Notes under the pieces: model-generated | The model's database searches: none | Told to the model about the DNA's origin: nothing | What the model saw: only the letters and a program-made list of their open reading frames with translations | Program-made: the position numbers and the translations under genes | Shown: piece by piece, positions 1 to 64,000 of the stretch | How the letters are laid out: every line of letters begins with the position of its first letter | Position numbering within the stretch: position 1 is the first letter of the stretch | From: an uncultured Oscillospiraceae bacterium | GTDB taxonomy: Bacteria > Bacillota > Clostridia > Christensenellales > Aristaeellaceae | Direction: 5' to 3' | NCBI GenBank assembly: GCA_964584315.1 | Contig: CAZOZO010000001.1 | Location: 84,225-148,224 of the forward strand | DNA: 64,000 nucleotides

Positions 1-970
1 GCCAGCGGGTGATCAGGCTGGGCGGAACGGGCTGCGCGCCCACATGCATCAACCGCCACTGGCCAAGCTGGTAGTCAGAAAGCTTTACATCGCCGCGCTC
101 GATGCTGTCGAGGATGTCCTGCACCCACGGCACCAGCAGCCACACGATGGTCGCCTTCTCGTCGGATACAGCCTGAAGCACCCACTCCGGCTTGACGCCG
201 CGCAGCAGCACGGCTTTGCTGCCAGCCAGCAAACTGCCGAACCAGTGCATCTTGGCGCCGGTGTGGTACAGCGGGGGAATGCAGAGGAACACATCGTCCT
301 TGCCCTGGCTGTGGTGGTGCTGCTCGGTCAGGCAGGCGCTCACCAGCGCACTCTGGCTGTGCAAAATGGCCTTGGGGAAGCCTGTCGTGCCGGATGAGAA
401 GTAGATGGCCGCGTCATCATCCTCCAAAAGCTCCACCGCTGGCGCGGTCGTGCTGGCGTAGACAATAAAGCGCTCCATGTTGTCCGCAAAATCGGGCGTG
501 TCGTCGCCTACGTAAAAGAAGTGGCGGATATGATCCAGCCGCTTCATCACCTGTGACACGCGGCCGACGAACTCCGGCCCCAGCAACAGCACCGTCGCAT
601 CCGACAGATCAAGGCAGTAGGCGATCTCCTCGGCGGTATAGCGGAAGTTCATGGGCACGGCCAGCGCGCCGGTCTTGAGCACGCCGAAGTAAAGGGGCAG
701 CCACTCGATGCAGTTCATCAGCAAAATAGCCACCTTGTCGCCCTTTTTGACCCCGCGGGAGAGCAGCAGGTTGGCAAAACGGTTGGCGCGGCGGTCAAAC
801 TCGCGCCATGTAAGCTCGCGACGGTACTTGCCGCCGGAGGAGGACTCGATCAGGCTATATTCACGCCAGGTGACGGTATGGTCGGGCTGCAGCGCGGGGT
901 TGATCTCCACCAGCGCGACCTCGTCGGGCTTGACGCGCGCATTTTTCTCAAGCAAGTCGGTAATCACCAT
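1..970 (-). CDS. AMP-binding acyl-CoA synthetase family enzyme, N-terminal ~320 aa (3' end outside window)
   Basis: Minus-strand translation from ATG at 970 (RBS GGAGG 9 nt upstream) gives MVITDLLEKNARVKPDEVALVE...YFSSGTTGFPKAILHSQ (AMP-binding SGTTG motif)...HTGAKMHWFGSLLAGSKAVLL. Frame stays open to the window edge. Absent from the ORF track only because it runs off the window. Confidence 0.6.
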   Translation of the reverse strand, partial: MVITDLLEKNARVKPDEVALVEINPALQPDHTVTWREYSLIESSSGGKYRRELTWREFDRRANRFANLLLSRGVKKGDKVAILLMNCIEWLPLYFGVLKTGALAVPMNFRYTAEEIAYCLDLSDATVLLLGPEFVGRVSQVMKRLDHIRHFFYVGDDTPDFADNMERFIVYASTTAPAVELLEDDDAAIYFSSGTTGFPKAILHSQSALVSACLTEQHHHSQGKDDVFLCIPPLYHTGAKMHWFGSLLAGSKAVLLRGVKPEWVLQAVSDEKATIVWLLVPWVQDILDSIERGDVKLSDYQLGQWRLMHVGAQPVPPSLITRW

Positions 971-1288
971 GTCGTTTTCCTCCCCTGTGGAGCACAAAAT
1001 GAGCATTTGCCATGATTATACGGCAGGGCGGAAACGTTGTCAATGCGAGTGGGCATCGGCGGACAGGCGATACAGCGAAAGAACGGCCCGCAAAGCCGGT
1101 CGCAGGCTATTGCCCGAGTGCCGGGGCCATCACAGCGCAGCGGATGGATGTGCAGGTTGCTTCATGTTTATGCAAAATGCCGCCAAGGCCATGCCAAGGC
1201 GGCGAGAGGCGAGCGCAAGCCACAGATTGCCCAACGTAACGCGGCAGAAGCAGGATTCGACGAATATGGGCTTAGGACCAAGCATAAG

Positions 1289-1921
1289 CTATATCGCGTG
1301 CACCGCGGCAACCAGTGCCGCAGCGTCCGGCACCTTGAAAAATGTGGTGCCCATGACCAGCGTATCCGCCCCCGCATCGACTAAATGCGGCGCGTTGTCA
1401 AGGTTCACGCCGCCGTCCACCTCGATCTCGCCTGCAAAACCCATTTCGCGCAGGGCGCGTATCTTATCGTACATAGCAGGGTTGAGCGCCTGCCCGCCAA
1501 AGCCGGGCTCCACCGTCATGACCAGCACCAGGTCGAGGCTGGGCAAAATGGCCCGCAGAGTGTCCGCCGGGGTACTGGGGCGCAGCGATGCGCCCGCTCG
1601 CAGGCCCAGCGTGCGGATGCGCGCGATGGACTCGGCAAAGTGCTCCGCCTCCACATGCACGGTGATGCCGCTTGCGCCGTTTTCAGCAAAAACATCCACG
1701 TATTGCAGCGGGTCGATCAGCATCAGGTGTACATCGAAGTACATGGCCACTTCAGCCTTCATGTCCCTGAGCAACTGCGGGCCAAAGGAGATGTTGGGCA
1801 CAAAAACGCCGTCCATCACGTCGAAGTGCACATAGTCCGCGCCTGTATCCCGTATCCTGCGGGCAGCCTCGCCCATGCGCATGGTATCCGCCGCTAAAAT
1901 CGACGGGGCGATCTTACTCAT
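1289..1921 (-). CDS. rpe: ribulose-phosphate 3-epimerase
   Basis: 210 aa, MSKIAPSILAAD...HFDVMDGVFVPNISFGP...VDGGVN; a full-length Rpe fold. 8-nt overlap with upstream rsgA. Confidence 0.9.
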   Translation of the reverse strand: MSKIAPSILAADTMRMGEAARRIRDTGADYVHFDVMDGVFVPNISFGPQLLRDMKAEVAMYFDVHLMLIDPLQYVDVFAENGASGITVHVEAEHFAESIARIRTLGLRAGASLRPSTPADTLRAILPSLDLVLVMTVEPGFGGQALNPAMYDKIRALREMGFAGEIEVDGGVNLDNAPHLVDAGADTLVMGTTFFKVPDAAALVAAVHAI

Positions 1922-2804
1922 ACCGTTTCCTCCACGCTTCCTTGACTTTGGCGAGCAGCTGGTGGTAGCGCGCGACGCGCGCGGCGGACAATTCGCCCGC
2001 GCGGGCGGCCTCCAGCGCCGCGCAGCCCGGCTCGCTCAGGTGGTAGCAGGGCTGAAAGTGACACAGCCCCTCATAGGGCGCAAAATCCGGATAAAAGCTT
2101 TTGAGCTCCACTGGATCCATGCGATCCCACAGATCCAACAGACTGAAGCCCGCGGTATCAAGCACCTGAAAGCCGTTCTGCGTATACAGCTCGGCGTGGC
2201 GGGTGGTGTTTTTGCCGCGCTCGATCTTGCGGCTCATCTCGCCCGAGGCGAGCGAGAGACCCGTGATGGCGCTCAACAGCGTGCTCTTGCCCACGGCGCT
2301 CTGCCCCGCGAAGCAACAGATGCCCTCGCGCAGCACGCTTGCGAGCGCATCAAGTCCATCGCCCCGCTGCGCGCTCACGGCCAGCACAGGCGCATCCGCG
2401 TGTGCATACTCCGCGCGCAGGGTATCCGCGAGGGTTTCGTCCAAGTCGCATTTATTGACAACGATCACCGGCGCGATGCGCTGCCGCCGCGCCAGCACCA
2501 GCATGGTATCCAGCAGCAGGTAATCCGGCTCCGGCTTGGGGGCAAGCACGAACACAAGATGCCCGATGTTGGCGACCGGCGGGCGGATCAATTCATTGCC
2601 ACGGGGAAGGATAGCCTCGATCCAGCCGTGCTCCTCACCCAGGGGCGGGGTAAAGGTAATGCGGTCGCCCACCAACGGGGTGATACCCCGCTTGCGGAAT
2701 ACGCCGCGCGCCCGTAGCACATGGACACCGCCCCGCGCGTCGCGCGCATAATAGAAGCCACCCACGCCACGCACGATCACGGCCTGTTCACTCTGGGCGC
2801 TCAT
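1914..2804 (-). CDS. rsgA: ribosome small-subunit-dependent GTPase A (RsgA/YloQ/CpgA)
   Basis: 296 aa with circularly permuted GTPase motifs (VVNKCDL ... GQSAVGKSTLL) and a C-terminal Cys/His zinc knuckle (CHFQPCYHLSEPGC). Conserved position between prkC and rpe. Confidence 0.88.
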   Translation of the reverse strand: MSAQSEQAVIVRGVGGFYYARDARGGVHVLRARGVFRKRGITPLVGDRITFTPPLGEEHGWIEAILPRGNELIRPPVANIGHLVFVLAPKPEPDYLLLDTMLVLARRQRIAPVIVVNKCDLDETLADTLRAEYAHADAPVLAVSAQRGDGLDALASVLREGICCFAGQSAVGKSTLLSAITGLSLASGEMSRKIERGKNTTRHAELYTQNGFQVLDTAGFSLLDLWDRMDPVELKSFYPDFAPYEGLCHFQPCYHLSEPGCAALEAARAGELSAARVARYHQLLAKVKEAWRKRYE

Positions 2805-4687
2805 TGCAGGGTCACTTCCTGCTCCGCGATCAGCTCGCCGTTCACATACGCGCGGCAGGGGAGAGGGCCGGACAGGCTGGAGCTGACGGGGATGATGATG
2901 GCGTAGGCATCACCCGGGTTGGTCATGCCGCTGTACTGCTCGACTTCTTCGCCGTCTTCCACGAGCGTCACGCGCAGCGGTACGCTCTGGCTGCCCGCAG
3001 GCACGTCCACCGTTATTTCCGCATGGAAAGCCTTGCCCTTGATGCCGATGGTGATCGTGACCTGCGTGTCGAGCACCGCCATGGTGCCCGCCGCGGGGCT
3101 CTGCGCCAGCACCGTGCCGATGGCGTCGTCCGATACGGCCTCGCCATACTCCACCTTGCCCACGGAGAGGTTGCTCTCCTTGAGGAGTTTCAGGGCGTCG
3201 TCATAGGTCTGTTTGGACAGGTCGGGCACGAGGGTGCTGCCGCCCGATACGGTCACTTCGATCTCCTGCCCCAGCACGCAGGGGTTGCCCGCAATCGGGT
3301 TCTGGCCGATCACGGTATCGACGGCCTCTGTGGAGGGACTCTTGAACACCACCATGCTAAGGCCCATCTCCTTGAGCTTGGCGGTCGCGTCCGCACGGCT
3401 CAGGCCCATCAGATCCGGTGTGGTCAGCTGCGTGGGGCCAAGGCTCACGGTCACGACCACGCTGTCTCCCTTGCTCATGTCCGAATCGGCCTCGGGCGTT
3501 TGCGATATCACGGTGCCCGCGGGGGCTTGGTCGTGGTAGACCTCGTTCTGCTGCCAGTTGAGACCCTCGCGCTTGACCAGCGCCTGCGCCTCGGTCACGG
3601 TAAGGCCTACCAGATCGGGCGCGATGGCACTGTCGGTCACATTGCGCACGATGCTGACCACGCCGATCACCAGCGCGAAAAACACCATGACGCCGGTTGC
3701 GACGGTAAGCCCCGCAGAGATGCGCTTGCGACGCTTCAAAAGGGCCCTCATGCGCGCGGTCTGGCTGCCCGCACCCTGACGCTGCGGGGGCATGGCGGGG
3801 CGAGGCTTGACGGGCTGCTGGGGGCCGGGCATGGGTGCGCGCTCCGGCGTGGAGGTAGCGTCCTCCTTGCCCTCCTTGGCTTTCAGCAGCGCATCGGCCA
3901 TTTCGCGGGCGGACTGATAGCGCTTTTTGGGCGATTTTTCCAACGCGCGCATGAGCACCGATATCACGGCGGGCGGCACGCTGGGGTTAAAGTCGGTCAC
4001 GGGCGGCGGCGCGGCGTTGATCTGCTGCATGGCCACCGATACGGGCGTATCGCCCACGAACGGTACACGCCCGGTGAGCATCTCATAGAGCACGATACCG
4101 GTAGAGTAGATATCGCTGGTGGCTTCCACCACACTGCCGGTGGCCTGCTCGGGCGAGGAATAGTGCACCGAGCCTACCACCGTATCGCCCTTGCTGATGG
4201 TAAAAGCGTTGGTCATGCGCGCAATGCCGAAATCCGCCACCTTAATGTGGCCATCCGCATTGACGAGCACGTTCTGCGGTTTGATATCGCGGTGGATGAT
4301 GCCGTTTTCATGCGCGTGTTGCAAGGCGCTCAAAATGCGCACCGTGATCTGAATGGCCGTGTTCGTGTTGAGCTGGCCGCGCTTTTGAATGATCTCCTTC
4401 AGCGTGCTACCGCTGACATACTCCAGCACCAGATAGCGGAACTCGCCCTCCACACCCACATCCAGGAGGTTTACGATATTGTGATGCGACATAAGGCTCG
4501 CCGCCTGCGCCTCGCGCTGGAAGCGTTCGAGAAATTCCTTGTCGCTGTTGTACTCGGATTTCAGGATTTTGATGGCGACGCTGTGGCCCGTACGGATATC
4601 CACCGCGCGGTACACCAGCGACATGCCGCCCTGGCCGATGAAATCCACCAGCTTATAGCGGTCGGCAAACACCATGCCTTTCATCAT
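2801..4687 (-). CDS. prkC: Ser/Thr protein kinase with extracellular PASTA repeats (PrkC/PknB/StkP type)
   Basis: 628 aa: Hanks kinase domain (GQGGMSLVYRA...VAIK, HRDIKPQNVL, DFGIA), Pro-rich linker, one TM segment, then repeated PASTA-like modules. 4-nt overlap with rsgA and with prpC. Confidence 0.9.
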   Translation of the reverse strand: MMKGMVFADRYKLVDFIGQGGMSLVYRAVDIRTGHSVAIKILKSEYNSDKEFLERFQREAQAASLMSHHNIVNLLDVGVEGEFRYLVLEYVSGSTLKEIIQKRGQLNTNTAIQITVRILSALQHAHENGIIHRDIKPQNVLVNADGHIKVADFGIARMTNAFTISKGDTVVGSVHYSSPEQATGSVVEATSDIYSTGIVLYEMLTGRVPFVGDTPVSVAMQQINAAPPPVTDFNPSVPPAVISVLMRALEKSPKKRYQSAREMADALLKAKEGKEDATSTPERAPMPGPQQPVKPRPAMPPQRQGAGSQTARMRALLKRRKRISAGLTVATGVMVFFALVIGVVSIVRNVTDSAIAPDLVGLTVTEAQALVKREGLNWQQNEVYHDQAPAGTVISQTPEADSDMSKGDSVVVTVSLGPTQLTTPDLMGLSRADATAKLKEMGLSMVVFKSPSTEAVDTVIGQNPIAGNPCVLGQEIEVTVSGGSTLVPDLSKQTYDDALKLLKESNLSVGKVEYGEAVSDDAIGTVLAQSPAAGTMAVLDTQVTITIGIKGKAFHAEITVDVPAGSQSVPLRVTLVEDGEEVEQYSGMTNPGDAYAIIIPVSSSLSGPLPCRAYVNGELIAEQEVTLQ

Positions 4688-5394
4688 CCAGCGCTCACCT
4701 CCGTCACGCAGCCCAGCACAAGGCTCACGTTATCGTGGCCGCCGTGCGCCAGCGCCAGCTCCAGAAGCTTGTCTGCCGCGCGCTCGCCCTCCAGCGAGGC
4801 CAGCGTTTCGGCGATCTCTGCGTCCTCCAGCATGTTGTAGAGACCGTCGGAACAGATAAGCCATACGTCGCCAGTTTGCTTTTCCACACGCAAAAGATCG
4901 GGTTCGACAGCGGGGTCGGTACCCAGCGCGCGGGTAATTACACTGCGGTAGGGGTGCGTCTTGGCCATCTCCGGGGTGATCACGCGGTTGCGCACCAGTT
5001 CCGCCACAACGCTGTGATCGTCAGTGCGGCAAGCAAGCGCGCCATCGCGGAAGAGATAGGCGCGACTGTCGCCCACATGGCCGATGAGCATCTCCGTGCG
5101 GCCTTCCCACAGCATGGTGAGCGTGGTGCCCATGCCAGCCAGGGCCAACTCGTGCCGCTGCATGTCGAAAATGCGGCGGTTGGCGGCCTCGATGCTGATG
5201 CGCAGGGAGTTTTCTTCCGGCGTTTTGCCTTGCAGCACATTGCGCACCACCTGCACAGCGATGCGGCTTGCCGTTTCGCCGCCGCGGTGGCCACCCATGC
5301 CGTCGGCCACGCCATACAGGTTATGCGCCACCAGCAGTGAATCCTGATTGGAGGGGCGCACAAGCCCTTTGTGCGTCTTGGCATAAATCAGCAT
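4684..5394 (-). CDS. prpC: PP2C-family Ser/Thr phosphatase (Stp/PrpC)
   Basis: 236 aa, GVADGMGGHRGGETAS...DGLYN; PPM metal-binding motifs. Cognate partner directly upstream of prkC. Confidence 0.88.
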   Translation of the reverse strand: MLIYAKTHKGLVRPSNQDSLLVAHNLYGVADGMGGHRGGETASRIAVQVVRNVLQGKTPEENSLRISIEAANRRIFDMQRHELALAGMGTTLTMLWEGRTEMLIGHVGDSRAYLFRDGALACRTDDHSVVAELVRNRVITPEMAKTHPYRSVITRALGTDPAVEPDLLRVEKQTGDVWLICSDGLYNMLEDAEIAETLASLEGERAADKLLELALAHGGHDNVSLVLGCVTEVSAG

Positions 5395-5436
5395 GGCGAC
5401 CCTCCTTCACGATGGATTTTTGGGCTGGAAAGAACC

Positions 5437-6507
5437 TCAGGTGTTGATGATATCAGCTTTTTGAGCTTCTTTCAAGTGCTGGTTGCGAAGTTGGCCGCAC
5501 GCGCCCGCAATGTCCGCGCCCATTTCGCGGCGCACGGTGGCGGAGACATGCAACGCCTCCAGCGTATCCAGGAAGGTTTGCACCGCGCGCGGCGAGGCGG
5601 GCGCAAGACTGCGCTCGTCCACACGGTTGAGCGGGATCAGGTTGACGTGGCACTGCAGGCCGGAGACGAGGTGCGCCAGTTCCCGCGCATGAGCCGGGGT
5701 ACTGTTGAGCCCGTCGATCAGCGCGTACTCAAACACCACGCGGCGGCCCGTCTGCTTCACATACTCGCGCACGGAGGCCATCAGTTCGCCAATGGGGTAG
5801 CGGCTTGCGATGGGCATGATGCGGCGGCGGATCTCGTCGTTGGGCGCGTGCAGCGAGATGCTCAACGTGATGGGCAGCCCCTCGCCCGCAAGCTGGCGGA
5901 TGCGGGGCACGATGCCGCAAGTGCTGACCGATATGGCGCGCAGGCTGATGTTGAGCCCATCCGCATGGTTGATGAGGCGCAGGAAACGCACGACGTTCTC
6001 ATAGTTGTCCAGCGGCTCGCCGCTGCCCATGAGCACAACGTGGCTTACCTTGCCTGCTACGCCAAGGTAGCGGTTGGCCAGCAGCACCTGCGCGAGCATC
6101 TCGCCCGCGCTCAGGCTGCGAACACAGCCGTTGAGCGTGCTGGCACAGAAGGCGCAGCCCATTTTGCACCCCACCTGGGTGGAGATGCACAGGCTGTAGC
6201 CGTAGTGGTACTGCATCAGCACGCTTTCGACGATGTTGCCGTCCGCGCAGGCATTGAGGAATTTGACGGTCTTGTCCTTTTGCGAGGGGAAGCTCTGGTG
6301 CAGGCGCAGGGGCAGGTCATAGGCCTTGGCTGCAAGCGTCTCGCGCAGGGTTTTGGGCAAGTTGCTCATGTCTATGAAGCTTACGCCGCGGTGCAGCCAC
6401 GTAAAGATCTGCCTGGCACGGAAAGCGGGCTCGCCAAGCTCCGTGAGGAACGCGCCGAGCTCCGCCATGTCCATATCGAGCAGAATGGGTTTGTCCGCCA
6501 TGGTCAT
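5437..6507 (-). CDS. rlmN: 23S rRNA (adenine2503-C2)/tRNA dual-specificity radical-SAM methyltransferase RlmN
   Basis: 356 aa, radical SAM CxxxCxxC (CKMGCAFCAST), C-terminal catalytic Cys region. Conserved position downstream of rsmB. Confidence 0.88.
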   Translation of the reverse strand: MTMADKPILLDMDMAELGAFLTELGEPAFRARQIFTWLHRGVSFIDMSNLPKTLRETLAAKAYDLPLRLHQSFPSQKDKTVKFLNACADGNIVESVLMQYHYGYSLCISTQVGCKMGCAFCASTLNGCVRSLSAGEMLAQVLLANRYLGVAGKVSHVVLMGSGEPLDNYENVVRFLRLINHADGLNISLRAISVSTCGIVPRIRQLAGEGLPITLSISLHAPNDEIRRRIMPIASRYPIGELMASVREYVKQTGRRVVFEYALIDGLNSTPAHARELAHLVSGLQCHVNLIPLNRVDERSLAPASPRAVQTFLDTLEALHVSATVRREMGADIAGACGQLRNQHLKEAQKADIINT

Positions 6508-9158
6508 GCCCTCGCCTTGCGCATGCGCGCGATGAAGAACCCCTCCACCCCGTCGCGGTGCGCGAACAGCTGCAAACCGCTCTCCGTGTACTGACTGCGG
6601 ATGTCCTCGGGGTAGGTGGCGGGCAGCGGCGCGAGGCTGAACTCAGGATGCGCCGCGAGGAATGCCTGCACCTGTTGCGCGTTTTCCTCCGGCAGGATGG
6701 AACAGGTGCTGTACACCAGCGTGCCGCCGGGCTTCACATAGGCGCACAGGGTATTGAGCAGTTTCTTCTGGTTCTCCACGATGGGCTCGATGTCGGTCTC
6801 CTTCAAGCGGTACTTGAGATCCGGCTTCTCAGTGAGCACGCCCAGCCCGGTGCAGGGCGCATCCAGCAGCACACCGTCCATCATGCCGTCAAAATCGGGC
6901 TTGGGCTCGGCCGCGTCGCGGATAGAGATGCGCAGGTTTTCCAGCCGCAGGCGGCGCTGGGCGGATTCCAGCAGCAGTGCGCGCTTCTCGTGCAGCTCCC
7001 AGGCGAATACGCGGCCCGTGTTCTGCATGGTCTCGGCCATATAGCAGGCCTTGCCTCCGGGGGCCGCGCATGCATCCAGCACGCGCATGCCGGGCTTCAC
7101 CTGCATGACCTCGGCGGCCAACATGCTGCTCTGCCCCTGAATGGAGAAGTTACCGTCGCGATAGTCGTTATCCAGCGCGATCTCGCTGGCACCGCCGATC
7201 AGGTAGGCGTGCGGGGCCAGCCCGCGCCGCCACGACCATGCCTTGGTGCTGAGCAGCGCCTCAAAGGCCTCGTCGCTGAACTTCATCATATTGGGGCGCA
7301 GCACCATGTCGTGGCTCTGCCCGCGGTGCATGATGATCTGCTCCGCCAGTTCCTCGCCGTAGGTAGCGGTCAGTTTGTCGACCAGCCAAAGCGGCGCGCT
7401 GCCCATGATGTGCAGATAGTCGCGCAGGCCGTCCTCCCGCTTGGGCCAGGGAATCTCGTCCTTGCCGCGCACAAGGTTGCGCAGCACGGCGTTCAGGAAC
7501 CCTGCTGCACCCTCCATGCCCAGCGCGCGCGCAAGGTTTACACCCTCGTTGACGGCGGCACTGTCCGGCACGCGGTCGTGGAAGAGAATCTGGCAGGCGC
7601 TCAGCCGCAGGATATCGCGTTGCATCGGCTCGCTGGTGGGGTGATCCATCAGGCGATCAAGCGCGAAGTCGATCTGTATCTGCTGCTCAAGCGTGGAATA
7701 GACGATGCTGGTGGTGAGCCTGCGATCCGCGGGGGAGAGATGCGCCTTGGTGAGCCGATCTTGCAAAGCAAGAGAGGCATAGGCACCGCGCTCGTGCACG
7801 TCGCGCAGCACATCCAGCGCCACGCGGCGCGCGCCCGGCGTCAGGCCTGTGCGCTCGACAGGCTCAGCAGTATCCCGGAAGGGCTTGCGCTCACCGGCGC
7901 CAAAACTGGGCGCAGCCTTATAATCCCGGCGCTTGGTCATGCCATAACCGCCAGCGGGCCTGAAGGGGCGGCGCTCGCCATCACCGGCAGGGGTGTAAGG
8001 ACGTTGCACACCATCACCAGCGGGACTGAACGGACGACGTTCGCCGTTACCGGCGGGACTGAAATGACGGCGCTCACCGTCACCAGCGGGCCTGAGGGGG
8101 CGGCGCTCGCCATCACCGGCAGGCCTGAATGGACGGCGCTCACCATTATCGGCGGGATTGAAAGGACGACGCTCGCCATCACCAGCGGGCTTGAAGGGGC
8201 GACGTTCGCCGTTACCGGCGGGATTGAAGGGGCGACGTTCGCCGTTACCGGCGGGATTGAAAGGACGACGCTCACCGTCACCAGCAGGCCTGAATGGACG
8301 ACGTTCGCCGTTACCGGCGGGATTGAAAGGACGGCGCTCACCATCGCCAGCAGGTCTGAAGGGACGGCGCTCGCCATCGCCAGCAGGCTTGAAGGGGCGA
8401 CGTTCGCCGTTACCGGCGGGACTGTAAGGACGACGCTCACCATCGCCAGCGGGCTTGAAGGGGCGACGTTCGCCATCCCCAGCGGGCTTGAAAGGACGGC
8501 GTTCACCATCACCAGCAGGTCTGAAGGGACGGCGTTCGCCATCGCCAGCGGGCTTGTAAGGACGGCGCTCGCCGTTACCGGCAGGATTGAAAGGACGACG
8601 CTCACCATCACCAGCGGGCCTGAACGGACGACGTTCGCCGTTGCCAGCGGGACTGAATGGACGGCGCGCGCCATCGCCAGCGGGCTTGAAGGGGCGACGC
8701 TCACCATCGCCAGCGGGCTTGTAAGGACGGCGCTCGCCATCGCCAGCGGGCTTGAAGGGGCGACGTTCGCCGTTACCGGCGGGACTGTAAGGACGACGCT
8801 CACCATCGCCAGCGGGCTTGTAAGGACGGCGCTCGCCATCGTCAGCAGGTCTGAAGGGACGTCGTTCGCCATCGCCAGCGGGCTTGAAGGGGCGACGTTC
8901 GCCGCTACCAGCGGGACTGTAAGGATGTCGTTCGCCATCGCCAGCGGGCTTGTAAGGACGGCGCTCGCCATCGCCAGCGGGCTTGAAAGGCCGACGTTCA
9001 TCCGCGCCTGCGCCCCCTGCCGGTCTGCCGTAAGGCCGTTCGCCACCGTCGGCTCCGGCGGGCCGATAGGGCCGCTTCTCGCCTGCATTGTAAGGTTTAT
9101 GCCCCTGATAGCCGCCCTTGCCGTCGCGCCCGCCCCTGTGGTTGCCCTGATCGCTCAT
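6504..9158 (-). CDS. rsmB: 16S rRNA (cytosine967-C5)-methyltransferase RsmB/Sun with ~400-aa N-terminal Pro/Gly/Arg/Glu-rich tandem-repeat extension
   Basis: C-terminal ~450 aa carry a NusB-like domain (ARRVALDVLRDVHERGAYASLAL) and a SAM-MTase/NOL1-NOP2-Sun core (LDACAAPGGK, DAPCTG, TLVYSTCS). N-terminal ~400 aa are ~33 copies of PAGDGERRP[FY][KRSN]. ATG at 9158 overlaps the fmt stop as ATGA. An in-frame alternative Met near 7940 would give a canonical-length RsmB. Confidence 0.75.
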   Translation of the reverse strand: MSDQGNHRGGRDGKGGYQGHKPYNAGEKRPYRPAGADGGERPYGRPAGGAGADERRPFKPAGDGERRPYKPAGDGERHPYSPAGSGERRPFKPAGDGERRPFRPADDGERRPYKPAGDGERRPYSPAGNGERRPFKPAGDGERRPYKPAGDGERRPFKPAGDGARRPFSPAGNGERRPFRPAGDGERRPFNPAGNGERRPYKPAGDGERRPFRPAGDGERRPFKPAGDGERRPFKPAGDGERRPYSPAGNGERRPFKPAGDGERRPFRPAGDGERRPFNPAGNGERRPFRPAGDGERRPFNPAGNGERRPFNPAGNGERRPFKPAGDGERRPFNPADNGERRPFRPAGDGERRPLRPAGDGERRHFSPAGNGERRPFSPAGDGVQRPYTPAGDGERRPFRPAGGYGMTKRRDYKAAPSFGAGERKPFRDTAEPVERTGLTPGARRVALDVLRDVHERGAYASLALQDRLTKAHLSPADRRLTTSIVYSTLEQQIQIDFALDRLMDHPTSEPMQRDILRLSACQILFHDRVPDSAAVNEGVNLARALGMEGAAGFLNAVLRNLVRGKDEIPWPKREDGLRDYLHIMGSAPLWLVDKLTATYGEELAEQIIMHRGQSHDMVLRPNMMKFSDEAFEALLSTKAWSWRRGLAPHAYLIGGASEIALDNDYRDGNFSIQGQSSMLAAEVMQVKPGMRVLDACAAPGGKACYMAETMQNTGRVFAWELHEKRALLLESAQRRLRLENLRISIRDAAEPKPDFDGMMDGVLLDAPCTGLGVLTEKPDLKYRLKETDIEPIVENQKKLLNTLCAYVKPGGTLVYSTCSILPEENAQQVQAFLAAHPEFSLAPLPATYPEDIRSQYTESGLQLFAHRDGVEGFFIARMRKARA
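7950..9010 (-). repeat. ~33 tandem copies of a 36-nt unit (in-frame, encoding the 12-aa repeat PAGDGERRPF/Y-K/R/S/N) inside the rsmB 5' region
   Basis: Direct reading shows near-identical consecutive 36-mers (e.g. gggcgacgttcgccgttaccggcgggattgaag repeated back to back at ~8195-8266). Unit length is a multiple of 3, so copy-number change preserves frame. Confidence 0.85.
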
Positions 9159-10093
9159 ATCGTAACCTCATCCAGCGGTTTGCCCGCTTCAATCAAATGG
9201 CCGCGCATGTATGCGCGCGCCTCCAGGCGTTTGGCGTTTGGGGCTTGCACCTGCAAAAGCTCCAGCGCGCCGTCGAGTGTGGATATCACCAGCCCGTGCT
9301 TCTGATCCGCGTGGAGCACGAGGCCGGGCCTGTCCGCTTTGGCGGGGTGTTCCGCCGCCTGCCATACCTTGAGCGCGCCGTTGGCAGCCTGCGCATAGGC
9401 GCAGGGCCATGGATCCATCGCACGCACGCGCAGCAGGCACTGCCGGGTGGTCTCGGCAAAGTGGAGCTCGCCCATTTCCTTGGTCAGCTTGGGGTCGTAG
9501 GTCATGGCGGTCTCGTCCTGCTTTTCGCGGGGGCAATCGCCCGCGGCAAGGCGCCGGATGGTTTCCAGCAACAGGTTTGCCCCCAGATCGGCTAGCCGCG
9601 CGGTGAGGGTGCCCGCCGTATCGGCCTCGGTGATAGGTGTCGAGGCGCGCAGCAACATGTCGCCCGTGTCGATGCCCTTGTCTGTCAGCATGGTGGTAAC
9701 GCCCGTGACTGTATCGCCGGTCAGGATGGCCCACTGGATGGGCGCGGAGCCACGGTGGCGCGGCAGCAGCGAGGCGTGCACGTTCACGGTGCCCATCTTG
9801 GGCACGTCGAGCACTTCCTGGCTCAATATCTGCCCGAAAGCCGCGGTCACGCACAGGTCGGGCGCGAGCGAGATCAAGTCTTCAAGGCCATCCTTGCGGA
9901 TCTTGAGCGGCTGATATACAGGGATGCCTTGCGCAAGCGCAAGCTCTTTGACGGGGCTCATCTGCACCTTGCCGCCACGCCCCTTGGGGCGATCCGGCTG
10001 GGTGAACACGCCTGCGACCTCATACCCGGCCTCGAACAGCGCTCGAAGCGAGGGGACGGCAAAGTCCGGCGTGCCCATGAAAACGATCCTCAA
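9155..10093 (-). CDS. fmt: methionyl-tRNA formyltransferase
   Basis: 312 aa, MRIVFMGTPDFAVPSLRAL...; formyl-transferase N and C domains. 4-nt overlaps with def upstream and rsmB downstream. Confidence 0.9.
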   Translation of the reverse strand: MRIVFMGTPDFAVPSLRALFEAGYEVAGVFTQPDRPKGRGGKVQMSPVKELALAQGIPVYQPLKIRKDGLEDLISLAPDLCVTAAFGQILSQEVLDVPKMGTVNVHASLLPRHRGSAPIQWAILTGDTVTGVTTMLTDKGIDTGDMLLRASTPITEADTAGTLTARLADLGANLLLETIRRLAAGDCPREKQDETAMTYDPKLTKEMGELHFAETTRQCLLRVRAMDPWPCAYAQAANGALKVWQAAEHPAKADRPGLVLHADQKHGLVISTLDGALELLQVQAPNAKRLEARAYMRGHLIEAGKPLDEVTI

Positions 10094-10620
10094 AGGCAGG
10101 CCTCCTCTTCGGGCCTGGCTTCCGGCCCGGCGTCAGGCTCCTCCGCGCCGTCATCCGCCTGTTCATCCTCCTGGAATATCTCGTGCTCCATGATATCCAG
10201 GTACAGCACGCCGTCCAGGTGGTCGATCTCATGGCACAGCGCGCGGGCCAGAAAGCCCTCGCCGACCACTTCGATCGGGTCGCCCTTGGCATTCTGCGCC
10301 TTGACGACCACTACCATTGGGCGCTTGACAACGCCCGCGCGACCGGGCACGCTCAGGCAGCCCTCGGGGCCTTCCTGCTCGCCCTCGGCGCTGACGATGA
10401 CCGGGTTCACCAGCTCGTAAAGCTGGTCGCCCACGTCCACGACGCATACGCGCTTGAGGATGCCCACCTGCGGGGCGGCTAGCCCCGCACCGTCATTTTT
10501 GTACATGGTCTCGGACATGTCCTTGAGCAGCATCTTGAGGCGAAGGTCAAACTTCTCCACCGGTTTGCAATGTTTACGGAGCTTCTCGTCTCCGACTTCG
10601 ACGATCGTACGGGTCGCCAT
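10090..10620 (-). CDS. def: peptide deformylase
   Basis: Motifs GLAAPQVG, EGCLS, HEIDHLDG. Start set at ATG 10620 (RBS AGGAG 8 nt upstream) rather than the in-frame GTG at 10629 used by the ORF track. Confidence 0.88.
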   Translation of the reverse strand: MATRTIVEVGDEKLRKHCKPVEKFDLRLKMLLKDMSETMYKNDGAGLAAPQVGILKRVCVVDVGDQLYELVNPVIVSAEGEQEGPEGCLSVPGRAGVVKRPMVVVVKAQNAKGDPIEVVGEGFLARALCHEIDHLDGVLYLDIMEHEIFQEDEQADDGAEEPDAGPEARPEEEACL

Positions 10621-10646
10621 GTGTTTCACTCCTTGCGTAGGTTCAA

Positions 10647-12887
10647 TTATAACAGGGTGGCGGGGTTTACCTCCGCGTAGATCTGGCAGCCCGGGTCGCT
10701 CACCTGCGCAAGCTCGCCCAGCAGCGCCAAAACGGGTTGCGCGTCGATGTGTTCAAACAACTTGAGCAGTACGTGGTAGCGGTACTTGCCCCGGATGCGG
10801 GCCACGGGGGCCGCGTCGCCGCGCAGCATCAGCACGCGGCGCTTTTGCGCGGGGTGCGCCGCAAGGTAGCTCTCGAGCGTGCCGAGCAGACGGTCGTTCA
10901 TCTCCTGCGCGGCGGGTTCGCTATCGCTTTCCACCAGCAGGCGGGCGATCATCGTAAAGGGGGGGTAGAGCCCCACGCGTCTGCGGTCGAACTCCTGCGT
11001 GAAAAACGAGCGGTAGTCCTGCGCGGCGGCGGCTACGATCACGGGATGCTCCGGCTGATAGGTCTGCACCACGACTTCGCCTGTCTCGCCCGCGCGACCC
11101 GCACGGCCAGCCACCTGCGTGACCAGCTGGAAGGTGCGCTCCTGCGCGCGGTAGTCCGGCAAGTTCAGGGTCGAATCGGCCGCGACCACGCCCACCAGCG
11201 TTACATTGGGGAAATCCAGCCCTTTGGCGATCATCTGCGTACCGATGAGCGCCTGCGCCTTGCCCTCGCGAAAAGCGGTGAGCAGCCGGTAATGCGCGTC
11301 GCGTTTCTGCGTGGTGTCGATATCCATGCGGATGGTCGCCACACCCGGGTACAGGCGGTGGAGCTCCTCCTCTACCTTTTGGGTGCCCGCGCCAAAGTAA
11401 CGGATGTAGCTGCTGCCGCAGGCGGGGCAGGTCTTGGGCGGCGCCTGCGCCGTGCCGCAGAAGTGGCAACGCAGCTCGGCGGTATCCTCCCCGCCCGGCT
11501 GGTGCAGCGTCATGCTCACGTCGCACTTGTCGCACTTGACCACATAGCCGCAGCTGCGGCAGCTTACAAAGGTGTTGTAGCCGCGGCGGTTCAAAAACAG
11601 CATGGCCTGCTGCCCTCGCCCAAAGCAGGCGGCCAGCCGCTGCTGCAAATGCTGGCTGAAGATGGAGCGGTTGCCCGAGGCGAGCTCGCGGCGCATATCC
11701 ACGACGGTCACCTCCGGCAGGGGGCGGCCGTTCACGCGCGTGGGCATCTCCACAAGCGTATAATCACCACGCTTTGCCATAGCGAAACTCAAAATGCTGG
11801 GCGTGGCGCTACTCAGAAGCAGTGTGGCCCCCTCGCGGGCACAGCGGGCCATGGCTACGCGGCGCGCATCGTAGCGGGGGTGGCGGTCGCTCAGGTAGGT
11901 CTGCTCGTGCTCCTCGTCGATCACGATCAAGCCCAGGTTCTCAATCGGCGCAAACACCGCCGAGCGCGCGCCCACCACCACGCGGGCATCGCCCAGGCGG
12001 ATGCGTCGCCACTCATCGCAGCGTTCGCCGTCGGTCAACCGGCTGTGCAGTACGGCGGTGCGGGGGCCGAACCGCTCGCGAAACCACCCGACCATCTGTG
12101 GCGTGAGGGCGATCTCCGGCACGAGGATGATGGCTGCCTTGCCCATTTCCAGCGCGCGTTTGGCCAGTGCGAGGTACACCTCGGTCTTGCCGCTGCCTGT
12201 GACCCCATGCAGGAGAAACGAGCCCTTGCTGGCCTCCAGTGCGGGCAGCATGATTTGGAGGGCGGCGCGCTGTTCGGCGGTAGGTTCCGGCGCAGCGCTT
12301 GTCTCGGCGACCATATCGCCATAGGGCAGGCGAAAGACCACGCGCGTAGTCAGCCGCACAAGGCCAGCCTCCGCAAGCTTCTTGAGCGCGTCCTGCGGCG
12401 CGGCGACCAGCGCCGCAAGCTCGGCCACAGGGTGCGGTTCACCGTCGGCCAGCATCCGCAGCAGTGTGGCGCGCTTGGGCGCGCGTGTCTGCGTGGTAGC
12501 GGCGGCCAGCGCGTCGATGCTTTCGCATAGCTGTGCGACTGGCTCCTGCTTTGCCTGCACACGACCCGTGCGCATGGCGGCGGGCAGCATGAGGCGCAGG
12601 GTTTCGGCCAGCGGGCAGTGGTTCTCGGTGGCCAGCTCCCGCGCCAGCGCCATCAGCGGCGGCAGCACGGCGGCATAGCTGTCCAGCGTGCGGGTGATGG
12701 CTTTCAGGCGCTCGGGCGGCACGTCGCTGGTATCCGTCAGTTCGGCCACAACGCCGTCCACCTGCCGCCGCCCAAGCGGCACACTTACCCGAGTCCCCAC
12801 CGAAACGGCCATGCCGGGCGGTATCAGGTAGGAGAAAGGCTTTGCGACGTTCTCGTGCACCACGTCGACCACGACCTGCGCGATCAA
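10647..12887 (-). CDS. priA: primosomal protein N' (replication restart helicase PriA)
   Basis: 746 aa: N-terminal 3'-DNA-binding domain, DEAD/DEAH helicase core (GVTGSGKTEVY, DEEH), Cys-rich Zn finger (CRSCGYVVKCDKCD...CHFCG), C-terminal domain. Confidence 0.9.
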   Translation of the reverse strand: MIAQVVVDVVHENVAKPFSYLIPPGMAVSVGTRVSVPLGRRQVDGVVAELTDTSDVPPERLKAITRTLDSYAAVLPPLMALARELATENHCPLAETLRLMLPAAMRTGRVQAKQEPVAQLCESIDALAAATTQTRAPKRATLLRMLADGEPHPVAELAALVAAPQDALKKLAEAGLVRLTTRVVFRLPYGDMVAETSAAPEPTAEQRAALQIMLPALEASKGSFLLHGVTGSGKTEVYLALAKRALEMGKAAIILVPEIALTPQMVGWFRERFGPRTAVLHSRLTDGERCDEWRRIRLGDARVVVGARSAVFAPIENLGLIVIDEEHEQTYLSDRHPRYDARRVAMARCAREGATLLLSSATPSILSFAMAKRGDYTLVEMPTRVNGRPLPEVTVVDMRRELASGNRSIFSQHLQQRLAACFGRGQQAMLFLNRRGYNTFVSCRSCGYVVKCDKCDVSMTLHQPGGEDTAELRCHFCGTAQAPPKTCPACGSSYIRYFGAGTQKVEEELHRLYPGVATIRMDIDTTQKRDAHYRLLTAFREGKAQALIGTQMIAKGLDFPNVTLVGVVAADSTLNLPDYRAQERTFQLVTQVAGRAGRAGETGEVVVQTYQPEHPVIVAAAAQDYRSFFTQEFDRRRVGLYPPFTMIARLLVESDSEPAAQEMNDRLLGTLESYLAAHPAQKRRVLMLRGDAAPVARIRGKYRYHVLLKLFEHIDAQPVLALLGELAQVSDPGCQIYAEVNPATLL

Positions 12888-12914
12888 GCACTCCCTCCTT
12901 TACGATGTAGCGGC

Positions 12915-14441
12915 TCAGCGGAAATAGCGGTTGCCCGGCCTGGGTACGCGGCTCTTCTTGCCGCCGCGCCCGCCGCCGCGGTGGAACAGCCGCATCAGCA
13001 GCCGCACCAGCACGTACAGCGCCGCAAGCGGGCCAAGGATCAGGCCCAGCAGCTCCGGCGACAGGGGCGGGAAGGGGTTGGGATCGGCGTAGGTGGCGGC
13101 CTCGATCTCCTCAATGGAGAGCGGGGCATTTTCACGCCGCGCGATGGAGCGGGAGGCCACCAGCTCATAGACGATGGCACTGCCGCCGTCGGACGGGTAG
13201 TACGTCATGGTGCCGAACACCTCGCCCTGCGTGACGGGTGTGGCAAAGTTCTGGCGGGAATATTCGATCAGCACTGCTTGCTTGAGGTTGCGGGCCAGTG
13301 ACTCCACCTCGGTCTTGGTGGCCACGACGCTCACGGTGCGCGTGTCCGGCATGGGCTGGATGTCCAGCTGCAGGCGGCCGATATCCTCGTCGTCCATGGA
13401 GTAGCCGGTGGTCTCGACCACGGTGGGGTTCATCTGGTAAAGGTCTACCGGCGTCACGCTCACAAACTGCGAGAAGCCGTATTCCATCAGCTTTTTGGAG
13501 TCCATCCAGCGGCCGTTGCGCGAGGTGTAGAACACCACCGAGATCAGGCTTACGCCGTCCTTCTCCGCGGCACCCACATAACAGTAGCCCGCGCGGGCAT
13601 GGTAGCCGGTCTTGATACCGGTGGCCATCGGGTAGTAGTAGGTGTTCTCCTCATTGGGGTTCAGCCAGTTGTCGCTGTTGCCCATGATAACGCGCGACCG
13701 CTGCAAATTACTGCGCGGCAGCTTGTAGGAAAAGGTTTTGACGATGTTGCGGAACGTCTCGTTCTGCATGGCGGCGCGGGCGATTTTGGCCATATCGCGC
13801 GCGGTGGTGTAGTGCGTGTCGTCGTGCAGGCCGTTGGCATTGGCGAAGTGCGTGTTGGTGCAGCCGAGGGTTTGGGCGGTCTGGTTCATCAGATCCACAA
13901 ACGCGCCGATGCTGCCGGAGATGGTCTCCGCGATCAGGTTGGCGCCCTCGTTGCCGGAGCGCACCATCGTCGCATACAGAAGATCCTGAAAGTTGATGGT
14001 CTCGCCCACCGAGAGGGGGATGGTGGAGCTGTCGCTGGGGATGTTTGCGGCCACGCTGTCCATGGTGACGGTCGCAGTCATGTCGCCCAGCTGAAGGCCC
14101 AGCATCGTGGTCATGATCTTGGTGGTCGAGGCGGGAAACATCATCTCGTCCGCGTTCTTTTCGAAGATCACCTCACCGGTGGTGGCCTCGATCAAAATGG
14201 CGGACTTGGCGTATAGCTGATCTGCTACAAGCACGTCGGGCTTGGCGGGGTCGTATTCCGGCGCGTCGGAGGGGAGCTGCGGGGCGATGTATTTGATCTC
14301 CGGCTCGGCGTTTACATCCTCGGCGTGCGCGGCGGGCGGCGCGGGGATCAGCGCCAAAAGCACGATGGCGGCGGCGAAAGCGGCCAGCCAGCGCACAGAA
14401 GCCTTCCTCAAACCGCCACCTCCCAGTCGAAGTTGTTTCAC
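12915..14441 (-). CDS. serine-type D-alanyl-D-alanine carboxypeptidase (PBP5/DacB-like) with C-terminal membrane anchor
   Basis: 508 aa, signal peptide, SxxK (ASTTKIMT), SGN (SGNEGA) and KTG motifs; hydrophobic C-terminal tail. Confidence 0.82.
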   Translation of the reverse strand: MKQLRLGGGGLRKASVRWLAAFAAAIVLLALIPAPPAAHAEDVNAEPEIKYIAPQLPSDAPEYDPAKPDVLVADQLYAKSAILIEATTGEVIFEKNADEMMFPASTTKIMTTMLGLQLGDMTATVTMDSVAANIPSDSSTIPLSVGETINFQDLLYATMVRSGNEGANLIAETISGSIGAFVDLMNQTAQTLGCTNTHFANANGLHDDTHYTTARDMAKIARAAMQNETFRNIVKTFSYKLPRSNLQRSRVIMGNSDNWLNPNEENTYYYPMATGIKTGYHARAGYCYVGAAEKDGVSLISVVFYTSRNGRWMDSKKLMEYGFSQFVSVTPVDLYQMNPTVVETTGYSMDDEDIGRLQLDIQPMPDTRTVSVVATKTEVESLARNLKQAVLIEYSRQNFATPVTQGEVFGTMTYYPSDGGSAIVYELVASRSIARRENAPLSIEEIEAATYADPNPFPPLSPELLGLILGPLAALYVLVRLLMRLFHRGGGRGGKKSRVPRPGNRYFR

Positions 14442-14496
14442 AACTGTTTATTATAGCGCGCGCGGCGGATTTTGTCCAATCCGCCGCGCATGGTGT

Positions 14497-15890
14497 TTAT
14501 GGCCTGGTGAGCGTCAGGTTTCGCACCCAGGTTCCCTTGCGCAGCACGCGCAGGGCCAGCACGATCTTCGCGTTCATGAGCGTTTGCACGATCAGCACCG
14601 CCAGCAGCATGGAGATTTTGCCGGGCATTAGCAGCGCCATCAGGATGCAGACCGGCACGGGCACGGCCCACATGAAGCCGCTGTCCAGCAGCGAGGCGTT
14701 GCGCGTGTCGCCGCCCGCTCGAAGAACGAAGAAGCAGAACGCATACAGGAAGTTGACGGGCGCAAACAGCGCCATCACACAGCTGATGCGGGTGGCCAAC
14801 CCTTTCATGTCGACGCTCAGGTTGTAGAGGTTGGGCAGGATCAGCGCCAGAATGCAGCAAAGCGCCATACTCACCAGCCCGATGATAAATGTGAGCGTGA
14901 ACAACTTTTTACAATGGTCACGCGCCTTGTCCAGCTCGCCCGCGCCCAGCGCCGTGCCAATCAGCACCGATATGGCGGAAGAGCTGCCCATGATGATGAC
15001 CGAGGATACCTGCATGCACAGCTCCGCGATGGCCAGCGCGGGCAAGGCCGATTCATCCAACCGCGCATAGCACCAGAAGAAGATGTTCAGGCCGAAGCTG
15101 TACAAAAGCTCGTTAATGATCAGCGGCATCGCCTTGCCTGCGAGCTGTTTGCGCACGCTGCGGTCCAGCCGCAGGCACGCGCCGGGTTCGAAGCTGAAGT
15201 ACATGCGGCCCCGGAGCATCAGCACGACATAGAAGCTCATCTCAAACAGGCGCGCGATCAGCGTTCCGTAGGCCGCGCCCGCAACACCCAGGCGGGGCAT
15301 GCCAAAGTTGCCAAAGATGAGCGCATAATTGCACAGCGCGTTCACGCCCATGCTGGCGAGGCTCACCATCATGCTGGCGCGGTTTTGCCCCAGCGAGCGC
15401 AGCGAGAACACGCACGCGCTGCTGATGGCCGCCGGAAAGTAGCTGAAGCTGATCACGCGCATGTAGCTCACGCCAAGCGCGATGGTCTGTGGGTCGGTCA
15501 CGTAGATGCGCATGATGGCTTCCGGCACGCCAAAGAGGAGAGCGAAAAACACCGCTGCGTTGAGCACCGCCAGCGCCATCTGCGTCCAAAAAATGCCCAT
15601 GCATGACTTGCGGTCGCGCGCGCCATAATACTGGCTGATGAGTAGGCCGCCAGCGCCCGCCAGACCGAAGATAAAGCCGTTGAAGATCATCACCGGCCGA
15701 TTGGCGACGGTCACGGCGCTCATGGCGAGGCCCTGCACATCCAGCGCCCCCACCATCAGGTTGTCGATAACGTTGAACAGGTTGTTAACAAGCTGCTGCA
15801 CCGTCACGGGCAGCATGACGGCCAACGCCCCCTTGTAATAGCTCTTTGTGCCGAGGTAGGGGCCGATGGCCGTTCGCAGGCGCTGCATGG
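14497..15890 (-). CDS. MATE family efflux transporter
   Basis: 12-TM protein with MatE hallmarks (PVTVQQLVNNLFNVIDNLMVG...). The ORF track extends to 15978, but ATG at 15888-15890 has RBS GAGGGGA 6 nt upstream and gives a typical MATE N-terminus (MQRLRTAIGPYL). Confidence 0.8.
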
Positions 15891-16003
15891 GTGATCCCCT
15901 CTTTTCTGTTTCGGATGGCCGCGATTGCGTGCAAAAATTGCGGATATCCATCATACCGTATCTGGGAGCGGTTGGCAACCGTTTTTGCTGGATACAATGG
16001 CTT

Positions 16004-16096
16004 GCGAGTATGCCGCAGGCAAGCGGGGGCGGGCGAAAGATGAGCAGACATGCCTGCCAGGGGCGGCTGCCCGGCGCCTCAAGGGGTGGCGCTTTT
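16004..16096 (+). ncRNA. ffs: candidate small SRP RNA (ffs / 4.5S-like) or other sRNA immediately upstream of dnaX
   Basis: Sigma70-like promoter (TTGGCA 15971-15976, TACAAT 15992-15997, 15-nt spacer), then ~90 nt that fold as a long imperfect helix (GCCGCAGGCA...TGCCTGCC...GGCGGC) with apical GAAA tetraloop and AGCAG motif, ending in a GC hairpin plus TTTT (16073-16096). ffs-dnaX adjacency is conserved in Firmicutes. Sequence match to the SRP domain IV consensus is only partial. Confidence 0.25.
16073..16096 (+). terminator. short GC hairpin + T4 (ggcgcc-tcaaggggt-ggcgc-tttt)
   Basis: Perfect 5-6 bp GC stem followed by TTTT, ~60 nt upstream of the dnaX start. Would partially terminate a small upstream transcript. 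Confidence 0.4.
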
Positions 16097-16156
16097 AAGG
16101 ATTATGTTGTACAATAAGGCATCAGCGGCCCCTCATGCGGGCGGACGGAGGGCATC

Positions 16157-17803
16157 ATGGCATATCAGGCGCTTTACCGGCAATGGCGACCGGCCAGCTT
16201 TGCGCAGGTGATCGGGCAGGAGGCGGTCGTCTCGACCCTGCGCAGGCAGGTGGAGACGGGGCGCATCGCACACGCCTACCTGTTTTGCGGTTGCCGCGGC
16301 ACGGGCAAAACGACCATCGCCAAGATCATGAGCCGCGCCGTTAATTGCAAAAACCCGAACCATGGCGACCCCTGCGGCGTGTGCGACCCTTGCCGCGCCA
16401 TATTGGCGGAAAGCACGCTGGATGTGCTGGAGCTGGACGCGGCAAGCAACAACAGCGTCGATAACGTGCGCGACCTGCTCGAGCAGGTGCGCTACCCCGC
16501 GCAGGTTGGCAAGTACAAGGTTTATATTATCGACGAGGTGCACATGCTGTCCTCGGCGGCTTTCAACGCACTGCTCAAAACGCTGGAGGAGCCGCCCGCG
16601 CATGTGGTGTTCATATTAGCGACCACCGAACCGCAAAAGATACCCGCGACCATTTTGAGTCGCGTGCAGCGGTTCGATTTCGGGCGTATCCCCGCGCCGC
16701 TGATTATCACCCGCATGGAAGAGGCGCTGGCGGGGATGCAGGCAAGCGCGGAGCCGGAAGCGCTGCAGATGGTGGCGCGTGCGGCGGAGGGCGCGATGCG
16801 CGACGCGTTCAGCATTTTGGACATGTGCGTGAGCGCCGCGCCGCAGGGCGTGGTGACTGCCGCCATCGCCCGCGAGGTGCTGGGCGCGAGCGACCGTGAG
16901 TTTCTGTTCCAGTTCAGCGAACGGCTGGCCGAGGGCGACGCGTCGGGCGTGCTGCGCGGCGTGGATACGCTGATGCGCGCGGGCCGAGAGCCGCAAGTCT
17001 TTTTAAAGGAAATGACCCGCCATATCCGTGCGCTTCTGACTGTGAAAGCCGTGACCGAGGACGCCGCAACCATCCTTGAGGTGACCGACGAGGACGAGCG
17101 TCGCTACCGCGCGCAGGCGGAACAATTTACAGCGGAGCGGCTGCTGCGCGTGATGGATGGGCTGATGCGCGCCGAAAGCGAGCTGCGCTACGCCGGCGCG
17201 CCGCGCGTGGGGCTGGAGGTGGCGATGCTCAAGGCCTGCGAGGGCCAAAAGGGCGAGGATACCTCCGCGCTGCTGGAGCGCCTCGCAGAACTGGAGGCGA
17301 GGCTCATCACCCTGACCGCCGCACTGGACAGCGGCAGGTACGCCACTGCGGATGCGCCGCGTCGCAAAGCGGAGACGTCCGTGACGGAGGGAAAGGCGGA
17401 TGCGCCCGCCGCGCCGAAGGCGCAGCCTAAAGCGCCGCCCACGGGCGAGCAGGAAATTTGGTCGCAGGCGCTTGCGCTGCTGGCCAAGACAGAGCCGCCG
17501 CTTTTTGGACTGATTAAGAAGGAACGCTTCATTGGCGCGAAGGGTAGCGTGTATCAGGTGTCGGTGGGCTTCGAACGCAAAGAGTTTTCATTGGCATACC
17601 TGAACAGACAAACCAGCCGCGACAGCGTTGGCAAAGCCTTGACTGAGGTAGCGTGCAAACCCCTCTCCTTTGAAGCCGTGCTGGACGGCGATGGCGGGCA
17701 GGGGAAGGAGAGCGACCTGCGGGATGAAAACATCCGCACGCTGGCGGATACCGTGGGGCGCGACCTGTTGCAGGTGGATGAGGGCGAAGCGGACAAACCG
17801 TGA
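16157..17803 (+). CDS. dnaX: DNA polymerase III subunit gamma/tau
   Basis: 548 aa, Walker A (GCRGTGKTT), Zn module (CKNPNHGDPCGVCDPC), DEVHML, SRC motif (ATTEPQKIP). RBS GGAGGG upstream of ATG. Confidence 0.92.
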   Translation: MAYQALYRQWRPASFAQVIGQEAVVSTLRRQVETGRIAHAYLFCGCRGTGKTTIAKIMSRAVNCKNPNHGDPCGVCDPCRAILAESTLDVLELDAASNNSVDNVRDLLEQVRYPAQVGKYKVYIIDEVHMLSSAAFNALLKTLEEPPAHVVFILATTEPQKIPATILSRVQRFDFGRIPAPLIITRMEEALAGMQASAEPEALQMVARAAEGAMRDAFSILDMCVSAAPQGVVTAAIAREVLGASDREFLFQFSERLAEGDASGVLRGVDTLMRAGREPQVFLKEMTRHIRALLTVKAVTEDAATILEVTDEDERRYRAQAEQFTAERLLRVMDGLMRAESELRYAGAPRVGLEVAMLKACEGQKGEDTSALLERLAELEARLITLTAALDSGRYATADAPRRKAETSVTEGKADAPAAPKAQPKAPPTGEQEIWSQALALLAKTEPPLFGLIKKERFIGAKGSVYQVSVGFERKEFSLAYLNRQTSRDSVGKALTEVACKPLSFEAVLDGDGGQGKESDLRDENIRTLADTVGRDLLQVDEGEADKP

Positions 17804-17933
17804 CGCACGGAGTATCCTTGACTATACGGGCACCGGCAAGCTGCGGGTGTCGCGCTCAAAGGGACGGCAGCACGTTTTGACCAAATGGTTGCAATCAGAA
17901 CAGACATAACGCGTGGCGCGCCGCAGGCCGCCC

Positions 17934-18800
17934 ATGCAGGCGGAGGGTACCGTGAAACAGTCTTACTTGCAAGGGGAGCGCAGGCGCGAGGATGGGGTGC
18001 GCTACAAGCACGACCTGGGGCAGCACTTCCTGTATGATACGGCGCTGCTGCGCTCGCTGGTGCAGCGCGCAGGCGTGACCAAGGCAGACAGGGTGCTGGA
18101 GATTGGGCCTGGGGCGGGTACGCTGACCGTGTGCCTATGCGAGACGGCAGAGCGGGTGCTGGCCGTGGAGGTGGATGAGACCGTCATCCCCTTTTTGCGT
18201 GTGGCGACCGAGGGCTTCGGCAATGTGGATATCGTGCAGGGAGACATACGCAGGCTTGATCTGCACCGCATTGCGGATACGTTGGGCGAGGGCTTTCTGG
18301 TAGTGGCGAACATCCCCTACAACATCACCACGCCCATCTTCGACCTGTTTTGGGGCAGCGGCCTGCCTGTGCGGCAGATGAGCGTGATGGTGCAAAAGGA
18401 AGTGGCGCAGAAGCTGGTAGCTATGCCCGGCGACGATGCCTACGGCCTGACGAGTCTTCGCTGCCGCTACTATACGGAACCGGAGATCGTGGAATACGCG
18501 CCCGCCGAGGCGTTCACCCCACCCCCGAAGGTGGACAGCGCCTTCGTGAACCTGCCCTTCCGCAAGGCACCGATCGCGCCCGTGAGCGATGAGGCTTTGC
18601 TGTGGCGAATCGTGCGTGCCGGGTTTGGCCAGCGGCGCAAAACACTGCTTAACGCGCTTAAAGGTGTGGGGGGCGTATTGCCGGACAAGGCCCGCACGGC
18701 TTTGGAGGCACTGGGCCTTTCGCAAACGGTGCGCGGCGAGGCGTTGGCGCTGACGCAATGGATCGCGCTGGCCAACGCGTTGGCAGATGCGGGGGAATAA
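17934..18800 (+). CDS. rsmA: 16S rRNA (adenine1518/1519-N6)-dimethyltransferase RsmA/KsgA
   Basis: HDLGQHFL motif, SAM-binding VLEIGPGAGTLT, NIPYNITTP. The ORF track begins at GTG 17913. ATG 17934 places the GQHFL motif ~26 aa from the N-terminus, as in characterised KsgA. Start uncertain by +/- 20 nt. Confidence 0.85.
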   Translation: MQAEGTVKQSYLQGERRREDGVRYKHDLGQHFLYDTALLRSLVQRAGVTKADRVLEIGPGAGTLTVCLCETAERVLAVEVDETVIPFLRVATEGFGNVDIVQGDIRRLDLHRIADTLGEGFLVVANIPYNITTPIFDLFWGSGLPVRQMSVMVQKEVAQKLVAMPGDDAYGLTSLRCRYYTEPEIVEYAPAEAFTPPPKVDSAFVNLPFRKAPIAPVSDEALLWRIVRAGFGQRRKTLLNALKGVGGVLPDKARTALEALGLSQTVRGEALALTQWIALANALADAGE

Positions 18801-19610
18801 GGCGGGAACGACCCGCGTCCCTGTCGCCATAGTGCAGACGATGACCAGTGCGCGTCGGAACGACGTCGGCGGTCAAGCCCCGGTGTCATCTCCGCCCCTC
18901 GCGCAGGGTTGTGCTGGCACGCCTCAGCGGTATACCGATCAGAGATTTATACAGTCCTGCTCAACAAAGGAATAGCCCGCGAACCTGATATGCGCGGATG
19001 GATGGGCTGCCACTGCTGGGGCTCGCTGAGAGAAACTGCAATGGGTTGCTCTTTACATCATGACCGCGCCTTCCTCCATCTTTGAACAGAAAGAGGATGG
19101 GCAACCGCGGGACAGCGCAGCTGAATATCACATAGGAAAGAAGTAAACCGCGCATGCCATTCTATGGACGACCCGCCCGCGCCTGTCGCCCGCTCACGCC
19201 CGCAATGTCATGCGATGGGGGACGTGGCGGGTTTTTCGATGCCAGTAAAATTCGCAGGATTTCAATGACGGACTTGCAACTTGCCTTTTTGGGGTATTCA
19301 AGGCGAGGTAACTGCCAGTGCGGCGGTCAAAGGCGAGAATACCCTCTGGATACAAAATATGTGGAGATGGAACGCTTTCAATAGAACTTCAGCGCTTAAA
19401 ACGCGCCGAAAAGGCCGCGGTAAATACAAAAACAAAACAATCTTGTGAAAGCAAAAACAAATTTGAAAGTTCGGCAGGATTTTTGAAGTACTCGTAGAAA
19501 TATGTGAATTAGGGCGAAATTGTGCCATTTCGTCTGCGCACATCCTTCCCGCGGCATCAAACCGCTTGATGGCATACGAGACCCAAAACTACTCCAAGGA
19601 GGAAACCAAC

Positions 19611-21185
19611 ATGAGTCTGGACCTGTCTTACCTGGGCATCATCGAATCCAAGGCCGTTTACCGTAACCTCCCCGTCGGCCCGCTGACCGAGTTTGCGCTT
19701 GCGCGTGGCGAGGGCAAGCTGAGCAATACCGGCGCGCTCGTCGTGATGACCGGTAAATACACTGGCCGTTCGCCCGAGGATCGCTTTGTGGTGGACGAAC
19801 CCTCCATCCATGACGAGATCGCCTGGGGCAAGGTGAACGTCCCCATCAGCATTGAGAAGTTCGACAACCTCTACCGCAAGGCGATCGCCTATTTGCAGAA
19901 CCGCGACGTGTTTGTGTTCGACGGCTTTGCGGGCGCCGACCCCAAATACCGCATCGGCGTGCGCGTGGTGAACGAGCTGGCCAGCCAGAACATGTTCATT
20001 CATCAGATGCTGCTCCGTCCGACCGAGGAGGAGCTTGCAACCTATAAGCCCGACTTCAACATCATCGCCGTGCCCGGCCTCAAGGCGATCCCCGAACTGG
20101 ACGGCGTGCGCAGCGAAGCCGCCATCATCGTCAGCTTCGAGCGCAAGATCGTGCTGGTGATCGGCAGCCAGTATGCCGGCGAAATCAAGAAGAGCGTTTT
20201 CAGCATCATGAACTACCTGCTGCCCAAGCAGGGCATCTTCTCGATGCACTGCTCCGCCAACGTGGGCAAGGACGGCGACAGCGCCATCTTCTTCGGCCTC
20301 TCCGGCACGGGCAAGACCACCCTCTCCGCGGACCCCAACCGTAAGCTCATCGGCGACGACGAACACGGCTGGAGCGACGAAGGCGTGTTCAACATCGAGG
20401 GCGGCTGCTATGCCAAGTGCATCAACCTGTCCAAGGAACATGAGCCGGAGATCTACGGCGCGATCAAGTTTGGCGCGCTGGTGGAGAACGTGACCATGGA
20501 TCCCGACACCCGCGAGTTCGACTTTACCGACGAGAGCGTGACCGAGAACACCCGCGTGGGCTACCCCGTTGATTTCATCAGCAACGCGGAGCTCACCGGC
20601 CAGGCCCCCACGCCCAAGACCGTCATCTTCCTGACGGCGGACGCGTTCGGCGTGCTGCCCCCCGTGAGCAAGCTGGGCCGTGAGGCCGCCATGTACCACT
20701 ATGTGAGCGGCTATACCGCCCGTCTGGCCGGTACCGAGCGCGGCATCACCGAGCCGCAGGCGACCTTCAGCACCTGCTTCGGCGCGCCCTTCCTGCCCCT
20801 GCCCGCCAGCAAGTATGCCGAACTGCTGGGCAAGTATGTTGATAAGAGCGGCGCGAACGTGTACCTGGTCAACACCGGCTGGTCCGGCGGCCCTGCGGGC
20901 AACGGCGGTAGCCGCATGAAGCTGCCCCTCACCCGCGCGATGGTGACCGCGTGCCTCAACGGCGAGCTGGAGAAGAGCGAGTTCGTGCTCGACCCCAACT
21001 TCAACGTGCTGGTGCCCACCACCTGCCCCGGCGTGCCCGCCGATGTGCTCGCCCCCCGCAACACCTGGGCGGACAAGGCCGCGTATGACGCCGCCGCCAA
21101 GAAGCTGGCCGGTATGTTCCGCAAGAACTTCGAGAAGTACACCAACATGGACCAGAAGATCGTCGACGCTGGCCCCAAGGCGTAA
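19611..21185 (+). CDS. pckA: phosphoenolpyruvate carboxykinase (ATP)
   Basis: Kinase-1a [17 protein letters not shown] signature region. ATG 19611 preceded by AGGAGG; the ORF track's upstream ATG 19566 lacks an RBS. Confidence 0.92.
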
Positions 21186-21206
21186 GTCCGAAGTGCAATG
21201 CCAAAA

Positions 21207-21240
21207 CCGCCGCCCGACCCTTACGGGTCGGGCGGCTTTT
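21207..21240. terminator. bidirectional rho-independent terminator between convergent pckA and ABC exporter genes
   Basis: aaaa-ccgccgcccgaccc-ttac-gggtcgggcggc-tttt: perfect 12-bp GC-rich stem, 4-nt loop, flanked by A4/T4. Confidence 0.85.
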
Positions 21241-21437
21241 CAGTTGCGTTAAAGGGATGTGGAATGCAGGCGGCGCGGAGTGCAGGCTGGTTTCCTTCCC
21301 TGCCAACAGCAGGGACATGGGTCTACTGCGCGAACGTGCGCCATTCGTTTGTGCATCGGTCACTGCTGGTTCTACCGAACAAACATCCGCGCTTTCGCTT
21401 GTAGTACGAAAGAGCGGATGCTGTACATTGTGTTGTC

Positions 21438-23651
21438 TCAATATACGTTTGTGGCGCTGGCAGCCTCGGTGCTCTCCAGCAGTTGCCGCGAAGCAAGTTC
21501 GTAAAACGCGCCGCGTTGGCCAAGCAGTTCCTCGAACGTGCCGCTCTCCACGATACGTCCGCCATCCAGCACGATGATGCGGTCACACTCGCGAATGGTG
21601 GATAGTCGGTGCGCGATCACCACGCGGGTGCATTTGAGGGCGGCCAGCGAATCTGCCACCTGCTTTTGGGTGATGTTGTCCAGCGCGCTGGTGGCTTCGT
21701 CCAGCATCAGGATGCGCGGCTTGGCTGCCAGCGCGCGCGCGATCATCAGCCGCTGGCGCTGCCCGCCGGATAGGCCGCCCCCGCCTTCAGTGATCACCGT
21801 GTACATGCCCATGGGCATGTCCGAAATATCCTGATCCAGCCCCGACAGGCGTGCGATCTCCCACGCATCCGATAGGGTGAGCGCGGGATTCGCGATGGCG
21901 ATGTTGGAGAAGATATCGCCCGCGAACAGCTTGCCGTTCTGGATCACCACGCCGATGCGGCGGCGCAGCGAGCGCAGGTCGATACGGCTCAGGTCGATGT
22001 TGTCGTAATAGATGGCGCCTTTGCGCGGGTTTTCAAAACCCATCATCAGTCGCATGAGCGTGGATTTGCCGCAGCCTGTGCGCCCCACGATGGCTACATA
22101 CTCGTGCGGCTTGATCTTGAGGCTCACGTCGCTGAGCAAGTCGGGGCCGTTTTCGTCATAGCGGAAGCTCACATGGCTTAGCTCGATCGCACCGCTCACG
22201 TTATCCAGCACGGTTTTGCCCTCGTCGGTCTCCGGCACGGCCGCGAGGATGGGTTCGGCCATTTCCAGCTGGGGCTTGACGCTGGCGAACGTGGTGGTCA
22301 GGGTGGTGAGCGACAGGAGCGCCGCGCCGATCATCCCGTACGATACGCTGAAGGCCATGTAGTCGCTTACCGACACCTTGTTTTGCACCGCGATGTAATA
22401 AAACGCCAGCGTGCCCACCAGCGTGAGCGCCATGTTGGTCACGCTCACATAGCGCAGGATGCGCGGGGGCGCATAGGTCATCTTTGCCTGCTTCTGGTAG
22501 AGCTCCGCCCACTTGGCGAAGCCGCGCTTCTCCGAGCCGGTCAGCTTGATCTTCTGGATGCCGGAGAACAGTGCAAACACGAGACCGCCCAGCTTGGCGC
22601 CCACGGCCATGGAGGCACGCTCATGCTTGAGACCGGCCCACGCGGCCAGCATGTTCAGCAGCACCTGTGCCAGCACCAGAAGCATCGCAGGCCCTACCAG
22701 TGCGCCTGCGAACGAGCCGATCTGGAACAGGTAGATGAGCGAGAGGATTGCCGAGAGCAGTGTCCCCGTAACGGCGTTCACCAGCTGGTCGCACAGGTTG
22801 CTGAGGGCGGCCAGGCGGCTGGCCAGCTCGCCGCTGCTGTACTGCTTGAAGAAGGTGGCGGGCAGCAGCAGCATACGCGCCATGGCTGCCGGCTCCACCG
22901 CCAGCTGGATGCGTGTGGTGATGCGCCTTGACAGAAAGTTGCGCGTGGTGGATAGCATGGCCGTGCCGATGGCGAAAGCCACGAGCATGCCCAGCGTGGG
23001 CAACAGATAGCTTTGGTTGCCGGAGGGGATGACCGTGCCAAACAACAGGCGGTTTACAGCGGGGGTAAGCAGACCAAACAGCGTCACCAGCAGCGAAACG
23101 CCCGTATACAGCGCCATGTCGCCCGCAGAAAGCGCCGCAGCCATATATTTGAGCAAATCGCCAATGCCCATGCGCGATGCGGGGAACGGGCGATAGAAGC
23201 AATACGCATCGTCGTCCATCAGCTCGGCGCGGGCACGGGTCACACGCTGGCGTTCGCCGGTGAAGGGGTCGATGTATTCGTAGCCCGAGAAGGGCAGCGG
23301 GAGCAGCGCGATCACCTCGCCGCTCTTGAGCGAGCCCAGCATGGGACCGATGGCGTCGCGATACCACGCGCCTGTCAGGCGCACACGGCGCTTCATCACA
23401 CCGGTGGGGCGCAGGGCGAAGTCGAGGTAGGCGTCCAAGTCCTCGGCGGTGTCGGGCACCGTGGTCAGCGGGATGAGGAAATAGCGGAGCACCTCGTCTA
23501 CCGCGTTTTTGACGCGCTGGCGGTCGTTTTGGAACCGTTCGCCAAAACGGTCGCCCATGATGACGGACGCCAGGCTGCAAAACGCCATGTCGAAGCGGTC
23601 GCGATCTTTGCGCATCCGCTCGCGCAGCTGTTCGTCAAACCAATGGCTCAT
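21438..23651 (-). CDS. bacteriocin-type ABC exporter (permease+ATPase) with N-terminal degenerate C39-like domain (CLD)
   Basis: 737 aa: ~165-aa cytoplasmic N-domain whose C-terminal half resembles papain-like C39 (GEVIALLP...YIDPFTGERQRV...AYCFYRPFP) but lacks the oxyanion Gln and catalytic His; 6-TM exporter domain; NBD with GRTGCGKST, LSGGQRQR, LMLDEATSALD, IAHRLST. Confidence 0.85.
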   Translation of the reverse strand: MSHWFDEQLRERMRKDRDRFDMAFCSLASVIMGDRFGERFQNDRQRVKNAVDEVLRYFLIPLTTVPDTAEDLDAYLDFALRPTGVMKRRVRLTGAWYRDAIGPMLGSLKSGEVIALLPLPFSGYEYIDPFTGERQRVTRARAELMDDDAYCFYRPFPASRMGIGDLLKYMAAALSAGDMALYTGVSLLVTLFGLLTPAVNRLLFGTVIPSGNQSYLLPTLGMLVAFAIGTAMLSTTRNFLSRRITTRIQLAVEPAAMARMLLLPATFFKQYSSGELASRLAALSNLCDQLVNAVTGTLLSAILSLIYLFQIGSFAGALVGPAMLLVLAQVLLNMLAAWAGLKHERASMAVGAKLGGLVFALFSGIQKIKLTGSEKRGFAKWAELYQKQAKMTYAPPRILRYVSVTNMALTLVGTLAFYYIAVQNKVSVSDYMAFSVSYGMIGAALLSLTTLTTTFASVKPQLEMAEPILAAVPETDEGKTVLDNVSGAIELSHVSFRYDENGPDLLSDVSLKIKPHEYVAIVGRTGCGKSTLMRLMMGFENPRKGAIYYDNIDLSRIDLRSLRRRIGVVIQNGKLFAGDIFSNIAIANPALTLSDAWEIARLSGLDQDISDMPMGMYTVITEGGGGLSGGQRQRLMIARALAAKPRILMLDEATSALDNITQKQVADSLAALKCTRVVIAHRLSTIRECDRIIVLDGGRIVESGTFEELLGQRGAFYELASRQLLESTEAASATNVY

Positions 23652-23665
23652 ATTCGCGCACCCCC

Positions 23666-25816
23666 TCAGTTCATGGAGACGAGCTTCTGATACAACCCGT
23701 CTGCCTCGGCAAAGAGTTGCGCGTGCGTGCCGCGCTGCACCACGTTTCCGTGGTCGAGCACCAGTATCTCGTCGCAGTCGCGGATGGTCGAAAGCCGGTG
23801 TGCGATGATCACGCAGGTAATGCCGCGGTCGCAGATCGCCTTGACCAACTCCGCCTCGGTCTTGGCATCCAAGGCGCTTGTAGCCTCGTCCAGAATGGCG
23901 ATGGTGGGGTCGAGCGCGAGGGCGCGGGCGATGTCGATGCGCTGGCGCTCGCCGCCGGAATAGTTTTTGCCACCCTCGGCCAGCATGGCGCGGTAACCGC
24001 CCTCGCGGGAGAGGATCATGTGGTCGATCTGCGCGTCGTGCGCGGCCAGGATCATCTCAAAATCGGCGATGGTGTCGTCCCACATCTTGATGTTGGCGGC
24101 GATGGTATCTTCAAACAGCGTCACGTCCTGATCGACCACCGCGACCGAGCCAGTGAACACCTCATGCTCGATCTGCTCGATGGCTTGGCCATCGAACAGG
24201 ATCTCGCCGCTCCAAGGCTTGTACAGGCCGCTGAGCAGCTTGGCGACGGTCGATTTACCGCAGCCGCTCGCGCCCACCAGCGCCACGCGCTGGCCGGTTT
24301 TCAGCGACAGGGAGAAATCTTTGATCAGCGGTGCGGCCAACGGGTTGTAGCCGAAGGTCACGTTCTTGATCTCCACATTGCCGCTCAGCTTGCGGTAGGT
24401 GCGGGTATCATCGTCCGGCGAGGCGGCGGGGAAGAGGTCGGGCTGGTAGTCCATCACGTCCTGCACACGCTCCATGGTGGCGCGCAGCAAGCCCATCTCC
24501 TCGCGCAGGCTACGCAGGGTATCCACCGGCCCCATGAAAGCGGCCAGAAAGCCCTGGAACGCGAACAGCATGCCTACCGTGAACGACCCGCCCATGATGA
24601 GCGCCGCGCCCACGCACAACACAAACACGCCGGAGAGCGAGCCCATCAACGCCGCGAGGCTGCCAAGGTACCCGTCCAGCCGCGCGCTTTTGACCGATGC
24701 GGCGTTTACGCCCGCGTGGTAGCCGGCCCATTTTTGGAAGTAACCCTCCTCTGCGCCGGAGGACTTGATGGTCTCGATCATCTCCACGCCGCTGAGCGTG
24801 GTGGCCTGAAGCTTGCCGGAGAGCATCATGGTGGCCCGCGTCAGGTTGAGGCGCTTTTTGGCCACATAGCCGGAAATCAGCAGGTTCAGCGCTGCGCAGG
24901 CAAGGCCGATCAGCGTGAGGGGGATGCTGTAGCCCAGCATGACCGTAAGGTAAAACACCAGCATGGCCATATCCAGCACCAGCGGCGCGAGGCGCTCGAA
25001 AACCGTGGCCGCGATGCCCTCGTTGGCCTGCTGGCGCATGGCGATATCGCCCGCCAGCCGCGCCGAAAAGAAGCGGATAGGCAGCCGCAGCACCTGCCAC
25101 ATGAACGATCCGCTGGCGATGATGGCGAACTTGCCGGAAATTTTCAGGTTGTAGTTTTGCGAGATGGCAGCGACCACCGTTTGCATCACGATAAAGGCGG
25201 AAAACAGGTAGACGAAGGGCATGAGCCACTCCGGCCGCGCGCCGGTCAACAGGCTGTCTAAAAAAACGCGGCTGAACAGCGGCGCCACCACGCCCAGCGC
25301 CGAGGTGAGCAGGCTCACCAGCAGCACAAAGGCGATCAGTCCCGCGGAGCCCTTGAGCCGCTGACGCACAAAGCCCAGCACGCTTGGGCGCCTGCCCTCG
25401 CGCACAAAGGCCTCGGTGGGCTCAAACACAAGCGCAACGCCCGTGTAGGCGTTGTCGAACTCCGTGAGGGGCACCTGTTCCAGCCCGGTGGCGGGGTTGT
25501 TGATGATGGCTTTGCCACGGCGGAAGCCGCACAGCACCACGAAATGGTTGAAGTTCCAATGGATGATACACGGCATGGGCGCCGTGCGCAACTCCTGCGG
25601 CTCCAGCCGGTAGCCTGCGGCCTTGAGCCCGTAGCGCCGCGCTGCGGCCACAATGCTCTTGGCGCTGCTGCCGTCGCGGCTCACGCCGCAATCCTCGCGC
25701 ACGGTCTCCAGCGGCAGCCATTTGCCAAAGTGGGCAAGCACCATGGAGAGGCTTGCCGCGCCGCATTCCACGGCCTCCTGCTGTAAAATGGTGGGGGTGA
25801 GCACGACCTTGCTCAT
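23666..25816 (-). CDS. peptidase-containing ABC transporter (PCAT): C39 bacteriocin-processing peptidase + permease + ATPase
   Basis: 716 aa. N-terminal C39 domain with an intact catalytic set: Q..ECGAASLSMVL (Gln/Cys), NHFVVL (His), INNPATG. 6-TM domain. NBD with GASGCGKST, YSGGERQR, ILDEATSALD, IAHRLST. Confidence 0.88.
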   Translation of the reverse strand: MSKVVLTPTILQQEAVECGAASLSMVLAHFGKWLPLETVREDCGVSRDGSSAKSIVAAARRYGLKAAGYRLEPQELRTAPMPCIIHWNFNHFVVLCGFRRGKAIINNPATGLEQVPLTEFDNAYTGVALVFEPTEAFVREGRRPSVLGFVRQRLKGSAGLIAFVLLVSLLTSALGVVAPLFSRVFLDSLLTGARPEWLMPFVYLFSAFIVMQTVVAAISQNYNLKISGKFAIIASGSFMWQVLRLPIRFFSARLAGDIAMRQQANEGIAATVFERLAPLVLDMAMLVFYLTVMLGYSIPLTLIGLACAALNLLISGYVAKKRLNLTRATMMLSGKLQATTLSGVEMIETIKSSGAEEGYFQKWAGYHAGVNAASVKSARLDGYLGSLAALMGSLSGVFVLCVGAALIMGGSFTVGMLFAFQGFLAAFMGPVDTLRSLREEMGLLRATMERVQDVMDYQPDLFPAASPDDDTRTYRKLSGNVEIKNVTFGYNPLAAPLIKDFSLSLKTGQRVALVGASGCGKSTVAKLLSGLYKPWSGEILFDGQAIEQIEHEVFTGSVAVVDQDVTLFEDTIAANIKMWDDTIADFEMILAAHDAQIDHMILSREGGYRAMLAEGGKNYSGGERQRIDIARALALDPTIAILDEATSALDAKTEAELVKAICDRGITCVIIAHRLSTIRDCDEILVLDHGNVVQRGTHAQLFAEADGLYQKLVSMN

Positions 25817-25824
25817 ACGCCCGC

Positions 25825-26013
25825 TTACCCGAAAATGAGACCGACGAGGTTCACATCGGTCATGGAGAGGAACACGACCATGGCGACCATCGCCAGCGCC
25901 ACAGCGCCCAGCGCCAGCCAGATGCCGGTGGGCACCACCTTGATGGTATCGTTGAGCTGATCCGGTGAGGTGACGCGCTCAATGGCACTCTTGCGGAAAA
26001 GTTCCTGATTCAT
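25825..26013 (-). CDS. 62-aa membrane-anchored microprotein resembling only the N-terminus of HlyD-family bacteriocin secretion adaptors
   Basis: MNQELFRKSAIERVTSPDQLNDTIKVVPTGIWLALGAVALAMVAMVVFL...GLIFG*: cytoplasmic LFRxxAxE...SP(D/E)QLD motif plus one TM helix, then a stop. RBS AGGAG 9 nt upstream; first gene of the operon, 9 nt before the PCAT start. Confidence 0.55.
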   Translation of the reverse strand: MNQELFRKSAIERVTSPDQLNDTIKVVPTGIWLALGAVALAMVAMVVFLSMTDVNLVGLIFG

Positions 26014-26087
26014 AGGTCATGCTCCTTACGCGGCCTCTGAGCGCCGCGTGTTATTCGCTTGTGGAACCGTCCTTACACCGTTTGACC

Positions 26088-26116
26088 CATTATATACCGC
26101 CGCGTTTGGCCGGTCA
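26088..26116 (-). promoter_or_regulatory. sigma70-type promoter for the microprotein-PCAT-ABC operon
   Basis: Minus strand: TTGACC (26111-26116) - 17 nt - TATAAT (26088-26093). ~65-nt leader containing a 7-bp hairpin (acgcggc...gccgcgt) just 5' of the RBS. Confidence 0.6.
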
Positions 26117-26250
26117 AGGAAAACTCAAGCCAATTCTCATGCTATTCTCATCAAACCATTAATCGTCTCTCAAGCATCTCATCAAGAAGCGTGTTATTCT
26201 ATGCACGTAAACAAGCCAACCACCCAAGAGACATAAGGAGGAACCCTACG

Positions 26251-26544
26251 ATGGATACCAACCGGCAGCGCGATAACGGCTTCTTCAGCAAAATGTACCG
26301 CACCCGTTTCAGGGCCAGCAAGAACGGACAAACGGTCGTAAACCTCTCGCTTCTCTTCTCGCTGATCGCCCTGCTCAGCGCCCCCTGGCTGGTGATCCTG
26401 GGCCTGATCGCCGCCCTGCTGATGGGCTACCGCTTCTCCATGGAGAAGGATGGGCTGGGCTTTGAGCAGAGCTTCGACGATGTGGTGCGCAACGCCGCGG
26501 GCAACGTAAAGCACGCTGTGGAGAGCTTCACCGAACAGCACTGA
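26251..26544 (+). CDS. small membrane protein, DUF4342-like (paralog A)
   Basis: 97 aa from ATG 26251 (RBS AAGGAGG). YRTRFRASKNGQTVVNLSLLFSLIALLSAPWLVILGLIAALLMGYRF: charged N-segment, K-x-G, then one long hydrophobic helix. Family assignment from memory of the DUF4342 pattern, not a search. Confidence 0.6.
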   Translation: MDTNRQRDNGFFSKMYRTRFRASKNGQTVVNLSLLFSLIALLSAPWLVILGLIAALLMGYRFSMEKDGLGFEQSFDDVVRNAAGNVKHAVESFTEQH

Positions 26545-26631
26545 CCCCCGCGCCGGACGGCGCGACAACCATACTGCGGCACAGCGCCGCACACCCCACC
26601 AAAACCACATTATGATAGGGAGGATCCACTT

Positions 26632-26973
26632 ATGGAAAACAACACTGCGAACAACAACGGCAAGACCGGTTTCTTCAGCCTTCTGTACCGCACCCGCCTG
26701 GTCATCACCAAGGGCGATACCACCATCCTGAACCTCTCGGTGCTCTTCAGCGTGATCTCGCTGCTGTGCGCGCCCTGGCTGGTCGTGATCGGCGCGATCA
26801 TCGCGCTGGTGCTGGGCTACCGCTTTGCCATCGAGCGTAACGCCGCCGCCTTTGATAAGGACTTTGAGCATGTCGTGAAGGACGCGGCCAGCAACGTCAA
26901 GAGCGCCGTGGAGAACGTGACCGGCGCGCACCATGACGCTGGCAACGGCAGTGATACCGGCGCCCAGATGTAA
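26632..26973 (+). CDS. small membrane protein, DUF4342-like (paralog B, tandem duplicate)
   Basis: 113 aa, RBS GGGAGG; ~50% identical to paralog A over the core (YRTRLVITKGDTTILNLSVLFSVISLLCAPWLVVIGAIIALVLGYRF). Gly/Asp/His-rich C-tail. Confidence 0.6.
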   Translation: MENNTANNNGKTGFFSLLYRTRLVITKGDTTILNLSVLFSVISLLCAPWLVVIGAIIALVLGYRFAIERNAAAFDKDFEHVVKDAASNVKSAVENVTGAHHDAGNGSDTGAQM

Positions 26974-27025
26974 GGCGAAACCAATGAAAACGATTGCTTC
27001 CGGCAGGTTTGCGACTGACGGAAGA

Positions 27026-27065
27026 CCACACAAGAACAGGGAGCCTGACCCGTGAGGGACAGGCT
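27026..27065. terminator. hairpin terminator candidate between convergent genes
   Basis: cagggagcctg-acccgtgaggga-caggctccctg (11-bp perfect stem) followed by gcTTTg; T-rich on the other strand as well. Confidence 0.45.
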
Positions 27066-27181
27066 CCCTGGCTTTGCGCATACCAAAGAATGTAACGGTT
27101 GTGAGCGAATGCTTGCGCAGCAGAGAGGACGGGTGGTCATCACGCAGAATGACGCGCACCGTTTTGCCGCCCTGCCTGTGC

Positions 27182-27610
27182 TCAAGGCCGGTGTTCGATA
27201 TCCTTGTTGCGGTACAGCACGTCGTGCCGCGCGGTAAAACCCTGCTTCTCCCAAAAAGCGTTACCCTTGTCATTGGTGGCGAACACCAACAGCGCGGCCT
27301 TGCCCACGCCCTCGCTTGCCAGCGCCTCCATGGCGCGGGTAAGCAGCGTTTCGCCCACGCCCCTACGGCGGTGCGACTCGGCCACGGCCATGTGGTAGAG
27401 ATAGGCGCGCCGTCCGTCGTGGCCGCTGAGGATAGAGCCGATCAACGCGCCGTTTTCCTCGGCGACAAAGCAGGTTTCCGGGTTGCGGCGCAGGTAGCGG
27501 GCGATGCCCTCGCGGCTGTCGTCCACAGGGTTCAGGCCCATGCCTGCGGTGCTTTGCCACAGGGCGGATACACGGTCAAAATCCTCGATGGTCATCAGGC
27601 GGATATCCAT
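27182..27610 (-). CDS. GNAT family N-acetyltransferase
   Basis: 142 aa, acetyl-CoA binding motif A (RRRGVGETLL...A) in a typical GNAT fold-length protein. Confidence 0.85.
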   Translation of the reverse strand: MDIRLMTIEDFDRVSALWQSTAGMGLNPVDDSREGIARYLRRNPETCFVAEENGALIGSILSGHDGRRAYLYHMAVAESHRRRGVGETLLTRAMEALASEGVGKAALLVFATNDKGNAFWEKQGFTARHDVLYRNKDIEHRP

Positions 27611-27643
27611 ATGCGCACTTCCAGTCGGGTGATTTAGGGGGGT

Positions 27644-28309
27644 TCAGGCGCCCTGCGCCGGCGGGCCGCTTCGCGGGCGGATGCGCGGGAAATTCCACCG
27701 GAAGTGAGACGCCAGCCCGCGGATGAGCACCGTGACCGCCGCGGACACCACCGTGGCAAGCTGTACGTTCATCGCGTCCCGCGTCAGCAGGTACACGCAC
27801 GCGCCGATGAGCGATGCCACCGCGTAGATGTGCTTGACCAGCACGGCGGGTGTCTCGCTTGCCAGCACATCGCGCATGATGCCCCCGCCCGTGCCGGTCA
27901 AAAGCGCAACAAACAGCATCAAAAACACATTGCCGTTTGGGTAGGCCCGGATGGCAGTATCCACGCCGATGGCGGTGAACACGCCCAGCCCCACCGCGTC
28001 GCAGTAGAGCAGCACCCTTTTATAGCGGTTTACCGCCGCCTCGGACGGCTGGCGACGGAAAAAGTACAATACGCCAAAAAACAGCGTGCTGGTGGCGATG
28101 GCGATCAGCGCGAAGGTAGGGTCGCGGAACATCTGCGGCGGGTAGATGCCCAGCACGATATCGCGCAGGCAACCGCCGCCCACGGCCGTGGTCAGGCCCA
28201 AAATGTTCACGCCAAACAGGTCCATGCCCTTGCGGATAGCGACCATCGCGCCGGAGATGGCAAACGCGACGATGCCAAGATACTCGATCGGCAAAAACGG
28301 ATCGATCAT
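27644..28309 (-). CDS. TRIC/UPF0126 (YadS/YicG-type, Gly_transporter domain) trimeric cation-channel family membrane protein
   Basis: Start at ATG 28309 (RBS GGGAGAGGGAG): MIDPFLPIEYLGIVAFAISGAMVAIRKGMDLFGVNILGLTTAVGGGCLRDIVLG...; two repeated 3-TM units with GGG motifs. The ORF track's 5' extension to 28618 has no RBS and is judged non-coding. Confidence 0.75.
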   Translation of the reverse strand: MIDPFLPIEYLGIVAFAISGAMVAIRKGMDLFGVNILGLTTAVGGGCLRDIVLGIYPPQMFRDPTFALIAIATSTLFFGVLYFFRRQPSEAAVNRYKRVLLYCDAVGLGVFTAIGVDTAIRAYPNGNVFLMLFVALLTGTGGGIMRDVLASETPAVLVKHIYAVASLIGACVYLLTRDAMNVQLATVVSAAVTVLIRGLASHFRWNFPRIRPRSGPPAQGA

Positions 28310-28655
28310 AGACTCCCTCTCCCTGCGCTGAAATCGTGCCCATGATACCATCTGCGCGGGATGTGCGCAAGGGGTTTTCGATGGCGCGGCAACATCGCGG
28401 GCGATGCCAGCGCGGATGGGTATCGCTTGAAAGGCTTGAGCCGCCTCACTGATAAAACCATCACATTTGAACGGGAGAAAAGTTTGATGCAAGTTATGCT
28501 TGGAAGGGTGGAAAACGATGGGAAAGAGGGAACGCCGCGGAAACGCCCGGCATGGCGTATCTGCACCGTATCGTGGGCATGCGGCAGTGCGACCCGCTTC
28601 TGCAAAGCATTGCGACAATGAACGTTATGGTGCATATCAAACCAGAAGGTGGGGA

Positions 28656-28683
28656 TTGACAAGAAGACGCAACGCAATATAAT
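28656..28683 (+). promoter_or_regulatory. sigma70 promoter of fabT (TTGACA-16-TATAAT) with overlapping FabT-box-like half-site
   Basis: TTGACA 28656-28661, TATAAT 28678-28683. Immediately downstream, AGTTTGACTAACGAATCAGAT, whose first 9 nt match the streptococcal FabT operator half-site AGTTTGACT. Confidence 0.6.
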
Positions 28684-28726
28684 TAGTTTGACTAACGAAT
28701 CAGATTGCGACGGGGGAGCGTGCACG

Positions 28727-29236
28727 ATGGACGAGTTCAGCCGCGAGCTAAACCAACTGCTGGTTTGCACATACCGCGATGTGGGCAAGCTGGAGGAGGG
28801 TATGCTCCACACGCTGGGCGGCAGCGAGGTATCCATCGGCGAACTGCACTTGATGGAGGCCATCGGCGAGTGCAAGGACAAGGGCGTGCTCGTTTGCGAG
28901 CTGGCACAGCGCATGGAGCTCACGCCCCCCACCGTGACCGTCGCCATCAACAAGCTTGCTCAGAAGGGCTATGTGGTCAAAACCAAATCGACGCTGGACA
29001 AGCGAAGCGTGATCGTTACCCTGACGCGCGCAGGCAAGCGCGTCAACGCCGCGCATCGCTATTTTCATGAGCAGATGGTGCGCAATATCGAAAAATTGCT
29101 CTCCGCGTCCGAGCGCGAGGGTATGCTGCGCGGGATGCAGACGCTCAACGTGTTTATCAAAAACGCGCTTGGCGACGTAGCGCGCCGCGAGCCGGAAGGG
29201 GCCGCGCAGCCCACACCACAAGCCGAAGGAATGTGA
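28727..29236 (+). CDS. fabT: MarR-family transcriptional repressor of fatty-acid synthesis (FabT-like)
   Basis: 169 aa from ATG 28727 (RBS GGGGAG), winged-helix MarR fold, directly upstream of fabH-acpP-fabK as in Streptococcus/Lactococcus. The ORF track's GTG 28649 would overlap the promoter. Confidence 0.75.
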   Translation: MDEFSRELNQLLVCTYRDVGKLEEGMLHTLGGSEVSIGELHLMEAIGECKDKGVLVCELAQRMELTPPTVTVAINKLAQKGYVVKTKSTLDKRSVIVTLTRAGKRVNAAHRYFHEQMVRNIEKLLSASEREGMLRGMQTLNVFIKNALGDVARREPEGAAQPTPQAEGM

Positions 29237-29243
29237 ATTGATT

Positions 29244-30194
29244 ATGAAGATAGTCGCCTTTGGGCACGCGCTGCCCAAGCGCAGCGTGACCAATGAGGAG
29301 CTGACCCACTTCCTCGATACCACGGATGAGTGGATCCGCGACCATACGGGCATTGAGAGCCGCCGCATCCTGAGCGGCAAAGAGACATTAAGCGGGCTTG
29401 GGGCCAAGGCATCCAAGATGGCGCTGGCCCGTGCGGGCGTTACCGCCAAGGAGATCGACTTTATCCTCTGCTCCACCACCTGCGGGGAGATGACGTTTCC
29501 CGCCACGGCATGCCTGATTCAGGAGCGGCTGGGGGCGACCTGCCCCGCATTGGACCTGAACGCCGGCTGCACGGGCTTCCTGTACGCCCTGCAAATGGCG
29601 GATGCGCTGATTGCGAGCGGCAAAGCCCACCGCGTGCTGGTCGTGTGCGCGGAGCAGATCTCCCGCCTCGCGGACTGGACGGATCGCAGCACCTGCGTGC
29701 TGTTTGGCGACGCGGCGGGCGCGGCGGTGTGCGAGGCGGGCGAGGGGCTCAAGGCCATCCGCCTGACCGCGCGCGGCAATGCCGATCTGCTGTACGGCTG
29801 GCCGGACAGCGGCAACAGCCCCTTCGTCGAGAACCATGTATCTGCGCAGCCCCTGTTCATGAACGGGCAGGAGGTTTTCAAATTCGCGGTCACACACAGC
29901 AGCCGTGACATTGAGGCCGTGCTGGCCGATACGGGCCTTACAGCCGCGCAGGTCGACCACTTTGTGCTCCATCAGGCCAACCGCCGCATCCTGGACGCGG
30001 CGCGCGCACGCCTGAAGCAGCCCGCGGAAAAGTTTCCCGTGAACATCACCACGCATGGGAACACCTCCTCCGCGTGCATACCCGTGCTCCTGTCCGAAAT
30101 GGCGGAGGACGGAAGCCTCCAAAAGGGGCAAACGCTTGTGCTCAGCGCGTTCGGCGCAGGGCTCACCACAGGGGCAGCGGTGCTGCAATACTAA
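29244..30194 (+). CDS. fabH: 3-oxoacyl-ACP synthase III
   Basis: Catalytic Cys in GCTGFLYAL, His/Asn region (HQAN, GNTSSA). Start ATG 29244 (MKIVAF); the track's TTG 29238 is 2 codons upstream. Confidence 0.9.
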   Translation: MKIVAFGHALPKRSVTNEELTHFLDTTDEWIRDHTGIESRRILSGKETLSGLGAKASKMALARAGVTAKEIDFILCSTTCGEMTFPATACLIQERLGATCPALDLNAGCTGFLYALQMADALIASGKAHRVLVVCAEQISRLADWTDRSTCVLFGDAAGAAVCEAGEGLKAIRLTARGNADLLYGWPDSGNSPFVENHVSAQPLFMNGQEVFKFAVTHSSRDIEAVLADTGLTAAQVDHFVLHQANRRILDAARARLKQPAEKFPVNITTHGNTSSACIPVLLSEMAEDGSLQKGQTLVLSAFGAGLTTGAAVLQY

Positions 30195-30212
30195 ATTTGG
30201 GAGGAAATCAAC

Positions 30213-30437
30213 ATGTCTACTTTTGAAACCATCGCCAAGCTGGTGGCCGAAGCCAAGGATCTGGATGTTGCCGCCGTCAAGCCCGAGATGACCTTTGCCG
30301 ACCTGGGCCTGGACAGCCTGGATGTGGCCGAGCTGGTCATGAACATGGAAGACGAGCTGAACGTGACCATCGAGATCAGCCCCCTGCTCAAGACTGTGCA
30401 GGATGTGGTCAACCTCGTGGAAGAGCAGAAGAAATAA
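30213..30437 (+). CDS. acpP: acyl carrier protein
   Basis: 74 aa, phosphopantetheine attachment DSLD motif (LGLDSLDVAELV). Confidence 0.92.
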   Translation: MSTFETIAKLVAEAKDLDVAAVKPEMTFADLGLDSLDVAELVMNMEDELNVTIEISPLLKTVQDVVNLVEEQKK

Positions 30438-31384
30438 TGATTGCGTCTGTGCTTTGCGAGGCGCTGGGCCTGCAATACCCCATTTTTCAGGGCGGCATGG
30501 CGTGGGTGAGCGAAGCAAACCTGGCCGCCGCCGTATCCAACGCCGGTGGGCTGGGCATCATTTCAGCCATGAACCTGAACGCGGATTATTTGCGGGGCCA
30601 GATCCGCAAATGCCGCGAACTGACCGACAAGCCCTTTGGCGTGAACGTGATGCTCATGTCCCCCCATGTGAAGGAAGTGGCGCAGGTGTGCGCCGAGGAG
30701 AAACCCGCCGTTGTGACTACCGGAGCGGGTCTGCCCAACGCCTACATGAAGGATTGGCTCGCCGCGGGCATCAAGGTGATCCCCGTGGTGCCCTCCATCG
30801 CGGTGGCCAAGCTGGTGGAGCGCGCGGGCGCGTTCGCGGTGATCGCCGAGGGTGGCGAGAGCGGCGGTCATGTGGGCGACATCAGCACCATGGCGCTGGT
30901 GCCGCAGATCGTCGACGCAGTCAACATCCCCGTACTGGCAGCTGGCGGCATTGCGGATGGACGCGGCGTAGCGGCCGCGTACATGCTGGGTGCGGTAGGC
31001 GTGCAATGCGGTACGGTGTTCCTGTGTGCCGATGAGTGCACCGTGCACGACACCTACAAGCAAAAGGTGGTCGCCGCCAAGGATATCGACACGGTGGTCA
31101 CGGGCAAGCGCCTCGGGCATGCCGTACGCAGCCTGCGCAGCCCCTTCACCCGCCGCTATATCGAAAAGGAATATGACCCCCAGACATCCGGCGACGAGCT
31201 GGAAGCCCTCGGCGTGGGCGCACTGCGCAAAGCGGCGGTGGAGGGCGATGTGGAGAACGGCTGCTTCCTCGCGGGGCAGGCGGCTGCGCTGGTCAAGGCC
31301 GTAAGGCCTGCTACGGAGATCATCCAAGGGATGTTCGCCGAGGCGGAAACGCTGCTCAAGGGGGCTGCGCAATGGGTAAAATAG
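30437..31384 (+). CDS. fabK: FMN-dependent enoyl-ACP reductase II (nitronate monooxygenase fold)
   Basis: 315 aa, YPIFQGGMAWV...GGLGII...AGGIADGRG; position between acpP and fabD identical to the S. pneumoniae fab cluster. 1-nt overlap with the acpP stop (TAATG). Confidence 0.85.
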   Translation: MIASVLCEALGLQYPIFQGGMAWVSEANLAAAVSNAGGLGIISAMNLNADYLRGQIRKCRELTDKPFGVNVMLMSPHVKEVAQVCAEEKPAVVTTGAGLPNAYMKDWLAAGIKVIPVVPSIAVAKLVERAGAFAVIAEGGESGGHVGDISTMALVPQIVDAVNIPVLAAGGIADGRGVAAAYMLGAVGVQCGTVFLCADECTVHDTYKQKVVAAKDIDTVVTGKRLGHAVRSLRSPFTRRYIEKEYDPQTSGDELEALGVGALRKAAVEGDVENGCFLAGQAAALVKAVRPATEIIQGMFAEAETLLKGAAQWVK

Positions 31385-32298
31385 CCTTTGTGTTTGCCGG
31401 GCAGGGCGCGCAGTACGCGGGCATGGGCAAGAGCCTGTACGAGGGCTCACCCGCCGCAAGGGCGGCCCTGGACGAGGCCGAGAGCCTGCGCCCGGGCCTC
31501 CTTGACCTGTGCTTTTCAGGCGACAGGGACGCGCTGAGCCAGACGCGCAACACCCAGCCCTGCCTGATGGCTGTGGACTATGCCTGCGCCGCCGCTTTGA
31601 TGGAAGCGGGCGTCAGGCCGGACGGGCTGGCGGGCTTCTCGCTGGGCGAGATCGCCGCGCTGCCGGTCAGCGGGCTCCTGCGCTTTACCGATGCGTTCCG
31701 ACTGGTGCTGATGCGTGCAGAGCTGATGCAGGCCTGCGCGGAGCAAAACCCCGGCGGCATGGTGGCCGTGCTGAAGCTTGCCGACGAGGTGGTGGAGGCG
31801 CTGTGCGCTGCGCACGGGGCTTACGCCGTCAACTACAACTGCCCCGGTCAGGTCGTTTGCGCGATGCTGACAGACAAGATCCCAGCGTTCAGCGATGCCG
31901 TCAAGGCGACGGGTGGACGGGCGCTACCCCTCGCGGTGGGCGGCGGGTTCCATAGCCCCTACATGCACGAGGCTGCCGTGGGCCTCAAGGACTACGCAGA
32001 AACGCTCACCTTCCAAAAGCCTGCAATGCCTCTCTACGCCGATGCGACCTGTGAGCCCTACACGCAAGGCGAGGCCGCGAGCCTGCTGGGCAGGCAGGTG
32101 GAGAGCCCCGTGCGCTTTACCGAGCTGGTGCGGCGCATGCAGGCGGACGGATATACCGACTTTGTCGAGGTGGGCGCGGGCAAGACCCTTGCGGGACTCA
32201 TCGGCAAGATCGGCGGCGCGGCGCGCATCGCAGGCGTGGAGGACGCAGACACCCTCGCGGCTACCGTGGCACTGCTGAAGGAGGAGAACCCATGCTGA
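31372..32298 (+). CDS. fabD: malonyl-CoA:ACP transacylase
   Basis: 308 aa, FVFAGQGAQY..., active-site GFSLGE. Confidence 0.9.
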   Translation: MGKIAFVFAGQGAQYAGMGKSLYEGSPAARAALDEAESLRPGLLDLCFSGDRDALSQTRNTQPCLMAVDYACAAALMEAGVRPDGLAGFSLGEIAALPVSGLLRFTDAFRLVLMRAELMQACAEQNPGGMVAVLKLADEVVEALCAAHGAYAVNYNCPGQVVCAMLTDKIPAFSDAVKATGGRALPLAVGGGFHSPYMHEAAVGLKDYAETLTFQKPAMPLYADATCEPYTQGEAASLLGRQVESPVRFTELVRRMQADGYTDFVEVGAGKTLAGLIGKIGGAARIAGVEDADTLAATVALLKEENPC

Positions 32299-33032
32299 AC
32301 GGGAAAACGGCACTGGTGACCGGCGGCAGCCGAGGCATCGGCCGCGCCATCTGCCTCGCGCTGGCGGCGCAAGGCGCATCCATCGCGCTGGTGTATGCGG
32401 GTAACGAAGTTGCTGCGGCGGAAACGGCGGAACAAGTAAGTGCGCTCGGCGTGGCCGTGAAGGCATACCGCTGCGACGTGGCAGATTTTGCCGCCACCGA
32501 GGCACTGGTCAAGGACGTGACCGCGGATTTCGGCGGCATCGACCTGCTCATCAACAACGCTGGCGCGACGCGCGACAAGCTGGTCATGCGCATGACCGAG
32601 GCGGATTTTGACGACATCATCGCCGTCGATCTGAAAGGCGCGTTCAACCTGATCCGCCACACCAGCGCGGCGTTCATTAAAAAGCGCGGCGGGCGAATCG
32701 TCAACATCACCTCGGACGCGGGCCTGATGGGCAACCCCGGCCAGGCGAACTATGCCTCGGCCAAGGCGGGTCTTATCGGATTGACTAAGACCGTCGCCAA
32801 GGAACTGGGGGGCAGAGGCATCACCTGCAACGCGGTGGCCCCGGGCTTTATCCGCACGGACATGACCGCCGCGATGAACGCGCAGGTTCTGGAGAGCGCG
32901 GAGCAATACATTCCTCTCAAACGCCTTGGCGAGCCGGAGGACGTGGCCCAGTTGGTCGCGTTCCTGTGCGGCGACGGGGCGGGCTATATCACCGGTCAGG
33001 TTCTGCAGGTGGACGGCGGCCTCCGCATGTGA
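32292..33032 (+). CDS. fabG: 3-oxoacyl-ACP reductase (SDR)
   Basis: 246 aa, TGGSRGIGRAI, NNAG, YxxxK (YASAKAG). Confidence 0.9.
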   Translation: MLNGKTALVTGGSRGIGRAICLALAAQGASIALVYAGNEVAAAETAEQVSALGVAVKAYRCDVADFAATEALVKDVTADFGGIDLLINNAGATRDKLVMRMTEADFDDIIAVDLKGAFNLIRHTSAAFIKKRGGRIVNITSDAGLMGNPGQANYASAKAGLIGLTKTVAKELGGRGITCNAVAPGFIRTDMTAAMNAQVLESAEQYIPLKRLGEPEDVAQLVAFLCGDGAGYITGQVLQVDGGLRM

Positions 33033-33242
33033 TATCATAACCACGACACGGCGCGTACAGGGCGCGGGCATGTTCATAGGGGGAAAGGGCCGGAAAGCCA
33101 AGTGCACAAGGCGTTTGCGGAAATCGCACGCCGCGGGGCAGGCGACCTGGAGCCGTACCTCCCATGACGGGCAGCCGCGCCACGGCGCGTAGGTCGTACA
33201 TTATTTGTCCTTATCGGTATCACATGCAGGGAGGGTTTCATC

Positions 33243-34483
33243 ATGAACCGAGTCGTCATCACAGGGTTGGGCGTCATATCGCCCGTGGGCCTGAACATAC
33301 CAGACTTCTGGGCGTCGCTTACCGAGGGCAGGTGCGGCATCGCACCCATCCAAGGCTTCGACGCATCCGGCATGAAAGTGAAGGTCGCGGCGGAGGTCAA
33401 GGGGTTTGACCCCACCGTTTACGGCATCGATAAAGGCACGGCGCGCAAGCTGGATCCATTCACCCAGTACGCGCTGGCCGCCGCCACGCAGGCAATGGCC
33501 CAAAGCGGCCTCAAAGCGGGCGAAAACGTGGAAGGCGAGCGCCTGGGTGTGTACATCGGCTCGGGCATCGGCGGCATGCAGACCTATGTGACCGAGACGC
33601 GCAAAAGCATCGAGCGTGGGCCGGAGAAGGTTTCGCCCCACTTCATCCCGATGATGATCGCCAACATGGCCTCCGGCCAGGTGGCCATCGCCCACGGCGC
33701 GGAGGGCCCGTGCCTGCCGGTCATGACGGCCTGCGCCACCTCCACCAACGCGATCGGCGAGGCGTTCCATGCCATCAAGGCGGGGTATGCGGACGCGATC
33801 ATCGCGGGGGGCAGCGAGGCGGCCATCTGCCCGCTGGCCATCGGCGGGTTCACCAACTGCATGGCCCTGTCCACGCAGGAGGATCCCCTGCTCGCCTGCC
33901 TGCCGTTTGACAAGCGGCGCAGCGGTTTTGTGATGGGCGAGGGCGCGGGCGTGCTGGTGCTGGAGAGCGAGGAGCACGCCAGGGCACGCGGCGCGACCAT
34001 TCTGGCGGAGGTGTGCGGCTACGGCAACACCTGCGACGCCTACCATGTGACCGCCCCCAGCCCCGAGGCCGAGGCCAGCGCGCGCGCCATCAAAATCGCG
34101 CTGAAAGAAGCCGACTATCAGGCCAGCGACCGTGTGTATGTGAATGCCCACGGCACGAGCACCGCGCTCAACGACGTGAGCGAGACAGTGGCCATCAAGA
34201 AGGCGTTGGGCGATGAGGCGGCGCACCGCGCGCTGGTCTCCTCCACCAAGAGCATGACGGGGCATATGCTGGGCGCAGCGGGCGCCGTAGAGTGCATCGC
34301 GGCAGTGCTGGCGCTGCGCGAGGGCGTTATCCCACCCACCATCGGCCTGACCGACCCCGATCCGGAATGCGACCTTGACTATGTACCGCTTACCGCGCGC
34401 AAGGCGCAGTGTGACCTCGCGCTCAGCATATCGCTTGGCTTCGGCGGCCATAACGGCTGCGTGGCGCTGCGGAGGGTAGAAGC

Positions 34484-34487
<4 letters not shown>
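33243..34487 (+). CDS. fabF: 3-oxoacyl-ACP synthase II
   Basis: 414 aa, active-site Cys (TACATS), His-His (NAHGTST ... GHMLGAAG). Confidence 0.9.
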
Positions 34488-34918
<431 letters not shown>

Positions 34919-34933
34919 TAAAGGGACGGTCAC

Positions 34934-35365
34934 ATGAACAGGGATGAGATCAAAGCGTTTTTACCACACCGTGAACCCATGCTGCTGGTGGACGAGATGA
35001 CGCTGGATGGCGACGCGGCCGTTGGCAGCTACACCGTGCGCGGGGACGAATGGTTTTTACAGGGGCATTTTCCAGGCAACCCTGTGGTGCCCGGCGTGGT
35101 GCTCTGCGAGATGATGGGCCAAAGCTGCGCTATCCTGCTGGGCGACCAGCTGATCGGCAAAACGCCGTTTTTCACGGGGATGAACAAGGTCAAGTTCCGC
35201 CGCTCCGCGCGGCCGGGCGATCGGCTCACGCTGCAAGCCCGCATCACGCGCAAGAACGGCCCCTTCTTCTTTACCGAGGGACAGACGTTGGTGGACGGGC
35301 AACTGATCGCGCAGGGAGAGTTTTCCTTCGCGCTGCTTAGCAACAACCAGGCTGTCGAAACCTGA
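34934..35365 (+). CDS. fabZ: 3-hydroxyacyl-ACP dehydratase
   Basis: 143 aa, hotdog fold, HFPGNPVVPGVVLCE. Confidence 0.9.
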   Translation: MNRDEIKAFLPHREPMLLVDEMTLDGDAAVGSYTVRGDEWFLQGHFPGNPVVPGVVLCEMMGQSCAILLGDQLIGKTPFFTGMNKVKFRRSARPGDRLTLQARITRKNGPFFFTEGQTLVDGQLIAQGEFSFALLSNNQAVET

Positions 35366-35516
35366 CGCTTTTTCCGATGGACGGGTCGGGAGGACGCACC
35401 TGCGCCCTCCCCGCGTCTATCCGGCGACCCAAGCACAACGCGCGCCGCGGGGCGGGCGGGTACCGGGCGGCAGCCCGGCCGCCGGATGCCGCGCGCGCGG
35501 CGACCAAGGAGGCCCT

Positions 35517-36854
35517 ATGTTCTCCAAGATCCTGATTGCCAACCGTGGCGAGATTGCCATCCGCGTGATCCGCGCCTGCAAGGAGATGGGCGTGGCGACC
35601 GTCGCCGTGTTTTCGGAGGCGGACAAGAACGCGTTGCACGTTTCCCTCGCGGACGAGAGCTACTGCATCGGCCCGGCGCCTACCGCAAAGAGTTACCTGA
35701 ACATGTCGGCGATCATCACGGTTGCCAAGGGGTGCGGCGTGCAGGCCATCCATCCCGGTTATGGGCTGCTTTCCGAAAACGCGACGTTCGCGGCCCTGTG
35801 CGAGCAAAACGGCATCCGCTTCATCGGCGCGCCGTGCGAAGTGATGGAGAAGATGGGCGACAAGGACGCGGCGCGGCGCACAATGCGCGCGGCGGGCGTG
35901 CCGGTCATCCCCGGATGCGATCTGGTGCCTACCGTGGAGGATGCGCTGCGCGAGGCTGAGGGGATCGGCTACCCGCTGCTGCTCAAGGCTCGCGCGGGCG
36001 GCGGCGGCCGCGGCATCCGGCGCGTCAACGCGCGCGACGAGCTGGCGCCCGCCTTTTTGAGCGCGAGCGCCGAGGCGCAAAGCGCCTTTGGCGACGGCGC
36101 GCTGTACATGGAAAAGCTGCTGGAAAACGTGAAGCATATCGAGATGCAGCTGCTCTGTGACAAACACGGCAACGTGCTGTGCCTGGGCGAGCGCGACTGC
36201 TCCATGCAGCGCAAGAACCAGAAGATTTTGGAGGAGAGCCCCGCAGTATGCGTATCGCCGGAACTGCGGGAGAAGCTGACCGACGCCACCGTGCGGGCGG
36301 CCAAGACCGTAGGCTACATCGGCGCGGGCACCATCGAGTACCTGCTTACCGCGGACGGGCAATTCTACTTCATGGAGATGAACACCCGCCTGCAGGTGGA
36401 GCACCCCGTAACCGAGATGGTGACGGGCGTGGACTTGGTGAAGTGGCAGATCCGCATTGAGAATGGGCAGGAGCTGACCGTGAAGCAGGAGGATGTGCGC
36501 GTCGAAAGCCACGCCATCGAATGCCGCATCAACGCAGAGGACACGGCGCACAACTTCAGGCCCAGCTGCGGCACCATCAGCCTGCTGCATGTGCCCGGCG
36601 GCCCGTGGGTGCGCTTTGACACCGCGCTCTATCAGGGCTACACCATCCCCCCGTTTTACGACAGCATGATCGCCAAGCTGATCGTGTGCGCCCGTACCCG
36701 TGCCGAAGCCATCCGCAAGATGCAGGCAGCCCTGTGCGAGATGGTGGTGGAGGGTGTGGAGCACAACGCGGCCATGCACATTGACCTGCTGGGCGAGCCC
36801 GCCTTCGTGGAGGGCACCTATACGACCGACTACCTCTCAAAGCGAAACCAGTAG
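35517..36854 (+). CDS. accC: acetyl-CoA carboxylase biotin carboxylase subunit
   Basis: 445 aa, ATP-grasp (GGGGRGIR, EMNTRLQVEHPVTE). Confidence 0.92.
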   Translation: MFSKILIANRGEIAIRVIRACKEMGVATVAVFSEADKNALHVSLADESYCIGPAPTAKSYLNMSAIITVAKGCGVQAIHPGYGLLSENATFAALCEQNGIRFIGAPCEVMEKMGDKDAARRTMRAAGVPVIPGCDLVPTVEDALREAEGIGYPLLLKARAGGGGRGIRRVNARDELAPAFLSASAEAQSAFGDGALYMEKLLENVKHIEMQLLCDKHGNVLCLGERDCSMQRKNQKILEESPAVCVSPELREKLTDATVRAAKTVGYIGAGTIEYLLTADGQFYFMEMNTRLQVEHPVTEMVTGVDLVKWQIRIENGQELTVKQEDVRVESHAIECRINAEDTAHNFRPSCGTISLLHVPGGPWVRFDTALYQGYTIPPFYDSMIAKLIVCARTRAEAIRKMQAALCEMVVEGVEHNAAMHIDLLGEPAFVEGTYTTDYLSKRNQ

Positions 36855-36861
36855 GAGCTGA

Positions 36862-37737
36862 ATGCGTTTGATCAGCAAGGAACTGTTCAAGAAGCCCAAC
36901 AACCGGCTGGAGGGCGAACAGGAGCACCCCGTTGCCGCCGCCGCGCCGGAGGCCGACATCAGAATGGCTGAGTGCCAGGAGTGCAAGGCACAGGCAGTGG
37001 CCGCGCAGTTGCCCGCGATGGACTATGTGTGCCCGCGCTGCGGCGCGCAATATTCTATCAGCGCGCGCGAGCGTGTGCTTTGGCTGACGGATGAAGGCAG
37101 CTTTCAGGAACTGGACGCGGGCCTTGTGCCAATGGATCGCCTGCGCTTTCCCGCTTATGCGGAAAAACTCAAGCGTGCCCAGCAGGACAGCGGCGAGCCG
37201 GAGGGCGTGGTCACGGGTGTGGCGACCATCGGCGGCCAGCCCTGCGCGATTTTCTCGATGAACCCGATGTTCATCATGGGTTCGATGGGCGCGGTGGTGG
37301 GGGAGAAGATCACCCGCCTGTTCGAGTACGCAGCGGAGCAGGGCCTGCCTGTCGTGGGCTACACCGTGAGCGGTGGGGCGCGCATTCAGGAGGGCATGTT
37401 CAGCCTGATGCAGATGGCCAAGACCAGCGGCGCGGTGCTGCGGCACAGCGAAGCGGGGCTGCTCTATGTGGCGGTGCTCACCAACCCGACTACCGGCGGC
37501 GTGGTGGCTTCCTTCGCGATGGAGGCGGACGTGATCCTGGCCGAGCCCAAAGCCCTGATTGGCTTTGCAGGCCCGCGCGTGATCGAGCAGACCATGCGCC
37601 AGAAGTTGCCTGAGGGCTTCCAGCGCGCGGAGTTTTTGCTGAAAAAAGGCTTTATCGACCGCATCGTGGAGCGCGGCGCGCAAAAGCGTGAGCTCACGCT
37701 GCTGCTGCAAATGCACCATAGGGAGGGTTGCCTGTGA
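36862..37737 (+). CDS. accD: acetyl-CoA carboxylase carboxyltransferase beta subunit
   Basis: 291 aa, N-terminal C4 zinc ribbon (CQECKAQ...CPRCGAQ), CT domain. Confidence 0.9.
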   Translation: MRLISKELFKKPNNRLEGEQEHPVAAAAPEADIRMAECQECKAQAVAAQLPAMDYVCPRCGAQYSISARERVLWLTDEGSFQELDAGLVPMDRLRFPAYAEKLKRAQQDSGEPEGVVTGVATIGGQPCAIFSMNPMFIMGSMGAVVGEKITRLFEYAAEQGLPVVGYTVSGGARIQEGMFSLMQMAKTSGAVLRHSEAGLLYVAVLTNPTTGGVVASFAMEADVILAEPKALIGFAGPRVIEQTMRQKLPEGFQRAEFLLKKGFIDRIVERGAQKRELTLLLQMHHREGCL

Positions 37738-38519
37738 CCACGGCATACGAGCGGGTGCAGGCCGCCCGCCAGAAGGGCCGCCCCACGGCCATGTACTATA
37801 TCCAGCGAGTGTTTGACGATTTTTTGGAGATGCACGGCGACCGCCGGTTTGCGGACGACGCGGCCATCGTGGCGGGCGTGGCGACGCTGGGCGGCCTGCC
37901 GGTCACGGTGGTAGGGATTGAGAAGGGTGTTTTGACCGAGGAGAAGATCGCGCGCAACTTTGGCTCCGCACACCCTGAAGGCTACCGCAAGGCTTTGCGC
38001 CTGATGAAACAGGCGGAGAAGTTCGGCCGCCCTGTAGTGTGCCTGATCGACACCTCCGGCGCATTTTGCGGCATCGGCGCGGAGGAGCGCGGGCAGGGGC
38101 TCGCCATCGCAGAAAACCTGATGGCGATGATGGGGCTCAAGGTGCCGGTCGTCTCGCTGGTGATCGGCGAGGGCGGCAGCGGCGGCGCGCTGGCGCTGGG
38201 CGTGGCTGACCGGGTGTGGATGTTGGAGAACGCCGTGTACTCGGTCATATCGCCCGAAGGCGCGGCCAGCATCGTGTGGAAGGACGCAGCCAAGGCCGCC
38301 GATGCCAGCGAGGCGCTCAAGCTGACCGCTGCCGATCTGTTGGGCTTTGGCATGGTGGAGCGCGTGTTCCCCGAGGAGAACGGCGATTTTGAGCGCCTGT
38401 GCGACACGTTGCGCACGGCGCTGGCCGATGAACTGAAAGCGCTTTCAGCCTTGCCTGTGGGCGAGCTGACCGAGCGCCGGTACCAGAAATTCCGCAGGAT
38501 CGGAGGTGACGGGGCATGA
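37728..38519 (+). CDS. accA: acetyl-CoA carboxylase carboxyltransferase alpha subunit
   Basis: 263 aa, RPVVCLIDTSGAFCG, GEGGSGGALALG. Confidence 0.9.
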   Translation: MPVTTAYERVQAARQKGRPTAMYYIQRVFDDFLEMHGDRRFADDAAIVAGVATLGGLPVTVVGIEKGVLTEEKIARNFGSAHPEGYRKALRLMKQAEKFGRPVVCLIDTSGAFCGIGAEERGQGLAIAENLMAMMGLKVPVVSLVIGEGGSGGALALGVADRVWMLENAVYSVISPEGAASIVWKDAAKAADASEALKLTAADLLGFGMVERVFPEENGDFERLCDTLRTALADELKALSALPVGELTERRYQKFRRIGGDGA

Positions 38520-39412
38520 TCGCGATCATGGTGGACAGTGCAGCGGGCATCAGCAGGCAGGAAGCAGAGCAGCTGGGCGCGCATTACGTGCCCATGACCT
38601 ATACCGTGGATCGCCAGCAGTTCGTTGAGCACTACATCGGCGAAAACGGTCAGTTTGAGCCCTTTATCGAGCGACCGGACGTGGAGCGCCGCACCAGCCA
38701 GACGACCACGGTGGCCTTTGTGGCGGCTTTTGAGCACCAGCTGGCCAAGGGGCGGCAGGTGCTGTGTATCACCATCTCCTCGCGCCTGTCCGGCACCTAT
38801 GCAAACGCCGTGATGGCCGCCAAAGAGGTGAACGAGGACGAGATCAAGGTGCTGGACAGCCGCAACTGCGCGGGCGGCATCTACTTTTTGATCCAGCACG
38901 CACAGGAACTGATCGCCCAGGGGTTGAGCCTGTGCGAGGTGGTGGAGCGGCTGGCGGCGGATCGCAAACGCATCCACAACGTGTTTACCGTAAACGACAT
39001 GACCAACCTTCGCAAGAGCGGCAGGCTGGGCGTGGTGCGCCTGAGCGTGAGCACCATTTTGAACCTGCGGCCCATACTGCGGCTGGAAAACGGCTCCGTT
39101 TTCAGCCAGAGCGTGGCGCGCGGCAACCACGAGCAGCTGCGGATGCTGGCGGAGAGCGTACCGCTTGGCACGCGCTTCGTGGTGGTGCACAGCCGCGAGA
39201 ACAACCCGCAGCTGCCCGCGCTGCAGGAGATGTTGGTGAGCCGCCTTGGCGAAGGGCTGGAGCTGCGCATCGTTAGCCTGGGCCCGGTGCTGGCCATCCA
39301 CCTGGGGCTCACGTACCTTGGCGTGTGCTGGATGGACGAGCAGGCGGAATCCGACGCCCCCGCCGGCGCTGGTACGCCCTGCGGTGCGCCCGCCATGCCA
39401 GAGGAACCGTGA
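38516..39412 (+). CDS. DegV-family fatty-acid-binding protein (FakB-like)
   Basis: 298 aa, DegV/EDD fold (IAIMVDSAAGIS...TISSRLSGTYANA). ATGA overlap with accA, last gene of the fab/acc operon. Confidence 0.85.
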   Translation: MIAIMVDSAAGISRQEAEQLGAHYVPMTYTVDRQQFVEHYIGENGQFEPFIERPDVERRTSQTTTVAFVAAFEHQLAKGRQVLCITISSRLSGTYANAVMAAKEVNEDEIKVLDSRNCAGGIYFLIQHAQELIAQGLSLCEVVERLAADRKRIHNVFTVNDMTNLRKSGRLGVVRLSVSTILNLRPILRLENGSVFSQSVARGNHEQLRMLAESVPLGTRFVVVHSRENNPQLPALQEMLVSRLGEGLELRIVSLGPVLAIHLGLTYLGVCWMDEQAESDAPAGAGTPCGAPAMPEEP

Positions 39413-39789
39413 TGCTATTGGGCATCCACCATGTAGCGCTGTGGGTGAGCGACCTTGCCAAAGCAAAAGCGTTCTATGTGGACGCACTGGGCTTTGCAAT
39501 CGAGAGCGAGCATGTGCGGCCGGAGCGGGGCGACACCATTCTGAACCTGCGCATGGGGGAAATGCGGCTGGAGCTGTTCGGCGGCACGGGGCACCCGTCG
39601 CGCGCAAGCTGGCCTGAGGCGTTGGGCCTGAGGCACCTTGCGTTTCGCGTGGCGGATGTGGACGCAGCGGTCAAAGCGCTGGCTGCAAAGGGCATCGAGG
39701 CCGAGCCGGTGCGCGCGGACACGTTCACGGGCGAGCGCATGACCTTCGTGCTTGACCCAGACGGGCAACCCATCGAACTGCACGAGTAG
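39412..39789 (+). CDS. VOC (glyoxalase/bleomycin-resistance/dioxygenase) family protein
   Basis: 125 aa from ATG 39412 (overlaps the degV stop, TGATG): MLLGIHHVALWVSDLAKAKAFY...; paired beta-alpha-beta-beta-beta modules. The track's 5' extension (39325) lies inside degV. Confidence 0.75.
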   Translation: MLLGIHHVALWVSDLAKAKAFYVDALGFAIESEHVRPERGDTILNLRMGEMRLELFGGTGHPSRASWPEALGLRHLAFRVADVDAAVKALAAKGIEAEPVRADTFTGERMTFVLDPDGQPIELHE

Positions 39790-39799
39790 CAAAATGACC

Positions 39800-39848
39800 G
39801 AGATTCACCACGACGCGCGTTGGAAGGGGTTTCCCTTCCGACGCGCGG
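39800..39848 (+). terminator. GC-rich hairpin + T5 downstream of the VOC gene (operon terminator candidate)
   Basis: cgacgcgcg-ttggaaggggtttcccttcc-gacgcgcgg-ttttt; nested inverted repeats (ggaaggg/cccttcc and cgcgcg/cgcgcg) followed by TTTTT. Confidence 0.5.
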
Positions 39849-40345
39849 TTTTTGCTGTGTATACTGGAGCTGCTGATCTTTCGGCGGTATGCAGGATGCA
39901 TGGACACGATGATTGCAACAGGTGATTGCAGACGTCAAAGCGACGCAACCGCAAGTTCACCCCAGCGTTTGAGAACGAGGGGTTTTACTTGCTAGCGCCA
40001 AGCAGCCAATCATATCCTCTTGAACCATTTTGGGCGACCTCTCACACTTCCCATTGCGGCAATCTCCCGTATGCGCTATACTGCTACCAACACTACATCT
40101 TGATAGCCATTGTTTGCAGACATGGACGACCTCGCTTGGCCACATATCAATAGGGCGGCGTTCTTGCGTAATACTGCGCAATGAAGCCAAAGCAACAAAT
40201 CACTGGGCCTGCTATTATTTTCGTCCGTTGCGCAGCAGCGCGATGGTGCTCGCATTCCCTCTCCCGTCCCTGTTCCTGCTTGACCCTTTCCATGCTTGAA
40301 CCGCCGCCCGCCACGCCGTGACCGACTTGCAGGAGGGTAAAAAGG

Positions 40346-41374
40346 ATGTTACAGACCGTAACGCGCAGGATTCTCACCTTGGTCGTACTGCTGATGCTGG
40401 TATGCACGGGCACTGCCTTCGCGTTTGAAACGGAACAGGTGACCGGCATCGACTTTGGCGAGTATGGACAACAGGCCTATGCGTATCTCCAATACATCGA
40501 CAGCAACCTGCCGGATCGCGACTGTGTGAGCGGCGAAAACACCGCCGAGGCGCAGGAATGGATCATCGCTGAATTGGAAGCCGCAGGGTACGCGGAAGAT
40601 CAGATCGCGGTGGAGGACTTCTCGTTTGAGGATGAGGAGGGCGACGATTATACCTCGCAGAACATCATCGCAACGCTGCCGGGGCAGTCGGAGCGCCAGA
40701 TCATCGTAGGGGCGCATTACGACGGCGAGGGCGCGGGGGATAACGGCTCCGGCACCGCTCTGTTGCTGGATACGGCGTGCCGCCTCGTCCGGGGGGAAGC
40801 GCCGCCGCATACGGTGGTGTTCATCTTCTTCGGGGCGGAGGAGAACGACGGCGATGGCTCCGCCGCCTATGCCGAGGGCATGACGGACGAAGAGGTCGCA
40901 AACACGGATTTCATGATCAACATGGACTCGGTGATCTGCGGCGATTTTTGCTACCTGCACGGCGGCGTGGCTGATTTCAAGCACGAGCGCGTCACAGGGC
41001 TCAATGCCTTTGAACAGGTCTACGCGATCGGTCAGAGGCTGGGCCTTGGCCTCCACCTGAACCCGTGGACGTTTGACGACCCGGCGCCGGGTTTTGATGT
41101 GCCTGATTATCCGTCCCCCTCGGTGGGTGACTGGAGCGACCACATCTCCTTTGCGGAGCGCGGCATCGAGTATGTCTACATCGAGGCGAGCAACTGGGAG
41201 ATACCCGGCCCCGACCGCCAGTATGATGGGGACAGCGAGACAGCCGATGCGGGCCGGATCATGCATACCGATGATGATACCCTGCCCAGAATCGAGGAGC
41301 TGTTCCCGGGCCGCGCACTCTACCACTTGCAGGTGTTCTCCCTGCTGATCAATACCGTGCTGACGGAGATATGA
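40346..41374 (+). CDS. secreted M28-family zinc aminopeptidase
   Basis: 342 aa, signal peptide, HYDGEGAGDNGSGTALLL (M28 His/Asp metal ligands), EENDG (Glu-Glu). Confidence 0.8.
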   Translation: MLQTVTRRILTLVVLLMLVCTGTAFAFETEQVTGIDFGEYGQQAYAYLQYIDSNLPDRDCVSGENTAEAQEWIIAELEAAGYAEDQIAVEDFSFEDEEGDDYTSQNIIATLPGQSERQIIVGAHYDGEGAGDNGSGTALLLDTACRLVRGEAPPHTVVFIFFGAEENDGDGSAAYAEGMTDEEVANTDFMINMDSVICGDFCYLHGGVADFKHERVTGLNAFEQVYAIGQRLGLGLHLNPWTFDDPAPGFDVPDYPSPSVGDWSDHISFAERGIEYVYIEASNWEIPGPDRQYDGDSETADAGRIMHTDDDTLPRIEELFPGRALYHLQVFSLLINTVLTEI

Positions 41375-41431
41375 CCGCTTGGGGGTCGCAAAAGCCCTTG
41401 CGGAGCAAGAACCCGCTGCGCCAAGCTCAAA

Positions 41432-41469
41432 CCAGAGCGAGACCTGCCGATCGGCAGGCCCCGCTCTGG
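41432..41469. terminator. bidirectional hairpin between convergent M28 peptidase and hybrid kinase genes
   Basis: ccagagcg-agacctgccgatcggcaggcc-ccgctctgg: 8-bp outer stem with an inner 6-bp palindrome (cctgcc gatc ggcagg); weak T tracts on both sides. Confidence 0.5.
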
Positions 41470-41502
41470 TATGTGCATCATATTGGCCCGGGGCTTGGCA
41501 TT

Positions 41503-44500
41503 TCAGGGTTTTCGGTTTGCCAGCGCATCTATCTCCCGCATGGCTTGGCTCAAAAGCGACTGGAACCGCTCATGCTCCTCGTGCACAACATCTGTATCGC
41601 TTGCCTGCAACGCTTTTTGCAGCCTTTCGGCACACACGGCAAGTTGCATGGCCCCAATGCTGCCGGAGCTGCTCTTGACCTTGTGCACGGTCTGCGCAGC
41701 CTGGACAAAATCATTCGCGTCGATCTGCGCTTGCAACTGCTCTCCTGTCTGTCGGTTCTCGCTCAGGTACGCCTGCAATATCGCCACGTAAAGGCTCTCG
41801 TCGATGCCAAGCTGCCGCATCGCCCGTGCGCTGTCCACCACGGGCGCATTGTCCTGCGACGCAGCCAGCGGAGCGTCCGCCGGGCCGGCCGTTTCAGCGG
41901 CTTCCATTTTTCCGGAAGGCCTGTCCACAGCCGCTGCCGGCGGCGGCTCGACCGCTGCTGCGGGGGTCGGGTTGCTCTCGCGACAGGGCTTCCCTTTCAG
42001 CGCCTCCAGAATGGTGCGGATGAAGGCCTCGGGTTCAAACGGCTTGCTCACGTAATAGTCGATACCGTGGCTCTTGCACTTCTCCTCCACGCCCACCACC
42101 GCGTCCGCAGTCATCGCGATGATGGGGATGCTTTGATCTGTTTGGCGGATCAGGTCGGTCGCCGTGTATCCGTCCATCACCGGCATATGGATGTCCATGA
42201 GGATCAGGTCGATCGACTCGCGGTGGGCGCTGAAAAAATCATAGCCCTCCTGTCCGTTGCCCGCCATGGAGATGACAAAGCCCGCCGAGGATAAAATGCT
42301 CTGCGCGATAAACTGATTGGTCTTGTTGTCCTCAACCAGCAGGATGTGGTAGGGGCAGGGCGCCACAGGGGCTTCCTCCACAGCCTCGGCATTTCCTTTT
42401 CGGGGCGGGTCGATGCGGAACAGTTCCACGATGCCGTTATACAGCGTGGAGGGAACGATGGGCTTGGTGAAGCCGAAATCGATGCCGCAGGCGGCGATAT
42501 TCTCCAGCAGATCCTCGCGCGTCATGGGCACCATGAGCATACACTTGGCGCTGCGCGGGAAGTACATGGCTTTGCGGATCCGCTCCAGAAAGGCGATACC
42601 GCCGTCCTGCGGGGTCAGGTAATCCACGATCAACAAATTGTATGGCGCATCGCTCTCGAGCGCCGCTTTGCGCATGATCTGCACAGCCTGTGCCTCGTCT
42701 GCGGTAACACGGTGCTCGATGCCGAACGCTTTCAGATAATCGCCCAGCGTGTTGCGGGAGTTTTCGCTGGCGTCCAGCACCAAGGCGCGTACCGTGCGGA
42801 AGCAATCCGCCGCCATTTTTTGCGAATCAAACGGCATCTGGTTGGGGTCGGCTTCCAGCGATAGCCGCACCGTGAAGACGGAGCCCTTGCCAAGCTCGCT
42901 CTGCACATCGATCTGGCCGCCCATCAGCTCCGTCAGGCTCTTGACAATCGACAGGCCAAGCCCTGTGCCGCCAAACCGGCGGCTGATGCTCGAATCGCCC
43001 TGGTCGAAGGGCACGAACAGCCGCTTGGTCTGCTCCTCACCCATACCGATGCCCGTATCCTGCACGCTGAACGTGACGACGTATTTGAGATCGCTCCGGC
43101 TTTGCGAGTTTATCGTGAGCGTGACGCTGCCGCGCTCGGTAAACTTGACCGCATTGTTCACAAGGTTGAGCAGCACCTGCTCAATGCGCGTGGGATCGCC
43201 CATGAAGAGCGTTGGCATGTCAGGCGCTTTGCGGATGAAAAACTCGATCTCCTTCTCCTCCACTTTAACGGAGATGATGTTGGTGATGCGTTGCAACAGC
43301 TTGTCCAGATCGAAGGAGATCCTTTCGATCTCGATCTTGCCCGATTCGATCTTGGAAAAATCAAGGATGTCGTTGATGATGCTGAGCATGTTGCGCGCGG
43401 ATTGATTCAGCTTTTCCAGATAGTTGCCCTGCGTGGCGGTCAGCCCCGTTTTTTTGATCAGGTAGGCCATGCCCATGATGGCGCTCAGCGGCGTGCGTAT
43501 CTCGTGGGACATGCGCGCTAAAAACAGCGATTTGACCTGATTGGCCTGTTCCGCCTCGGTTTTGGCCGCGCTGGCTTCCTCCTGCGCCTTTTTTCGGCGC
43601 GCGACCTCCTTACGCAAGCGCAGTATCCAGTAAAGCGACACCGTCCACACCAGCGCAACAAGCCCGCCGACGATCAACAGCGTCTGGATCAGCGCGGAGT
43701 AGTCCGTATCTGCCTGAATGGATATCCATTTGTTGCTGATGGCGATGCGTTCTTCCTGCTTTATACTGCCCAGCGCCTTGTTAAGGATGCCCACCAGCAC
43801 CGGCCAATCGCTACGCACAGCGAAGTACAGCTGCTGCGGCTGCTGCGAGCTGATGGTGATATAGCGCAGGTTGGTGATGCCATACTTTTTGATCAGGTAG
43901 CTGGAGGTGCTCAGGTTGCCCACAAAGGCGATCTCGGTGCCGTCCGATACGGCCTGCAGCGCCTCCTCCACGGTGGTGTACAGGGCCAGCGATATGGTTG
44001 GGTAGTCCATTAGGAAGCTGTGGTGCGAGCTATTCACCTGCACGGCCACGCGCCTGCCCTTAAGATCGTCGAATGATTTGATCTGCCTGGTGTTTTCATT
44101 GATGAAAATGACCCGCTGGAAGGTGTAATACCCTTGTGAGAACAGGAAGTACTTCTCCCGCTCTGCCGTTTTGGCCACGCAGGGCAGCACATCCAGCTGC
44201 CTGCCTACGGCCTTCTCGTATGCCTGCGTCCAGGTCAGCCCTTTTGCCACTGTCATTTGGAGGCCTGTCGCCTTGGCGATCAGCGCGATATAATCCGCCG
44301 CGATACCCTTGTAGATACCGTCGGTGTCGAAGAACTCATACGGGATGAACGCAGGGTCGACACCCAGACGGATCTCCGGGTGCGCGGCCATGAAGTCCAG
44401 TTCCTCCTGCGACCAGACGATGCCGCCGGATGCCCTCGCTGCGGGCGCTGTGCCAAGGGAGAGGCACAGCAGGCACAGAAGGAGCAGCAGAAAGCGTGCG

Positions 44501-44532
44501 CATTCCGTTCCTTTCGTCCTCATGATCATCAC
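41503..44532 (-). CDS. hybrid sensor histidine kinase: signal peptide, two tandem periplasmic SBP_bac_3-like ligand-binding domains, TM, HisKA/HATPase_c, two REC domains, C-terminal Hpt
   Basis: 1009 aa. HisKA H-box (MSHEIRTPLSAIMGM), HATPase G-boxes (DTGIGM, GGTGLGLSIV), REC Asp (LIVDY..., LMDIHMPVMDG), Hpt helix bundle at the C-terminus (HKVKSSSGSIGA). Confidence 0.85.
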   Translation of the reverse strand: MMIMRTKGTECARFLLLLLCLLCLSLGTAPAARASGGIVWSQEELDFMAAHPEIRLGVDPAFIPYEFFDTDGIYKGIAADYIALIAKATGLQMTVAKGLTWTQAYEKAVGRQLDVLPCVAKTAEREKYFLFSQGYYTFQRVIFINENTRQIKSFDDLKGRRVAVQVNSSHHSFLMDYPTISLALYTTVEEALQAVSDGTEIAFVGNLSTSSYLIKKYGITNLRYITISSQQPQQLYFAVRSDWPVLVGILNKALGSIKQEERIAISNKWISIQADTDYSALIQTLLIVGGLVALVWTVSLYWILRLRKEVARRKKAQEEASAAKTEAEQANQVKSLFLARMSHEIRTPLSAIMGMAYLIKKTGLTATQGNYLEKLNQSARNMLSIINDILDFSKIESGKIEIERISFDLDKLLQRITNIISVKVEEKEIEFFIRKAPDMPTLFMGDPTRIEQVLLNLVNNAVKFTERGSVTLTINSQSRSDLKYVVTFSVQDTGIGMGEEQTKRLFVPFDQGDSSISRRFGGTGLGLSIVKSLTELMGGQIDVQSELGKGSVFTVRLSLEADPNQMPFDSQKMAADCFRTVRALVLDASENSRNTLGDYLKAFGIEHRVTADEAQAVQIMRKAALESDAPYNLLIVDYLTPQDGGIAFLERIRKAMYFPRSAKCMLMVPMTREDLLENIAACGIDFGFTKPIVPSTLYNGIVELFRIDPPRKGNAEAVEEAPVAPCPYHILLVEDNKTNQFIAQSILSSAGFVISMAGNGQEGYDFFSAHRESIDLILMDIHMPVMDGYTATDLIRQTDQSIPIIAMTADAVVGVEEKCKSHGIDYYVSKPFEPEAFIRTILEALKGKPCRESNPTPAAAVEPPPAAAVDRPSGKMEAAETAGPADAPLAASQDNAPVVDSARAMRQLGIDESLYVAILQAYLSENRQTGEQLQAQIDANDFVQAAQTVHKVKSSSGSIGAMQLAVCAERLQKALQASDTDVVHEEHERFQSLLSQAMREIDALANRKP

Positions 44533-44534
44533 CC

Positions 44535-45605
44535 CTATGCCAGCGGCATAAAGCGTTCGGCAATGGCCCTGATCTCCGCCTCGATCTGGAAGAACGCATC
44601 CACCAGCTCCGGGTCGAAGTGCTTGCCGCGCTCGCCGCCAATGATGTCAAGCGCCGTCTCGTGGCTGAAGGCGGGTTTGTATACGCGCTGGCTGACCAGC
44701 GCATCGTACACGTCGATGATGGCCATCAGCCTGCCTGCCAGCGGGATCGCCTTGCCCACGAGCCTGGCAGGGTAGCCGCTGCCGTCGAATTTCTCATGAT
44801 GCGTGCCCACGATCTCCAGCGCCGTGCAGATGAAGGAGAGCTGCGTGCCCTCGTGCCCAGCCAGCCGCAGGGCCTCTACGCCGTAGGTGGTGTGTTTTTT
44901 CATGATCTCGAACTCTTCCGGCGTCAGCTTGCCCGGCTTGAGCAGGATATGATCCGGGATGCCAACCTTGCCGATATCGTGCAGCGGCGCGGTGCTGAAA
45001 AGCTCGCTGATGTAGGCGTCGGTCAGCATGGTGCTGTAGGGTTCCATGCCGCGCAGGTGCTCGCACATGGCCTTCATCATCCACTGGGTGCGGCGGGTGT
45101 GGTTGCTGGATTCGATATCCCGCACCTCCAGCAGCCCCACCAAAGCCTGTATGGTCACGTCACGGGTCAGGTTCAGCTCGCGCGTGCGCTCCTGCACAGC
45201 GTTTTCCAGGATCACGTTGTGCTGCTCCAGCGCCTTCTGCGTTCTCTTGAGGCTGCTGTGCAGCTCGATGCGCTTGAGCAGGGAGCGCAGGTTCAGCGGT
45301 TTGCGGATGTAATCCACTGCGCCCAGCTCAAGACCCTTGATCTCGTTGTCGATCTCGTCATAATTGGTCAGGATCAGGGTGGCGATGCCGTGGTAGCGCG
45401 GGTCGTCGCGGATGGCGGCCAACACCTCAAAGCCGTTCATGCGCGGCATGTTGATATCCAGAATCATGATATCGATGTCATTTTCGCGCGCAAGCACCTC
45501 CATCGCCTCCACCCCGTCGGCGGCGGTGCGCAGGTCGTAATCCTTGAGCATGTTGCGCAGCATCATCGAATCCGTCATGGAATCGTCGACGATCAACAGT
45601 TTCAT
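44535..45605 (-). CDS. response regulator with HD-GYP c-di-GMP phosphodiesterase output domain (RpfG-like)
   Basis: 356 aa, REC (LIVDDS...ILDINMP) plus HD-GYP (HDIGK ... HHEKFDGSGYP). 3-nt spacing to the kinase gene. Confidence 0.85.
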   Translation of the reverse strand: MKLLIVDDSMTDSMMLRNMLKDYDLRTAADGVEAMEVLARENDIDIMILDINMPRMNGFEVLAAIRDDPRYHGIATLILTNYDEIDNEIKGLELGAVDYIRKPLNLRSLLKRIELHSSLKRTQKALEQHNVILENAVQERTRELNLTRDVTIQALVGLLEVRDIESSNHTRRTQWMMKAMCEHLRGMEPYSTMLTDAYISELFSTAPLHDIGKVGIPDHILLKPGKLTPEEFEIMKKHTTYGVEALRLAGHEGTQLSFICTALEIVGTHHEKFDGSGYPARLVGKAIPLAGRLMAIIDVYDALVSQRVYKPAFSHETALDIIGGERGKHFDPELVDAFFQIEAEIRAIAERFMPLA

Positions 45606-45644
45606 CCAATGTCACCCTGCCTTCATCATCTGGTTTACGGTGCG

Positions 45645-46967
45645 TCAATCGTTGTGCAGGATACGGTTTCCCTCCGTTTCAATCATCGCCAGAAAGGCTT
45701 CCGTGGTCAGTTCGCCGGTCATCACCCGGTGCAGCCCGGGGGCGTAGTAATCGTCCTTGACCACCTGCCACGCGGGCACGGGCACATCCACGCTGGGGTT
45801 CTGGAAGCCCTCGATGAACTTGATATAGGATGGATAGGCGCGGAATGCATCAACGGCGGACATATCGCCGCGGATGGGCGTTCGGAAGGGATAGTAGGCA
45901 TCGTGTTCCGGGCTGTATTCGCCAAGTAAAATCTGTCCCTGCGCCTTGGGGGAGATCAGGTAGCGGATTAGGTCGAGTGCCTGCGCACGCAAGGACTCGT
46001 CCAAACCCGCGGGCACGGCCAGCATCATGGGACCTACCTCCGCGCAAAGGCCGATATCCTTGAGCGAGATGACCCCCACCTCAAAGGGCTCCCCGTTTTT
46101 CTGGATGTCCGTGACACCCCAAATGCCCTGGATCTCAAAGGCGACCTGCTGGTTGCGGAAGTGATCCATCACCTCCACGCCGGTATCCGTAAGCCAGGTC
46201 GGCTGTGCGTGCGCGCCCAGAACGTTCTTGTAGAAATCGATCGCTGAACGGCTTGCCTCGCTGTTGATGGTAACAGTGGCGCCGTCTTTGCTCACCAGCG
46301 AGCCGCCAAAGCCGTAGATGCACTGGTTCACCATCCACGAGATGTCGTTGCCCTCCGCGCCGACCAGTCCGAAACCCTTGGCGCCTGTGTTGGCTTCCAC
46401 CTGTGCCATGGCGCGCACCAGCGCATCACGGCTTTTGATGGACGAGGCATCGACGCCCGCCTGTGAAAGCAGCGACTCGTTGTACAGCAGGCACATCGCG
46501 TGCCCCAGCCACGGGATGCCGTAGGTCGCGCTGCCCACGCCCCCCAGCGCCCACACCTGCGGATAAAAGGCCGCACGCTCCGCCTCGAATGCCGCGTCAA
46601 GATCCAGCAGCGCACCCTTCATGCCAAAGTACTTTACATACCGATAAGGAAGAACGCAGACGAGCGGTGCGCCGCTGTCCAGCAGCGCCTCGATGGCGTG
46701 CAGATCCTCATCGCCGCCCACCATGGTGACGGGGGCGACGCTACCCGCGTTGTAGGCATCCACGATCTTCTGGATGGCTTCGCCCCGGCCGGTGTAAGCC
46801 GCCCATGTAATGCGCAGCGATAGCCCTGCAGGGACGGCCTGCGCCGCGTCGGCACGCGGGGTGGATGCTGTTGTTTGGGCTGGCAGCTCAGGCTTTTGCG
46901 CACAGCCAAACAGGCTGAAAACCAACACGGCGGCCATCAGCAGAAGCCAGATTCTTTTCCCAATCAT
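45645..46967 (-). CDS. family-1 extracellular solute-binding lipoprotein (ABC-type SBP fold) encoded inside the signalling operon
   Basis: 440 aa, lipobox LFGC, SBP_bac_1-like sequence; no adjacent ABC permease/ATPase genes. Confidence 0.75.
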   Translation of the reverse strand: MIGKRIWLLLMAAVLVFSLFGCAQKPELPAQTTASTPRADAAQAVPAGLSLRITWAAYTGRGEAIQKIVDAYNAGSVAPVTMVGGDEDLHAIEALLDSGAPLVCVLPYRYVKYFGMKGALLDLDAAFEAERAAFYPQVWALGGVGSATYGIPWLGHAMCLLYNESLLSQAGVDASSIKSRDALVRAMAQVEANTGAKGFGLVGAEGNDISWMVNQCIYGFGGSLVSKDGATVTINSEASRSAIDFYKNVLGAHAQPTWLTDTGVEVMDHFRNQQVAFEIQGIWGVTDIQKNGEPFEVGVISLKDIGLCAEVGPMMLAVPAGLDESLRAQALDLIRYLISPKAQGQILLGEYSPEHDAYYPFRTPIRGDMSAVDAFRAYPSYIKFIEGFQNPSVDVPVPAWQVVKDDYYAPGLHRVMTGELTTEAFLAMIETEGNRILHND

Positions 46968-47297
46968 CCCTAAACCTCCAACGGTGAGCTTTCACGGTCG
47001 GTCGGGTGAGAAACTTTATTCATAATTGCTTTTAAGTACGTGATCTTTAGCCTTATCATACAACAAATACGCGAGAATGGCAATCAATTCCTGATGCCGC
47101 ATGAGGCGGCACCCCTTTATGAGGCTGATTTTGCACTTGTGCGAGAAAGGGTGCGCGTGCGAGACTGGCGCTTTGGATGGCGCGCACCGCAAAAAAACGC
47201 AGGCATTGCCGGGTTGCATCGGCAAAGCCTGCGAATGATCCAGTGAAAAGGGATGACCGGAGAGCTGGCGGATGCCGGAAAACCAACCGCACAGGGC

Positions 47298-48647
47298 TCA
47301 GGCCGATACGACCCGGTTGCGCCCCATGTTTTTGGCGCTGTACATCGCGTCGTCTGCCGTATTGATAAGCTGCTGGATGTCGTTGATATCTTTATTCGGG
47401 TACGTCGCGGTACCCAAGCTGACGGTCACTTTCACTTCCTGGTCGTTCCATTTCAAAATCGAGTCGCCCACCATGATGCGGATTCGCTCCGCAATCATCT
47501 GCGAATCGTGCTGGTTGGCTCCGGGCAGCACGCACAGGAATTCCTCTCCGCCATAGCGTATCAGCACATCGCCTTCCCGAATCGCGCCGTTGATGGTTTT
47601 GGTGATGGATACGATGATCTTGTCGCCGACGATGTGCCCGTAGGTATCGTTGACCACCTTGAAGTGGTCGATATCCAGCATGATGAGCGATAAAGAAGCG
47701 CCGGAACGGATCGAACGGCTGAACTCCTCCTGGATGCGGCTGTATCCAAACCTGCGGTTATAGATGCCCGTGAGCGAATCCAGCGCAGCCAGCCGCTGCA
47801 TCTGCTGGTGTGTGATGGCGTTGTTGAAGGCCATGGACAGGATCGGGGCACAGGCGGTGAGCATGTCGAGCGCGTCGCAGGAGAACGGCGTGATGCTCGC
47901 CAGAATGATGACCCCCAGCAGCACCTGCTTGTAGATGATGGGTTCAATGATCAACGACTGCGGGCGGTAATCCACCACCAAGCCGTCCATCACGATATCA
48001 GTGGGGTACTGCACGATGTAGCGTTCATGGGTTTTCATGGTATGCAGCACAAGCGCGTTGGTCTCCAGCAGTTTTTCGTTTTTCATGGCAAGCGTGGCCA
48101 CGGCTGTAAACTCGCCGCTGTTTTCGATCAGGATCGCCCCGCCGCTGGTGTGCGTATTCTCGATCAGGCTTTGCAGCGTGCTGTTTGCGAGCACCTCCAG
48201 CTCCAGATGCGAAGTGAGCATCTCGGAAAACTGCTGCAGGCTGCTCTGCGCCTTCAATACGCCAGACAGCGTCGTGATCAGGCGGTTGAACGATTCCGCG
48301 CTTTCGCCCAGCTCATCCTCCGAATCCACCTCGATGCGGCAGGTTTCAGGCGTGCACGTGTCACAGCCTTGCTCATGCCCCATGGCGGAGAGGATGCCCT
48401 CCACGTGCTTCATTTTGGAAGACAGCTGCTTGATGCGCGTGCCTACGGTCTTGCGCGCCAGCGCGATGTTCATGACGGCCAGCAGGATGCCCGCCCCGAT
48501 GCACGCGCCAAAGAACGCGGGCTGGAATACGATGCTGCCGGGGACCTTGAACAGTGCAACAAAAAACGGAAAAAGCACGCCAACAAAAACGCCGAGCAGG
48601 ATCATGAATATGGCCAGATCGGTAAAAATTTTCTTGGTAAGCCGCAT
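47298..48647 (-). CDS. membrane-anchored GAF-GGDEF diguanylate cyclase
   Basis: 449 aa, two N-terminal TM helices, HAMP-like linker, GAF-like region, GGDEF domain with intact GGEEF active site and RxxD-type I-site context. Confidence 0.85.
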   Translation of the reverse strand: MRLTKKIFTDLAIFMILLGVFVGVLFPFFVALFKVPGSIVFQPAFFGACIGAGILLAVMNIALARKTVGTRIKQLSSKMKHVEGILSAMGHEQGCDTCTPETCRIEVDSEDELGESAESFNRLITTLSGVLKAQSSLQQFSEMLTSHLELEVLANSTLQSLIENTHTSGGAILIENSGEFTAVATLAMKNEKLLETNALVLHTMKTHERYIVQYPTDIVMDGLVVDYRPQSLIIEPIIYKQVLLGVIILASITPFSCDALDMLTACAPILSMAFNNAITHQQMQRLAALDSLTGIYNRRFGYSRIQEEFSRSIRSGASLSLIMLDIDHFKVVNDTYGHIVGDKIIVSITKTINGAIREGDVLIRYGGEEFLCVLPGANQHDSQMIAERIRIMVGDSILKWNDQEVKVTVSLGTATYPNKDINDIQQLINTADDAMYSAKNMGRNRVVSA

Positions 48648-48809
48648 ATCTGTACCCCTTATTTTCTTTCGGCGCCGGCAATGGGTGGCTTTCCGTACCT
48701 GTCGCCGGATGCATAATAGCTATCATTTTAGACATATTCACCACTCTGTCAATAGACAAGACATGAGGTTTGTGGCTCAAAGTGCAGGCCGGCGCGCGAC
48801 CGATGCCTA

Positions 48810-48838
48810 TTTACAGAAGTCAACTCCCTTTATATAAT
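48810..48838 (+). promoter_or_regulatory. sigma70 promoter of the exopolysaccharide operon (TTTACA-17-TATAAT), divergent from the DGC operon
   Basis: TTTACA 48810-48815, TATAAT 48833-48838; ~60 nt to the GTG start with AGGAGG RBS. Confidence 0.6.
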
Positions 48839-48902
48839 GAAACGGAGGGGGATATGGCCCCGCGTGTGATCGTTGCCCAAATGTTTTTACAGGAGGCACC
48901 CT

Positions 48903-51900
48903 GTGCGCAAAGTCATAGGCGGTTTTCTTGCCATCATACTGCTGCTGGCGGGCATGCTTTGGGTCACCAAGGCATATTTCTTCTCCATCGGCTATTCGCA
49001 GCCGCTGGTCGTCAGCAGCCAGGGCGTGTCCTACACCGCCAAGGTGGAGGGCAAGGATTTTTATGTGCTGGACGCGGGCGGGCAGTGGAAAAAAACATTC
49101 CTCGCCGGTGTGGATATCGGCCTTGGCGCACCTGGATCGTTCCCGGGCGAGTTTGCCATCGGGTATGAGACCTATTTCGACTGGTTCACGCAGATCGGCG
49201 ATCTGGGCTCGAACGTCATCCGCGTGTACACGCCGCAGTCGCCTGCTTTCTACCACGCACTGTACGAGTATAACCGCGTTGCGGCCACTCCGCTGTATTT
49301 GATGCAGGGCGTGTATATGGATGAGAGCGACGTGGCGCAGTACGGCGACGTGTTCGACCCCCGCTCCATCACCATTGCGGATATGCGGCAGGATATCGTG
49401 GACTGCGTGAACATGCTGCACGGCAACGCAGTGATCGGCGCCAAGCCGGGAAAGGCTTCGGGCGTATATCAGTATGACGTCTCCAAGTATGTGATCGGCT
49501 GGATACTGGGCATCGAGTGCGAGGCGTATCTGGTGGATGGCACCAACAAGGCGCACCCCGAGATGACCAGCTTTCAGGGGCGCTTCGTCTATACCGAGAA
49601 TGCCTCGCCCTTTGAGGTCTTCATCGCGCAGATGAAGGAGCTGGCCATTGCCTACGAGACCGATCAATACCGGATGCAGCGGCCCGTGGCGTTCAGCAAC
49701 TGGGTTACTACCGACCCCCTGAAGCACGTAAACGAGCCCTACGAGACGGAGGACAGCGCCACCATTGATGTGGAGCATATCAAGTCGATGCCTGCCTTTG
49801 CGCCGGGCTTCTTTGCCTCCTACCACGTGTACCCCTACTATCCCGATTTTCTCAACTTCCCCAGCGGCGACCCGGCGGTGGACGCGGATCCGTATTACGC
49901 CTATGTGCGCTCGCTGGTGGATTTCCATGCTGTGCCCGTGCTCATCTCCGAGTTTGGCCTGCCCACCTCCCGTGGGGTAACGCACATCAACCATCTGAGC
50001 GGCCTCAACCAGGGCGGCAACAGCGAGCAGCAGCAGGCGCAGGGGCTTACGAAGATGCTGGACGACATCCACCGTGCCGGTTGCATCGGCGGCATCGTGT
50101 TTGCCTGGCATGACGAGTGGTTCAAAACCTCGTGGAACACCATGGACTTTGATGACAGCTCCGCTCGCCCCAAATGGCTCAATGTACAGTCCAGCGAGGA
50201 GAACTTTGGCCTTGTGCGCTTCTCCGCCTTCCCGTCCATCCAGATCGACGGCGACGATGCGGACTGGGCTGGTGCCAAGGCTGTGGGCGATAGCGACGCC
50301 TTGAAAGCGAACTGGGATGAGGCCTACCTCTACCTGCGGCTTGCCACGGACGATTTTGAAAACCAGACCTACTATGTGCCCATCGACACCATCGCAGACG
50401 AGGGCAACGAAGGCTATGAGGGCGCATCTTTTGCCCGCGCGGCCGATTTTGTGCTGGTGCTGGATGGCAGGCAGGACACGCGCCTGCTGGTCGACCCGTA
50501 CTATAACCCAAACTATAGACTCTACGGACGGGATACCTTCCCCAAAGAGGCGCTTGCGGACTTCACGGTCAAGGGCAGCGGTAAGTTCATCATGGTGCAG
50601 CAGGTCATCAGCAACCGGCTCCTCATGCCCAAGACCGGCCAAATCGTGCCCGTTCAGCTGTGGGATACCGGCAAAATGCGCTACGGCGTCTCCAACCCTG
50701 AGAGCCCCGCCTTTGATTCCATGGCCGATTTTTGCGCGGGGGATGGGTTCGTGGAGATACGCATCCCGTGGCTGTTGCTGAATTTCGCGGATCCGTCCTC
50801 CGGCAAGATTCTGACCGACCTGCACAAGGAGGGGCCGTTCAGCTTTGAGCGCATCCAGAGCATTTACCTGGGCGTGGGCGAGGCTGACGAATCAGCGGCC
50901 GTCTCCATGGCGCCCTACACGCTGCCCGCATGGGGTGCATTCCCCTACCAGCAGCGGCTGAAGCTGGCTTACTACGCGCTGGAGAAGGTTTTCCCGAAAT
51001 ACGCCACCTACCCGATCAGCGCGGGCGACCCGCTGGCGGAGGCGCTGCGCCTGCGCGACACGCGCCTTTTGTACGTGCGCATCGACCGTCAGATCCGCAA
51101 CACAGATCTGATCACGTTCTTCCTGGCCGTGTCGCTGCTGATGGCGCTGTACCTCTATATCCTGCTGCTGGCTATCAACCTGAACCTGAACCGCATCTTC
51201 AGGCGTCAGGAACGCGAGCGTGTCTACCTGCTGTCGTTGCTTGCATTGCCGGAAAAGAAGCTGCGCCGCAAGCTGCACATGCATTACCTGTGCACGGCCA
51301 GAGGTGCGGAGCTGCTGTGCCGCATCCTGACGGACGAATGCCCGTGGGGAAGCGATACGGCGCTTATCGAGGTGCTGCGCACAGGGCGTTACTTCGCCTG
51401 GATGAAACGTAGCCTTGCCTCGCGGGACATGATGCTGCGTATCCTGATCATCCGCCTGACGGGCCTTTTGCGCATCCGCAGTTTTGAAACGCAGATCATC
51501 CCTCTGATGCGGGCGCAGCGCGATAACCTGAACCTGCAATACGCGGGTTTTCTGGCGCTGTCGATGATGGGCAACCGCGACAGCATCGTCAAGCTCTGCG
51601 GCGACCCGGCCTTTACCAAGTCGCTCTCCTACCGCAGCCTGAAGGAGATCTTCAGCGTGTACACGGGAGACAAGCGATTTTTGTACGAGAAGCTGCTGCT
51701 CTCGCCGGATGTGTACATCCGCCGCATCGTGATCAAAAACATCGGCGAGGAAGGCTTCCGCGAATATGCCCAGGCGCTGATCCCCATGCTGGAGAGCCGG
51801 GACGACAACATGCTGTGCGACGTGATCCGCGCGCTGGGGCAGCTGCGCTGCACCGCCGCCGGAGAGCGGATCGCGATGTACATGCGCAGCGAGAACTGGA

Positions 51901-52151
51901 CGCTGCGCAACGCGGTGGTGGTGGCCCTGGCCGCCATCGATGCGGAGGCCTACCGCCCCCTGCTGATGGAGGGTCTCAAAGACAAAGAGTGGTGGGTGCG
52001 CTACAACAGCGCGCGGGAGCTGTGTGCCAACGTACCGCTGGAATCGCTGGCAGCAGCCATCCCCACGCTGAACGACCGGTTCGCGGCCGAGATACTGCGC
52101 TTCGCCATCGATGAGGCGCGCATGATGGGCAAGGGGGTGGCTAGGGTATGA
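48903..52151 (+). CDS. two-pass membrane protein: extracellular clan GH-A-like (TIM-barrel) glycoside-hydrolase fold + beta-sandwich region, second TM, cytoplasmic HEAT/PBS-lyase-type repeat domain
   Basis: Start GTG 48903 (RBS AGGAGG, 6-nt spacer); the track's TTG 48873 lacks an RBS. N-terminal TM (VIGGFLAIILLLAGMLWV); candidate acid/base NEP (HVNEPYE) and nucleophile ExG (LISEFGLP) ~80 aa apart; second TM (LITFFLAVSLLMALYLYILLLAI); C-terminal ~300 aa of HEAT-like repeats (VIRALGQL...AVVVALAAID...WWVRYNSAREL). 4-nt overlap with the GT2 gene. Confidence 0.7.
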   Translation: MRKVIGGFLAIILLLAGMLWVTKAYFFSIGYSQPLVVSSQGVSYTAKVEGKDFYVLDAGGQWKKTFLAGVDIGLGAPGSFPGEFAIGYETYFDWFTQIGDLGSNVIRVYTPQSPAFYHALYEYNRVAATPLYLMQGVYMDESDVAQYGDVFDPRSITIADMRQDIVDCVNMLHGNAVIGAKPGKASGVYQYDVSKYVIGWILGIECEAYLVDGTNKAHPEMTSFQGRFVYTENASPFEVFIAQMKELAIAYETDQYRMQRPVAFSNWVTTDPLKHVNEPYETEDSATIDVEHIKSMPAFAPGFFASYHVYPYYPDFLNFPSGDPAVDADPYYAYVRSLVDFHAVPVLISEFGLPTSRGVTHINHLSGLNQGGNSEQQQAQGLTKMLDDIHRAGCIGGIVFAWHDEWFKTSWNTMDFDDSSARPKWLNVQSSEENFGLVRFSAFPSIQIDGDDADWAGAKAVGDSDALKANWDEAYLYLRLATDDFENQTYYVPIDTIADEGNEGYEGASFARAADFVLVLDGRQDTRLLVDPYYNPNYRLYGRDTFPKEALADFTVKGSGKFIMVQQVISNRLLMPKTGQIVPVQLWDTGKMRYGVSNPESPAFDSMADFCAGDGFVEIRIPWLLLNFADPSSGKILTDLHKEGPFSFERIQSIYLGVGEADESAAVSMAPYTLPAWGAFPYQQRLKLAYYALEKVFPKYATYPISAGDPLAEALRLRDTRLLYVRIDRQIRNTDLITFFLAVSLLMALYLYILLLAINLNLNRIFRRQERERVYLLSLLALPEKKLRRKLHMHYLCTARGAELLCRILTDECPWGSDTALIEVLRTGRYFAWMKRSLASRDMMLRILIIRLTGLLRIRSFETQIIPLMRAQRDNLNLQYAGFLALSMMGNRDSIVKLCGDPAFTKSLSYRSLKEIFSVYTGDKRFLYEKLLLSPDVYIRRIVIKNIGEEGFREYAQALIPMLESRDDNMLCDVIRALGQLRCTAAGERIAMYMRSENWTLRNAVVVALAAIDAEAYRPLLMEGLKDKEWWVRYNSARELCANVPLESLAAAIPTLNDRFAAEILRFAIDEARMMGKGVARV

Positions 52152-53560
52152 GGAACGTGATCTACGCGGTGTTGATGGTCATCAACAGCCTTTCGCTGGC
52201 GTACATGATCGGCATCACGATCACGTACTTCCTGCAGCTGCTCTACTCCGGCAAGGCCCTCAACGAATATGTCAAGTACCTGCGCTTTTCGGATTACCGC
52301 CGCTACATCGATTCGGCCAACATGATCCCCGTTTCGCTGATCGTGCCCGCCTACAACGAGGAAGCGACGGTGACCGAAACGGTCAAAAACCTGCTCAAGC
52401 TCAACTACCCGGAGTATGAGATCATCGTGGTGAACGACGGCTCCAAGGACGGCACGCTGCCGCTGTTGATCGAGAAATTCAGCATGGTGCCCATCGAGCA
52501 GCCGTTCAAAAAATCGGTGGAAGCCAAACCCATCCGCGCGGTGTACCGCACGCCGCTGCATGCCAACCTGATGGTCGTGGACAAGGAAAACGGCGGCAAG
52601 GCGGACGCGCTGAACGCGGGCATCAACTTTTCCCGCTACCCGGTGGTGGTGTCGATGGATGCGGACTCGGTACTGGAGAAAGAAGCGCTGGTGCGCATCG
52701 TGTCGCCCTTTTTGCAGGACAACACGGTGGTTGCGGTGGGGGGCGTGGTGCGCATCGCCAACGGCTGCGTGATCGAAGATGGCGAGATCAAGGAGATTCG
52801 CCTGCCGCGCACAGCGCTGGGCAAACTGCAAACGGTGGAGTACTTGCGCTCGTTTTTCACGGGGCGCATCGGGGCCGCGTCCATGGGCATGCTGCTGATC
52901 ATCTCCGGCGCATTCGGCGCCTTCCGCAAGGATGCGGTCATCTCGGTGGGCGGCTACACCACGCACTGCATCGGCGAGGATATGGAGCTGGTGGTCAAGC
53001 TGCACCGCGGCCTGCGCAATGCGGGCAAGCCGTACAAGATCGACTTTCTGCCGGACCCCATCTGCTGGACGCAGCCGCCCGAAAACCTGCGCGACCTGTA
53101 CAAGCAGCGCAAGCGCTGGCAGATCGGCCTAATCAACGTGCTGATGCGCCACAAAGACATGGCTTTCAACGCCAAGTACGGCAAAGCCGGGCTTTTGATG
53201 CTGCCCTATTATTGGATCTTCGAGTTTATCGGCCCCATCTTTGAAACGATGGGTTATTTCGTGATACCGCTGTCGTGGTGGCTGGGTATCATCAGCTGGA
53301 AATTCACATTGCTGTTCTTCCTGCTGGTGGTGATGGTAGGGCTGATCCTGTCGCTGGGCGCGATATTGCAAGAGAGTTATGCCATGCGCAAGTTCCCCAA
53401 AATGAGCCAGATACTGACGCTGGCCGCCTACGCGCTGGTAGACAACTTCGGCTTTCGGCAGTTCAACACCGTGATCCGTTTCATCGGCTGCATCAAATAC
53501 CGCAGCGGTAAGAGTACGTGGGGCTCCATGAAGCGTGAAAAGTTCGTATCCAAAAAATGA
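52148..53560 (+). CDS. processive family-2 glycosyltransferase (PgaC/IcaA/NodC/chitin-synthase-like beta-glycan synthase)
   Basis: 470 aa, N- and C-terminal TM bundles, GT-A core with VNDGSKDGT, DADSVL, and the processivity motif QRKRWQIG (QxxRW). No PilZ domain. Confidence 0.82.
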   Translation: MRNVIYAVLMVINSLSLAYMIGITITYFLQLLYSGKALNEYVKYLRFSDYRRYIDSANMIPVSLIVPAYNEEATVTETVKNLLKLNYPEYEIIVVNDGSKDGTLPLLIEKFSMVPIEQPFKKSVEAKPIRAVYRTPLHANLMVVDKENGGKADALNAGINFSRYPVVVSMDADSVLEKEALVRIVSPFLQDNTVVAVGGVVRIANGCVIEDGEIKEIRLPRTALGKLQTVEYLRSFFTGRIGAASMGMLLIISGAFGAFRKDAVISVGGYTTHCIGEDMELVVKLHRGLRNAGKPYKIDFLPDPICWTQPPENLRDLYKQRKRWQIGLINVLMRHKDMAFNAKYGKAGLLMLPYYWIFEFIGPIFETMGYFVIPLSWWLGIISWKFTLLFFLLVVMVGLILSLGAILQESYAMRKFPKMSQILTLAAYALVDNFGFRQFNTVIRFIGCIKYRSGKSTWGSMKREKFVSKK

Positions 53561-53713
53561 CCCCGCGACGCGCAGCGGGCAGTTGCGCATCCGTTGCGGA
53601 CAGAGGCGGACGAGAGCATGGCCGCTCGCCCCATCATTCATTGGCCATAGCGGGCCGCGCAGTGCAGGCGTTCGACCGCACGCCACCCGCGCATGAGAAT
53701 TTGGGAGGTGTAT

Positions 53714-54847
53714 GTGCGCTTGAAGCCATATCATCGGCGGTTTCGGGGCAAGGCAATGCTAATGGCGGCCATTTTGCTGACCGTCTCCGGTTGCGTGGCG
53801 CCGGTTATGGGCTTCACACTGCCAACGGCACGCGCGGAGGGCAGGTTGCTCACCGGCGTGTATGTGTTTGACGGCAGCAGGGCCAAGTACCGCGACGGCG
53901 ATGCGGACAGCATCGACCAGATGTTCTATTCCTTCGCCCTCATCCGCCGCGGGCGGGTGAGCGTAGCCCACTGGAAAAATTTCAAAAAGTTTCAGGCGTA
54001 CATCCAAAAGCATCCGCACATCACGCCCATCTTATCGGTGGGCGGGTGGGGTGCGGACGGGTTTTCGCAGGCGGCCGCCACGGCGGAGGGTCGTGAGGCG
54101 TTTGCCGCGGATGTGCTGCAGGTGATGCAGCAGCATGGTTTTTTGGGTGTGGATATCGACTGGGAATATCCGGGTTCCTCTGTCGCGGGCATCCACAGCA
54201 GCCCCGATGACCGGGAGAACTACACCCTGCTGCTCAAGACGCTGCGCGAAGGGCTGGACGCCTTGACCGCCGCTGACGGAGTGCCGCGCAGGCTGTGCGT
54301 GGCATTGAGCGGTTCGCCCGATATGGCGGCAAGCTTGGATTGCGTAGCGATCGGCACGGTTGTGGATCAGGTCAACCTGATGACTTATGACTTGCAGCAG
54401 CCAGACACTGCCTCGCACCACAGCGCGCTGTTTGCATCGCACCCGGACGCGCTCTCGGCGGCGGCCTGTGTGCAGGCCTACATACGAGCGGGTATCCCCG
54501 CGGGCAAGCTCATGCTGGGTGTGGCGTTCTACGGCCACCGCTGGGCAACGAAGGCCGAAGCGCCGCTCTACCGCCCGGCGACCCAAAAGGACACGCTGCC
54601 TTACGCCGCCATCGCCAAGCTGATCCGCAAAACGCCAGATGCGGTGCGCTATGACGAAGTGGCGCAGGCACCGTACTTTTTTGACGGAAAAACCTTCATC
54701 AGCTATGATGATCAGCGGTCGATCGCGCAAAAAGGGCTTTATGCCGGTGAGCAGCACCTGATGGGGCTGTTCGCGTGGGAATATGGCTCGCTGGCGGACG
54801 GGGAACTCGTGGCGGCGATGGGGGATGCGGGGGAGCAGGAGCCGTAG
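53714..54847 (+). CDS. GH18-family glycoside hydrolase lipoprotein (chitinase / endo-beta-N-acetylglucosaminidase-like)
   Basis: Start GTG 53714 (RBS GGGAGG): lipobox LLTVSGC. GH18 catalytic DxxDxDxE motif (GVDIDWEYP), SVGGW, MTYDL. The track's ATG 53693 is 7 codons upstream and overlaps the RBS. Confidence 0.82.
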   Translation: MRLKPYHRRFRGKAMLMAAILLTVSGCVAPVMGFTLPTARAEGRLLTGVYVFDGSRAKYRDGDADSIDQMFYSFALIRRGRVSVAHWKNFKKFQAYIQKHPHITPILSVGGWGADGFSQAAATAEGREAFAADVLQVMQQHGFLGVDIDWEYPGSSVAGIHSSPDDRENYTLLLKTLREGLDALTAADGVPRRLCVALSGSPDMAASLDCVAIGTVVDQVNLMTYDLQQPDTASHHSALFASHPDALSAAACVQAYIRAGIPAGKLMLGVAFYGHRWATKAEAPLYRPATQKDTLPYAAIAKLIRKTPDAVRYDEVAQAPYFFDGKTFISYDDQRSIAQKGLYAGEQHLMGLFAWEYGSLADGELVAAMGDAGEQEP

Positions 54848-55048
54848 AGCATATTTGACCCATGATGATCGATAAAACGCAAGTTGCGCCGCAACGGTAT
54901 GTGCGGCGCAACTTGCGTTTTGACGTTTACGGAATTACGTGCGGTTTGGCCCGGCCGTTTGCCTTATCCCCGGCAACTTCAGGCGGCGATATGCGTAGGG
55001 CAAAGCGTCAACAAGGAAAAGTCACAGGAAACGGCGTAGGGTGACCGT

Positions 55049-57070
55049 TCACGCATTCTTCGGGGGTTCATCCGGGGTCGTGGGCGGCTGGGCTGCTTCC
55101 TGCCCCTGCATGGCCTGCATGATGGATTCTTTGATGCCCTTGACGCGGGCATCCTCTGCCTTGGGCTCCTGATCGAAGGTCACGCCCAGCTTTTCGCTCA
55201 CAAGCAGGTTCAGCAGCATTTCAAATGCATTGACGGAGCTGTTCTTGCCGTCCCCGCCGCCCATACTGAGCACCGTTTTGGGCACGACGTCGACTTTCGA
55301 AGCTGCGATGGCGGAGGTGAACTTGGTCATCACGTCCTGCACGACCTGATACTGCGGGCCGCCGTATGCCTTGACCTGTTCCTCAATGGCAATGGCGCGG
55401 CCGATGCCCACGCGGGCTTCCTTCTCGGCCTCGGCCTCGGCAATGGTTTTGATTTTGGCCGCTTCCTGCAGCGAGCGCTGATATTCGGCCTTACCCACGT
55501 TGCTCTGTACCTGAATGTTGATATCGGATTCCGTCAGCACTGTCTGCTGCAACGCTTTGGACTCGGCTTCACGCAGCTCTTTTTCCTTGCCGGCTGCTTT
55601 TTCCTGCTGGGAATAAGTCTCGATGCGCTCGATGGCGATCTGCCGCTCGCGCAGCTGGGTCAGGATGATCTCGATCTTGTTGTCGTTCTCGGAGGCCGCG
55701 GGCGTGCCGATGAGCACTTCCTCCAGCTCCAGATTGTAGTGTTCGAACTTTGCCTTCATCTCGCTGGAGGAGACACGCTGGATCTCATTTCGATCCTGAA
55801 TGAGCTGGATCAGCGTCTTGGTCTGGCCGATGTTCTTGAAGTACGCGGACACCATGGGGTCAAGGGTTTGGTCTACCAGCATCTTGACATCGCCAAAGCG
55901 CTGGATGACCAGCGGGGCCTTTTTGTAGTCGATGTGCATGACCACCGAGAGCGGCAGGGATGGCTCAAAGGCATCCTTGGTGATCAGGCTGACTTCCGTC
56001 AGGTTTTCGTCAAATTTGTGGTAGCCGGTCTGGTTGCTGATCCACTTGAGGATGATGTTTGTGGTGGGCACGCGGATGATCTTGCCCGCATAGGTGTTGA
56101 AGGCGTACTTGCCGGGCATGAGCGGCTCTCCCCACACGCCGCGGAACCCCTTTTCCACCAGCTCGCCGTGCTTATAATCCGCGCCGGTGGAATCGATCCC
56201 CTTAGGGCCGATGTAGGACACGACCACGCCCACATACCCGACCTCGATCAGCGTTTTTTCGATCAGTTCCACGGTCGCGAAAAAGCGGTTGATGAAGTAG
56301 GTGCCCTCGACCAGCACCTGATACTGCCTGCCGCGGAAACCGCCTGCCAGCAGAAATTTCTCGGGATCCTGAAAGTTGTTATGGTAGATGCGTGCATCGG
56401 CTGGGTCGTCGCCCACGGCGGGGGCGATGATATCGTCGCGGGTGAGAGAAAGGCCGTCGTGAACCGTCACGATGCCCACCTTGTCATCCGTGCCCTTGAT
56501 CACCACCGGGGTAAAGCCGTTCCGCTCTTTCAGGAGAGCCGCCATGCTGGTGATGGTGGATTCTTCGGCGCTGGTGCCCATCGGCAGGTAATAGATCCTC
56601 TCTTGGGTGATGATGATGAACTGCGCAAGGTTGAACGCATACGTGCCCTCACGGATGATGCCGCGCTGCGGACCGCGCTGCCCATCGTTGAGCAGAAAGC
56701 CGCGCGCATCCTGAAAGTTATTGCTCTCCGGAATCACCTTGCCCAGCGTCTGGATCGGCTCCAGTGGCTTGCCATCCCGGGCGAACACATAGGCGATCTG
56801 CCCCTGCGGCACCGTGACCAGCGGGCAGATGTGCACCTTGTACATCAAAGGCGTCAGAAAATGGACGCCGCCGCGGATGACCTGCGGCTGATATCCGGCT
56901 TCCTTTTTCAGCGCGATAATCTGCATGTTCAGGGAGCCCTTCAGGGACCACCATTTTTCAATGATCGCAATCTTGTTGTTGGGGATCACGCGCAACCCCA
57001 GCAGCCACAACAGCAGGGCACAGTCCACCACGATCGCAAGCGGCATCAGGATCGATTGCAGGAAGACCAT
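55049..57070 (-). CDS. flotillin (FloT/YuaG/YqiK-like SPFH-domain protein)
   Basis: 673 aa from ATG 57070 (RBS GAGGTG): N-terminal TM, SPFH/band-7 domain (QVIRGGVHFLTPL...), long coiled coil with EA-repeats (IAEAEAEKEARVG...), C-terminal FloT-like tail. The track's 205-codon 5' extension has no coding signature. Confidence 0.75.
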   Translation of the reverse strand: MVFLQSILMPLAIVVDCALLLWLLGLRVIPNNKIAIIEKWWSLKGSLNMQIIALKKEAGYQPQVIRGGVHFLTPLMYKVHICPLVTVPQGQIAYVFARDGKPLEPIQTLGKVIPESNNFQDARGFLLNDGQRGPQRGIIREGTYAFNLAQFIIITQERIYYLPMGTSAEESTITSMAALLKERNGFTPVVIKGTDDKVGIVTVHDGLSLTRDDIIAPAVGDDPADARIYHNNFQDPEKFLLAGGFRGRQYQVLVEGTYFINRFFATVELIEKTLIEVGYVGVVVSYIGPKGIDSTGADYKHGELVEKGFRGVWGEPLMPGKYAFNTYAGKIIRVPTTNIILKWISNQTGYHKFDENLTEVSLITKDAFEPSLPLSVVMHIDYKKAPLVIQRFGDVKMLVDQTLDPMVSAYFKNIGQTKTLIQLIQDRNEIQRVSSSEMKAKFEHYNLELEEVLIGTPAASENDNKIEIILTQLRERQIAIERIETYSQQEKAAGKEKELREAESKALQQTVLTESDINIQVQSNVGKAEYQRSLQEAAKIKTIAEAEAEKEARVGIGRAIAIEEQVKAYGGPQYQVVQDVMTKFTSAIAASKVDVVPKTVLSMGGGDGKNSSVNAFEMLLNLLVSEKLGVTFDQEPKAEDARVKGIKESIMQAMQGQEAAQPPTTPDEPPKNA

Positions 57071-57456
57071 CGAATCCACCTCATTTCGGATTTGCAGGAA
57101 CGGTTGGTTATGAATATCCGATCTGTATCGCGCATTTTCGTTTTTGTTTGCGATGCGGACTGTTCTTGTATCATACCACTTTGAGGGGCCAAAGTATACG
57201 GAGCGCGTCAAACGGCGCAGGTTTATTTTTCCTGTCGGATGTATGGAACACTGCCGTCCGTCAAAAACGGTAAAGCGATCACTCGGAACGAAACGAGCAG
57301 GACATTCAATTCCGTAGCACCTCGACGCAAACAGACCCTGACATGGAAGATGGCATTGCACGGACGCTACCCGGGCTTTGAAGCACAGAACGCAATGCAG
57401 CGCCAAGGAAGCCAACGCTACGGAAGCGTCATTAAGGAACCCTCGACCGGCAGCCC

Positions 57457-58257
57457 CTAGCTGCTCGCGCTCTGGTAGTGCTTCAGACCCAACTTGAAAA
57501 GCCTGCTCGTGAACCACAGCCACAAAAACGGCCCCACGATGCCCCACACCGCCTGCAGCGGATCCATCCGCTTGAGGATGAACAGCGCGGGGAAATTGGT
57601 GATCAGAAAGATAGGCAGCGCGAACGAGCCCACCAGCTGTATGGCGCGGCTGTAAATGCCCATGGGCATGTTGTTGAAATCCCACGAGCTGTCCACCAAC
57701 CCCGCGAGCGCGTGAGTACGGATCAGCCGAAAGGCCAGTATCTGCGGCAGCAGGAACATTGCATACGCCATCATCGTGCCCAGCGCCAGATAGCCGAGGT
57801 ACCCCAGCACATCCAGCACGCTCACCGTCATGGCCATGCCGGAAAGCCCCACCGCGATGGGGGCGATGCCCAGCAGCACATCCACGGTGAACAGGGCCAT
57901 ATCGCTGCGCTTGAGGGTCAGGATGAACTGGAGCGATACGGGCTTGACCAGTAGCAGGTCGAGCTCGCCTGTCTGCACCTGCCGCCCGATGTCGAACAGG
58001 TTCATCATATACAGACCCGCGTAGGGGCCGGTCGCCACCATGTACGTGCCGAAGAACACCAGCACCTCATTAGGCGTAAGACCGTTGATGGGCACGCCCG
58101 TCTGGAAGATCACAATCATGTAGAGGATCTTAGACAGGAAACACCCCAGTTCCATCGCGATACCGGTGTAAAAGTTGGTGCGGTACTCCATCTGGCTCAT
58201 CAGGCTGTTGCGGATGAGCATGCCCCACAAAACCAGATACTTTTTGACACTCGCCAT
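57457..58257 (-). CDS. ABC-2 family transporter permease
   Basis: 267 aa from ATG 58257 (MASVKKYLVLWGML...), 6 predicted TM helices. Confidence 0.7.
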   Translation of the reverse strand: MASVKKYLVLWGMLIRNSLMSQMEYRTNFYTGIAMELGCFLSKILYMIVIFQTGVPINGLTPNEVLVFFGTYMVATGPYAGLYMMNLFDIGRQVQTGELDLLLVKPVSLQFILTLKRSDMALFTVDVLLGIAPIAVGLSGMAMTVSVLDVLGYLGYLALGTMMAYAMFLLPQILAFRLIRTHALAGLVDSSWDFNNMPMGIYSRAIQLVGSFALPIFLITNFPALFILKRMDPLQAVWGIVGPFLWLWFTSRLFKLGLKHYQSASS

Positions 58258-58261
58258 TCGC

Positions 58262-59071
58262 TCAGCCCCCCGCCGCCAGAAATTTGCGCGAACCCAGATT
58301 CCACAACCAACGGCTGAACCCAATCAACAGGCCGATCCAGCACAGTTGCGCCGCGTAGCCCAGGAACACCGCAGGGCCGGATACCGCGCCCAGCAGCACG
58401 TCCACGGGGAACCCCACGGCATAGGAGAAGGGCAGGTATTTGAGCACTTGGCTGACCGTGGCCCCAAAAATCTCCAGCGGGAAAATGCCGCCGCTGAGTA
58501 CGACGATCACCATGCGCACGGCCTCGAACAGGAAGCCGATCTCGGACAGCCAGAACGCCCACATGCCCACGCAAAAGAAAATCAGGAAATTGAGCACGAT
58601 CGCGCCCAGCACCGCGGGCAGAAACAGCAGCACACCGCCAACGTTCACGGGCGATGCCTGAAAGGCAAACCCGACGCCTGCCAGTGCAAGCGCGAGCAGG
58701 CTCAGGCCGCCAACAAGCGCCCCCAGCTTTTGTCCCAGAAAATTGCTCAGGCGGTAGGGCAGGTAATGGATGGGGCGCACGATGTATTTACTCAGCCCGC
58801 CGTTTTTGATATCCTCGTTGATGTCGTATTCAAAGCCGGTGCGCAGCAGCCGCCACAGGATGGCAGCAGTAACGGAATAAGCGAGCATCTGCGCGTAGTT
58901 GCGGCCGTACAGCTCCGCCTTGCCCGCACCGCCGTACAGCGCCTGCCACATGAACACCTGAATGAAGATGGGGAATGCGGCGCTTGCGACCCCCAGCCAG
59001 AAATCTGCGCGGTAGGCAATGGCCTCCTTGAGGCCCAAACCCAGCGAGTGCAGGTATTTGCGGATGGTCAT
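58262..59071 (-). CDS. ABC-2 family transporter permease
   Basis: 270 aa from ATG 59071 (RBS GGAGAGGAA; MTIRKYLHSLGLGLKEAIAYRADFWLGV...), 6 TM helices. The track's upstream extension overlaps the ATPase gene. Confidence 0.7.
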   Translation of the reverse strand: MTIRKYLHSLGLGLKEAIAYRADFWLGVASAAFPIFIQVFMWQALYGGAGKAELYGRNYAQMLAYSVTAAILWRLLRTGFEYDINEDIKNGGLSKYIVRPIHYLPYRLSNFLGQKLGALVGGLSLLALALAGVGFAFQASPVNVGGVLLFLPAVLGAIVLNFLIFFCVGMWAFWLSEIGFLFEAVRMVIVVLSGGIFPLEIFGATVSQVLKYLPFSYAVGFPVDVLLGAVSGPAVFLGYAAQLCWIGLLIGFSRWLWNLGSRKFLAAGG

Positions 59072-60054
59072 TGTCCGTTCCTCTCCGTATACAGCCGCGC
59101 GATGCCCTCCTCCACCGGGATGTCCCCGATGTTGAAATCCGTCACGGGCAGGGTTTCCAGCATCCTTTGCGATACCTGGCGCACCTGGTCGCGTGGCACC
59201 TCGATCACGGCCTGCAAGCCCTCGCGCCCGCATGGCGTGCCAAAGCGGCTCAGGTCCATCTGCGCGGCTTCCTCAGTCTCAAAGGTGATCTGGATGCGCT
59301 TGTGGTCGCCAAACAGGCCGTTGATCTTCTTCAGCTCGCCGTCGTAGGCGATGGTTCCGTCCGCGATCACGATGGTGCGGCGGCACAGGTCTTCGATATC
59401 GCTGATGGAATGGCTGGTGAGCAGCACGGTGGTCTGCCGCTCGCGGTTATACTCGCGTAAAAACGCGCGGATGCGCTTTTGGGAGATGATATCCAGCCCG
59501 ATGGTCGGCTCGTCCAGAAACATCACTTCCGGCTGGTGCAATAGCGAGGCGATCAGCTCCATCTTCATGCGCTCACCCAGCGACAACCGCCGTACCTGCA
59601 CACCCAGCTGCTCCCTTACGTCCAAAAGCTCCACCAGCTTGCCCAGCGTTCTGCGGTACTGGGCTTCGTCCAGCTCGTAAATGTGGCGGTTGAGCGAGAA
59701 GGATTCCACAGCGGGCAGATCCCACCACAGCTGGCTCTTTTGCCCCATGACGATGGCAAAGCGCATCTTGAAGCCCTTCTTGCGCTCCCACGGCACATAG
59801 CCCATGACCGTGGCCTCGCCGGAGGTGGGGTAGAGGATGCCGGAGAGCATCTTGAGCGTGGTGGTCTTGCCGGCACCGTTGGGGCCCAGGAAGCCCACCA
59901 TCTCCCCCTTTTCCAGCGATAGGTCAATGCCGCGCACGGCCTCCTTGCAAAGCTTTTCACGGTGGAAAAGGCTCCGCAGCGAGGCTTTCATGCCTTCTTC
60001 CTTTTTTGTGTACTCAAACGTTTTCTTAAGCGCCCGCACTTCGATCAATGCCAT
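59068..60054 (-). CDS. ABC transporter ATP-binding protein
   Basis: 328 aa, GPNGAGKTT, LSLGERMKMEL, MFLDEPTIGLD, H-loop TSHSI. ATGA overlap with the downstream permease gene. Confidence 0.88.
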   Translation of the reverse strand: MALIEVRALKKTFEYTKKEEGMKASLRSLFHREKLCKEAVRGIDLSLEKGEMVGFLGPNGAGKTTTLKMLSGILYPTSGEATVMGYVPWERKKGFKMRFAIVMGQKSQLWWDLPAVESFSLNRHIYELDEAQYRRTLGKLVELLDVREQLGVQVRRLSLGERMKMELIASLLHQPEVMFLDEPTIGLDIISQKRIRAFLREYNRERQTTVLLTSHSISDIEDLCRRTIVIADGTIAYDGELKKINGLFGDHKRIQITFETEEAAQMDLSRFGTPCGREGLQAVIEVPRDQVRQVSQRMLETLPVTDFNIGDIPVEEGIARLYTERNGQ

Positions 60055-60351
60055 TGGTCATACCGCCTATGCTGTGATCTCGTTGTGTGTCAATCGCCAT
60101 TATAAACGGGCTTGCAACGTTTGTATATGGTAAAACGGGCGAATTTTGGCAACATCAAACTGAGGAGGATTGAATAACTCTGTTACACGCCGGGTATGAT
60201 TCGCGGCGCCGGGGTGGCGTTGCGGCTGTATTCCCTCGATCGTTCACCAAGCGTTCACGGAGCTGTGTTCGCGTTCTCCTGCGACGGCACAAAGCATGCA
60301 GTGTGCCACGCCACAAGGTAAAGAAATGATTTTCCGGCTTGGCGACTAGCC

Positions 60352-60380
60352 TTGCCGTTTTGCCACGCGCGCGGTATAAT
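60352..60380 (+). promoter_or_regulatory. sigma70 promoter (TTGCCG-17-TATAAT) upstream of the LRR protein gene
   Basis: TTGCCG 60352-60357, TATAAT 60375-60380; ~80-nt leader, RBS GGGAGG before ATG 60462. Confidence 0.55.
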
Positions 60381-60461
60381 GGGCACAGCATCGCCGCCCA
60401 AGCTGCGGCACGCCCCTTCCGGATATCGGGCATTCTCCAATGAGATAGGGAGGTAACCCTT

Positions 60462-61349
60462 ATGTGGCTACGGATCAAGGCCCGCCAAGCGGTATGCCTG
60501 CTTCTGGTTTTCCTGTGCTGCCTGCCTGCCGCGGCCTTCGCGCAAGCGGAGTCGTCCACGCTCTGCGGCGTGCCGGTGCCAGCGGGCGCGACTGCCATCG
60601 ACCTTGGCGAAGCCAAGATGGGCAGCTTCAATGCCTTCATGGATGAGCTGGCGCAGTTTCCGACCCTTACGCAGGTCGATATGTACAACAGCCGCGTGAA
60701 CAGGGAACAGATGGCCACGCTGACCGAGCGCTTCCCGAACATCCGCTTCGGCTGGACTCTGCGCTTTGGCAAATGGCGTGTGCGCACCGACGTAACGGCC
60801 TTCTCCACCCACAACAGCACCCACTCGCAGGCCTACACCACGCAGGTGTTCGAGGTGCTCAAATATTGCCGCGACCTGCGCGCGCTTGACCTGGGGCACA
60901 ACATGGTCAACGACATCAGCTTCCTGACCGAACTCAAGCATTTGAAGATACTCATCCTCGCGGACAACAGCGTGGTGGATATCTCGCCGCTTGCGCAGCT
61001 TAAGGAGCTGGAGTATGTGGAGATGTTCCGCAACCACATCACCGATCTGTCGCCACTGGCGGAGCTGCCCAACCTGATCGATCTGAACATGTGCCGCAAC
61101 TTTGACATCAAGGACGCGTCCGCGCTGCTCAAGTGCGAAAAACTCGAGCGCGTGTGGCTGTCCTACTGTGGCATTGACGATGCGCAGCAGGCAACGCTGA
61201 GGGCGGCGCTGCCAAACGCGGAGTTCAACTTTACGGTGTTCTCGTCTACGTATGGCGGCTGGCGTGAGCACCATCGGTATTTCGATGTGGTTGAAATGTT
61301 CCGCACGCGGGTGTATCAGCCGTGGACGCCCGTGGATGGAGCTGTGTAA
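60462..61349 (+). CDS. secreted leucine-rich-repeat (internalin-like LRR) protein
   Basis: 295 aa, signal peptide (LLVFLCCLPAAAFAQA), ~6 LRR units (LRALDLGHNMVNDISFL / LKHLKILILADNSVVDISPL / LKELEYVEMFRNHITDLSPL...). Confidence 0.75.
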   Translation: MWLRIKARQAVCLLLVFLCCLPAAAFAQAESSTLCGVPVPAGATAIDLGEAKMGSFNAFMDELAQFPTLTQVDMYNSRVNREQMATLTERFPNIRFGWTLRFGKWRVRTDVTAFSTHNSTHSQAYTTQVFEVLKYCRDLRALDLGHNMVNDISFLTELKHLKILILADNSVVDISPLAQLKELEYVEMFRNHITDLSPLAELPNLIDLNMCRNFDIKDASALLKCEKLERVWLSYCGIDDAQQATLRAALPNAEFNFTVFSSTYGGWREHHRYFDVVEMFRTRVYQPWTPVDGAV

Positions 61350-61351
61350 CG

Positions 61352-63628
61352 ATGAAGGGAAACAGACTGATTTTCCGCGGCGGGCTGTCCGTATCGTCGC
61401 GTCGCCTGCCAAACGCCGAGGGAACCATTCGGGCAGCGAGCCTGCCTGCGCACCTTTTGTGCGCGGTGCTCGTGTGCCTGTGCTTTGCGTTGCCCGTGCC
61501 CGCGTCGGCGGAAGCCGCCACGCCCGCACCCACGGTAGCTGCCGCCGAAAGCGCCGCTTACCGAACGCTGGCAAAGGGCGCGAGCGGCGCGGATGTGCTG
61601 CGCCTCAAGCAGCGCATGCAGGAGTTGGGCTTCTTCAATGCGGATGCCACGTTGACCGATACTTACAACAGCACCATGGAATACAAGGTGAAGCAGTACC
61701 AGAACGCACTGGGCGTGAAGGCGACAGGCATTGCCACGCCGGAGCTTCAGGCGGTGCTTTTCAGCCAAAACGGCGGACTGCCTTCGCCGACGCCCGTGCC
61801 AACGCAGGAGATCGTGACCATCGACGGCGTATCGTACCGCACGCTGGCCAAGGGCGCGAGTGGAGCGGATGTGCTGCGCCTCAAACAGCGCATGCAGGAG
61901 CTTGGCTTCTTCGCGCCGGACGCCACCCTGACCGACAGCTACAACAGCACCATGGAGTATAAGGTCAAGAAATACCAAAACGCGCTGGGCATCAAGGCCA
62001 CAGGTGTTGCTACGCCGGAGTTGCAGGCATTGATCTTCGGTGAGGATGGCGGGCTGCCGGTCATTGTACAGGCCGCGACGGCCACGCCAACCGCCGCGCC
62101 GACGGCGATGCCGACGCCCACGGAGGCACCCACTGCGGTACCTACGCCGACAGTCGCGTCCACGTCGCAGCCTCCCCAGGTCGATGCGACCGGGGGAGAG
62201 ACAGGCTACCGAACCCTGCAAACAGGCATGAGCGGTGCGGATGTGCTGCGCCTCAAGCAGCGGATGCAGCAGTTTGGGTTTTTCGCGCCGGACGCGACCC
62301 TGACCGACGCCTACAACAGCACCATGGAATACAAGGTGAAGCAATACCAGCAACAGATGGGCGTGAAGGTGACGGGCATCGCCACGCCCGCATTCCAGAT
62401 CACTGCCTACGGCGAAGGCGGCGGGTTGCCCGCGTCTACGCCCACACCAGCTCCTTCGCCCGATACGGTCGAGATCGACGGGGTGGCTTACCGCACGCTC
62501 AAGCTGCGCATGTCCGGCGAGGATGTACAGCGTTTTAAGCAACGGCTCAAGGAGCTGGGCTACTTCCCGCAGAATGCGGAGATCACCGGCGATTACAACA
62601 GCACCATGGAATACAAGGTAAAGCAATACCAGGACGACCTGGGGCAGAAGGCGACAGGCATCGCTACGCCCGAGCTGCAAGCGCTGGCGTTCGGCGATTA
62701 CGGCGGCCTGCCCAAGCCCGTGCCGCCAGTATTGCCGCTCTTGCCGCCGCTCACGGAGGAAGGCTTCTTGCCCAATCAGGCGGAGGAGTTCGTCTACGAG
62801 GATTCCCAAGCAGGGCAGTGGGTTTATATCTCCGGAACGCTGCGGGTGCAGATCGTGCGCTACACCCGCGAGGGCCACAGCCCCCTCGTCTGGTACGAGA
62901 CAGATATCCGTTTTACGGGTGCGGAGGCTTTCCAGCGGTTTGACGCGCTGGAGAAATATAAGGGCAAGTTCAACACCGAGTATCCACACCTGATCGCCGC
63001 GCGCAACAACCTGGTGTTGGCCTTCAATGACGATTTTTACGGCATCCGAAGCCACCGCAGGCAAAAGCAGGGCGTGATCATCCGCGACGGCGCGCTGGTC
63101 GTGGACGACCCGTACCGCAAGAACGTGGTCAATTATATGCCGCCGCTGGACATTCTCGCCTTTTTTCAGGACGGCAGCATGAAGGCGTTCTACGGCAACG
63201 AGTACACCGCGGAGCAGCTGCTCGCCATGGGCGTGCGTGACACGCTCAGCTTTGGGCCTGTGCTGCTCCGAGATGGCGAGCTGGGCCAGCAGGTGGCGGA
63301 TGGCAAGTTCTCCAGCGACGAGCCGCGCTGCGCGCTGGGCATGGTCGCGCCCAAACACTACCTGCTGATGACGGTGGAAGGCCGCCATGCCGGCAGCGAC
63401 GGCGCGGGGCTGGGCTGGATCGCCGCGCGTATGAAGGAACTGGGCGTGCGCGAGGCTGTGAACCTGGACGGCGGCAATACGACGGCGCTTGTGTTCCGCG
63501 GGCAACTGCTCAATAAGATCGGCACACTCAATGGCAAGATGGTGGTGTTGCGCGGCGTGCGCTCGGTTTCCAGCGTCATGGGCATCGGCCGCAACATCAC
63601 AGCCATACCGTCGGACGACGGAGAATGA
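61352..63628 (+). CDS. secreted protein with four PG_binding_1 peptidoglycan-binding repeats and a C-terminal phosphodiester-glycosidase (NAGPA/DUF2233-like) domain
   Basis: Start ATG 61352 (MKGNRLIF...), signal peptide; 4 x ~85-aa repeats (YRTLAKGASGADVLRLKQRMQELGFF...YNSTMEYKVKQYQ...ATGIATPELQA) separated by Pro/Thr linkers; C-terminal domain with NLDGGNTTAL motif. Confidence 0.75.
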   Translation: MKGNRLIFRGGLSVSSRRLPNAEGTIRAASLPAHLLCAVLVCLCFALPVPASAEAATPAPTVAAAESAAYRTLAKGASGADVLRLKQRMQELGFFNADATLTDTYNSTMEYKVKQYQNALGVKATGIATPELQAVLFSQNGGLPSPTPVPTQEIVTIDGVSYRTLAKGASGADVLRLKQRMQELGFFAPDATLTDSYNSTMEYKVKKYQNALGIKATGVATPELQALIFGEDGGLPVIVQAATATPTAAPTAMPTPTEAPTAVPTPTVASTSQPPQVDATGGETGYRTLQTGMSGADVLRLKQRMQQFGFFAPDATLTDAYNSTMEYKVKQYQQQMGVKVTGIATPAFQITAYGEGGGLPASTPTPAPSPDTVEIDGVAYRTLKLRMSGEDVQRFKQRLKELGYFPQNAEITGDYNSTMEYKVKQYQDDLGQKATGIATPELQALAFGDYGGLPKPVPPVLPLLPPLTEEGFLPNQAEEFVYEDSQAGQWVYISGTLRVQIVRYTREGHSPLVWYETDIRFTGAEAFQRFDALEKYKGKFNTEYPHLIAARNNLVLAFNDDFYGIRSHRRQKQGVIIRDGALVVDDPYRKNVVNYMPPLDILAFFQDGSMKAFYGNEYTAEQLLAMGVRDTLSFGPVLLRDGELGQQVADGKFSSDEPRCALGMVAPKHYLLMTVEGRHAGSDGAGLGWIAARMKELGVREAVNLDGGNTTALVFRGQLLNKIGTLNGKMVVLRGVRSVSSVMGIGRNITAIPSDDGE

Positions 63629-63630
63629 TC

Positions 63631-63665
63631 AACGCCGAAGCAAACTGTTAACACATCGGCGTTGC
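63631..63665 (+). terminator. hairpin terminator candidate after the PG-binding protein gene
   Basis: caacgccga-agcaaactgttaacaca-tcggcgttg: 9-bp perfect stem; moderately T-rich tail. Confidence 0.45.
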
Positions 63666-63896
63666 AGGGGCTTTGACCGCTGGCTTTACCTTTCAAGCTT
63701 GACACAGCCACGCCGTGCCTTTACTTGCGCAAAGGAATAGCAGACAGGACCAGGCGATTGATCATGAGCGTAACAGCTCGAATCACATGACATGCCGCCC
63801 ATGTGCTCCGGAGGGCATTGTGGGAAAGCAAGCCCCGCCGCACTGAAATGCGACGGGGCCTTTGCCTGGCTTTGTAAAGCTGCTGTACGTACTGTT

Positions 63897-64000
63897 TGCT
63901 TACAGCACGACCTCTGCCCGTCCGGCGCTCACGGTCATGCGCCGTACCTGCGCGCCATCGTAGACGACCAGCGTGAAGCCGCGATGCGCGCCCTCCACCC
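63897..64000 (-). CDS. 3' end of an unidentified minus-strand gene (34 codons visible)
   Basis: Open frame running off the window, ...VEGAHRGFTLVVYDGAQVRRMTVSAGRAEVVL*, preceded downstream by a GC hairpin (63827-63858). Confidence 0.3.

Follow-up and report, generated by a model that had tools for sequence, protein, structure and literature searches.

Basic disordered tails are an established feature of bacterial RNA helicases and of RNase E. In the case of the helicases RhlE and RhlB, such tails increase RNA binding and unwinding and drive RNA-dependent phase separation, the tail of RhlE1 having a poly-Lys stretch and the basic tail of RhlE2 a poly-Gln stretch (PMC11260450, PMC13462270). Disordered charged domains also occur in snoRNP proteins, among the rRNA-modifying machinery of the nucleolus (PMC11528048), while the N- and C-terminal disordered extensions of IF2 vary in length and have been linked to growth under stress (bioRxiv 10.64898/2026.02.08.704698).

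The tail of the RsmB protein described here resembles the C-terminal tails of P. aeruginosa RhlE1 and RhlE2 and the N-terminal extension of Type II RhlB in being terminal, basic, lineage-specific, predicted to be disordered and attached to an RNA-handling enzyme, with a net positive charge and fast evolution on a conserved core. It differs from them in that the host is an rRNA methyltransferase, in its regular 31-unit array with 14% acidic residues and evenly spaced aromatics, and in being known from sequence alone. We place it with the basic disordered tails of bacterial RNA enzymes, with RNA binding as its putative function. Canonical RsmB is about 430–450 aa long and begins a few residues ahead of the NusB-like domain. 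The core of the present protein matches the canonical bacterial enzyme (Sun/Fmu; E. coli, B. subtilis YloM) end to end, with the NusB-like and methyltransferase domains and both catalytic cysteine motifs, but it is preceded by 442 additional N-terminal residues, built of tandem repeats, which make up about half of the protein.

Charged low-complexity tails are carried in eukaryotes by fibrillarin and by Nop2, the homologue of RsmB. The GAR/RGG and Lys-rich tails of the nucleolus are found on a 2'-O-methyltransferase, a pseudouridine synthase and an m5C methyltransferase of pre-rRNA, and the bacterial carriers discussed below, RlmB, RluB and RsmB, belong to the corresponding classes. The sequence grammar differs, however (a single RGG and a single RG in the RsmB tail), and the likeness is one of analogy, not homology. 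To our knowledge, no nucleolus-like compartment has been found in these bacteria. IF2 likewise combines a conserved translation protein with disordered terminal extensions of variable length, and one IF2 with the same repeat type was found; it represents, however, a different protein family, and its extensions are tied to growth under stress, not to rRNA modification.

The rsmB gene and its repeat array

The window is the whole stretch of 64,000 nucleotides that was analysed. In it, rsmB is part of a gene chain, def-fmt-rsmB-rlmN, joined by 4-nt overlaps, the rsmB stop overlapping the rlmN start at 6504–6507. This order is familiar from Bacillota, and it is identical, as judged by Pfam labels, in the related locus L017. 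The features of the gene are as follows.

9155..10093, minus strand: fmt (methionyl-tRNA formyltransferase), upstream neighbour of rsmB
9165..9169, minus strand: Shine-Dalgarno-like GAGGT, 6 nt upstream of the rsmB ATG, within the 3' end of fmt
9155..9158, minus strand: ATGA overlap of the rsmB start (9158..9156) with the fmt stop TGA (9157..9155)
6504..9158, minus strand: full-length rsmB open reading frame, 884 aa including the N-terminal extension
7833..9158, minus strand: N-terminal extension, aa 1–442, ahead of the NusB-like domain
8982..9062, minus strand: two degenerate leading units (PAGADGGERPYGR / PAGGAGADERRPFK), aa 33–59
7959..8981, minus strand: core array of 31 tandem units of 33 nt / 11 aa, consensus PAGDGERRPFK, aa 60–400
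7926..7958, minus strand: final partial unit PAGGYGMTKRR, holding the internal in-frame ATG
7938..7940, minus strand: internal in-frame ATG, Met407, the start used in public gene calls, which gives the 478-aa product P0176
7467..7832, minus strand: NusB-like RNA-binding domain, aa 443–564 (PF01029, E 7e-27; pLDDT about 85–94)
6522..7109, minus strand: RsmB/F SAM-dependent m5C methyltransferase domain, aa 684–879 (PF01189, Methyltr_RsmB-F, E 1.5e-54), with the cysteine motifs DAPCTG and YSTCS

Residues 443–882 are assigned to RsmB by the NCBIfam equivalog NF011494 (PRK14902; 418.8 bits against a cutoff of 319) and by TIGR00563 (342.8 bits against 269), both of which span this interval from about position 1 to 444 of the model. 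The translation contains both catalytic cysteine motifs and the SAM loop (LLDAPCTGLG, VYSTCSILPEEN and DACAAPGGK). Throughout a 30-sequence alignment, C769, C819 and the loop A698-A699-P700-G701-G702-K703 are invariant; within the wider SAM-loop stretch D695–K703, A696 is only nearly so. The AlphaFold model is confident over residues 441–884, with a pLDDT of about 85–94 in the core. The core of the gene product is RsmB, the 16S rRNA m5C967 methyltransferase, with activity on C967 as its predicted function.

That RsmB has a long N-terminal extension built of repeats had been proposed in the sequence-only reading of this DNA, and about 442 residues indeed precede the NusB-like domain. The description of the repeats has to be revised. 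Their unit measures 33 nt or 11 aa rather than 36 nt or 12 aa: in the motif PAGDGERRP[F/Y]x, 31 copies of PA[G/D] follow one another exactly 11 residues apart, a repeat search returns a spacing of 33 nt throughout the array, and the periods given by TRF are 66, 99 and 165 (matches of 78–81%). The count of ~33 becomes 31 full units, with two degenerate ones upstream and a partial one downstream. Neither are the units near-perfect copies, since their mean pairwise identity at the DNA level is 76% and 27 of the 31 are distinct. The whole tandem array, which spans about 7949..8999 and is the only one in the window, shows higher-order periodicity at 165 nt and 363 nt, and its longest exact repeat is 72 nt. 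An assembly artefact was rejected as its origin in view of the heterogeneous units and the shortness of that exact repeat, and because long arrays also occur in relatives, on a 2.6-Mb contig and on a complete chromosome. Scans of residues 1–442 against Pfam and NCBIfam gave no family match, and an Rfam scan of positions 5000–13500 returned nothing at E values up to 0.1.

Translation of the extension

The GAGGT element, the 6-nt spacer and the ATGA overlap are kept in all 12 related loci examined. Met407, which lies 36 codons ahead of the NusB-like domain, is preceded by no Shine-Dalgarno-like motif. Within the array, the units differ from one another mainly at the third codon position of the rsmB frame (column entropy of 0.20, 0.43 and 1.04 at the three positions), and 65% of the codon differences are synonymous. 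Codon-position periodicity alone cannot tell the sense frame from one antisense frame; the latter, which has a similar wobble signal and an even higher synonymous fraction (74%), was rejected because stops interrupt it in 8 of 30 units. The rsmB frame is the only one that is both stop-free and rich in synonymous differences. Openness by itself proves nothing, since the array is also open in two further frames, as a 383-aa ORF (7937..9088, minus strand) and as a 915-aa antisense ORF. Comparison with a fragment from a related strain, L016, which aligns without gaps at 88% nucleotide identity, gave a dN/dS of 0.11 when the repeat part is read in the rsmB frame, the other two frames giving 4.4 and 1.85; the corresponding value for the RsmB core is 0.04. 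In three relatives (L003, L005 and L006), the extensions of 268–301 codons contain no in-frame ATG, GTG or TTG.

Because the rsmB frame is under purifying selection, the Shine-Dalgarno element and the ATGA overlap are conserved, extensions are present in all relatives and some of these offer no alternative start, the extension belongs to rsmB and, judging from these genomic signals, its translation almost certainly starts at the ATG overlapping the fmt stop codon. The sequence-only reading had noted this overlap, had argued from it that the extension is translated and had pointed to an internal Met near 7940 (the in-frame ATG at 7940..7938), all of which is supported here.

Alternatively, the array might be an untranslated tandem repeat between fmt and rsmB, with Met407 as the true start and an open frame that results by accident from a stop-free unit in GC-rich DNA. 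This would agree with the public calls for this gene (P0176 and three further members of its cluster), which start at Met407, and with the two other open frames. It would also agree with the low GC3 of the extension (0.56, as compared with 0.85 in the core and 0.80–0.83 in neighbouring genes), where T-ending codons are unusually common and codon usage is atypical for the genome; the drop in GC3 is seen in 11 of 12 loci, overall GC being unchanged. However, the synonymous excess and the low dN/dS are confined to the rsmB frame, the initiation signals are conserved at the upstream start and lacking before Met407, three relatives have no other start to use, and the peptide motif and composition are kept even though DNA and period diverge. 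Moreover, a promoter and terminator scan found no minus-strand site within the array that could support a separate transcript with an internal start, and no Rfam family was matched there. An untranslated array is thus very improbable. Both starts might instead be in use, so that the coupled ATG would yield a long RsmB and Met407 a short canonical one, their ratio tuning the share of tailed enzyme. The position of the in-frame ATG so close to the NusB-like domain, and a similar internal Met (MTQRRDY) at the equivalent place in L019, are in favour of such a pair. Met407 nevertheless has no Shine-Dalgarno-like motif, and most relatives lack a Met at this place, some of them lacking any start codon; an internal start is therefore not a conserved feature, and we regard the existence of two isoforms as unlikely.

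As for existing annotation, a collection of about 15 billion proteins does not contain the 884-aa product, and one gene caller chose the wrong frame for the array on a fragment.

Composition, predicted disorder and turnover of the tail

The extension (aa 1–442) is made up of G 19%, R 18%, P 16%, A 10%, E 8%, D 7% and F+Y 9%, with only 1.4% ILVMW; Pro and Gly together account for 35%. Its net charge is +35 and its pI 10.9, against a pI of 5.9 for the acidic core. Basic residues make up 22% and acidic residues 14%; at a net charge per residue of just +0.08, the tail is no simple polycation. AlphaFold2 assigns residues 1–431 a pLDDT of 33–50 and no secondary structure, although low pLDDT is no proof of disorder. 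The extension is most likely an intrinsically disordered, net-basic polyampholyte according to this model, and the earlier description of a Pro/Gly-rich, charged segment of low complexity agrees with both composition and prediction. An RGG/GAR domain was considered and rejected, since the 442 residues contain one RGG, one RG and two GR and no cluster of such repeats, Arg being present as E-R-R-P. A collagen-like G-X-Y repeat was rejected as well: in PAGDGERRPFK, Gly occupies positions 3 and 5 of the 11 and does not recur at every third residue.

The relatives compared were 12 complete loci from Candidatus Limiplasma and related Clostridia MAGs. All 12 have an N-terminal RsmB extension, of 71–507 aa, and each of the 120 RsmB homologues listed is at least 488 aa long. 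Long arrays are found, among others, in the 2.6-Mb contig (L009, in CAXXGW01, with an RsmB of 949 aa) and in the complete chromosome (L011); OY776489.1 and OW818697.1 are accessions of complete relatives. The 10 longest extensions (264–507 aa) have repeat periods of 11, 14, 22, 23, 28–30 or 46 aa and share a conserved composition (R+K 15–24%, P 10–19%, G 10–22%, F+Y 6–9%, no more than 3% aliphatic residues, and a net charge of +23 to +54). The two shortest, in L010 (167 aa) and L012 (71 aa), are basic and essentially non-repetitive; they begin with MNRDGK and MTEKRP, respectively, and the N-termini of most others are alike, with MSDQGN or MSEHGN. While the RsmB cores are 66–84% identical, period and length of the tail differ in every species. 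Selection acts on composition and on a short motif, not on the length or number of units, which turn over quickly between species.

Two other views of the array bear on this pattern. The repeats could fold regularly, as a solenoid, a polyproline-II helix or a collagen-like rod, as might be suggested by a period of strictly 11 residues in which each unit has two Pro and two or three Gly. Against this are the AlphaFold2 result for residues 1–431, the absence of G-X-Y periodicity, the near absence of aliphatic residues and the shift of the period from 11 to 46 residues at constant composition, which is ill-suited to a fixed fold; a regular structure thus appears extremely unlikely. The array could also be a contingency or copy-number locus, whose point would be rapid length variation through slippage or unequal recombination. 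It is tandem, with higher-order periodicity and exact repeats of up to 72 nt; unit length and number vary between species; and two loci of one relative, with flanks about 99% identical, differ by 198 nt, that is, by three 22-aa double units, in frame, a difference that may be an assembly error. It was the one such length difference seen in a relative. On the other hand, a unit of 33 nt means that gain or loss is always in frame, so that the array is no on/off switch, and units only about 76% identical disfavour replication slippage; a phase-variable contingency locus was rejected on these grounds and for want of exact repeats longer than 72 nt. The window and L016, moreover, align without gaps over 16 units, and differences between assemblies may be artefacts, given that short-read contigs break inside the array. 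A DNA-pattern scan of metagenomes yielded only two contigs, both broken within the array, and hence no copy-number comparison for this species. A role as copy-number locus is highly improbable, and slipped-strand variation, which the sequence-only reading had expected, becomes a weaker expectation at this level of unit identity.

Similar repeats on other proteins and the proposed role of the tail

Searching with the tail alone gave 116 proteins, including, by precomputed Pfam classes, 28 RluB-type pseudouridine synthases, 18 RlmB-type 2'-O-methyltransferases, 42 L7Ae-family proteins, 5 DEAD-box helicases, 2 RsmB, 1 RRM protein and 2 23S-IVS proteins. So obtained, the link to RNA enzymes is based on low-complexity matches, and the 42 L7Ae matches are near-duplicates. 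The 22 matches examined in full have terminal repeats of the [D/E]G[E/D]R[R/K]P[F/Y] type, with the exception of P0176, which is the cut-short call of this same rsmB gene. Two of the DEAD-box helicases (P0123 and P0125) have near-identical GDGERRPFKPAGEGE repeats. Among the best 150 matches in a library made non-redundant at 50% identity, 19 contain the motif four or more times, including 6 RluB-type proteins, 1 RlmB, 1 IF2 and 1 DbpA-domain protein; the other 131 match by composition only, for which reason this list is not usable as a whole. The feature was not found described in a literature search on RsmB extensions, RluB tails and motif strings. In the searchable literature, no report was found of a bacterial rRNA methyltransferase with a long tandem-repeat tail, or of a [D/E]GER[R/K]P[F/Y] grammar shared by RsmB, RlmB, RluB, DEAD-box and L7Ae-family proteins.

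We consider it probable that the array encodes a disordered, net-basic tail that serves RsmB as a multivalent RNA tether. Translation would begin at the fmt-overlapping ATG, coupled to that of fmt. Each unit of 11 residues has an acidic patch (D-G-E), an Arg-Arg pair and a single aromatic residue between Pro and Lys/Arg (RRP[F/Y][K/R]), Pro/Gly spacers separating these motifs. Directly adjoining the NusB-like RNA-binding domain, the tail could then act as a long tether with little sequence specificity, which would catch 16S rRNA in its nascent or naked form and concentrate the enzyme locally on 30S particles under assembly. A further effect may be RNA-dependent self-association. The recurrence of the repeats on other RNA-handling enzymes fits a disordered RNA-binding tail. 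Of the sequence-only proposal of an RNA-binding or phase-separating tail, the disorder is thus backed by prediction, while RNA binding, tethering and condensation keep the standing of suggestions.

A tail that is translated and disordered might have a main role other than RNA capture, for example as a protein–protein scaffold, an entropic or solubility bristle, an autoinhibitory partner of the acidic core or a localisation signal. Its polyampholyte character and the opposite pI values of core and tail are compatible with such roles, and some carriers of similar repeats are not RNA enzymes (a dihydropteroate synthase, a flavin reductase, a UvrD-type helicase and one family with no Pfam match). 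Most carriers with a recognisable domain, however, are rRNA-modifying enzymes, RNA helicases or ribosome-related proteins, and in the RlmB-type proteins P0122, P0127 and P0130, as in RsmB, the tail is N-terminal and adjoins a Pfam-annotated RNA- or substrate-binding domain. Furthermore, regularly spaced Arg-Arg pairs and aromatic residues are a typical pattern of contact with nucleic acids. A different main role is fairly unlikely, and the RNA tether is the reading that we retain. As a bolder and distinctly unlikely extension of it, the [D/E]G[E/D]R[R/K]P[F/Y] repeat may be a recurrently recruited module of ribosome biogenesis, in which the tails of RsmB, RlmB, RluB, DEAD-box, L7Ae-like and IF2 proteins would gather rRNA-modifying and remodelling enzymes, by weak multivalent contacts among the tails and to nascent rRNA, into a nucleolus-like assembly zone on transcribing rrn operons. 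If true, bacteria would thereby have a counterpart to the GAR- and Lys-rich tails that nucleolar enzymes carry.

At this locus, 46% of the RsmB protein is missing from public gene calls, and other members of the clade likely suffer from the same annotation error. The clade presents one functional composition in six or more repeat periods and is thereby a clear natural example of a disordered region that is selected for its composition and its pattern of short motifs, not for a precise sequence. Should the tail direct enzymes to nascent rRNA, it would provide a handle on the question whether ribosome biogenesis in bacteria is organised by multivalent disordered tails, as it is in eukaryotic nucleoli.

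The rsmB gene and the reading frame of its repeat array

The window RsmB is encoded by a single ORF, whose 442-aa N-terminal tail precedes a complete methyltransferase core:

10647..12887, priA, directly upstream of def-fmt-rsmB-rlmN
6504..9158 (-), rsmB, single ORF, 884 aa
9158..9156 (-), rsmB start ATG, overlapping the fmt stop codon (ATGA; from sequence)
7959..8981 (-), 31 full repeat units, consensus PAGDGERRPFK (repeat analysis)
7938..7940 (-), internal ATG (Met407), inside the partial downstream unit (from sequence)
aa 443-564 (-), NusB-like domain (Pfam)
aa 684-879 (-), RsmB/F methyltransferase domain (Pfam)

Residues 443-882 match the 16S rRNA m5C967 methyltransferase from end to end, the NCBIfam equivalog PRK14902 scores 418.8 bits (cutoff 319), and the catalytic motifs (Pro-Cys and Thr-Cys) are present, as is the SAM loop, all of them invariant in 30 homologues. 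The start codon is preceded by GAGGT and a 6-nt spacer. Successive genes overlap by 4 nt at all junctions of def-fmt-rsmB-rlmN (10090..10093, 9155..9158 and 6504..6507, (-)), which suggests that they are translationally coupled; since the def/fmt overlap reads TTGA, fmt apparently starts with TTG.

A sequence-only reading of the window had described about 33 near-perfect tandem repeats of 36 nt (12 aa) in the rsmB frame. The array is indeed present, but its unit is 33 nt (11 aa): PA[G/D] occurs 31 times, exactly 11 residues apart, a repeat search finds the 33-nt spacing throughout, and the TRF periods are multiples of 33. The 31 full units are flanked by two degenerate units upstream and a partial one downstream. 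Near-perfect identity does not hold, with 27 of the 31 units distinct, a mean pairwise DNA identity of 76% and a longest exact repeat of 72 nt (8386..8457 and 8749..8820, 363 nt or 11 units apart). Together with a best-scoring TRF period of 165 nt (five units), the 72-nt duplication points to higher-order segmental duplications inside the array. No second tandem array occurs anywhere in the 64-kb window.

The open frame alone is no evidence of coding, because the array is also open in two other frames. These decoy ORFs, one of 383 aa in the +1 sense frame (7937..9088 (-)), ending at the TGA within the internal ATGA, and one of 915 aa antisense to rsmB (6558..9305 (+)), exist because the repeat unit is stop-free. 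At the sequence level, however, four independent lines (variation between units, comparison with a related strain, the conserved start and the conserved extension) identify the rsmB frame as coding, and the earlier proposal of translation from the ATG overlapping the fmt stop is almost certainly right. Column entropy between units is 0.20, 0.43 and 1.04 at codon positions 1, 2 and 3, and 65% of the between-unit codon differences are synonymous in the rsmB frame, as against 3% in the other open frames. An antisense frame sharing the wobble positions reaches 74%, but is ruled out by stops in 8 of 30 units. The repeat part is under purifying selection: between the window and a related-strain fragment, L016 (88% nucleotide identity, ungapped, 16 units in the same frame), read in the rsmB frame it has a dN/dS of 0.11, as compared with 4.4 and 1.85 when the other two frames are used and 0.04 for the core. 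GAGGT, 6 nt and ATGA are kept in all 12 complete related loci, most of which have similar N-termini (MSDQGN... or MSEHGN...), and no Shine-Dalgarno-like motif was found before the window's internal ATG. An N-terminal extension, 71-507 aa long, is likewise present in all 12 loci; these derive from Candidatus Limiplasma and related uncultured Clostridia and include a 2.6-Mb contig (949-aa RsmB) and one complete chromosome. In three of the relatives (L003, L005 and L006), the 268-301-codon extensions contain no in-frame ATG, GTG or TTG, so that RsmB without the tail cannot be made there. Within the array, no promoter-like or terminator-like sites were found on the minus strand, and Rfam gave no match.

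Several points stand against this reading. Public calls of the window rsmB (the 478-aa protein P0176 and three other cluster members) start at Met407, and the 884-aa product is not among the approximately 15 billion proteins of the searched collection. The tail's GC3 is 0.56 (7833..9158 (-)), below the 0.85 of the core (6507..7832 (-)) and the 0.80-0.83 of def, fmt, priA and rlmN, G-ending codons being depleted and T-ending ones (CGT, GGT, CCT, GCT, GAT) enriched. Extension GC3 is likewise below core GC3 in 11 of 12 loci (set L001-L013), with overall GC roughly equal; this may offset the very high GC imposed on the first two codon positions, or may result from repeat turnover. In the ENA record of L016 (2..541), the gene caller chose the +1-frame decoy over the rsmB frame.

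Variation and composition of the tail

When rsmB length and repeat number are compared among relatives, as the sequence-only reading had suggested, the extension is found throughout, while its length and repeat period vary. The period in the long extensions (264-507 aa) is 11, 14, 22, 23, 28-30 or 46 residues, whereas composition is steady (R+K 15-24%, P 10-19%, G 10-22%, F+Y 6-9%, net charge +23 to +54), which argues that selection maintains composition and a short motif while the repeats turn over fast. A folded repeat is hard to square with this pattern. The shortest extensions, of 167 aa (L010) and 71 aa (L012), are basic and essentially without repeats. Each of the 120 database homologues of RsmB listed is at least 488 aa long.

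In a relative, two loci with approximately 99% identical flanks, L001 (~2873..5368) and L017 (3001..5298), encode RsmB proteins of 831 and 765 aa and differ by an in-frame 198 nt, exactly three 22-aa double units. Either the strains truly differ or the assemblies do, the latter being possible because short-read contigs break inside such arrays. Two JGI metagenome contigs from a related species, L018 (1..171 (-)) and L019 (1..181 (+)), are broken inside the array; the protein on the former has the N-terminus MSDQGNHRGGR, identical to that of the window RsmB, and on the latter an internal Met (MTQRRDY) corresponds in position to Met407.

The window tail contains G (19%), R (18%), P (16%), A (10%), E (8%), D (7%) and F+Y (9%), with 1.4% aliphatic residues; its net charge is +35 and its pI 10.9, as against 5.9 for the core. 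Each unit combines D-G-E, which is acidic, with an R-R pair and a single aromatic between Pro and Lys/Arg. An RGG/GAR box was rejected, as there is only one RGG, and so was a collagen-like repeat. The tail is predicted to be disordered: AlphaFold2 (30-sequence alignment) gives residues 1-431 a pLDDT of 33-50 and no secondary structure, and the catalytic core about 85-94.

Similar repeats in other proteins

A search with the tail alone matched 116 proteins, which were sorted by precomputed Pfam.

Proteins matched by the tail-only search (of 116)
RluB-type pseudouridine synthases (S4 + PseudoU_synth_2): 28
RlmB-type 2'-O-methyltransferases: 18
L7Ae/L30e-family proteins, largely Butyricicoccus near-duplicates: 42
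DEAD-box helicases: 5
RsmB: 2
RRM protein: 1
23S-IVS proteins: 2
Non-RNA enzymes: a few
Proteins without Pfam domain: 13

The 22 matches read whole have repeats of the [D/E]G[E/D]R[R/K]P[F/Y] type at one end, for example RlmB with about 17 copies of PRPSGDGERRPYS and DeaD with GEGERRPFKPAGEGE; the one exception, P0176, is the truncated call of the window rsmB itself. A non-redundant library at 50% identity (1.84 billion proteins), searched exhaustively, gave 277 matches at E <=1e-3. Among the best 150, similarity was mostly compositional only, and the motif occurred at least four times in 19: six RluB-type proteins, one RlmB, one IF2, one DbpA-domain protein, one UvrD-type helicase, one TPR protein and about eight without Pfam domain. 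Going by low-complexity similarity, the repeat type is thus strongly, although not exclusively, associated with rRNA-acting enzymes.

Four of the proteins (P0121, P0131, P0134 and P0136) share a conserved N-terminal domain without Pfam match and have a long C-terminal GDGERRPFTPR / GGDRKPFAPR array very like the RsmB tail. P0266, P0220 and P0230 have the motif and no Pfam domain, and P0232, annotated in Terriglobus albidus (Acidobacteriota) as hypothetical, may be grouped with these carriers. In a 2.37-Mb genome (OW818697.1; L015 3001..4776), an RlmB homologue bears an N-terminal array of about 250 aa with some 17 near-identical 13-aa PRPSGDGERRPYS units, within a Bacillota-type gene context (cysS / mini-RNase III / rlmB / sigma factor). 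Judged by its sequence, this is a second rRNA methyltransferase family carrying this kind of tail.

Possible role of the tail

The substrate of E. coli RsmB is naked or early-assembly 16S rRNA. In the window protein, the tail, a translated net-basic polyampholyte predicted to be disordered, lies immediately before the NusB-like RNA-binding domain; for this tail we infer RNA binding, tethering and condensation. The 31 evenly spaced RRP[F/Y][K/R] patches would probably make weak multivalent RNA contacts, while the Pro/Gly spacers would keep the tail extended and the D-G-E patches would curb indiscriminate sticking. The tail could thereby widen the capture radius of RsmB and retain the enzyme on nascent rRNA; RNA-dependent self-association is also possible.

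Experimental precedent comes from bacterial helicases: with the disordered tails of RhlE1/RhlE2 and Type II RhlB, RNA binding and unwinding increase, and these tails also cause RNA-dependent phase separation (PMC11260450, PMC13462270). IF2 extensions offer a further parallel (bioRxiv 10.64898/2026.02.08.704698), and the Lys-rich tails of eukaryotic snoRNP proteins a functional analogy (PMC11528048). In our literature search we found neither a repeat extension on RsmB nor this motif described. Basic disordered tails are already known from bacterial RNA enzymes, and the RsmB tail is of this kind; what is new is that its host is an rRNA methyltransferase, that the tandem array is unusually long and regular, and that the motif occurs in several rRNA-modifying families. 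On a more ambitious and less probable reading, the repeat might serve bacterial ribosome biogenesis as a common module for targeting or co-assembly.

Follow-up and report, generated by a model that had tools for sequence, protein, structure and literature searches.

A three-gene peptide cutting and export cassette with a reduced adaptor in gut Clostridia

The locus that we consider is the already catalogued three-gene peptide cutting and export machine of gut Clostridia, and it belongs to the known family as a variant with a reduced HlyD-like adaptor. It is located on the minus strand of the window (the whole stretch of DNA that was analysed, 64 kb in length) and has, from 5' to 3', a promoter, a 62-aa adaptor, ABC1, ABC2 and a terminator. 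We judge it probable that the whole locus is a single operon encoding an NHLP/Nif11-type system for the processing and export of double-glycine peptides. In the paper by Haft, Basu and Mitchell (2010, PMC2887384), the three-gene cassette is defined by the families TIGR03794, TIGR03796 and TIGR03797; the present locus has the same gene order and the same two ABC families, one subunit with a live peptidase and the other without, and relatives that export Nif11-like double-glycine precursors. It differs in its adaptor, which has 62 aa here and about 421 aa there, and in the peptidase triad, where Asp is replaced by Asn. Because the family is very common in gut Clostridia, the transporter pair itself is unremarkable as a discovery; the adaptor and the cargo deserve the closer look.

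Arrangement and control elements of the locus

An earlier note on this DNA recorded tandem ABC exporters, and both ORFs are found on the minus strand: ABC1, a peptidase-containing ABC transporter of 716 aa (23666..25816), and, 14 bp downstream of it, ABC2, a partner ABC exporter of 737 aa without peptidase activity (21438..23651). Their matches to TIGR03796 and TIGR03797 are far beyond chance. While the two ABC genes stand as described, a third gene had been overlooked, the ORF of the 62-aa minimal HlyD-like adaptor (25825..26013, minus strand) that ends 8 bp upstream of ABC1. The end of the locus had been set at 26116, which is not coding sequence but coincides with the -35 box of a site that resembles a promoter (26089..26117, minus strand). 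This site is of the sigma-70 type (TTGACC-17-TATAAT), agrees with the consensus at 11 of 12 positions and precedes the 62-aa ORF by about 75 bp. Its TTGAC and TATAAT boxes are invariant across four orthologous intergenic regions, at a coding dS of about 0.8.

Directly upstream of the -35 box is a direct repeat, ATGAGAAT-N3-ATGAGAAT (26133..26151, minus strand), which is kept in all five aligned orthologous regions and is a possible binding site for a regulator. With up to three mismatches the repeat has a single match in the window (at least one match is found in 18 of 100 shuffles), and a second copy, sought in the window as a pointer to co-regulated genes, was not found. At the other end of the locus, between the ABC2 stop and the stop of the convergent pckA, there is a GC-rich hairpin with an A-run and a T-run on its flanks (21209..21236, both strands); its stem of 12 bp includes 11 GC pairs and, as read on both strands, it likely acts as a bidirectional terminator. 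A search of the window against Rfam gave no match. Divergently from the cassette, the plus strand encodes a pair of small membrane proteins that are DUF4342 paralogs (26251-26544 and 26632-26973; Pfam PF14242, 34 and 39 bits). PADLOC has no match for the small proteins.

The two ABC proteins and their N-terminal domains

ABC1 scores 897.1 bits against TIGR03796 (cutoff 853.3, E 7e-270), with residues 7-713 aligned on model positions 2-709, and Pfam divides it into Peptidase_C39 (PF03412, 115.5 bits, residues 8-135), ABC_membrane and ABC_tran. Its C39 peptidase domain (25412..25795, minus strand) carries the motifs QQEAVECG and WNFNHFVVL, and the full Gln/Cys/His set that had been read from the letters is borne out by the alignment of 83 PCAT sequences, in which Gln12, Cys18 and His91 are each at least 95% conserved. 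The score, this domain and the neighbouring TIGR03797 and truncated TIGR03794-like partners all place ABC1 in TIGR03796. The third triad residue is Asn107, where the family has Asp in the motif NDP; ABC1 and every relative of at least 80% identity have xNP instead, so that the change is clade-wide. The signature motif of ABC1 is YSGGE rather than the usual F/LSGGQ, and either this or the Asp-to-Asn change could alter the activity of the protein.

The best family of ABC2 is TIGR03797, with 707.4 bits (E 2e-212), 2 bits short of the cutoff of 709.4 and 375 bits ahead of the runner-up family (332.6 bits); in keeping with this family, an active peptidase domain is absent. The Walker A, signature, Walker B and H-loop motifs are canonical in ABC2 and all found in ABC1, and both ATPase domains appear intact from their motifs, as had been noted before. 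The dN/dS values of ABC1 (0.15) and ABC2 (0.19) are comparable to that of the neighbouring fabH (0.21).

The N-terminal domain of ABC2 (residues 1-175; 23127..23651, minus strand) begins with two long helices, after which the model shows a C39-like fold that is without the catalytic Cys and His. The earlier note had placed a degenerate C39-like domain here, by the stretch IDPFTGERQRV...YCFYRPFP that ABC2 does contain. The fold and the loss of catalytic residues hold up; the similarity in sequence does not. Across 28 members, Pfam gives no match to Peptidase_C39 in the ABC2 N-terminus at E<=10, hhalign of the N-terminus with C39 gives a probability of 0.6%, and a profile search of the PDB gives no match. 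Residues 1-185 hold no invariant Cys or His across 28 ABC2 members. A database search with residues 1-180 provides three usable proteins, and the model built on this three-sequence alignment, which is of moderate confidence (pLDDT 69), has as its best fold matches the C39 domains of PCATs and the C39-like domains of the HlyB type, with 3ZUA, 8DCK and 7SGR among the structures. C39 homology is thus positive by fold comparison and negative in all sequence-level tests, and the N-terminus of ABC2, as modeled, is a catalytically inactive C39-like domain with a papain-like fold.

PCAT1 of Clostridium thermocellum, a homodimer, has two live peptidases and works without an adaptor, whereas the present system pairs a live and a dead domain on separate polypeptides, together with a small membrane protein. 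A C39 domain fused to an ABC exporter, with cleavage after Gly-Gly, is common to the present system, PCAT1, LahT and ComA (4RY2, 6V9Z, 6MPZ, 5XE8), and the C39 domains of these three proteins give the closest fold resemblance to the ABC2 N-terminal model. As PCAT1 and ComA suggest by analogy, the ABC1 peptidase domain would bind a leader ending in Gly-Gly and cut after it, and the ABC1/ABC2 pair, presumably a heterodimer, would use ATP to pump the core peptide out of the cell. The dead C39-like domain of ABC2 may dock the cargo or the adaptor, a role that its counterpart has in HlyB.

The 62-aa adaptor and the expected cargo

In the 62-aa protein, a cytoplasmic N-terminal motif (LFRK..R.TSPDQLND.IKV) is combined with a single membrane helix and a tail of 11 residues that closes with LIFG. 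Against TIGR03794, the full-length HlyD-like membrane fusion protein of about 421 aa, it scores 18.2 bits (cutoff 156.2, E 9e-4) and covers model positions 1-35 of 421; by its sequence it appears as a derivative of the TIGR03794 N-terminus and not as a member of the family. Its residues 1-48 are 44% identical to the 162-aa adaptor of locus L002 (E 1e-14). This locus, with L003 and L010, represents the Clostridia-wide cassette with an adaptor of about 160 aa, in which ABC1 is 56-61% identical to that of the present locus. These adaptors have the same N-terminal motif and membrane helix as the 62-aa protein, but they retain about 100 extracellular residues that are gone in the 62-aa form. The extracellular part is also gone in L001, L085-L088, L093 and L094, and separate, independent shortenings of the adaptor are seen in L015, L044, L055 and L084. 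The HlyD-like adaptor is in this way trimmed stepwise, from about 421 aa to about 160 aa and to 62 aa.

The HlyB/HlyD system provides a structural comparison, since its ABC protein also carries a catalytically dead C39-like domain. There, HlyD binds to the C39-like domain of HlyB, and the N-terminal part of HlyD sits against membrane helices 1-2 (PMC11026475). The cytoplasmic N-terminal part and the membrane helix, the sole adaptor segment left in the present clade, are those known to touch the transporter in that structure, and they may bind ABC2 in the same manner. HlyB is a homodimer of a two-membrane cell that works with full-length HlyD and TolC on cargo with an uncleaved C-terminal signal, whereas the present system belongs to a cell with one membrane, has one live peptidase and lacks the periplasmic domain of the adaptor. 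Because the host is a single-membrane Clostridium, its HlyD-like adaptor has no outer membrane to bridge. In most relatives the adaptor is already down to about 160 aa.

The 62-aa adaptor offers a genetic handle on adaptor function in bacteria without an outer membrane, such as those with Gram-positive bacteriocin exporters. Its database clusters are labelled "hypothetical protein" wherever the source names them and in some cases the gene is uncalled; therefore, cassette-based genome mining would score such systems as incomplete. No paper on the short-adaptor form of Clostridia turned up in our literature searches. A bolder proposal, which we hold to be quite unlikely, makes the 62-aa protein an indispensable third subunit of a heterodimeric exporter: a "minimal membrane fusion protein" found in nature, which docks on ABC2 at its dead C39-like domain. 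If true, HlyD-type adaptors of single-membrane bacteria would have their functional core in the cytoplasmic N-terminus and the membrane helix. On the same proposal, the Candidatus Limiplasma-like clade may export an as yet unrecognised class of cargo.

We turn to the cargo. The order adaptor-PCAT-ABC2 is found in 76 of the 83 loci compared, and of the 57 loci whose sequence continues for 3 kb or more downstream, 33 have Nif11-like or double-glycine precursors after ABC2; other loci have shorter double-glycine peptides, and one of the precursors, with 37.8 bits, is above the TIGR03798 cutoff. Peptides directly 3' of ABC2 are also found in two loci whose adaptor has 62 aa, a single 87-aa double-glycine precursor in L085 and five double-glycine peptides, with a LytTR regulator, in L094. 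The best TIGR families and these precursors agree with the earlier assignment of a catalytic-plus-degenerate pair of the NHLP/Nif11 type. The expected cargo from this comparison has Nif11-like or short double-glycine leaders and is normally encoded directly after ABC2.

The absence of a precursor near the transporters, noted before, extends to the entire 64 kb: a strict regular expression and two leader HMMs made from the precursors of relatives, applied to the six-frame translations of the window, give no double-glycine precursor better than E=4. Unlike the catalogued cassette, the window contains no NHLP (TIGR03793) or Nif11-like (TIGR03798) precursor or maturase. The five syntenic Limiplasma-like relatives have no precursor beside the cassette either. 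Precursors of these families are dispersed across genomes such as that of Prochlorococcus, and the cargo genes are probably elsewhere in the genome. Purifying selection on its genes makes it probable that the system is at work on such remote cargo. With cargo type and usual site defined by the relatives, the empty slot in the present lineage becomes a defined, testable gap.

Two short ORFs were considered as cargo and rejected. The 50-aa ORF after ABC2 in a Limiplasma genome is on the opposite strand, seems by eye to overlap with a tRNA-like sequence and is not conserved. The 35-aa ORF at 21249-21356 (minus strand) is rejected because it has no double-glycine leader and its region is not conserved.

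Alternative readings and the DUF4342 neighbours

Could the two proteins be ordinary MsbA-like lipid or multidrug ABC exporters, with N-terminal domains that are incidental? The earlier note had looked to the TIGR03796/TIGR03797 scores and to the C39 alignment of the first protein for a decision. The generic ABC exporter core does match MsbA-type models at about 288 bits, but this is far under the MsbA cutoffs (602-867) and compares with 897 and 707 for TIGR03796 and TIGR03797; the first protein has a clear C39 domain with its catalytic residues, and relatives have double-glycine precursors adjacent to the cassette. The HMM scores thus effectively refute this reading, to which we give next to no probability. 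We also find it very improbable that the 62-aa ORF makes no functional protein and is the decaying leftover of an adaptor gene that was deleted, with the two ABC proteins as the working unit. The score in TIGR03794 (18 bits, cutoff 156), the annotation as hypothetical or the uncalled gene, and several short homologs in a representative library with random-looking tails that suggest frameshifts would all fit decay. Yet 24 of the 26 database clusters of the protein (66-100% identity) are exactly 62 aa long, the others having 69 and 52 aa, and in the 18 that were aligned the shared tail ends in G in all and in FG in 17, with 29 invariant positions. The form is kept at PCAT identities of 97% down to 60% and where the genomic surroundings are unrelated. 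Compared with the Limiplasma ortholog the gene has a dN/dS of 0.32, its ATG is preceded by an AAGGAG Shine-Dalgarno sequence, ABC1 begins only 8 bp away, and no leftover adaptor sequence is found between the ORF and ABC1.

An unlikely reading, though one with more to be weighed, is that of an orphan cassette that has been repurposed: the Limiplasma-like clade would have lost its double-glycine cargo genes and kept the transporter for another job, which might involve the adjacent DUF4342 pair, for example in the export or quality control of other cargo or in an immunity-type efflux. All of the syntenic Limiplasma-like loci are without an adjoining precursor and their DNA 3' of ABC2 is not conserved, the Asp-to-Asn triad change is specific to the clade, the divergent intergenic region is highly conserved, and the DUF4342 pair remains adjacent even where the outer flanks differ. 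However, the Gln, Cys and His of the peptidase are invariant under purifying selection, which is hard to explain if there is no leader to cut, and in papain the third member of the triad is normally Asn. The DUF4342 adjacency is confined to one narrow lineage and may be inherited synteny, and the DUF4342 proteins have no double-glycine leader. A double-glycine peptide system with its cargo encoded elsewhere remains the reading that we prefer.

The DUF4342 proteins were themselves tried as cargo and rejected. The "...VENVTGA" of the second is the second-best match of the short-leader HMM, but with a score of 1.3 bits (E=45); the motif is placed after a membrane segment and is missing from the paralog. 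The pair adjoins the cassette in every Limiplasma-like locus seen and is missing from the other 80 loci, so that its linkage to the cassette is conserved and a functional role is putative. Three traits of the clade can be tied to a possible shift of cargo: the Asn in the triad, the lack of adjacent double-glycine cargo and the fixed DUF4342 neighbours.

The exporter pair

The tandem exporters described in the earlier note are real: the C39-peptidase ABC exporter (PCAT, here ABC1; 23666..25816, 716 aa) and its partner ABC exporter (ABC2; 21438..23651, 737 aa) lie on the minus strand, 14 bp apart. Scored against the models that the note had proposed, ABC1 reaches 897.1 bits on TIGR03796 (ABC with peptidase; cutoff: 853.3) and ABC2 reaches 707.4 bits on TIGR03797 (ABC without peptidase; cutoff: 709.4), the runner-up family scoring 332.6 bits. 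An MsbA-like placement, which the note had named as its refutation, fails because the MsbA-type models give about 288 bits against cutoffs of at least 602. We consider the finding real and its interpretation essentially right, and the two-gene picture of the locus incomplete, as a third gene of 62 codons (25825..26013) was overlooked.

ABC1 contains the Pfam domains Peptidase_C39, ABC_membrane and ABC_tran, and its C39 domain holds the full Gln/Cys/His set noticed earlier (Gln12, Cys18 and His91, each at least 95% conserved in 83 aligned PCAT sequences). Where an N-D-P motif normally supplies Asp to complete the triad, ABC1 has Asn107 (codon 25496-25498); Asn is found there in all relatives with at least 80% identity (P0001-P0014 among the PCAT relatives), and Asp is retained in those at 71% identity or below. 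Since papain has Asn at the equivalent catalytic position, we do not read this replacement as inactivation. Of the ATPase motifs, Walker A, Walker B (including the catalytic Glu), D-loop and H-loop are canonical in ABC1 and ABC2. The ABC1 signature motif (codons 617-621, 23954-23968) is YSGGE versus F/LSGGQ in the wider family. An xSGGE signature is present in all ABC1 relatives down to 60% identity; both it and the triad Asn are specific to the clade and alter motifs that do not vary otherwise.

The degenerate C39-like domain proposed for the N-terminus of ABC2 is retained at the fold level, with moderate confidence, and is not recovered by sequence methods. Pfam C39 matches neither ABC2 nor any of 28 ABC2 members at E<=10, a 70-member alignment of the N-terminal domain gives a probability of 0.6% against the family's C39 domains in hhalign, and a profile search of PDB sequences with this domain returns no match. 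The AlphaFold2 model of residues 1-185, made from an alignment of three sequences only, has a mean pLDDT of 68.8 (above 80 over residues 101-150, most of the beta strands). Fold comparison and, independently, Foldseek give one and the same set of matches to this model, in Foldseek 6mpz (among the solved PCAT1/LahT/ComA peptidase-domain structures; E 8e-4), 3zua (HlyB-type C39-like fold; E 1.2e-3) and 3b79 (E 2e-3). These matches, and the lack of Cys or His among the residues invariant in the 28 members, support the degenerate C39-like reading.

A reduced adaptor

The overlooked protein (MNQELFRKSAIERVTSPDQLNDTIKVVPTGIWLALGAVALAMVAMVVFLSMTDVNLVGLIFG, 62 aa) is encoded on the minus strand, 8 bp upstream of ABC1. 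It matches TIGR03794 (HlyD-like secretion protein, 421 positions) at model positions 1-35 (E 9e-4), and its residues 1-48 align with the N-terminus of a 162-aa Oscillospiraceae protein in the same position (44% identity, E 1e-14), an adaptor that itself aligns to the N-terminal portion of the TIGR03794 model (E 4.5e-13, strongest over positions 1-54). The locus is therefore the canonical three-gene NHLP-type cassette of Haft et al. 2010 (PMC2887384), in which all that is left of the adaptor is the cytoplasmic N-terminus with the membrane helix.

Is this short ORF the debris of a longer gene? The protein forms 26 clusters in a large protein database (66-100% identity), 24 of them exactly 62 aa long, and 18 aligned clusters share 29 invariant positions, with a C-terminal G in all 18 and FG in 17. 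The protein keeps its 62-aa form beside PCATs that range from 97% to 60% identity, and in unrelated genomic contexts too (the compared loci L085, L086, L087, L088, L093 and L094). Its dN/dS against the Candidatus Limiplasma ortholog is 0.32 (ABC1: 0.15; ABC2: 0.19; neighbouring fabH: 0.21), and no adaptor remnant is found between it and ABC1. On these grounds we reject debris and predict a functional small protein.

PCAT homologs number in the thousands. Those with a named source, together with 80 fetched loci, are overwhelmingly from Clostridia, for the most part assemblies of gut and rumen origin, and already carry the NCBI name "NHLP family bacteriocin export ABC transporter..."; the nearest species-level genome is that of Candidatus Limiplasma sp. 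(83% identity). Among 83 non-redundant loci, an adaptor ORF lies immediately upstream of the PCAT in 76, the exceptions being mostly contigs cut there; 62 of these 76 adaptors have 81-120 residues past the membrane helix and six have 35 or fewer. Searched with a profile of the 62-aa family, the representative clusters give 1430 matches (E<=0.001); of the best 150, 89 have lengths of 131-200 aa and 15 do not exceed 70 aa, about six of these 15 carrying the conserved tail of the family. By these lengths, the usual Clostridial adaptor is about 160 aa. Forms with the membrane helix only have arisen more than once. In two Ruminiclostridium MAGs (loci L034 and L036, about 15287-15778) the gene order is rearranged, the ~160-aa adaptor gene lying about 1 kb downstream of ABC2 and not upstream of the PCAT.

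The cassette system is common and has been catalogued before; the reduced adaptor, whose clusters are unnamed or called "hypothetical protein", is a variant that lacks annotation and has some value for understanding the mechanism. In the HlyB-HlyD structure (summarised in PMC11026475), acidic residues of the adaptor contact the C39-like domain, and its N-terminal region contacts transporter membrane helices 1-2. Without an outer membrane to bridge, the adaptor may retain just its transporter-contacting portion, which would fit these contacts.

Cargo in relatives and in the window

In relatives, peptides with Nif11-like leaders ending ...ELSDEELDNVAGG are encoded directly after ABC2, often in arrays of 3 to 11 and some with a radical SAM/SPASM enzyme; one exceeds the cutoff of TIGR03798, the Nif11-like leader precursor model (37.8 vs 32.3 bits). 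Of the 57 loci whose sequence continues for 3 kb or more past ABC2, 33 contain at least one precursor match (E<=0.001), and several further loci have short double-glycine leaders. Two loci with the 62-aa adaptor carry such cargo: L085 encodes an 87-aa double-glycine peptide (...ALSDEELGAVNGG/VVYG..., the slash marking the site), and L094 encodes five peptides (MNEKTVTT..DDDLEAVTGG/...) with a LytTR response regulator upstream. Minimal-adaptor systems therefore probably serve double-glycine peptides. At L002 (14447-15741; Oscillospiraceae CP197208.1), the cores predicted to follow Gly-Gly in the Nif11-like precursors behind ABC2 are very short (CRW, CTWI, YNFSIGARAL, RIPYYRRSE) and resemble signalling peptides more than bacteriocins. 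In a 66-aa peptide of two Lachnospiraceae MAGs (L013, 17648-17845; L028, 14758-14958), one double-glycine leader-like site follows another (...LKDVNGG/LLITPETKALSDDALDQVTGGG/RWNWDEPNGKRR), which suggests two-step processing or leader duplication.

The absence of a precursor near the pair extends to the whole 64 kb, as its six-frame translations yield no hit to a strict regex or to either leader HMM (best E-values: 4 and 34), and the window holds no RiPP maturase. Adjacent cargo is also absent from five Limiplasma-like loci with the same cassette and upstream neighbours. The DNA past ABC2 varies among such loci (pckA, a tRNA-like sequence with alanine dehydrogenase, a GH125 glycosidase, or an arabinofuranosidase), with no conserved small ORF there. 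A 50-aa gene after ABC2 in the Limiplasma locus L001 (about 14560-14650) is probably spurious, apparently overlapping a tRNA-like sequence (GGTTCAAATCC T-arm and CCA end, by eye).

Flanking DNA and the fate of the cargo

The 62-aa ORF is preceded by a ribosome-binding site (AAGGAG) and a strong promoter-like site (TTGACC-17-TATAAT, 26117..26089), and ABC2 is separated from the convergent pckA by a GC-rich hairpin flanked by A and T runs (21209-21236). Immediately upstream of the promoter is a direct repeat, ATGAGAAT-N3-ATGAGAAT (N3: AGC; 26133-26151, minus strand), which occurs once in the window, is kept in five orthologous intergenic regions whose flanking genes are near-saturated in synonymous divergence, and looks like a putative regulator binding site. 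Divergent from the cassette, two paralogous DUF4342 small membrane proteins are encoded on the plus strand (26251-26544 and 26632-26973).

The best-supported reading is a predicted active system for double-glycine peptide cleavage and export, with its cargo genes beyond the window. Haft et al. 2010 (PMC2887384) report up to 29 precursors in one genome, and precursors that often adjoin transport clusters. The main rival, in which the pump outlived the loss of its cargo from this clade and now serves some other purpose, we consider unlikely. The clade-specific triad Asn points to such repurposing, as does the highly conserved intergenic region with its repeat, and neither establishes it. The DUF4342 pair is likewise suggestive: it adjoins the cassette in every Limiplasma-like locus seen, including one with different outer flanking genes, and was not found at about 80 other loci with the cassette, though a link in function is unproven. 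Precursor genes in this family can reportedly sit far from the transport genes, so a cargo-empty neighbourhood would not be unusual for the export system that we favour.

The window has about 62% G+C, and the cassette stands between two blocks of housekeeping genes, one with def, fmt, rsmB, priA, dacA, a MATE pump, dnaX, rsmA and pckA, the other with a GNAT acetyltransferase, a glycine-transporter-family protein, fabT and the genes of fatty-acid synthesis. The rsmB/sun-type 16S rRNA methyltransferase gene (6504-9158, minus strand; family assigned by eye from the translation and the def-fmt-rsmB position) is extended at its N-terminus by about 430 aa. On the plus strand, the same DNA also reads as a 915-aa ORF, which is an antisense shadow. 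The extension consists of roughly 32 tandem copies of the 11-residue PAGDGERRPFK (array: 7949-8999), with a 33-bp DNA unit and TRF periods of 66, 99 and 165 at 78-81% match.

Follow-up and report, generated by a model that had tools for sequence, protein, structure and literature searches.

A solute-binding lipoprotein linked to a hybrid kinase and a REC-HD-GYP regulator: a predicted c-di-GMP phosphorelay module of Clostridia and Negativicutes

Introduction

In the RpfC/RpfG system the hybrid kinase, which has REC and Hpt domains, phosphorylates a REC-HD-GYP protein and thereby activates its c-di-GMP phosphodiesterase (PMC8463545). RocS1, an unorthodox kinase whose ectodomain is of the SBP_bac_3 type, signals to RocR, a regulator that combines a receiver with a phosphodiesterase (10.1101/2024.10.18.618891), and the two systems are precedents for kinase-to-phosphodiesterase relays. 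Some HD-GYP proteins hydrolyse cGAMP or work through protein contacts (10.1101/2021.11.05.467447). Solute-binding proteins (SBPs) which act as co-sensors include LuxP, TorT, XylFII, HptA, NspS and ScrB, the genes of which are linked to signalling and not to transporter genes; NspS-MbaA and ScrB-ScrC regulate polysaccharide production as well as the turnover of c-di-GMP (PMC8050422).

The locus described here lies in a 64,000-nucleotide stretch of DNA (the window) and contains a three-gene module that occurs in many anaerobic Firmicutes. Its parts are familiar, and their combination has apparently not been studied in the literature so far.

Organisation of the locus

A first-pass annotation had placed four minus-strand genes in this region, and all four open reading frames were found at exactly its coordinates, together with the following signals and divergent genes:

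41431-41470, minus strand: terminator-like hairpin with an 18-bp stem and UUU, 33 nt past the kinase stop codon (sequence and fold)
41503-44532, minus strand: hybrid (unorthodox-type) histidine kinase, 1009 aa (Pfam domains, motifs, orthologue alignment)
44535-45605, minus strand: RpfG-family response regulator REC-HD-GYP, 356 aa, predicted c-di-GMP phosphodiesterase (Pfam, motifs, conservation)
45645-46967, minus strand: orphan family-1 (CUT1-fold) solute-binding lipoprotein, 440 aa, which opens the three-gene module (Pfam, lipobox)
47055-47083, minus strand: promoter-like TTGCCA-17-TATGAT about 90 nt 5' of the SBP start codon (consensus match only)
47191-47233, minus strand: intrinsic-terminator-like hairpin (7+6 bp stem) and U7, 65 nt past the cyclase stop codon (sequence and fold)
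47298-48647, minus strand: membrane-anchored HAMP-like/GAF/GGDEF diguanylate cyclase, 449 aa (Pfam, motifs, locus comparison)
48725-48752, minus strand: promoter-like TTGACA-16-TAAAAT 5' of the cyclase gene (consensus match)
48810-48838, plus strand: promoter-like TTTACA-17-TATAAT for the divergent polysaccharide genes (consensus match)
48873-54847, plus strand: putative exopolysaccharide gene set, divergent from the signalling locus
First gene of this set, plus strand: membrane protein of 1082-1092 aa that ends in HEAT repeats and probably starts at GTG 48903, behind an AGGAGG
52148-53560, plus strand: PgaC/IcaA-like GT2 (profile match under the cut-off)
53693-54847, plus strand: GH18, part of the putative exopolysaccharide set

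The intergenic gaps are 2 bp between the regulator and kinase genes, 39 bp between the SBP and regulator genes and 330 bp between the cyclase and SBP genes. The SBP gene has a GGAGG ribosome-binding site 8 nt 5' of its ATG. The true start of the kinase is probably ATG 44529 or 44523; the regulator stop codon lies 2-11 nt ahead of the kinase start, and translational coupling of the pair seems likely. Promoter and terminator assignments throughout the window are consensus or fold predictions. The hairpin behind the kinase gene folds at -48.2 kcal/mol (z -5.7), which was equalled by none of 200 shuffles, and is possibly bidirectional because an M28 peptidase gene converges on it. The hairpin at 47233-47191 has a 13-bp stem in all, folds at -31.4 kcal/mol (z -2.6 against shuffles) and was overlooked by a simple terminator scan because of an internal mismatch in the stem.

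Conservation of the three-gene module

Comparison of 160 related loci identified the SBP, the phosphodiesterase regulator and the kinase as the conserved unit, which is tightly spaced and present in Clostridia and Negativicutes. In all 80 genome loci that were found via the SBP, the SBP gene is followed on its own strand by the genes for the phosphodiesterase regulator and the kinase, with median gaps of 24 nt (SBP to regulator) and 8 nt (regulator to kinase). A reverse search with the flytrap domain of the kinase led to 103 loci in the SBP-linked clades, of which 98 still have the SBP. Kinase-regulator pairs lacking the SBP make up a sister clade (26 loci, EAL regulator) and five scattered loci, and the core motifs of the flytrap are conserved equally with and without the SBP. 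The SBP would therefore be an accessory third component, which is dispensable in principle, and the kinase could sense alone. One nested clade has a REC-PAS-GGDEF*-EAL protein in the place of the HD-GYP regulator, with a receiver of 54-64% identity; the substitution of one phosphodiesterase type by another suggests that the selected output is always c-di-GMP hydrolysis, as predicted from the domains.

The hybrid kinase and its regulator

The kinase is composed of a signal peptide/TM segment, an SBP_bac_3 domain (residues ~40-275), a second TM segment (~283-303), HisKA, HATPase_c, REC1, REC2 and Hpt, and Pfam thus confirmed the 1009-aa hybrid kinase that had been annotated. The first-pass annotation was mistaken in giving it two tandem SBP_bac_3 domains, as a single Venus-flytrap domain lies between the signal peptide/TM and the TM: Pfam reports one SBP_bac_3 stretch (residues 54-270), and BvgS VFT2 and chain 7ejg_C (237 aa) each give a single, one-to-one alignment with the 245-aa ectodomain. 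The ectodomain is closest to BvgS VFT2 (E 1e-38) and EvgS (E 7e-27). A domain search gave no match to PAS in the kinase, and the BvgS/EvgS-type layout of two tandem VFT domains and a PAS was rejected for this protein with its one flytrap. The SHEIRTP (H342), NAVKF, DTGIGM and GGTGLG motifs and the Hpt motif HKVKSS (H950) are intact, and the protein has the H-box His, N and G boxes, receiver Asp and Hpt His of an H1-D1-H2 kinase. Its phosphotransfer residues H342 (HisKA), D780 (REC2) and H950 (Hpt) are invariant in 68 orthologues. Two REC matches and an Hpt domain were found as annotated, but only REC2 is canonical (E734, D735, D780 and K830 all present), while REC1 (~580-700) is atypical and has neither the acidic DD pair nor the T/S position. 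The score against the BarA model is 428 bits, which is under the equivalog cut-off of 890.

The regulator has a complete receiver (D7, D8, D50 and K102; Response_reg E 2e-23), and across 66 orthologues these residues are conserved to 98% or more. Its HD-GYP domain (HD_5 E 6e-31) contains all the motifs as defined, with their roles, in 10.1101/2021.11.05.467447, namely E..D..NH..R, PLHDIGK, KPG, KH, HHEKFDGSGYP, D..D and RVYK, and across the same 66 orthologues the conservation of these motifs, metal ligands included, is also 98% or more. The annotation of a REC-HD-GYP phosphodiesterase is borne out by the presence of HD, HHE, GYP, KPG and RxYK, which is the motif set of the RpfG family, and no active-site residue is missing from either the HD-GYP domain or the GGEEF of the cyclase. 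The closest solved relatives are PA4781 (E 9e-42) and PmGH (E 1e-36), with which the metal- and substrate-binding residues align. Given the invariant H342, D780 and H950 and an adjacent regulator with a receiver conserved to at least 98%, the Hpt-to-REC relay suggested at first pass would be the natural reading of this gene pair.

The solute-binding lipoprotein

The third component is an SBP_bac_1/SBP_bac_8 protein (SBP_bac_1 E 1e-21) with the lipobox LFGC. Its AF2 model (pLDDT 83) matches CUT1 sugar SBPs with TM scores of 0.67-0.76, which places it in the family-1 SBP fold, and the best matches are maltose, cello-oligosaccharide and UgpB binding proteins, at 16-21% identity to the nearest structures. 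No CUT1-type ABC permease was found among the window ORFs scanned with Pfam, and no ABC permease among the nearest neighbours of the module (70 upstream and 68 downstream ORFs), so the description of an orphan lipoprotein without an ABC partner holds. A CUT1 importer has two permease genes, usually with an ATPase gene alongside; the SBP gene is linked to signalling and not to transporter genes in the window, in 80 genome loci and in 25 metagenome loci. Its position as the first module gene in those 98 of 103 clade loci, never beside an ABC permease, fits the earlier idea of a co-sensor. The distance matrix of the SBP tracks the module (r 0.64-0.79), and its top partial correlation, with the flytrap domain, is 0.33, which is weak evidence. 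Contact between the SBP and the kinase is something that we infer.

The cyclase and the divergent polysaccharide genes

Two TM helices at the N-terminus of the cyclase are followed by a GAF match, which is weak (E 3e-5), and by a GGDEF domain (E 4e-46; 174 bits against TIGR00254, cut-off 37). Its active site RYGGEEF is intact with an RxxD I-site (REGD) five residues upstream, in agreement with the annotated TM-GAF-GGDEF cyclase apart from the weakness of the GAF match. Domain and TM analysis found neither a REC nor an extracytoplasmic domain in this protein, so no link from it to the relay can be recognised, and the claim that synthesis and degradation depend on one phosphorelay is not supported. 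No orthologue occupies the same position in relatives. In the closest genome locus (SBP 75% identical; L002) the EPS operon directly abuts the SBP gene. The cyclase appears from these comparisons to be a lineage-specific neighbour outside the conserved module and not a relay component.

The EPS operon reported to lie head-to-head with the signalling genes was recovered as the divergent set of HEAT-repeat membrane protein, PgaC-like GT2 and GH18, but an EPS link is seen in only 9 of the 80 genome loci. The GT2 scores 174 bits against the NCBIfam equivalog TIGR03937 (cut-off 422), and on this profile it is best regarded as a related processive GT2 without assignment to the PgaC/IcaA poly-beta-1,6-GlcNAc synthases.

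The proposed relay and its alternatives

It is proposed that 46967-41503 is a three-gene operon encoding a three-component phosphorelay through which extracytoplasmic cues would govern how fast c-di-GMP is hydrolysed, a reading to which we assign a probability of about 0.65. The Venus-flytrap (SBP_bac_3) domain of the kinase itself would be the sensor outside the membrane, and the membrane-tethered family-1 SBP with its CUT1 oligosaccharide-type fold is most likely a second, ligand-loaded co-sensor which modulates the kinase. Phosphate would pass from H342 to D780 (REC2), then to H950 (Hpt) and finally to D50 of the HD-GYP regulator. The cyclase would be an independent source of c-di-GMP with its own predicted promoter and terminator and a cytoplasmic sensor. 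What the sequence itself shows is the order and domain content of the genes, their conserved synteny and the intactness of the catalytic and phosphotransfer residues; whether the cue switches the kinase on or off, what the SBP binds and whether the adjacent polysaccharide genes are affected we can only infer.

The SBP could instead be an ordinary or dual-use transport receptor that supplies an oligosaccharide to a CUT1 ABC importer encoded elsewhere, its gene being merely located in, or regulated by, a two-component locus while the kinase senses through its own flytrap only. We consider this unlikely. The CUT1 transport fold and the matches to sugar-binding proteins would suit such a receptor, as would the 31 loci in which same-family kinase-regulator pairs with unchanged flytrap motifs run without an SBP, and dual transport/signalling SBPs exist, e.g. 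GltB-GtrS and CBP-ChiS (PMC8050422). However, permease genes never adjoin the SBP in the 80 or more loci examined, the gene is always the first of the operon and has been kept in 95% of the loci from Clostridia and Negativicutes, its mean column identity of 64% is unusually high conservation for a CUT1 SBP, and signalling-linked SBP genes are signalling-only in a review table (PMC8050422). It is highly improbable that the regulator acts on something other than c-di-GMP, by hydrolysing 3'3'-cGAMP or chiefly through protein-protein contacts. Although the cGAMP-specific HD-GYP phosphodiesterase 5z7c is its third-best solved relative, and cGAMP hydrolysis and regulatory interactions are noted for some HD-GYP members, the conserved RxYK and KPG are linked to c-di-GMP specificity (10.1101/2021.11.05.467447), the best solved relative, PA4781, is a c-di-GMP phosphodiesterase, sister loci use an EAL regulator in place of the HD-GYP protein, and GGDEF genes are over-represented next to the module.

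This enrichment, together with the adjacency of four genes on the same strand, also bears on the original proposal of a self-contained make-and-break operon in which one SBP-fed phosphorelay governs both synthesis (GAF-GGDEF) and degradation (HD-GYP) of c-di-GMP. GGDEF is the family most often encoded directly beside the module (11 of 70 ORFs upstream and 7 of 68 downstream), the active sites of the two enzymes appear intact, and RpfG-family HD-GYP proteins are reported to contact GGDEF proteins in references given by PMC8463545. We nevertheless regard this arrangement as improbable, as the cyclase, which has neither REC nor ectodomain, is separated from the SBP gene by the 330-bp gap that contains the hairpin with U7 and then the promoter-like site. 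Its N-terminal part has no homologue in the 80 related loci, the GGDEF genes upstream in other loci are unrelated (they match it in the GGDEF domain alone, at 26-40% identity), and the closest relatives have no cyclase at all in this position. The four genes are thus probably not a single operon, and read-through from the cyclase into the SBP gene may occur.

Comparison with known systems

The three-gene phosphorelay module would be an uncharacterised variant of the RpfC/RpfG-like and RocS1/RocR-like phosphorelays to which an SBP co-sensor has been added. As in RpfC/RpfG of Xanthomonas and Lysobacter, the regulator carries every RpfG-family motif. Unlike RpfC, whose multi-TM input domain detects a fatty-acid signal, the kinase has a Venus-flytrap ectodomain and a separate SBP, as well as an extra, atypical REC1, and the host belongs to the Bacillota. 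PA4781, a REC-HD-GYP protein of P. aeruginosa, and PmGH of Persephonella marina have the closest solved HD-GYP domains with aligned binding residues; to our knowledge both occur in other genomic contexts with no linked SBP or flytrap kinase.

Like RocS1/RocR of Pseudomonas aeruginosa and VieS/VieA of Vibrio cholerae, the module pairs an unorthodox kinase having an SBP_bac_3 ectodomain with a receiver-phosphodiesterase; in its type B and C relatives this regulator is a REC-...-EAL protein, as in RocR and VieA. The kinase described here has one flytrap and no PAS, against two SBP_bac_3 domains plus a PAS in RocS1, and its output is HD-GYP. The Roc system is without a separate SBP gene, and we know of none in the Vie system (VieS/VieA). 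With BvgS and EvgS the kinase shares the H1-D1-H2 layout and an ectodomain nearest to BvgS VFT2, but it differs from them in its single flytrap, lack of PAS and extra REC1, and its partner is an enzyme and not a transcription factor.

Like LuxP-LuxQ, TorT-TorS, XylFII-LytS, HptA-HptS, NspS-MbaA and ScrB-ScrC, the module has an SBP gene which accompanies signalling genes and not transporter genes. The sensors of those systems have dCache-, 4HB/TarH- or HBM-like ligand-binding domains, whereas the sensor in the window is itself of SBP fold and its contact with the SBP is proposed from the genes. In NspS-MbaA and ScrB-ScrC the SBP works directly on a GGDEF-EAL protein, whereas the SBP described here would act through a phosphorelay.

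Gene content and predicted transcription units

The first-pass annotation called four minus-strand genes, and open reading frames are present at exactly the positions it assigned, their coding frames supported by high third-position GC (0.76-0.85). Known families supply each part, namely an RpfG-family regulator, an H1-D1-H2 kinase with a BvgS-like Venus-flytrap (VFT) domain, here termed the flytrap, a CUT1-fold solute-binding protein (SBP) and a GGDEF cyclase.

Genes and intergenic elements (window positions)
48810-48838, plus strand: predicted promoter-like site for the divergent polysaccharide genes
48752-48725, minus strand: predicted promoter-like site of the cyclase gene itself
47298-48647, minus strand: cyclase, 449 aa; two N-terminal TM helices, HAMP-like linker, GAF, GGDEF
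47233-47191, minus strand: terminator-like hairpin, 7+6-bp stem and U7 (fold -31.4 kcal/mol, z -2.6), within the cyclase-SBP gap
47083-47055, minus strand: predicted promoter-like site TTGCCA-17-TATGAT, within the cyclase-SBP gap
45645-46967, minus strand: SBP lipoprotein, 440 aa; SBP_bac_1/SBP_bac_8, lipobox LFGC
44535-45605, minus strand: response regulator, 356 aa; REC-HD-GYP
41503-44532, minus strand: hybrid kinase, 1009 aa; SBP_bac_3, HisKA, HATPase_c, two Response_reg matches, Hpt
3' of the kinase gene: second strong hairpin (z -5.7)

Only 2-11 nt lie between the stop codon of the regulator gene and the start of the kinase gene, and 39 nt separate the SBP and regulator genes. All four genes had been assigned to one operon; however, the gap between cyclase and SBP genes measures 330 nt, and the hairpin-U7 and promoter-like site predicted within it point to two transcription units, one consisting of the cyclase alone and the other of SBP, regulator and kinase. 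The cyclase site lies back-to-back with that of the polysaccharide genes. An Rfam scan of the whole window at the gathering threshold found no riboswitch, for c-di-GMP or any other ligand, and no family of any kind, and a permissive scan of 46900-49000 also returned nothing.

A conserved three-gene module

The SBP family comprises more than 500 clusters, the best 120 being 57-81% identical, with a mean column identity of 64% over 22 diverse members, and it is large and unusually well conserved. An SBP-based scan with one genome per species yielded 80 loci, the nearest relatives being Candidatus Limiplasma MAGs. The hosts are Christensenellales/Limiplasma, Oscillospiraceae, Syntrophomonas, Pelotomaculum, Dehalobacter, Fusibacter, Erysipelotrichaceae and the Negativicutes Sporomusa and Pelosinus. 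Every SBP-found locus with enough sequence carries, downstream and on the same strand, a kinase with all domains and a receiver-phosphodiesterase gene, with median intergenic gaps of 24 nt and 8 nt. In a reverse scan, metagenome contigs were searched with the kinase flytrap domain.

Layouts of the module, counted over both scans
Layout A: SBP, HD-GYP regulator, kinase; 86 loci
Layout B: SBP, kinase, EAL regulator; 12 loci
Layout C: kinase, EAL regulator, without SBP; 26 loci
Layout D: HD-GYP regulator, kinase, without SBP; 5 loci

In a neighbour-joining tree of the flytrap domain, layout C forms one separate clade, in which the upstream genes are unrelated, and layout B forms one clade nested in A. 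The layout D loci are scattered inside A, which suggests that their lack of the SBP is a secondary loss; the SBP is kept in 98 of the 103 loci of the A, B and D clades. The variant order SBP-kinase-regulator occurs in about ten genome loci (those of the nested clade bear the handles L025, L031, L043, L046, L053, L054, L056, L063 and L075), where the regulator has the architecture REC-PAS-PAS-GGDEF(degenerate)-EAL. Its receiver is 54-64% identical to that of the window regulator, and the replacement of HD-GYP by EAL is a clean swap of phosphodiesterase type behind a homologous receiver. One Negativicutes MAG locus (L071) has an extra REC-HisKA-HATPase gene at 11116-12366 (plus strand) between its SBP and HD-GYP regulator genes. 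As a family, the three-gene module is sharply delimited and widely distributed, and some of its hosts can be cultured, for example Sporomusa ovata, S. silvacetica and Fusibacter.

The regulator and the kinase

REC-HD-GYP proteins constitute the RpfG family, and HD-GYP enzymes are reported as the predominant c-di-GMP hydrolases in clostridia (10.1101/2021.11.05.467447). The best solved relatives of the regulator are PA4781 (E 9e-42) and PmGH (E 1e-36). Residues D7, D8, D50 and K102, the HD-GYP metal ligands and the GYP, KPG and RxYK motifs are at least 98% conserved in 66 orthologues, and RxY[K/R] and KPG have been linked to c-di-GMP recognition (10.1101/2021.11.05.467447). Essential residues missing from the HD-GYP or GGDEF domain would have spoken against the first-pass annotation; the HD-GYP metal ligands and motifs and the GGEEF are all present.

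The kinase ectodomain, 245 residues between the signal peptide/TM segment and a TM helix at about 283-303, had been described as two tandem SBP_bac_3 domains. It is instead a single VFT domain, for which Pfam gives one stretch (54-270) and which aligns once, end to end, with VFT2 of BvgS (E 1e-38), with EvgS (E 7e-27) and with its best match, the 237-aa chain 7ejg_C (E 2e-39). The depositor's name for PDB 7ejg is 'EAL domain-containing protein', and a full-text literature search gave no paper describing this structure. A PAS domain was not found in the kinase. The flytrap core motifs (DPxFxPxEF, DGxYKGIAADY, TxERE, NSSHHSYL, GNLAT and YFAVRxDWPEL) are equally conserved in loci with and without the SBP, and the kinase would be able to sense through this domain on its own.

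Both predicted receivers and the Hpt domain were recovered, although the first receiver (REC1, residues ~580-700) is atypical. Across 68 orthologues it keeps D637 and K690, its acidic pair is replaced by D/E then K/A and a conserved proline occupies the T/S position. H-box H342, E734, D735 and D780 of the second receiver (REC2) and Hpt H950 are invariant in the same set. REC1 is also the fastest-evolving part of the module, with a mean p-distance of 0.62 versus ~0.4 for the others. A phmmer search of the PDB, with E values allowed up to 10, gave nothing beyond generic CheY/Sln1 receivers and no ShkA-like hit, and lends no support to a possible role of REC1 as a ShkA-like c-di-GMP-binding pseudo-receiver.

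The solute-binding protein

The description of the SBP as an orphan holds, in that no importer permease is present among the window ORFs scanned with Pfam. Possible partners within the window were discounted: at 30-32 kb, the two candidate ORFs of 300 aa encode FabK and FabD rather than permeases, the region 21-26 kb encodes ABC exporters, and the ABC gene at 59-60 kb encodes an ATPase that stands alone. ABC permease families are likewise absent among the nearest neighbours of the module (70 upstream, 68 downstream).

The AlphaFold model of the SBP (pLDDT 83, pTM 0.80) superimposes on CUT1 oligosaccharide-binding proteins with TM scores of 0.67-0.76 but identities of only 16-21%. Its matches are the cyclic maltosyl-maltose binding protein, GacH, MalE, the cello-oligosaccharide binder CbpB, UgpB and a Thermus dinucleotide binder, and the ligand class predicted from the model is probably a glycan. 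At 16-21% identity the matches, which range across binders of maltose, cello-oligosaccharide, trehalose, glycerophosphodiester and dinucleotide, are too distant for a choice of one ligand. The SBP distance matrix correlates with those of every module part (r 0.64-0.79), the highest partial correlation being with the flytrap domain (0.33), which lends weak support to possible SBP-flytrap co-adaptation.

The cyclase and the polysaccharide genes

As annotated at first, the cyclase has an intact active site (RYGGEEF). Five residues upstream of it there is also an RxxD I-site (REGD). Its GGDEF match is strong (E 4e-46) and its GAF match weak (E 3e-5), and it has no ectodomain because the loop joining its two TM helices is only about 8 residues long. 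It is predicted to supply c-di-GMP independently, in response to a GAF-type input in the cytoplasm. Its N-terminal half is without a match in other module loci, and its GGDEF domain shares only 26-40% identity with the GGDEF genes that precede the SBP gene at a few of them. GGDEF is the commonest family among the genes nearest to the module, at 11 of 70 upstream and 7 of 68 downstream; HD-GYP and EAL come next. The cyclase is outside the conserved unit, which has three genes, not four. Of the first-pass headline, a self-contained operon that makes and breaks c-di-GMP under one relay, only part is supported.

The divergent, putative polysaccharide set (48873-54847, plus strand) begins with a gene for a 1082-1092-aa membrane protein with C-terminal cytoplasmic HEAT repeats; next come genes for a GT2 of PgaC/IcaA-like type, which scores below the equivalog cut-off, and for a GH18. 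The extracytoplasmic part of the HEAT-repeat protein contains a glycosidase-like region (...VRVYTPQ..., ...ISEFGLP...) with no Pfam or PDB sequence match. A divergent HEAT-protein/GT2 operon lies beside the module in 9 of the 80 genome loci, all Christensenellales-like, and in the closest of all genome loci (L002, Limiplasma, SBP 75% identical) the HEAT-protein gene directly adjoins the SBP gene. Cyclase and polysaccharide genes are lineage-specific neighbours of the module.

Other features of the window

A complete fatty-acid synthesis/acetyl-CoA carboxylase cluster (28649-39412, plus strand; MarR-type regulator, FabH, FabK-like, FabD, FabG, FabF, AccC, AccD and AccA, then DegV) represents the usual housekeeping surroundings in a genome of Clostridia type. 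The stretch 21438-26973, a possible export locus for a peptide or bacteriocin, has two minus-strand ABC exporter genes, of which one encodes a C39 peptidase domain, beside two small high-GC3 ORFs (plus strand, 26191-26544 and 26632-26973). An 878-aa protein (55049-57685, minus strand) has SPFH/Band_7 (residues 480-687) as its sole Pfam match, and a 768-aa protein (61322-63628, plus strand) combines four PG_binding_1 repeats with a NAGPA (phosphodiester glycosidase) domain.

Proposed mechanism and comparison with known systems

It is proposed that the three-gene operon constitutes a phosphorelay with c-di-GMP hydrolysis as its selected output, for which this locus uses HD-GYP and sister loci use EAL. 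The kinase would sense through its own flytrap domain, and phosphate would pass from H342 to D780, H950 and finally D50 of the regulator. The lipoprotein SBP is most likely a second input acting on the kinase ectodomain, an inferred contact for which there are precedents in SBPs whose genes are linked to signalling rather than transporter genes, namely LuxP, TorT, XylFII, HptA, NspS and ScrB (PMC8050422). A further-reaching reading, to which we give a chance of roughly one in four, is that the SBP docks on the flytrap domain to form a coincidence detector for two ligands, which would set the level of c-di-GMP hydrolysis, and that in Christensenellales/Limiplasma the SBP ligand could be an oligosaccharide released by the cell's own matrix. 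Were docking to occur, one SBP-fold protein would be sensing via another SBP-fold domain in a detector operating in hundreds of anaerobic Bacillota species. With such a ligand, matrix state and c-di-GMP would be joined in a closed feedback loop in Christensenellales/Limiplasma, where the module stands back-to-back with the GT2/GH18 operon.

As far as we are aware, almost nothing is known of the signals that feed into c-di-GMP networks of Clostridia and other anaerobic Firmicutes. The module offers two soluble extracytoplasmic binding domains for ligand screening together with a clean enzymatic read-out. Literature searches found no characterised member of this module family, and we could not find described a separate family-1 SBP and a kinase with its own SBP-fold sensor that act on a c-di-GMP phosphodiesterase regulator, conserved in Bacillota. 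ScrB-ScrC is not a direct structural precedent, since ScrB is an SBP_bac_3 protein and the ligand-binding domain of ScrC is dCache-like, a different arrangement (PMC8050422). All sensors in the same review of SBP signalling have dCache-, 4HB- or HBM-like ligand-binding domains (PMC8050422). The pairing required by docking is absent from this current catalogue of SBP-dependent sensors, and an SBP acting through the flytrap domain would represent a new structural mode of SBP-mediated signalling. The proposed route of phosphate from kinase to regulator resembles those of RpfC/RpfG (PMC8463545) and RocS1/RocR (10.1101/2024.10.18.618891).
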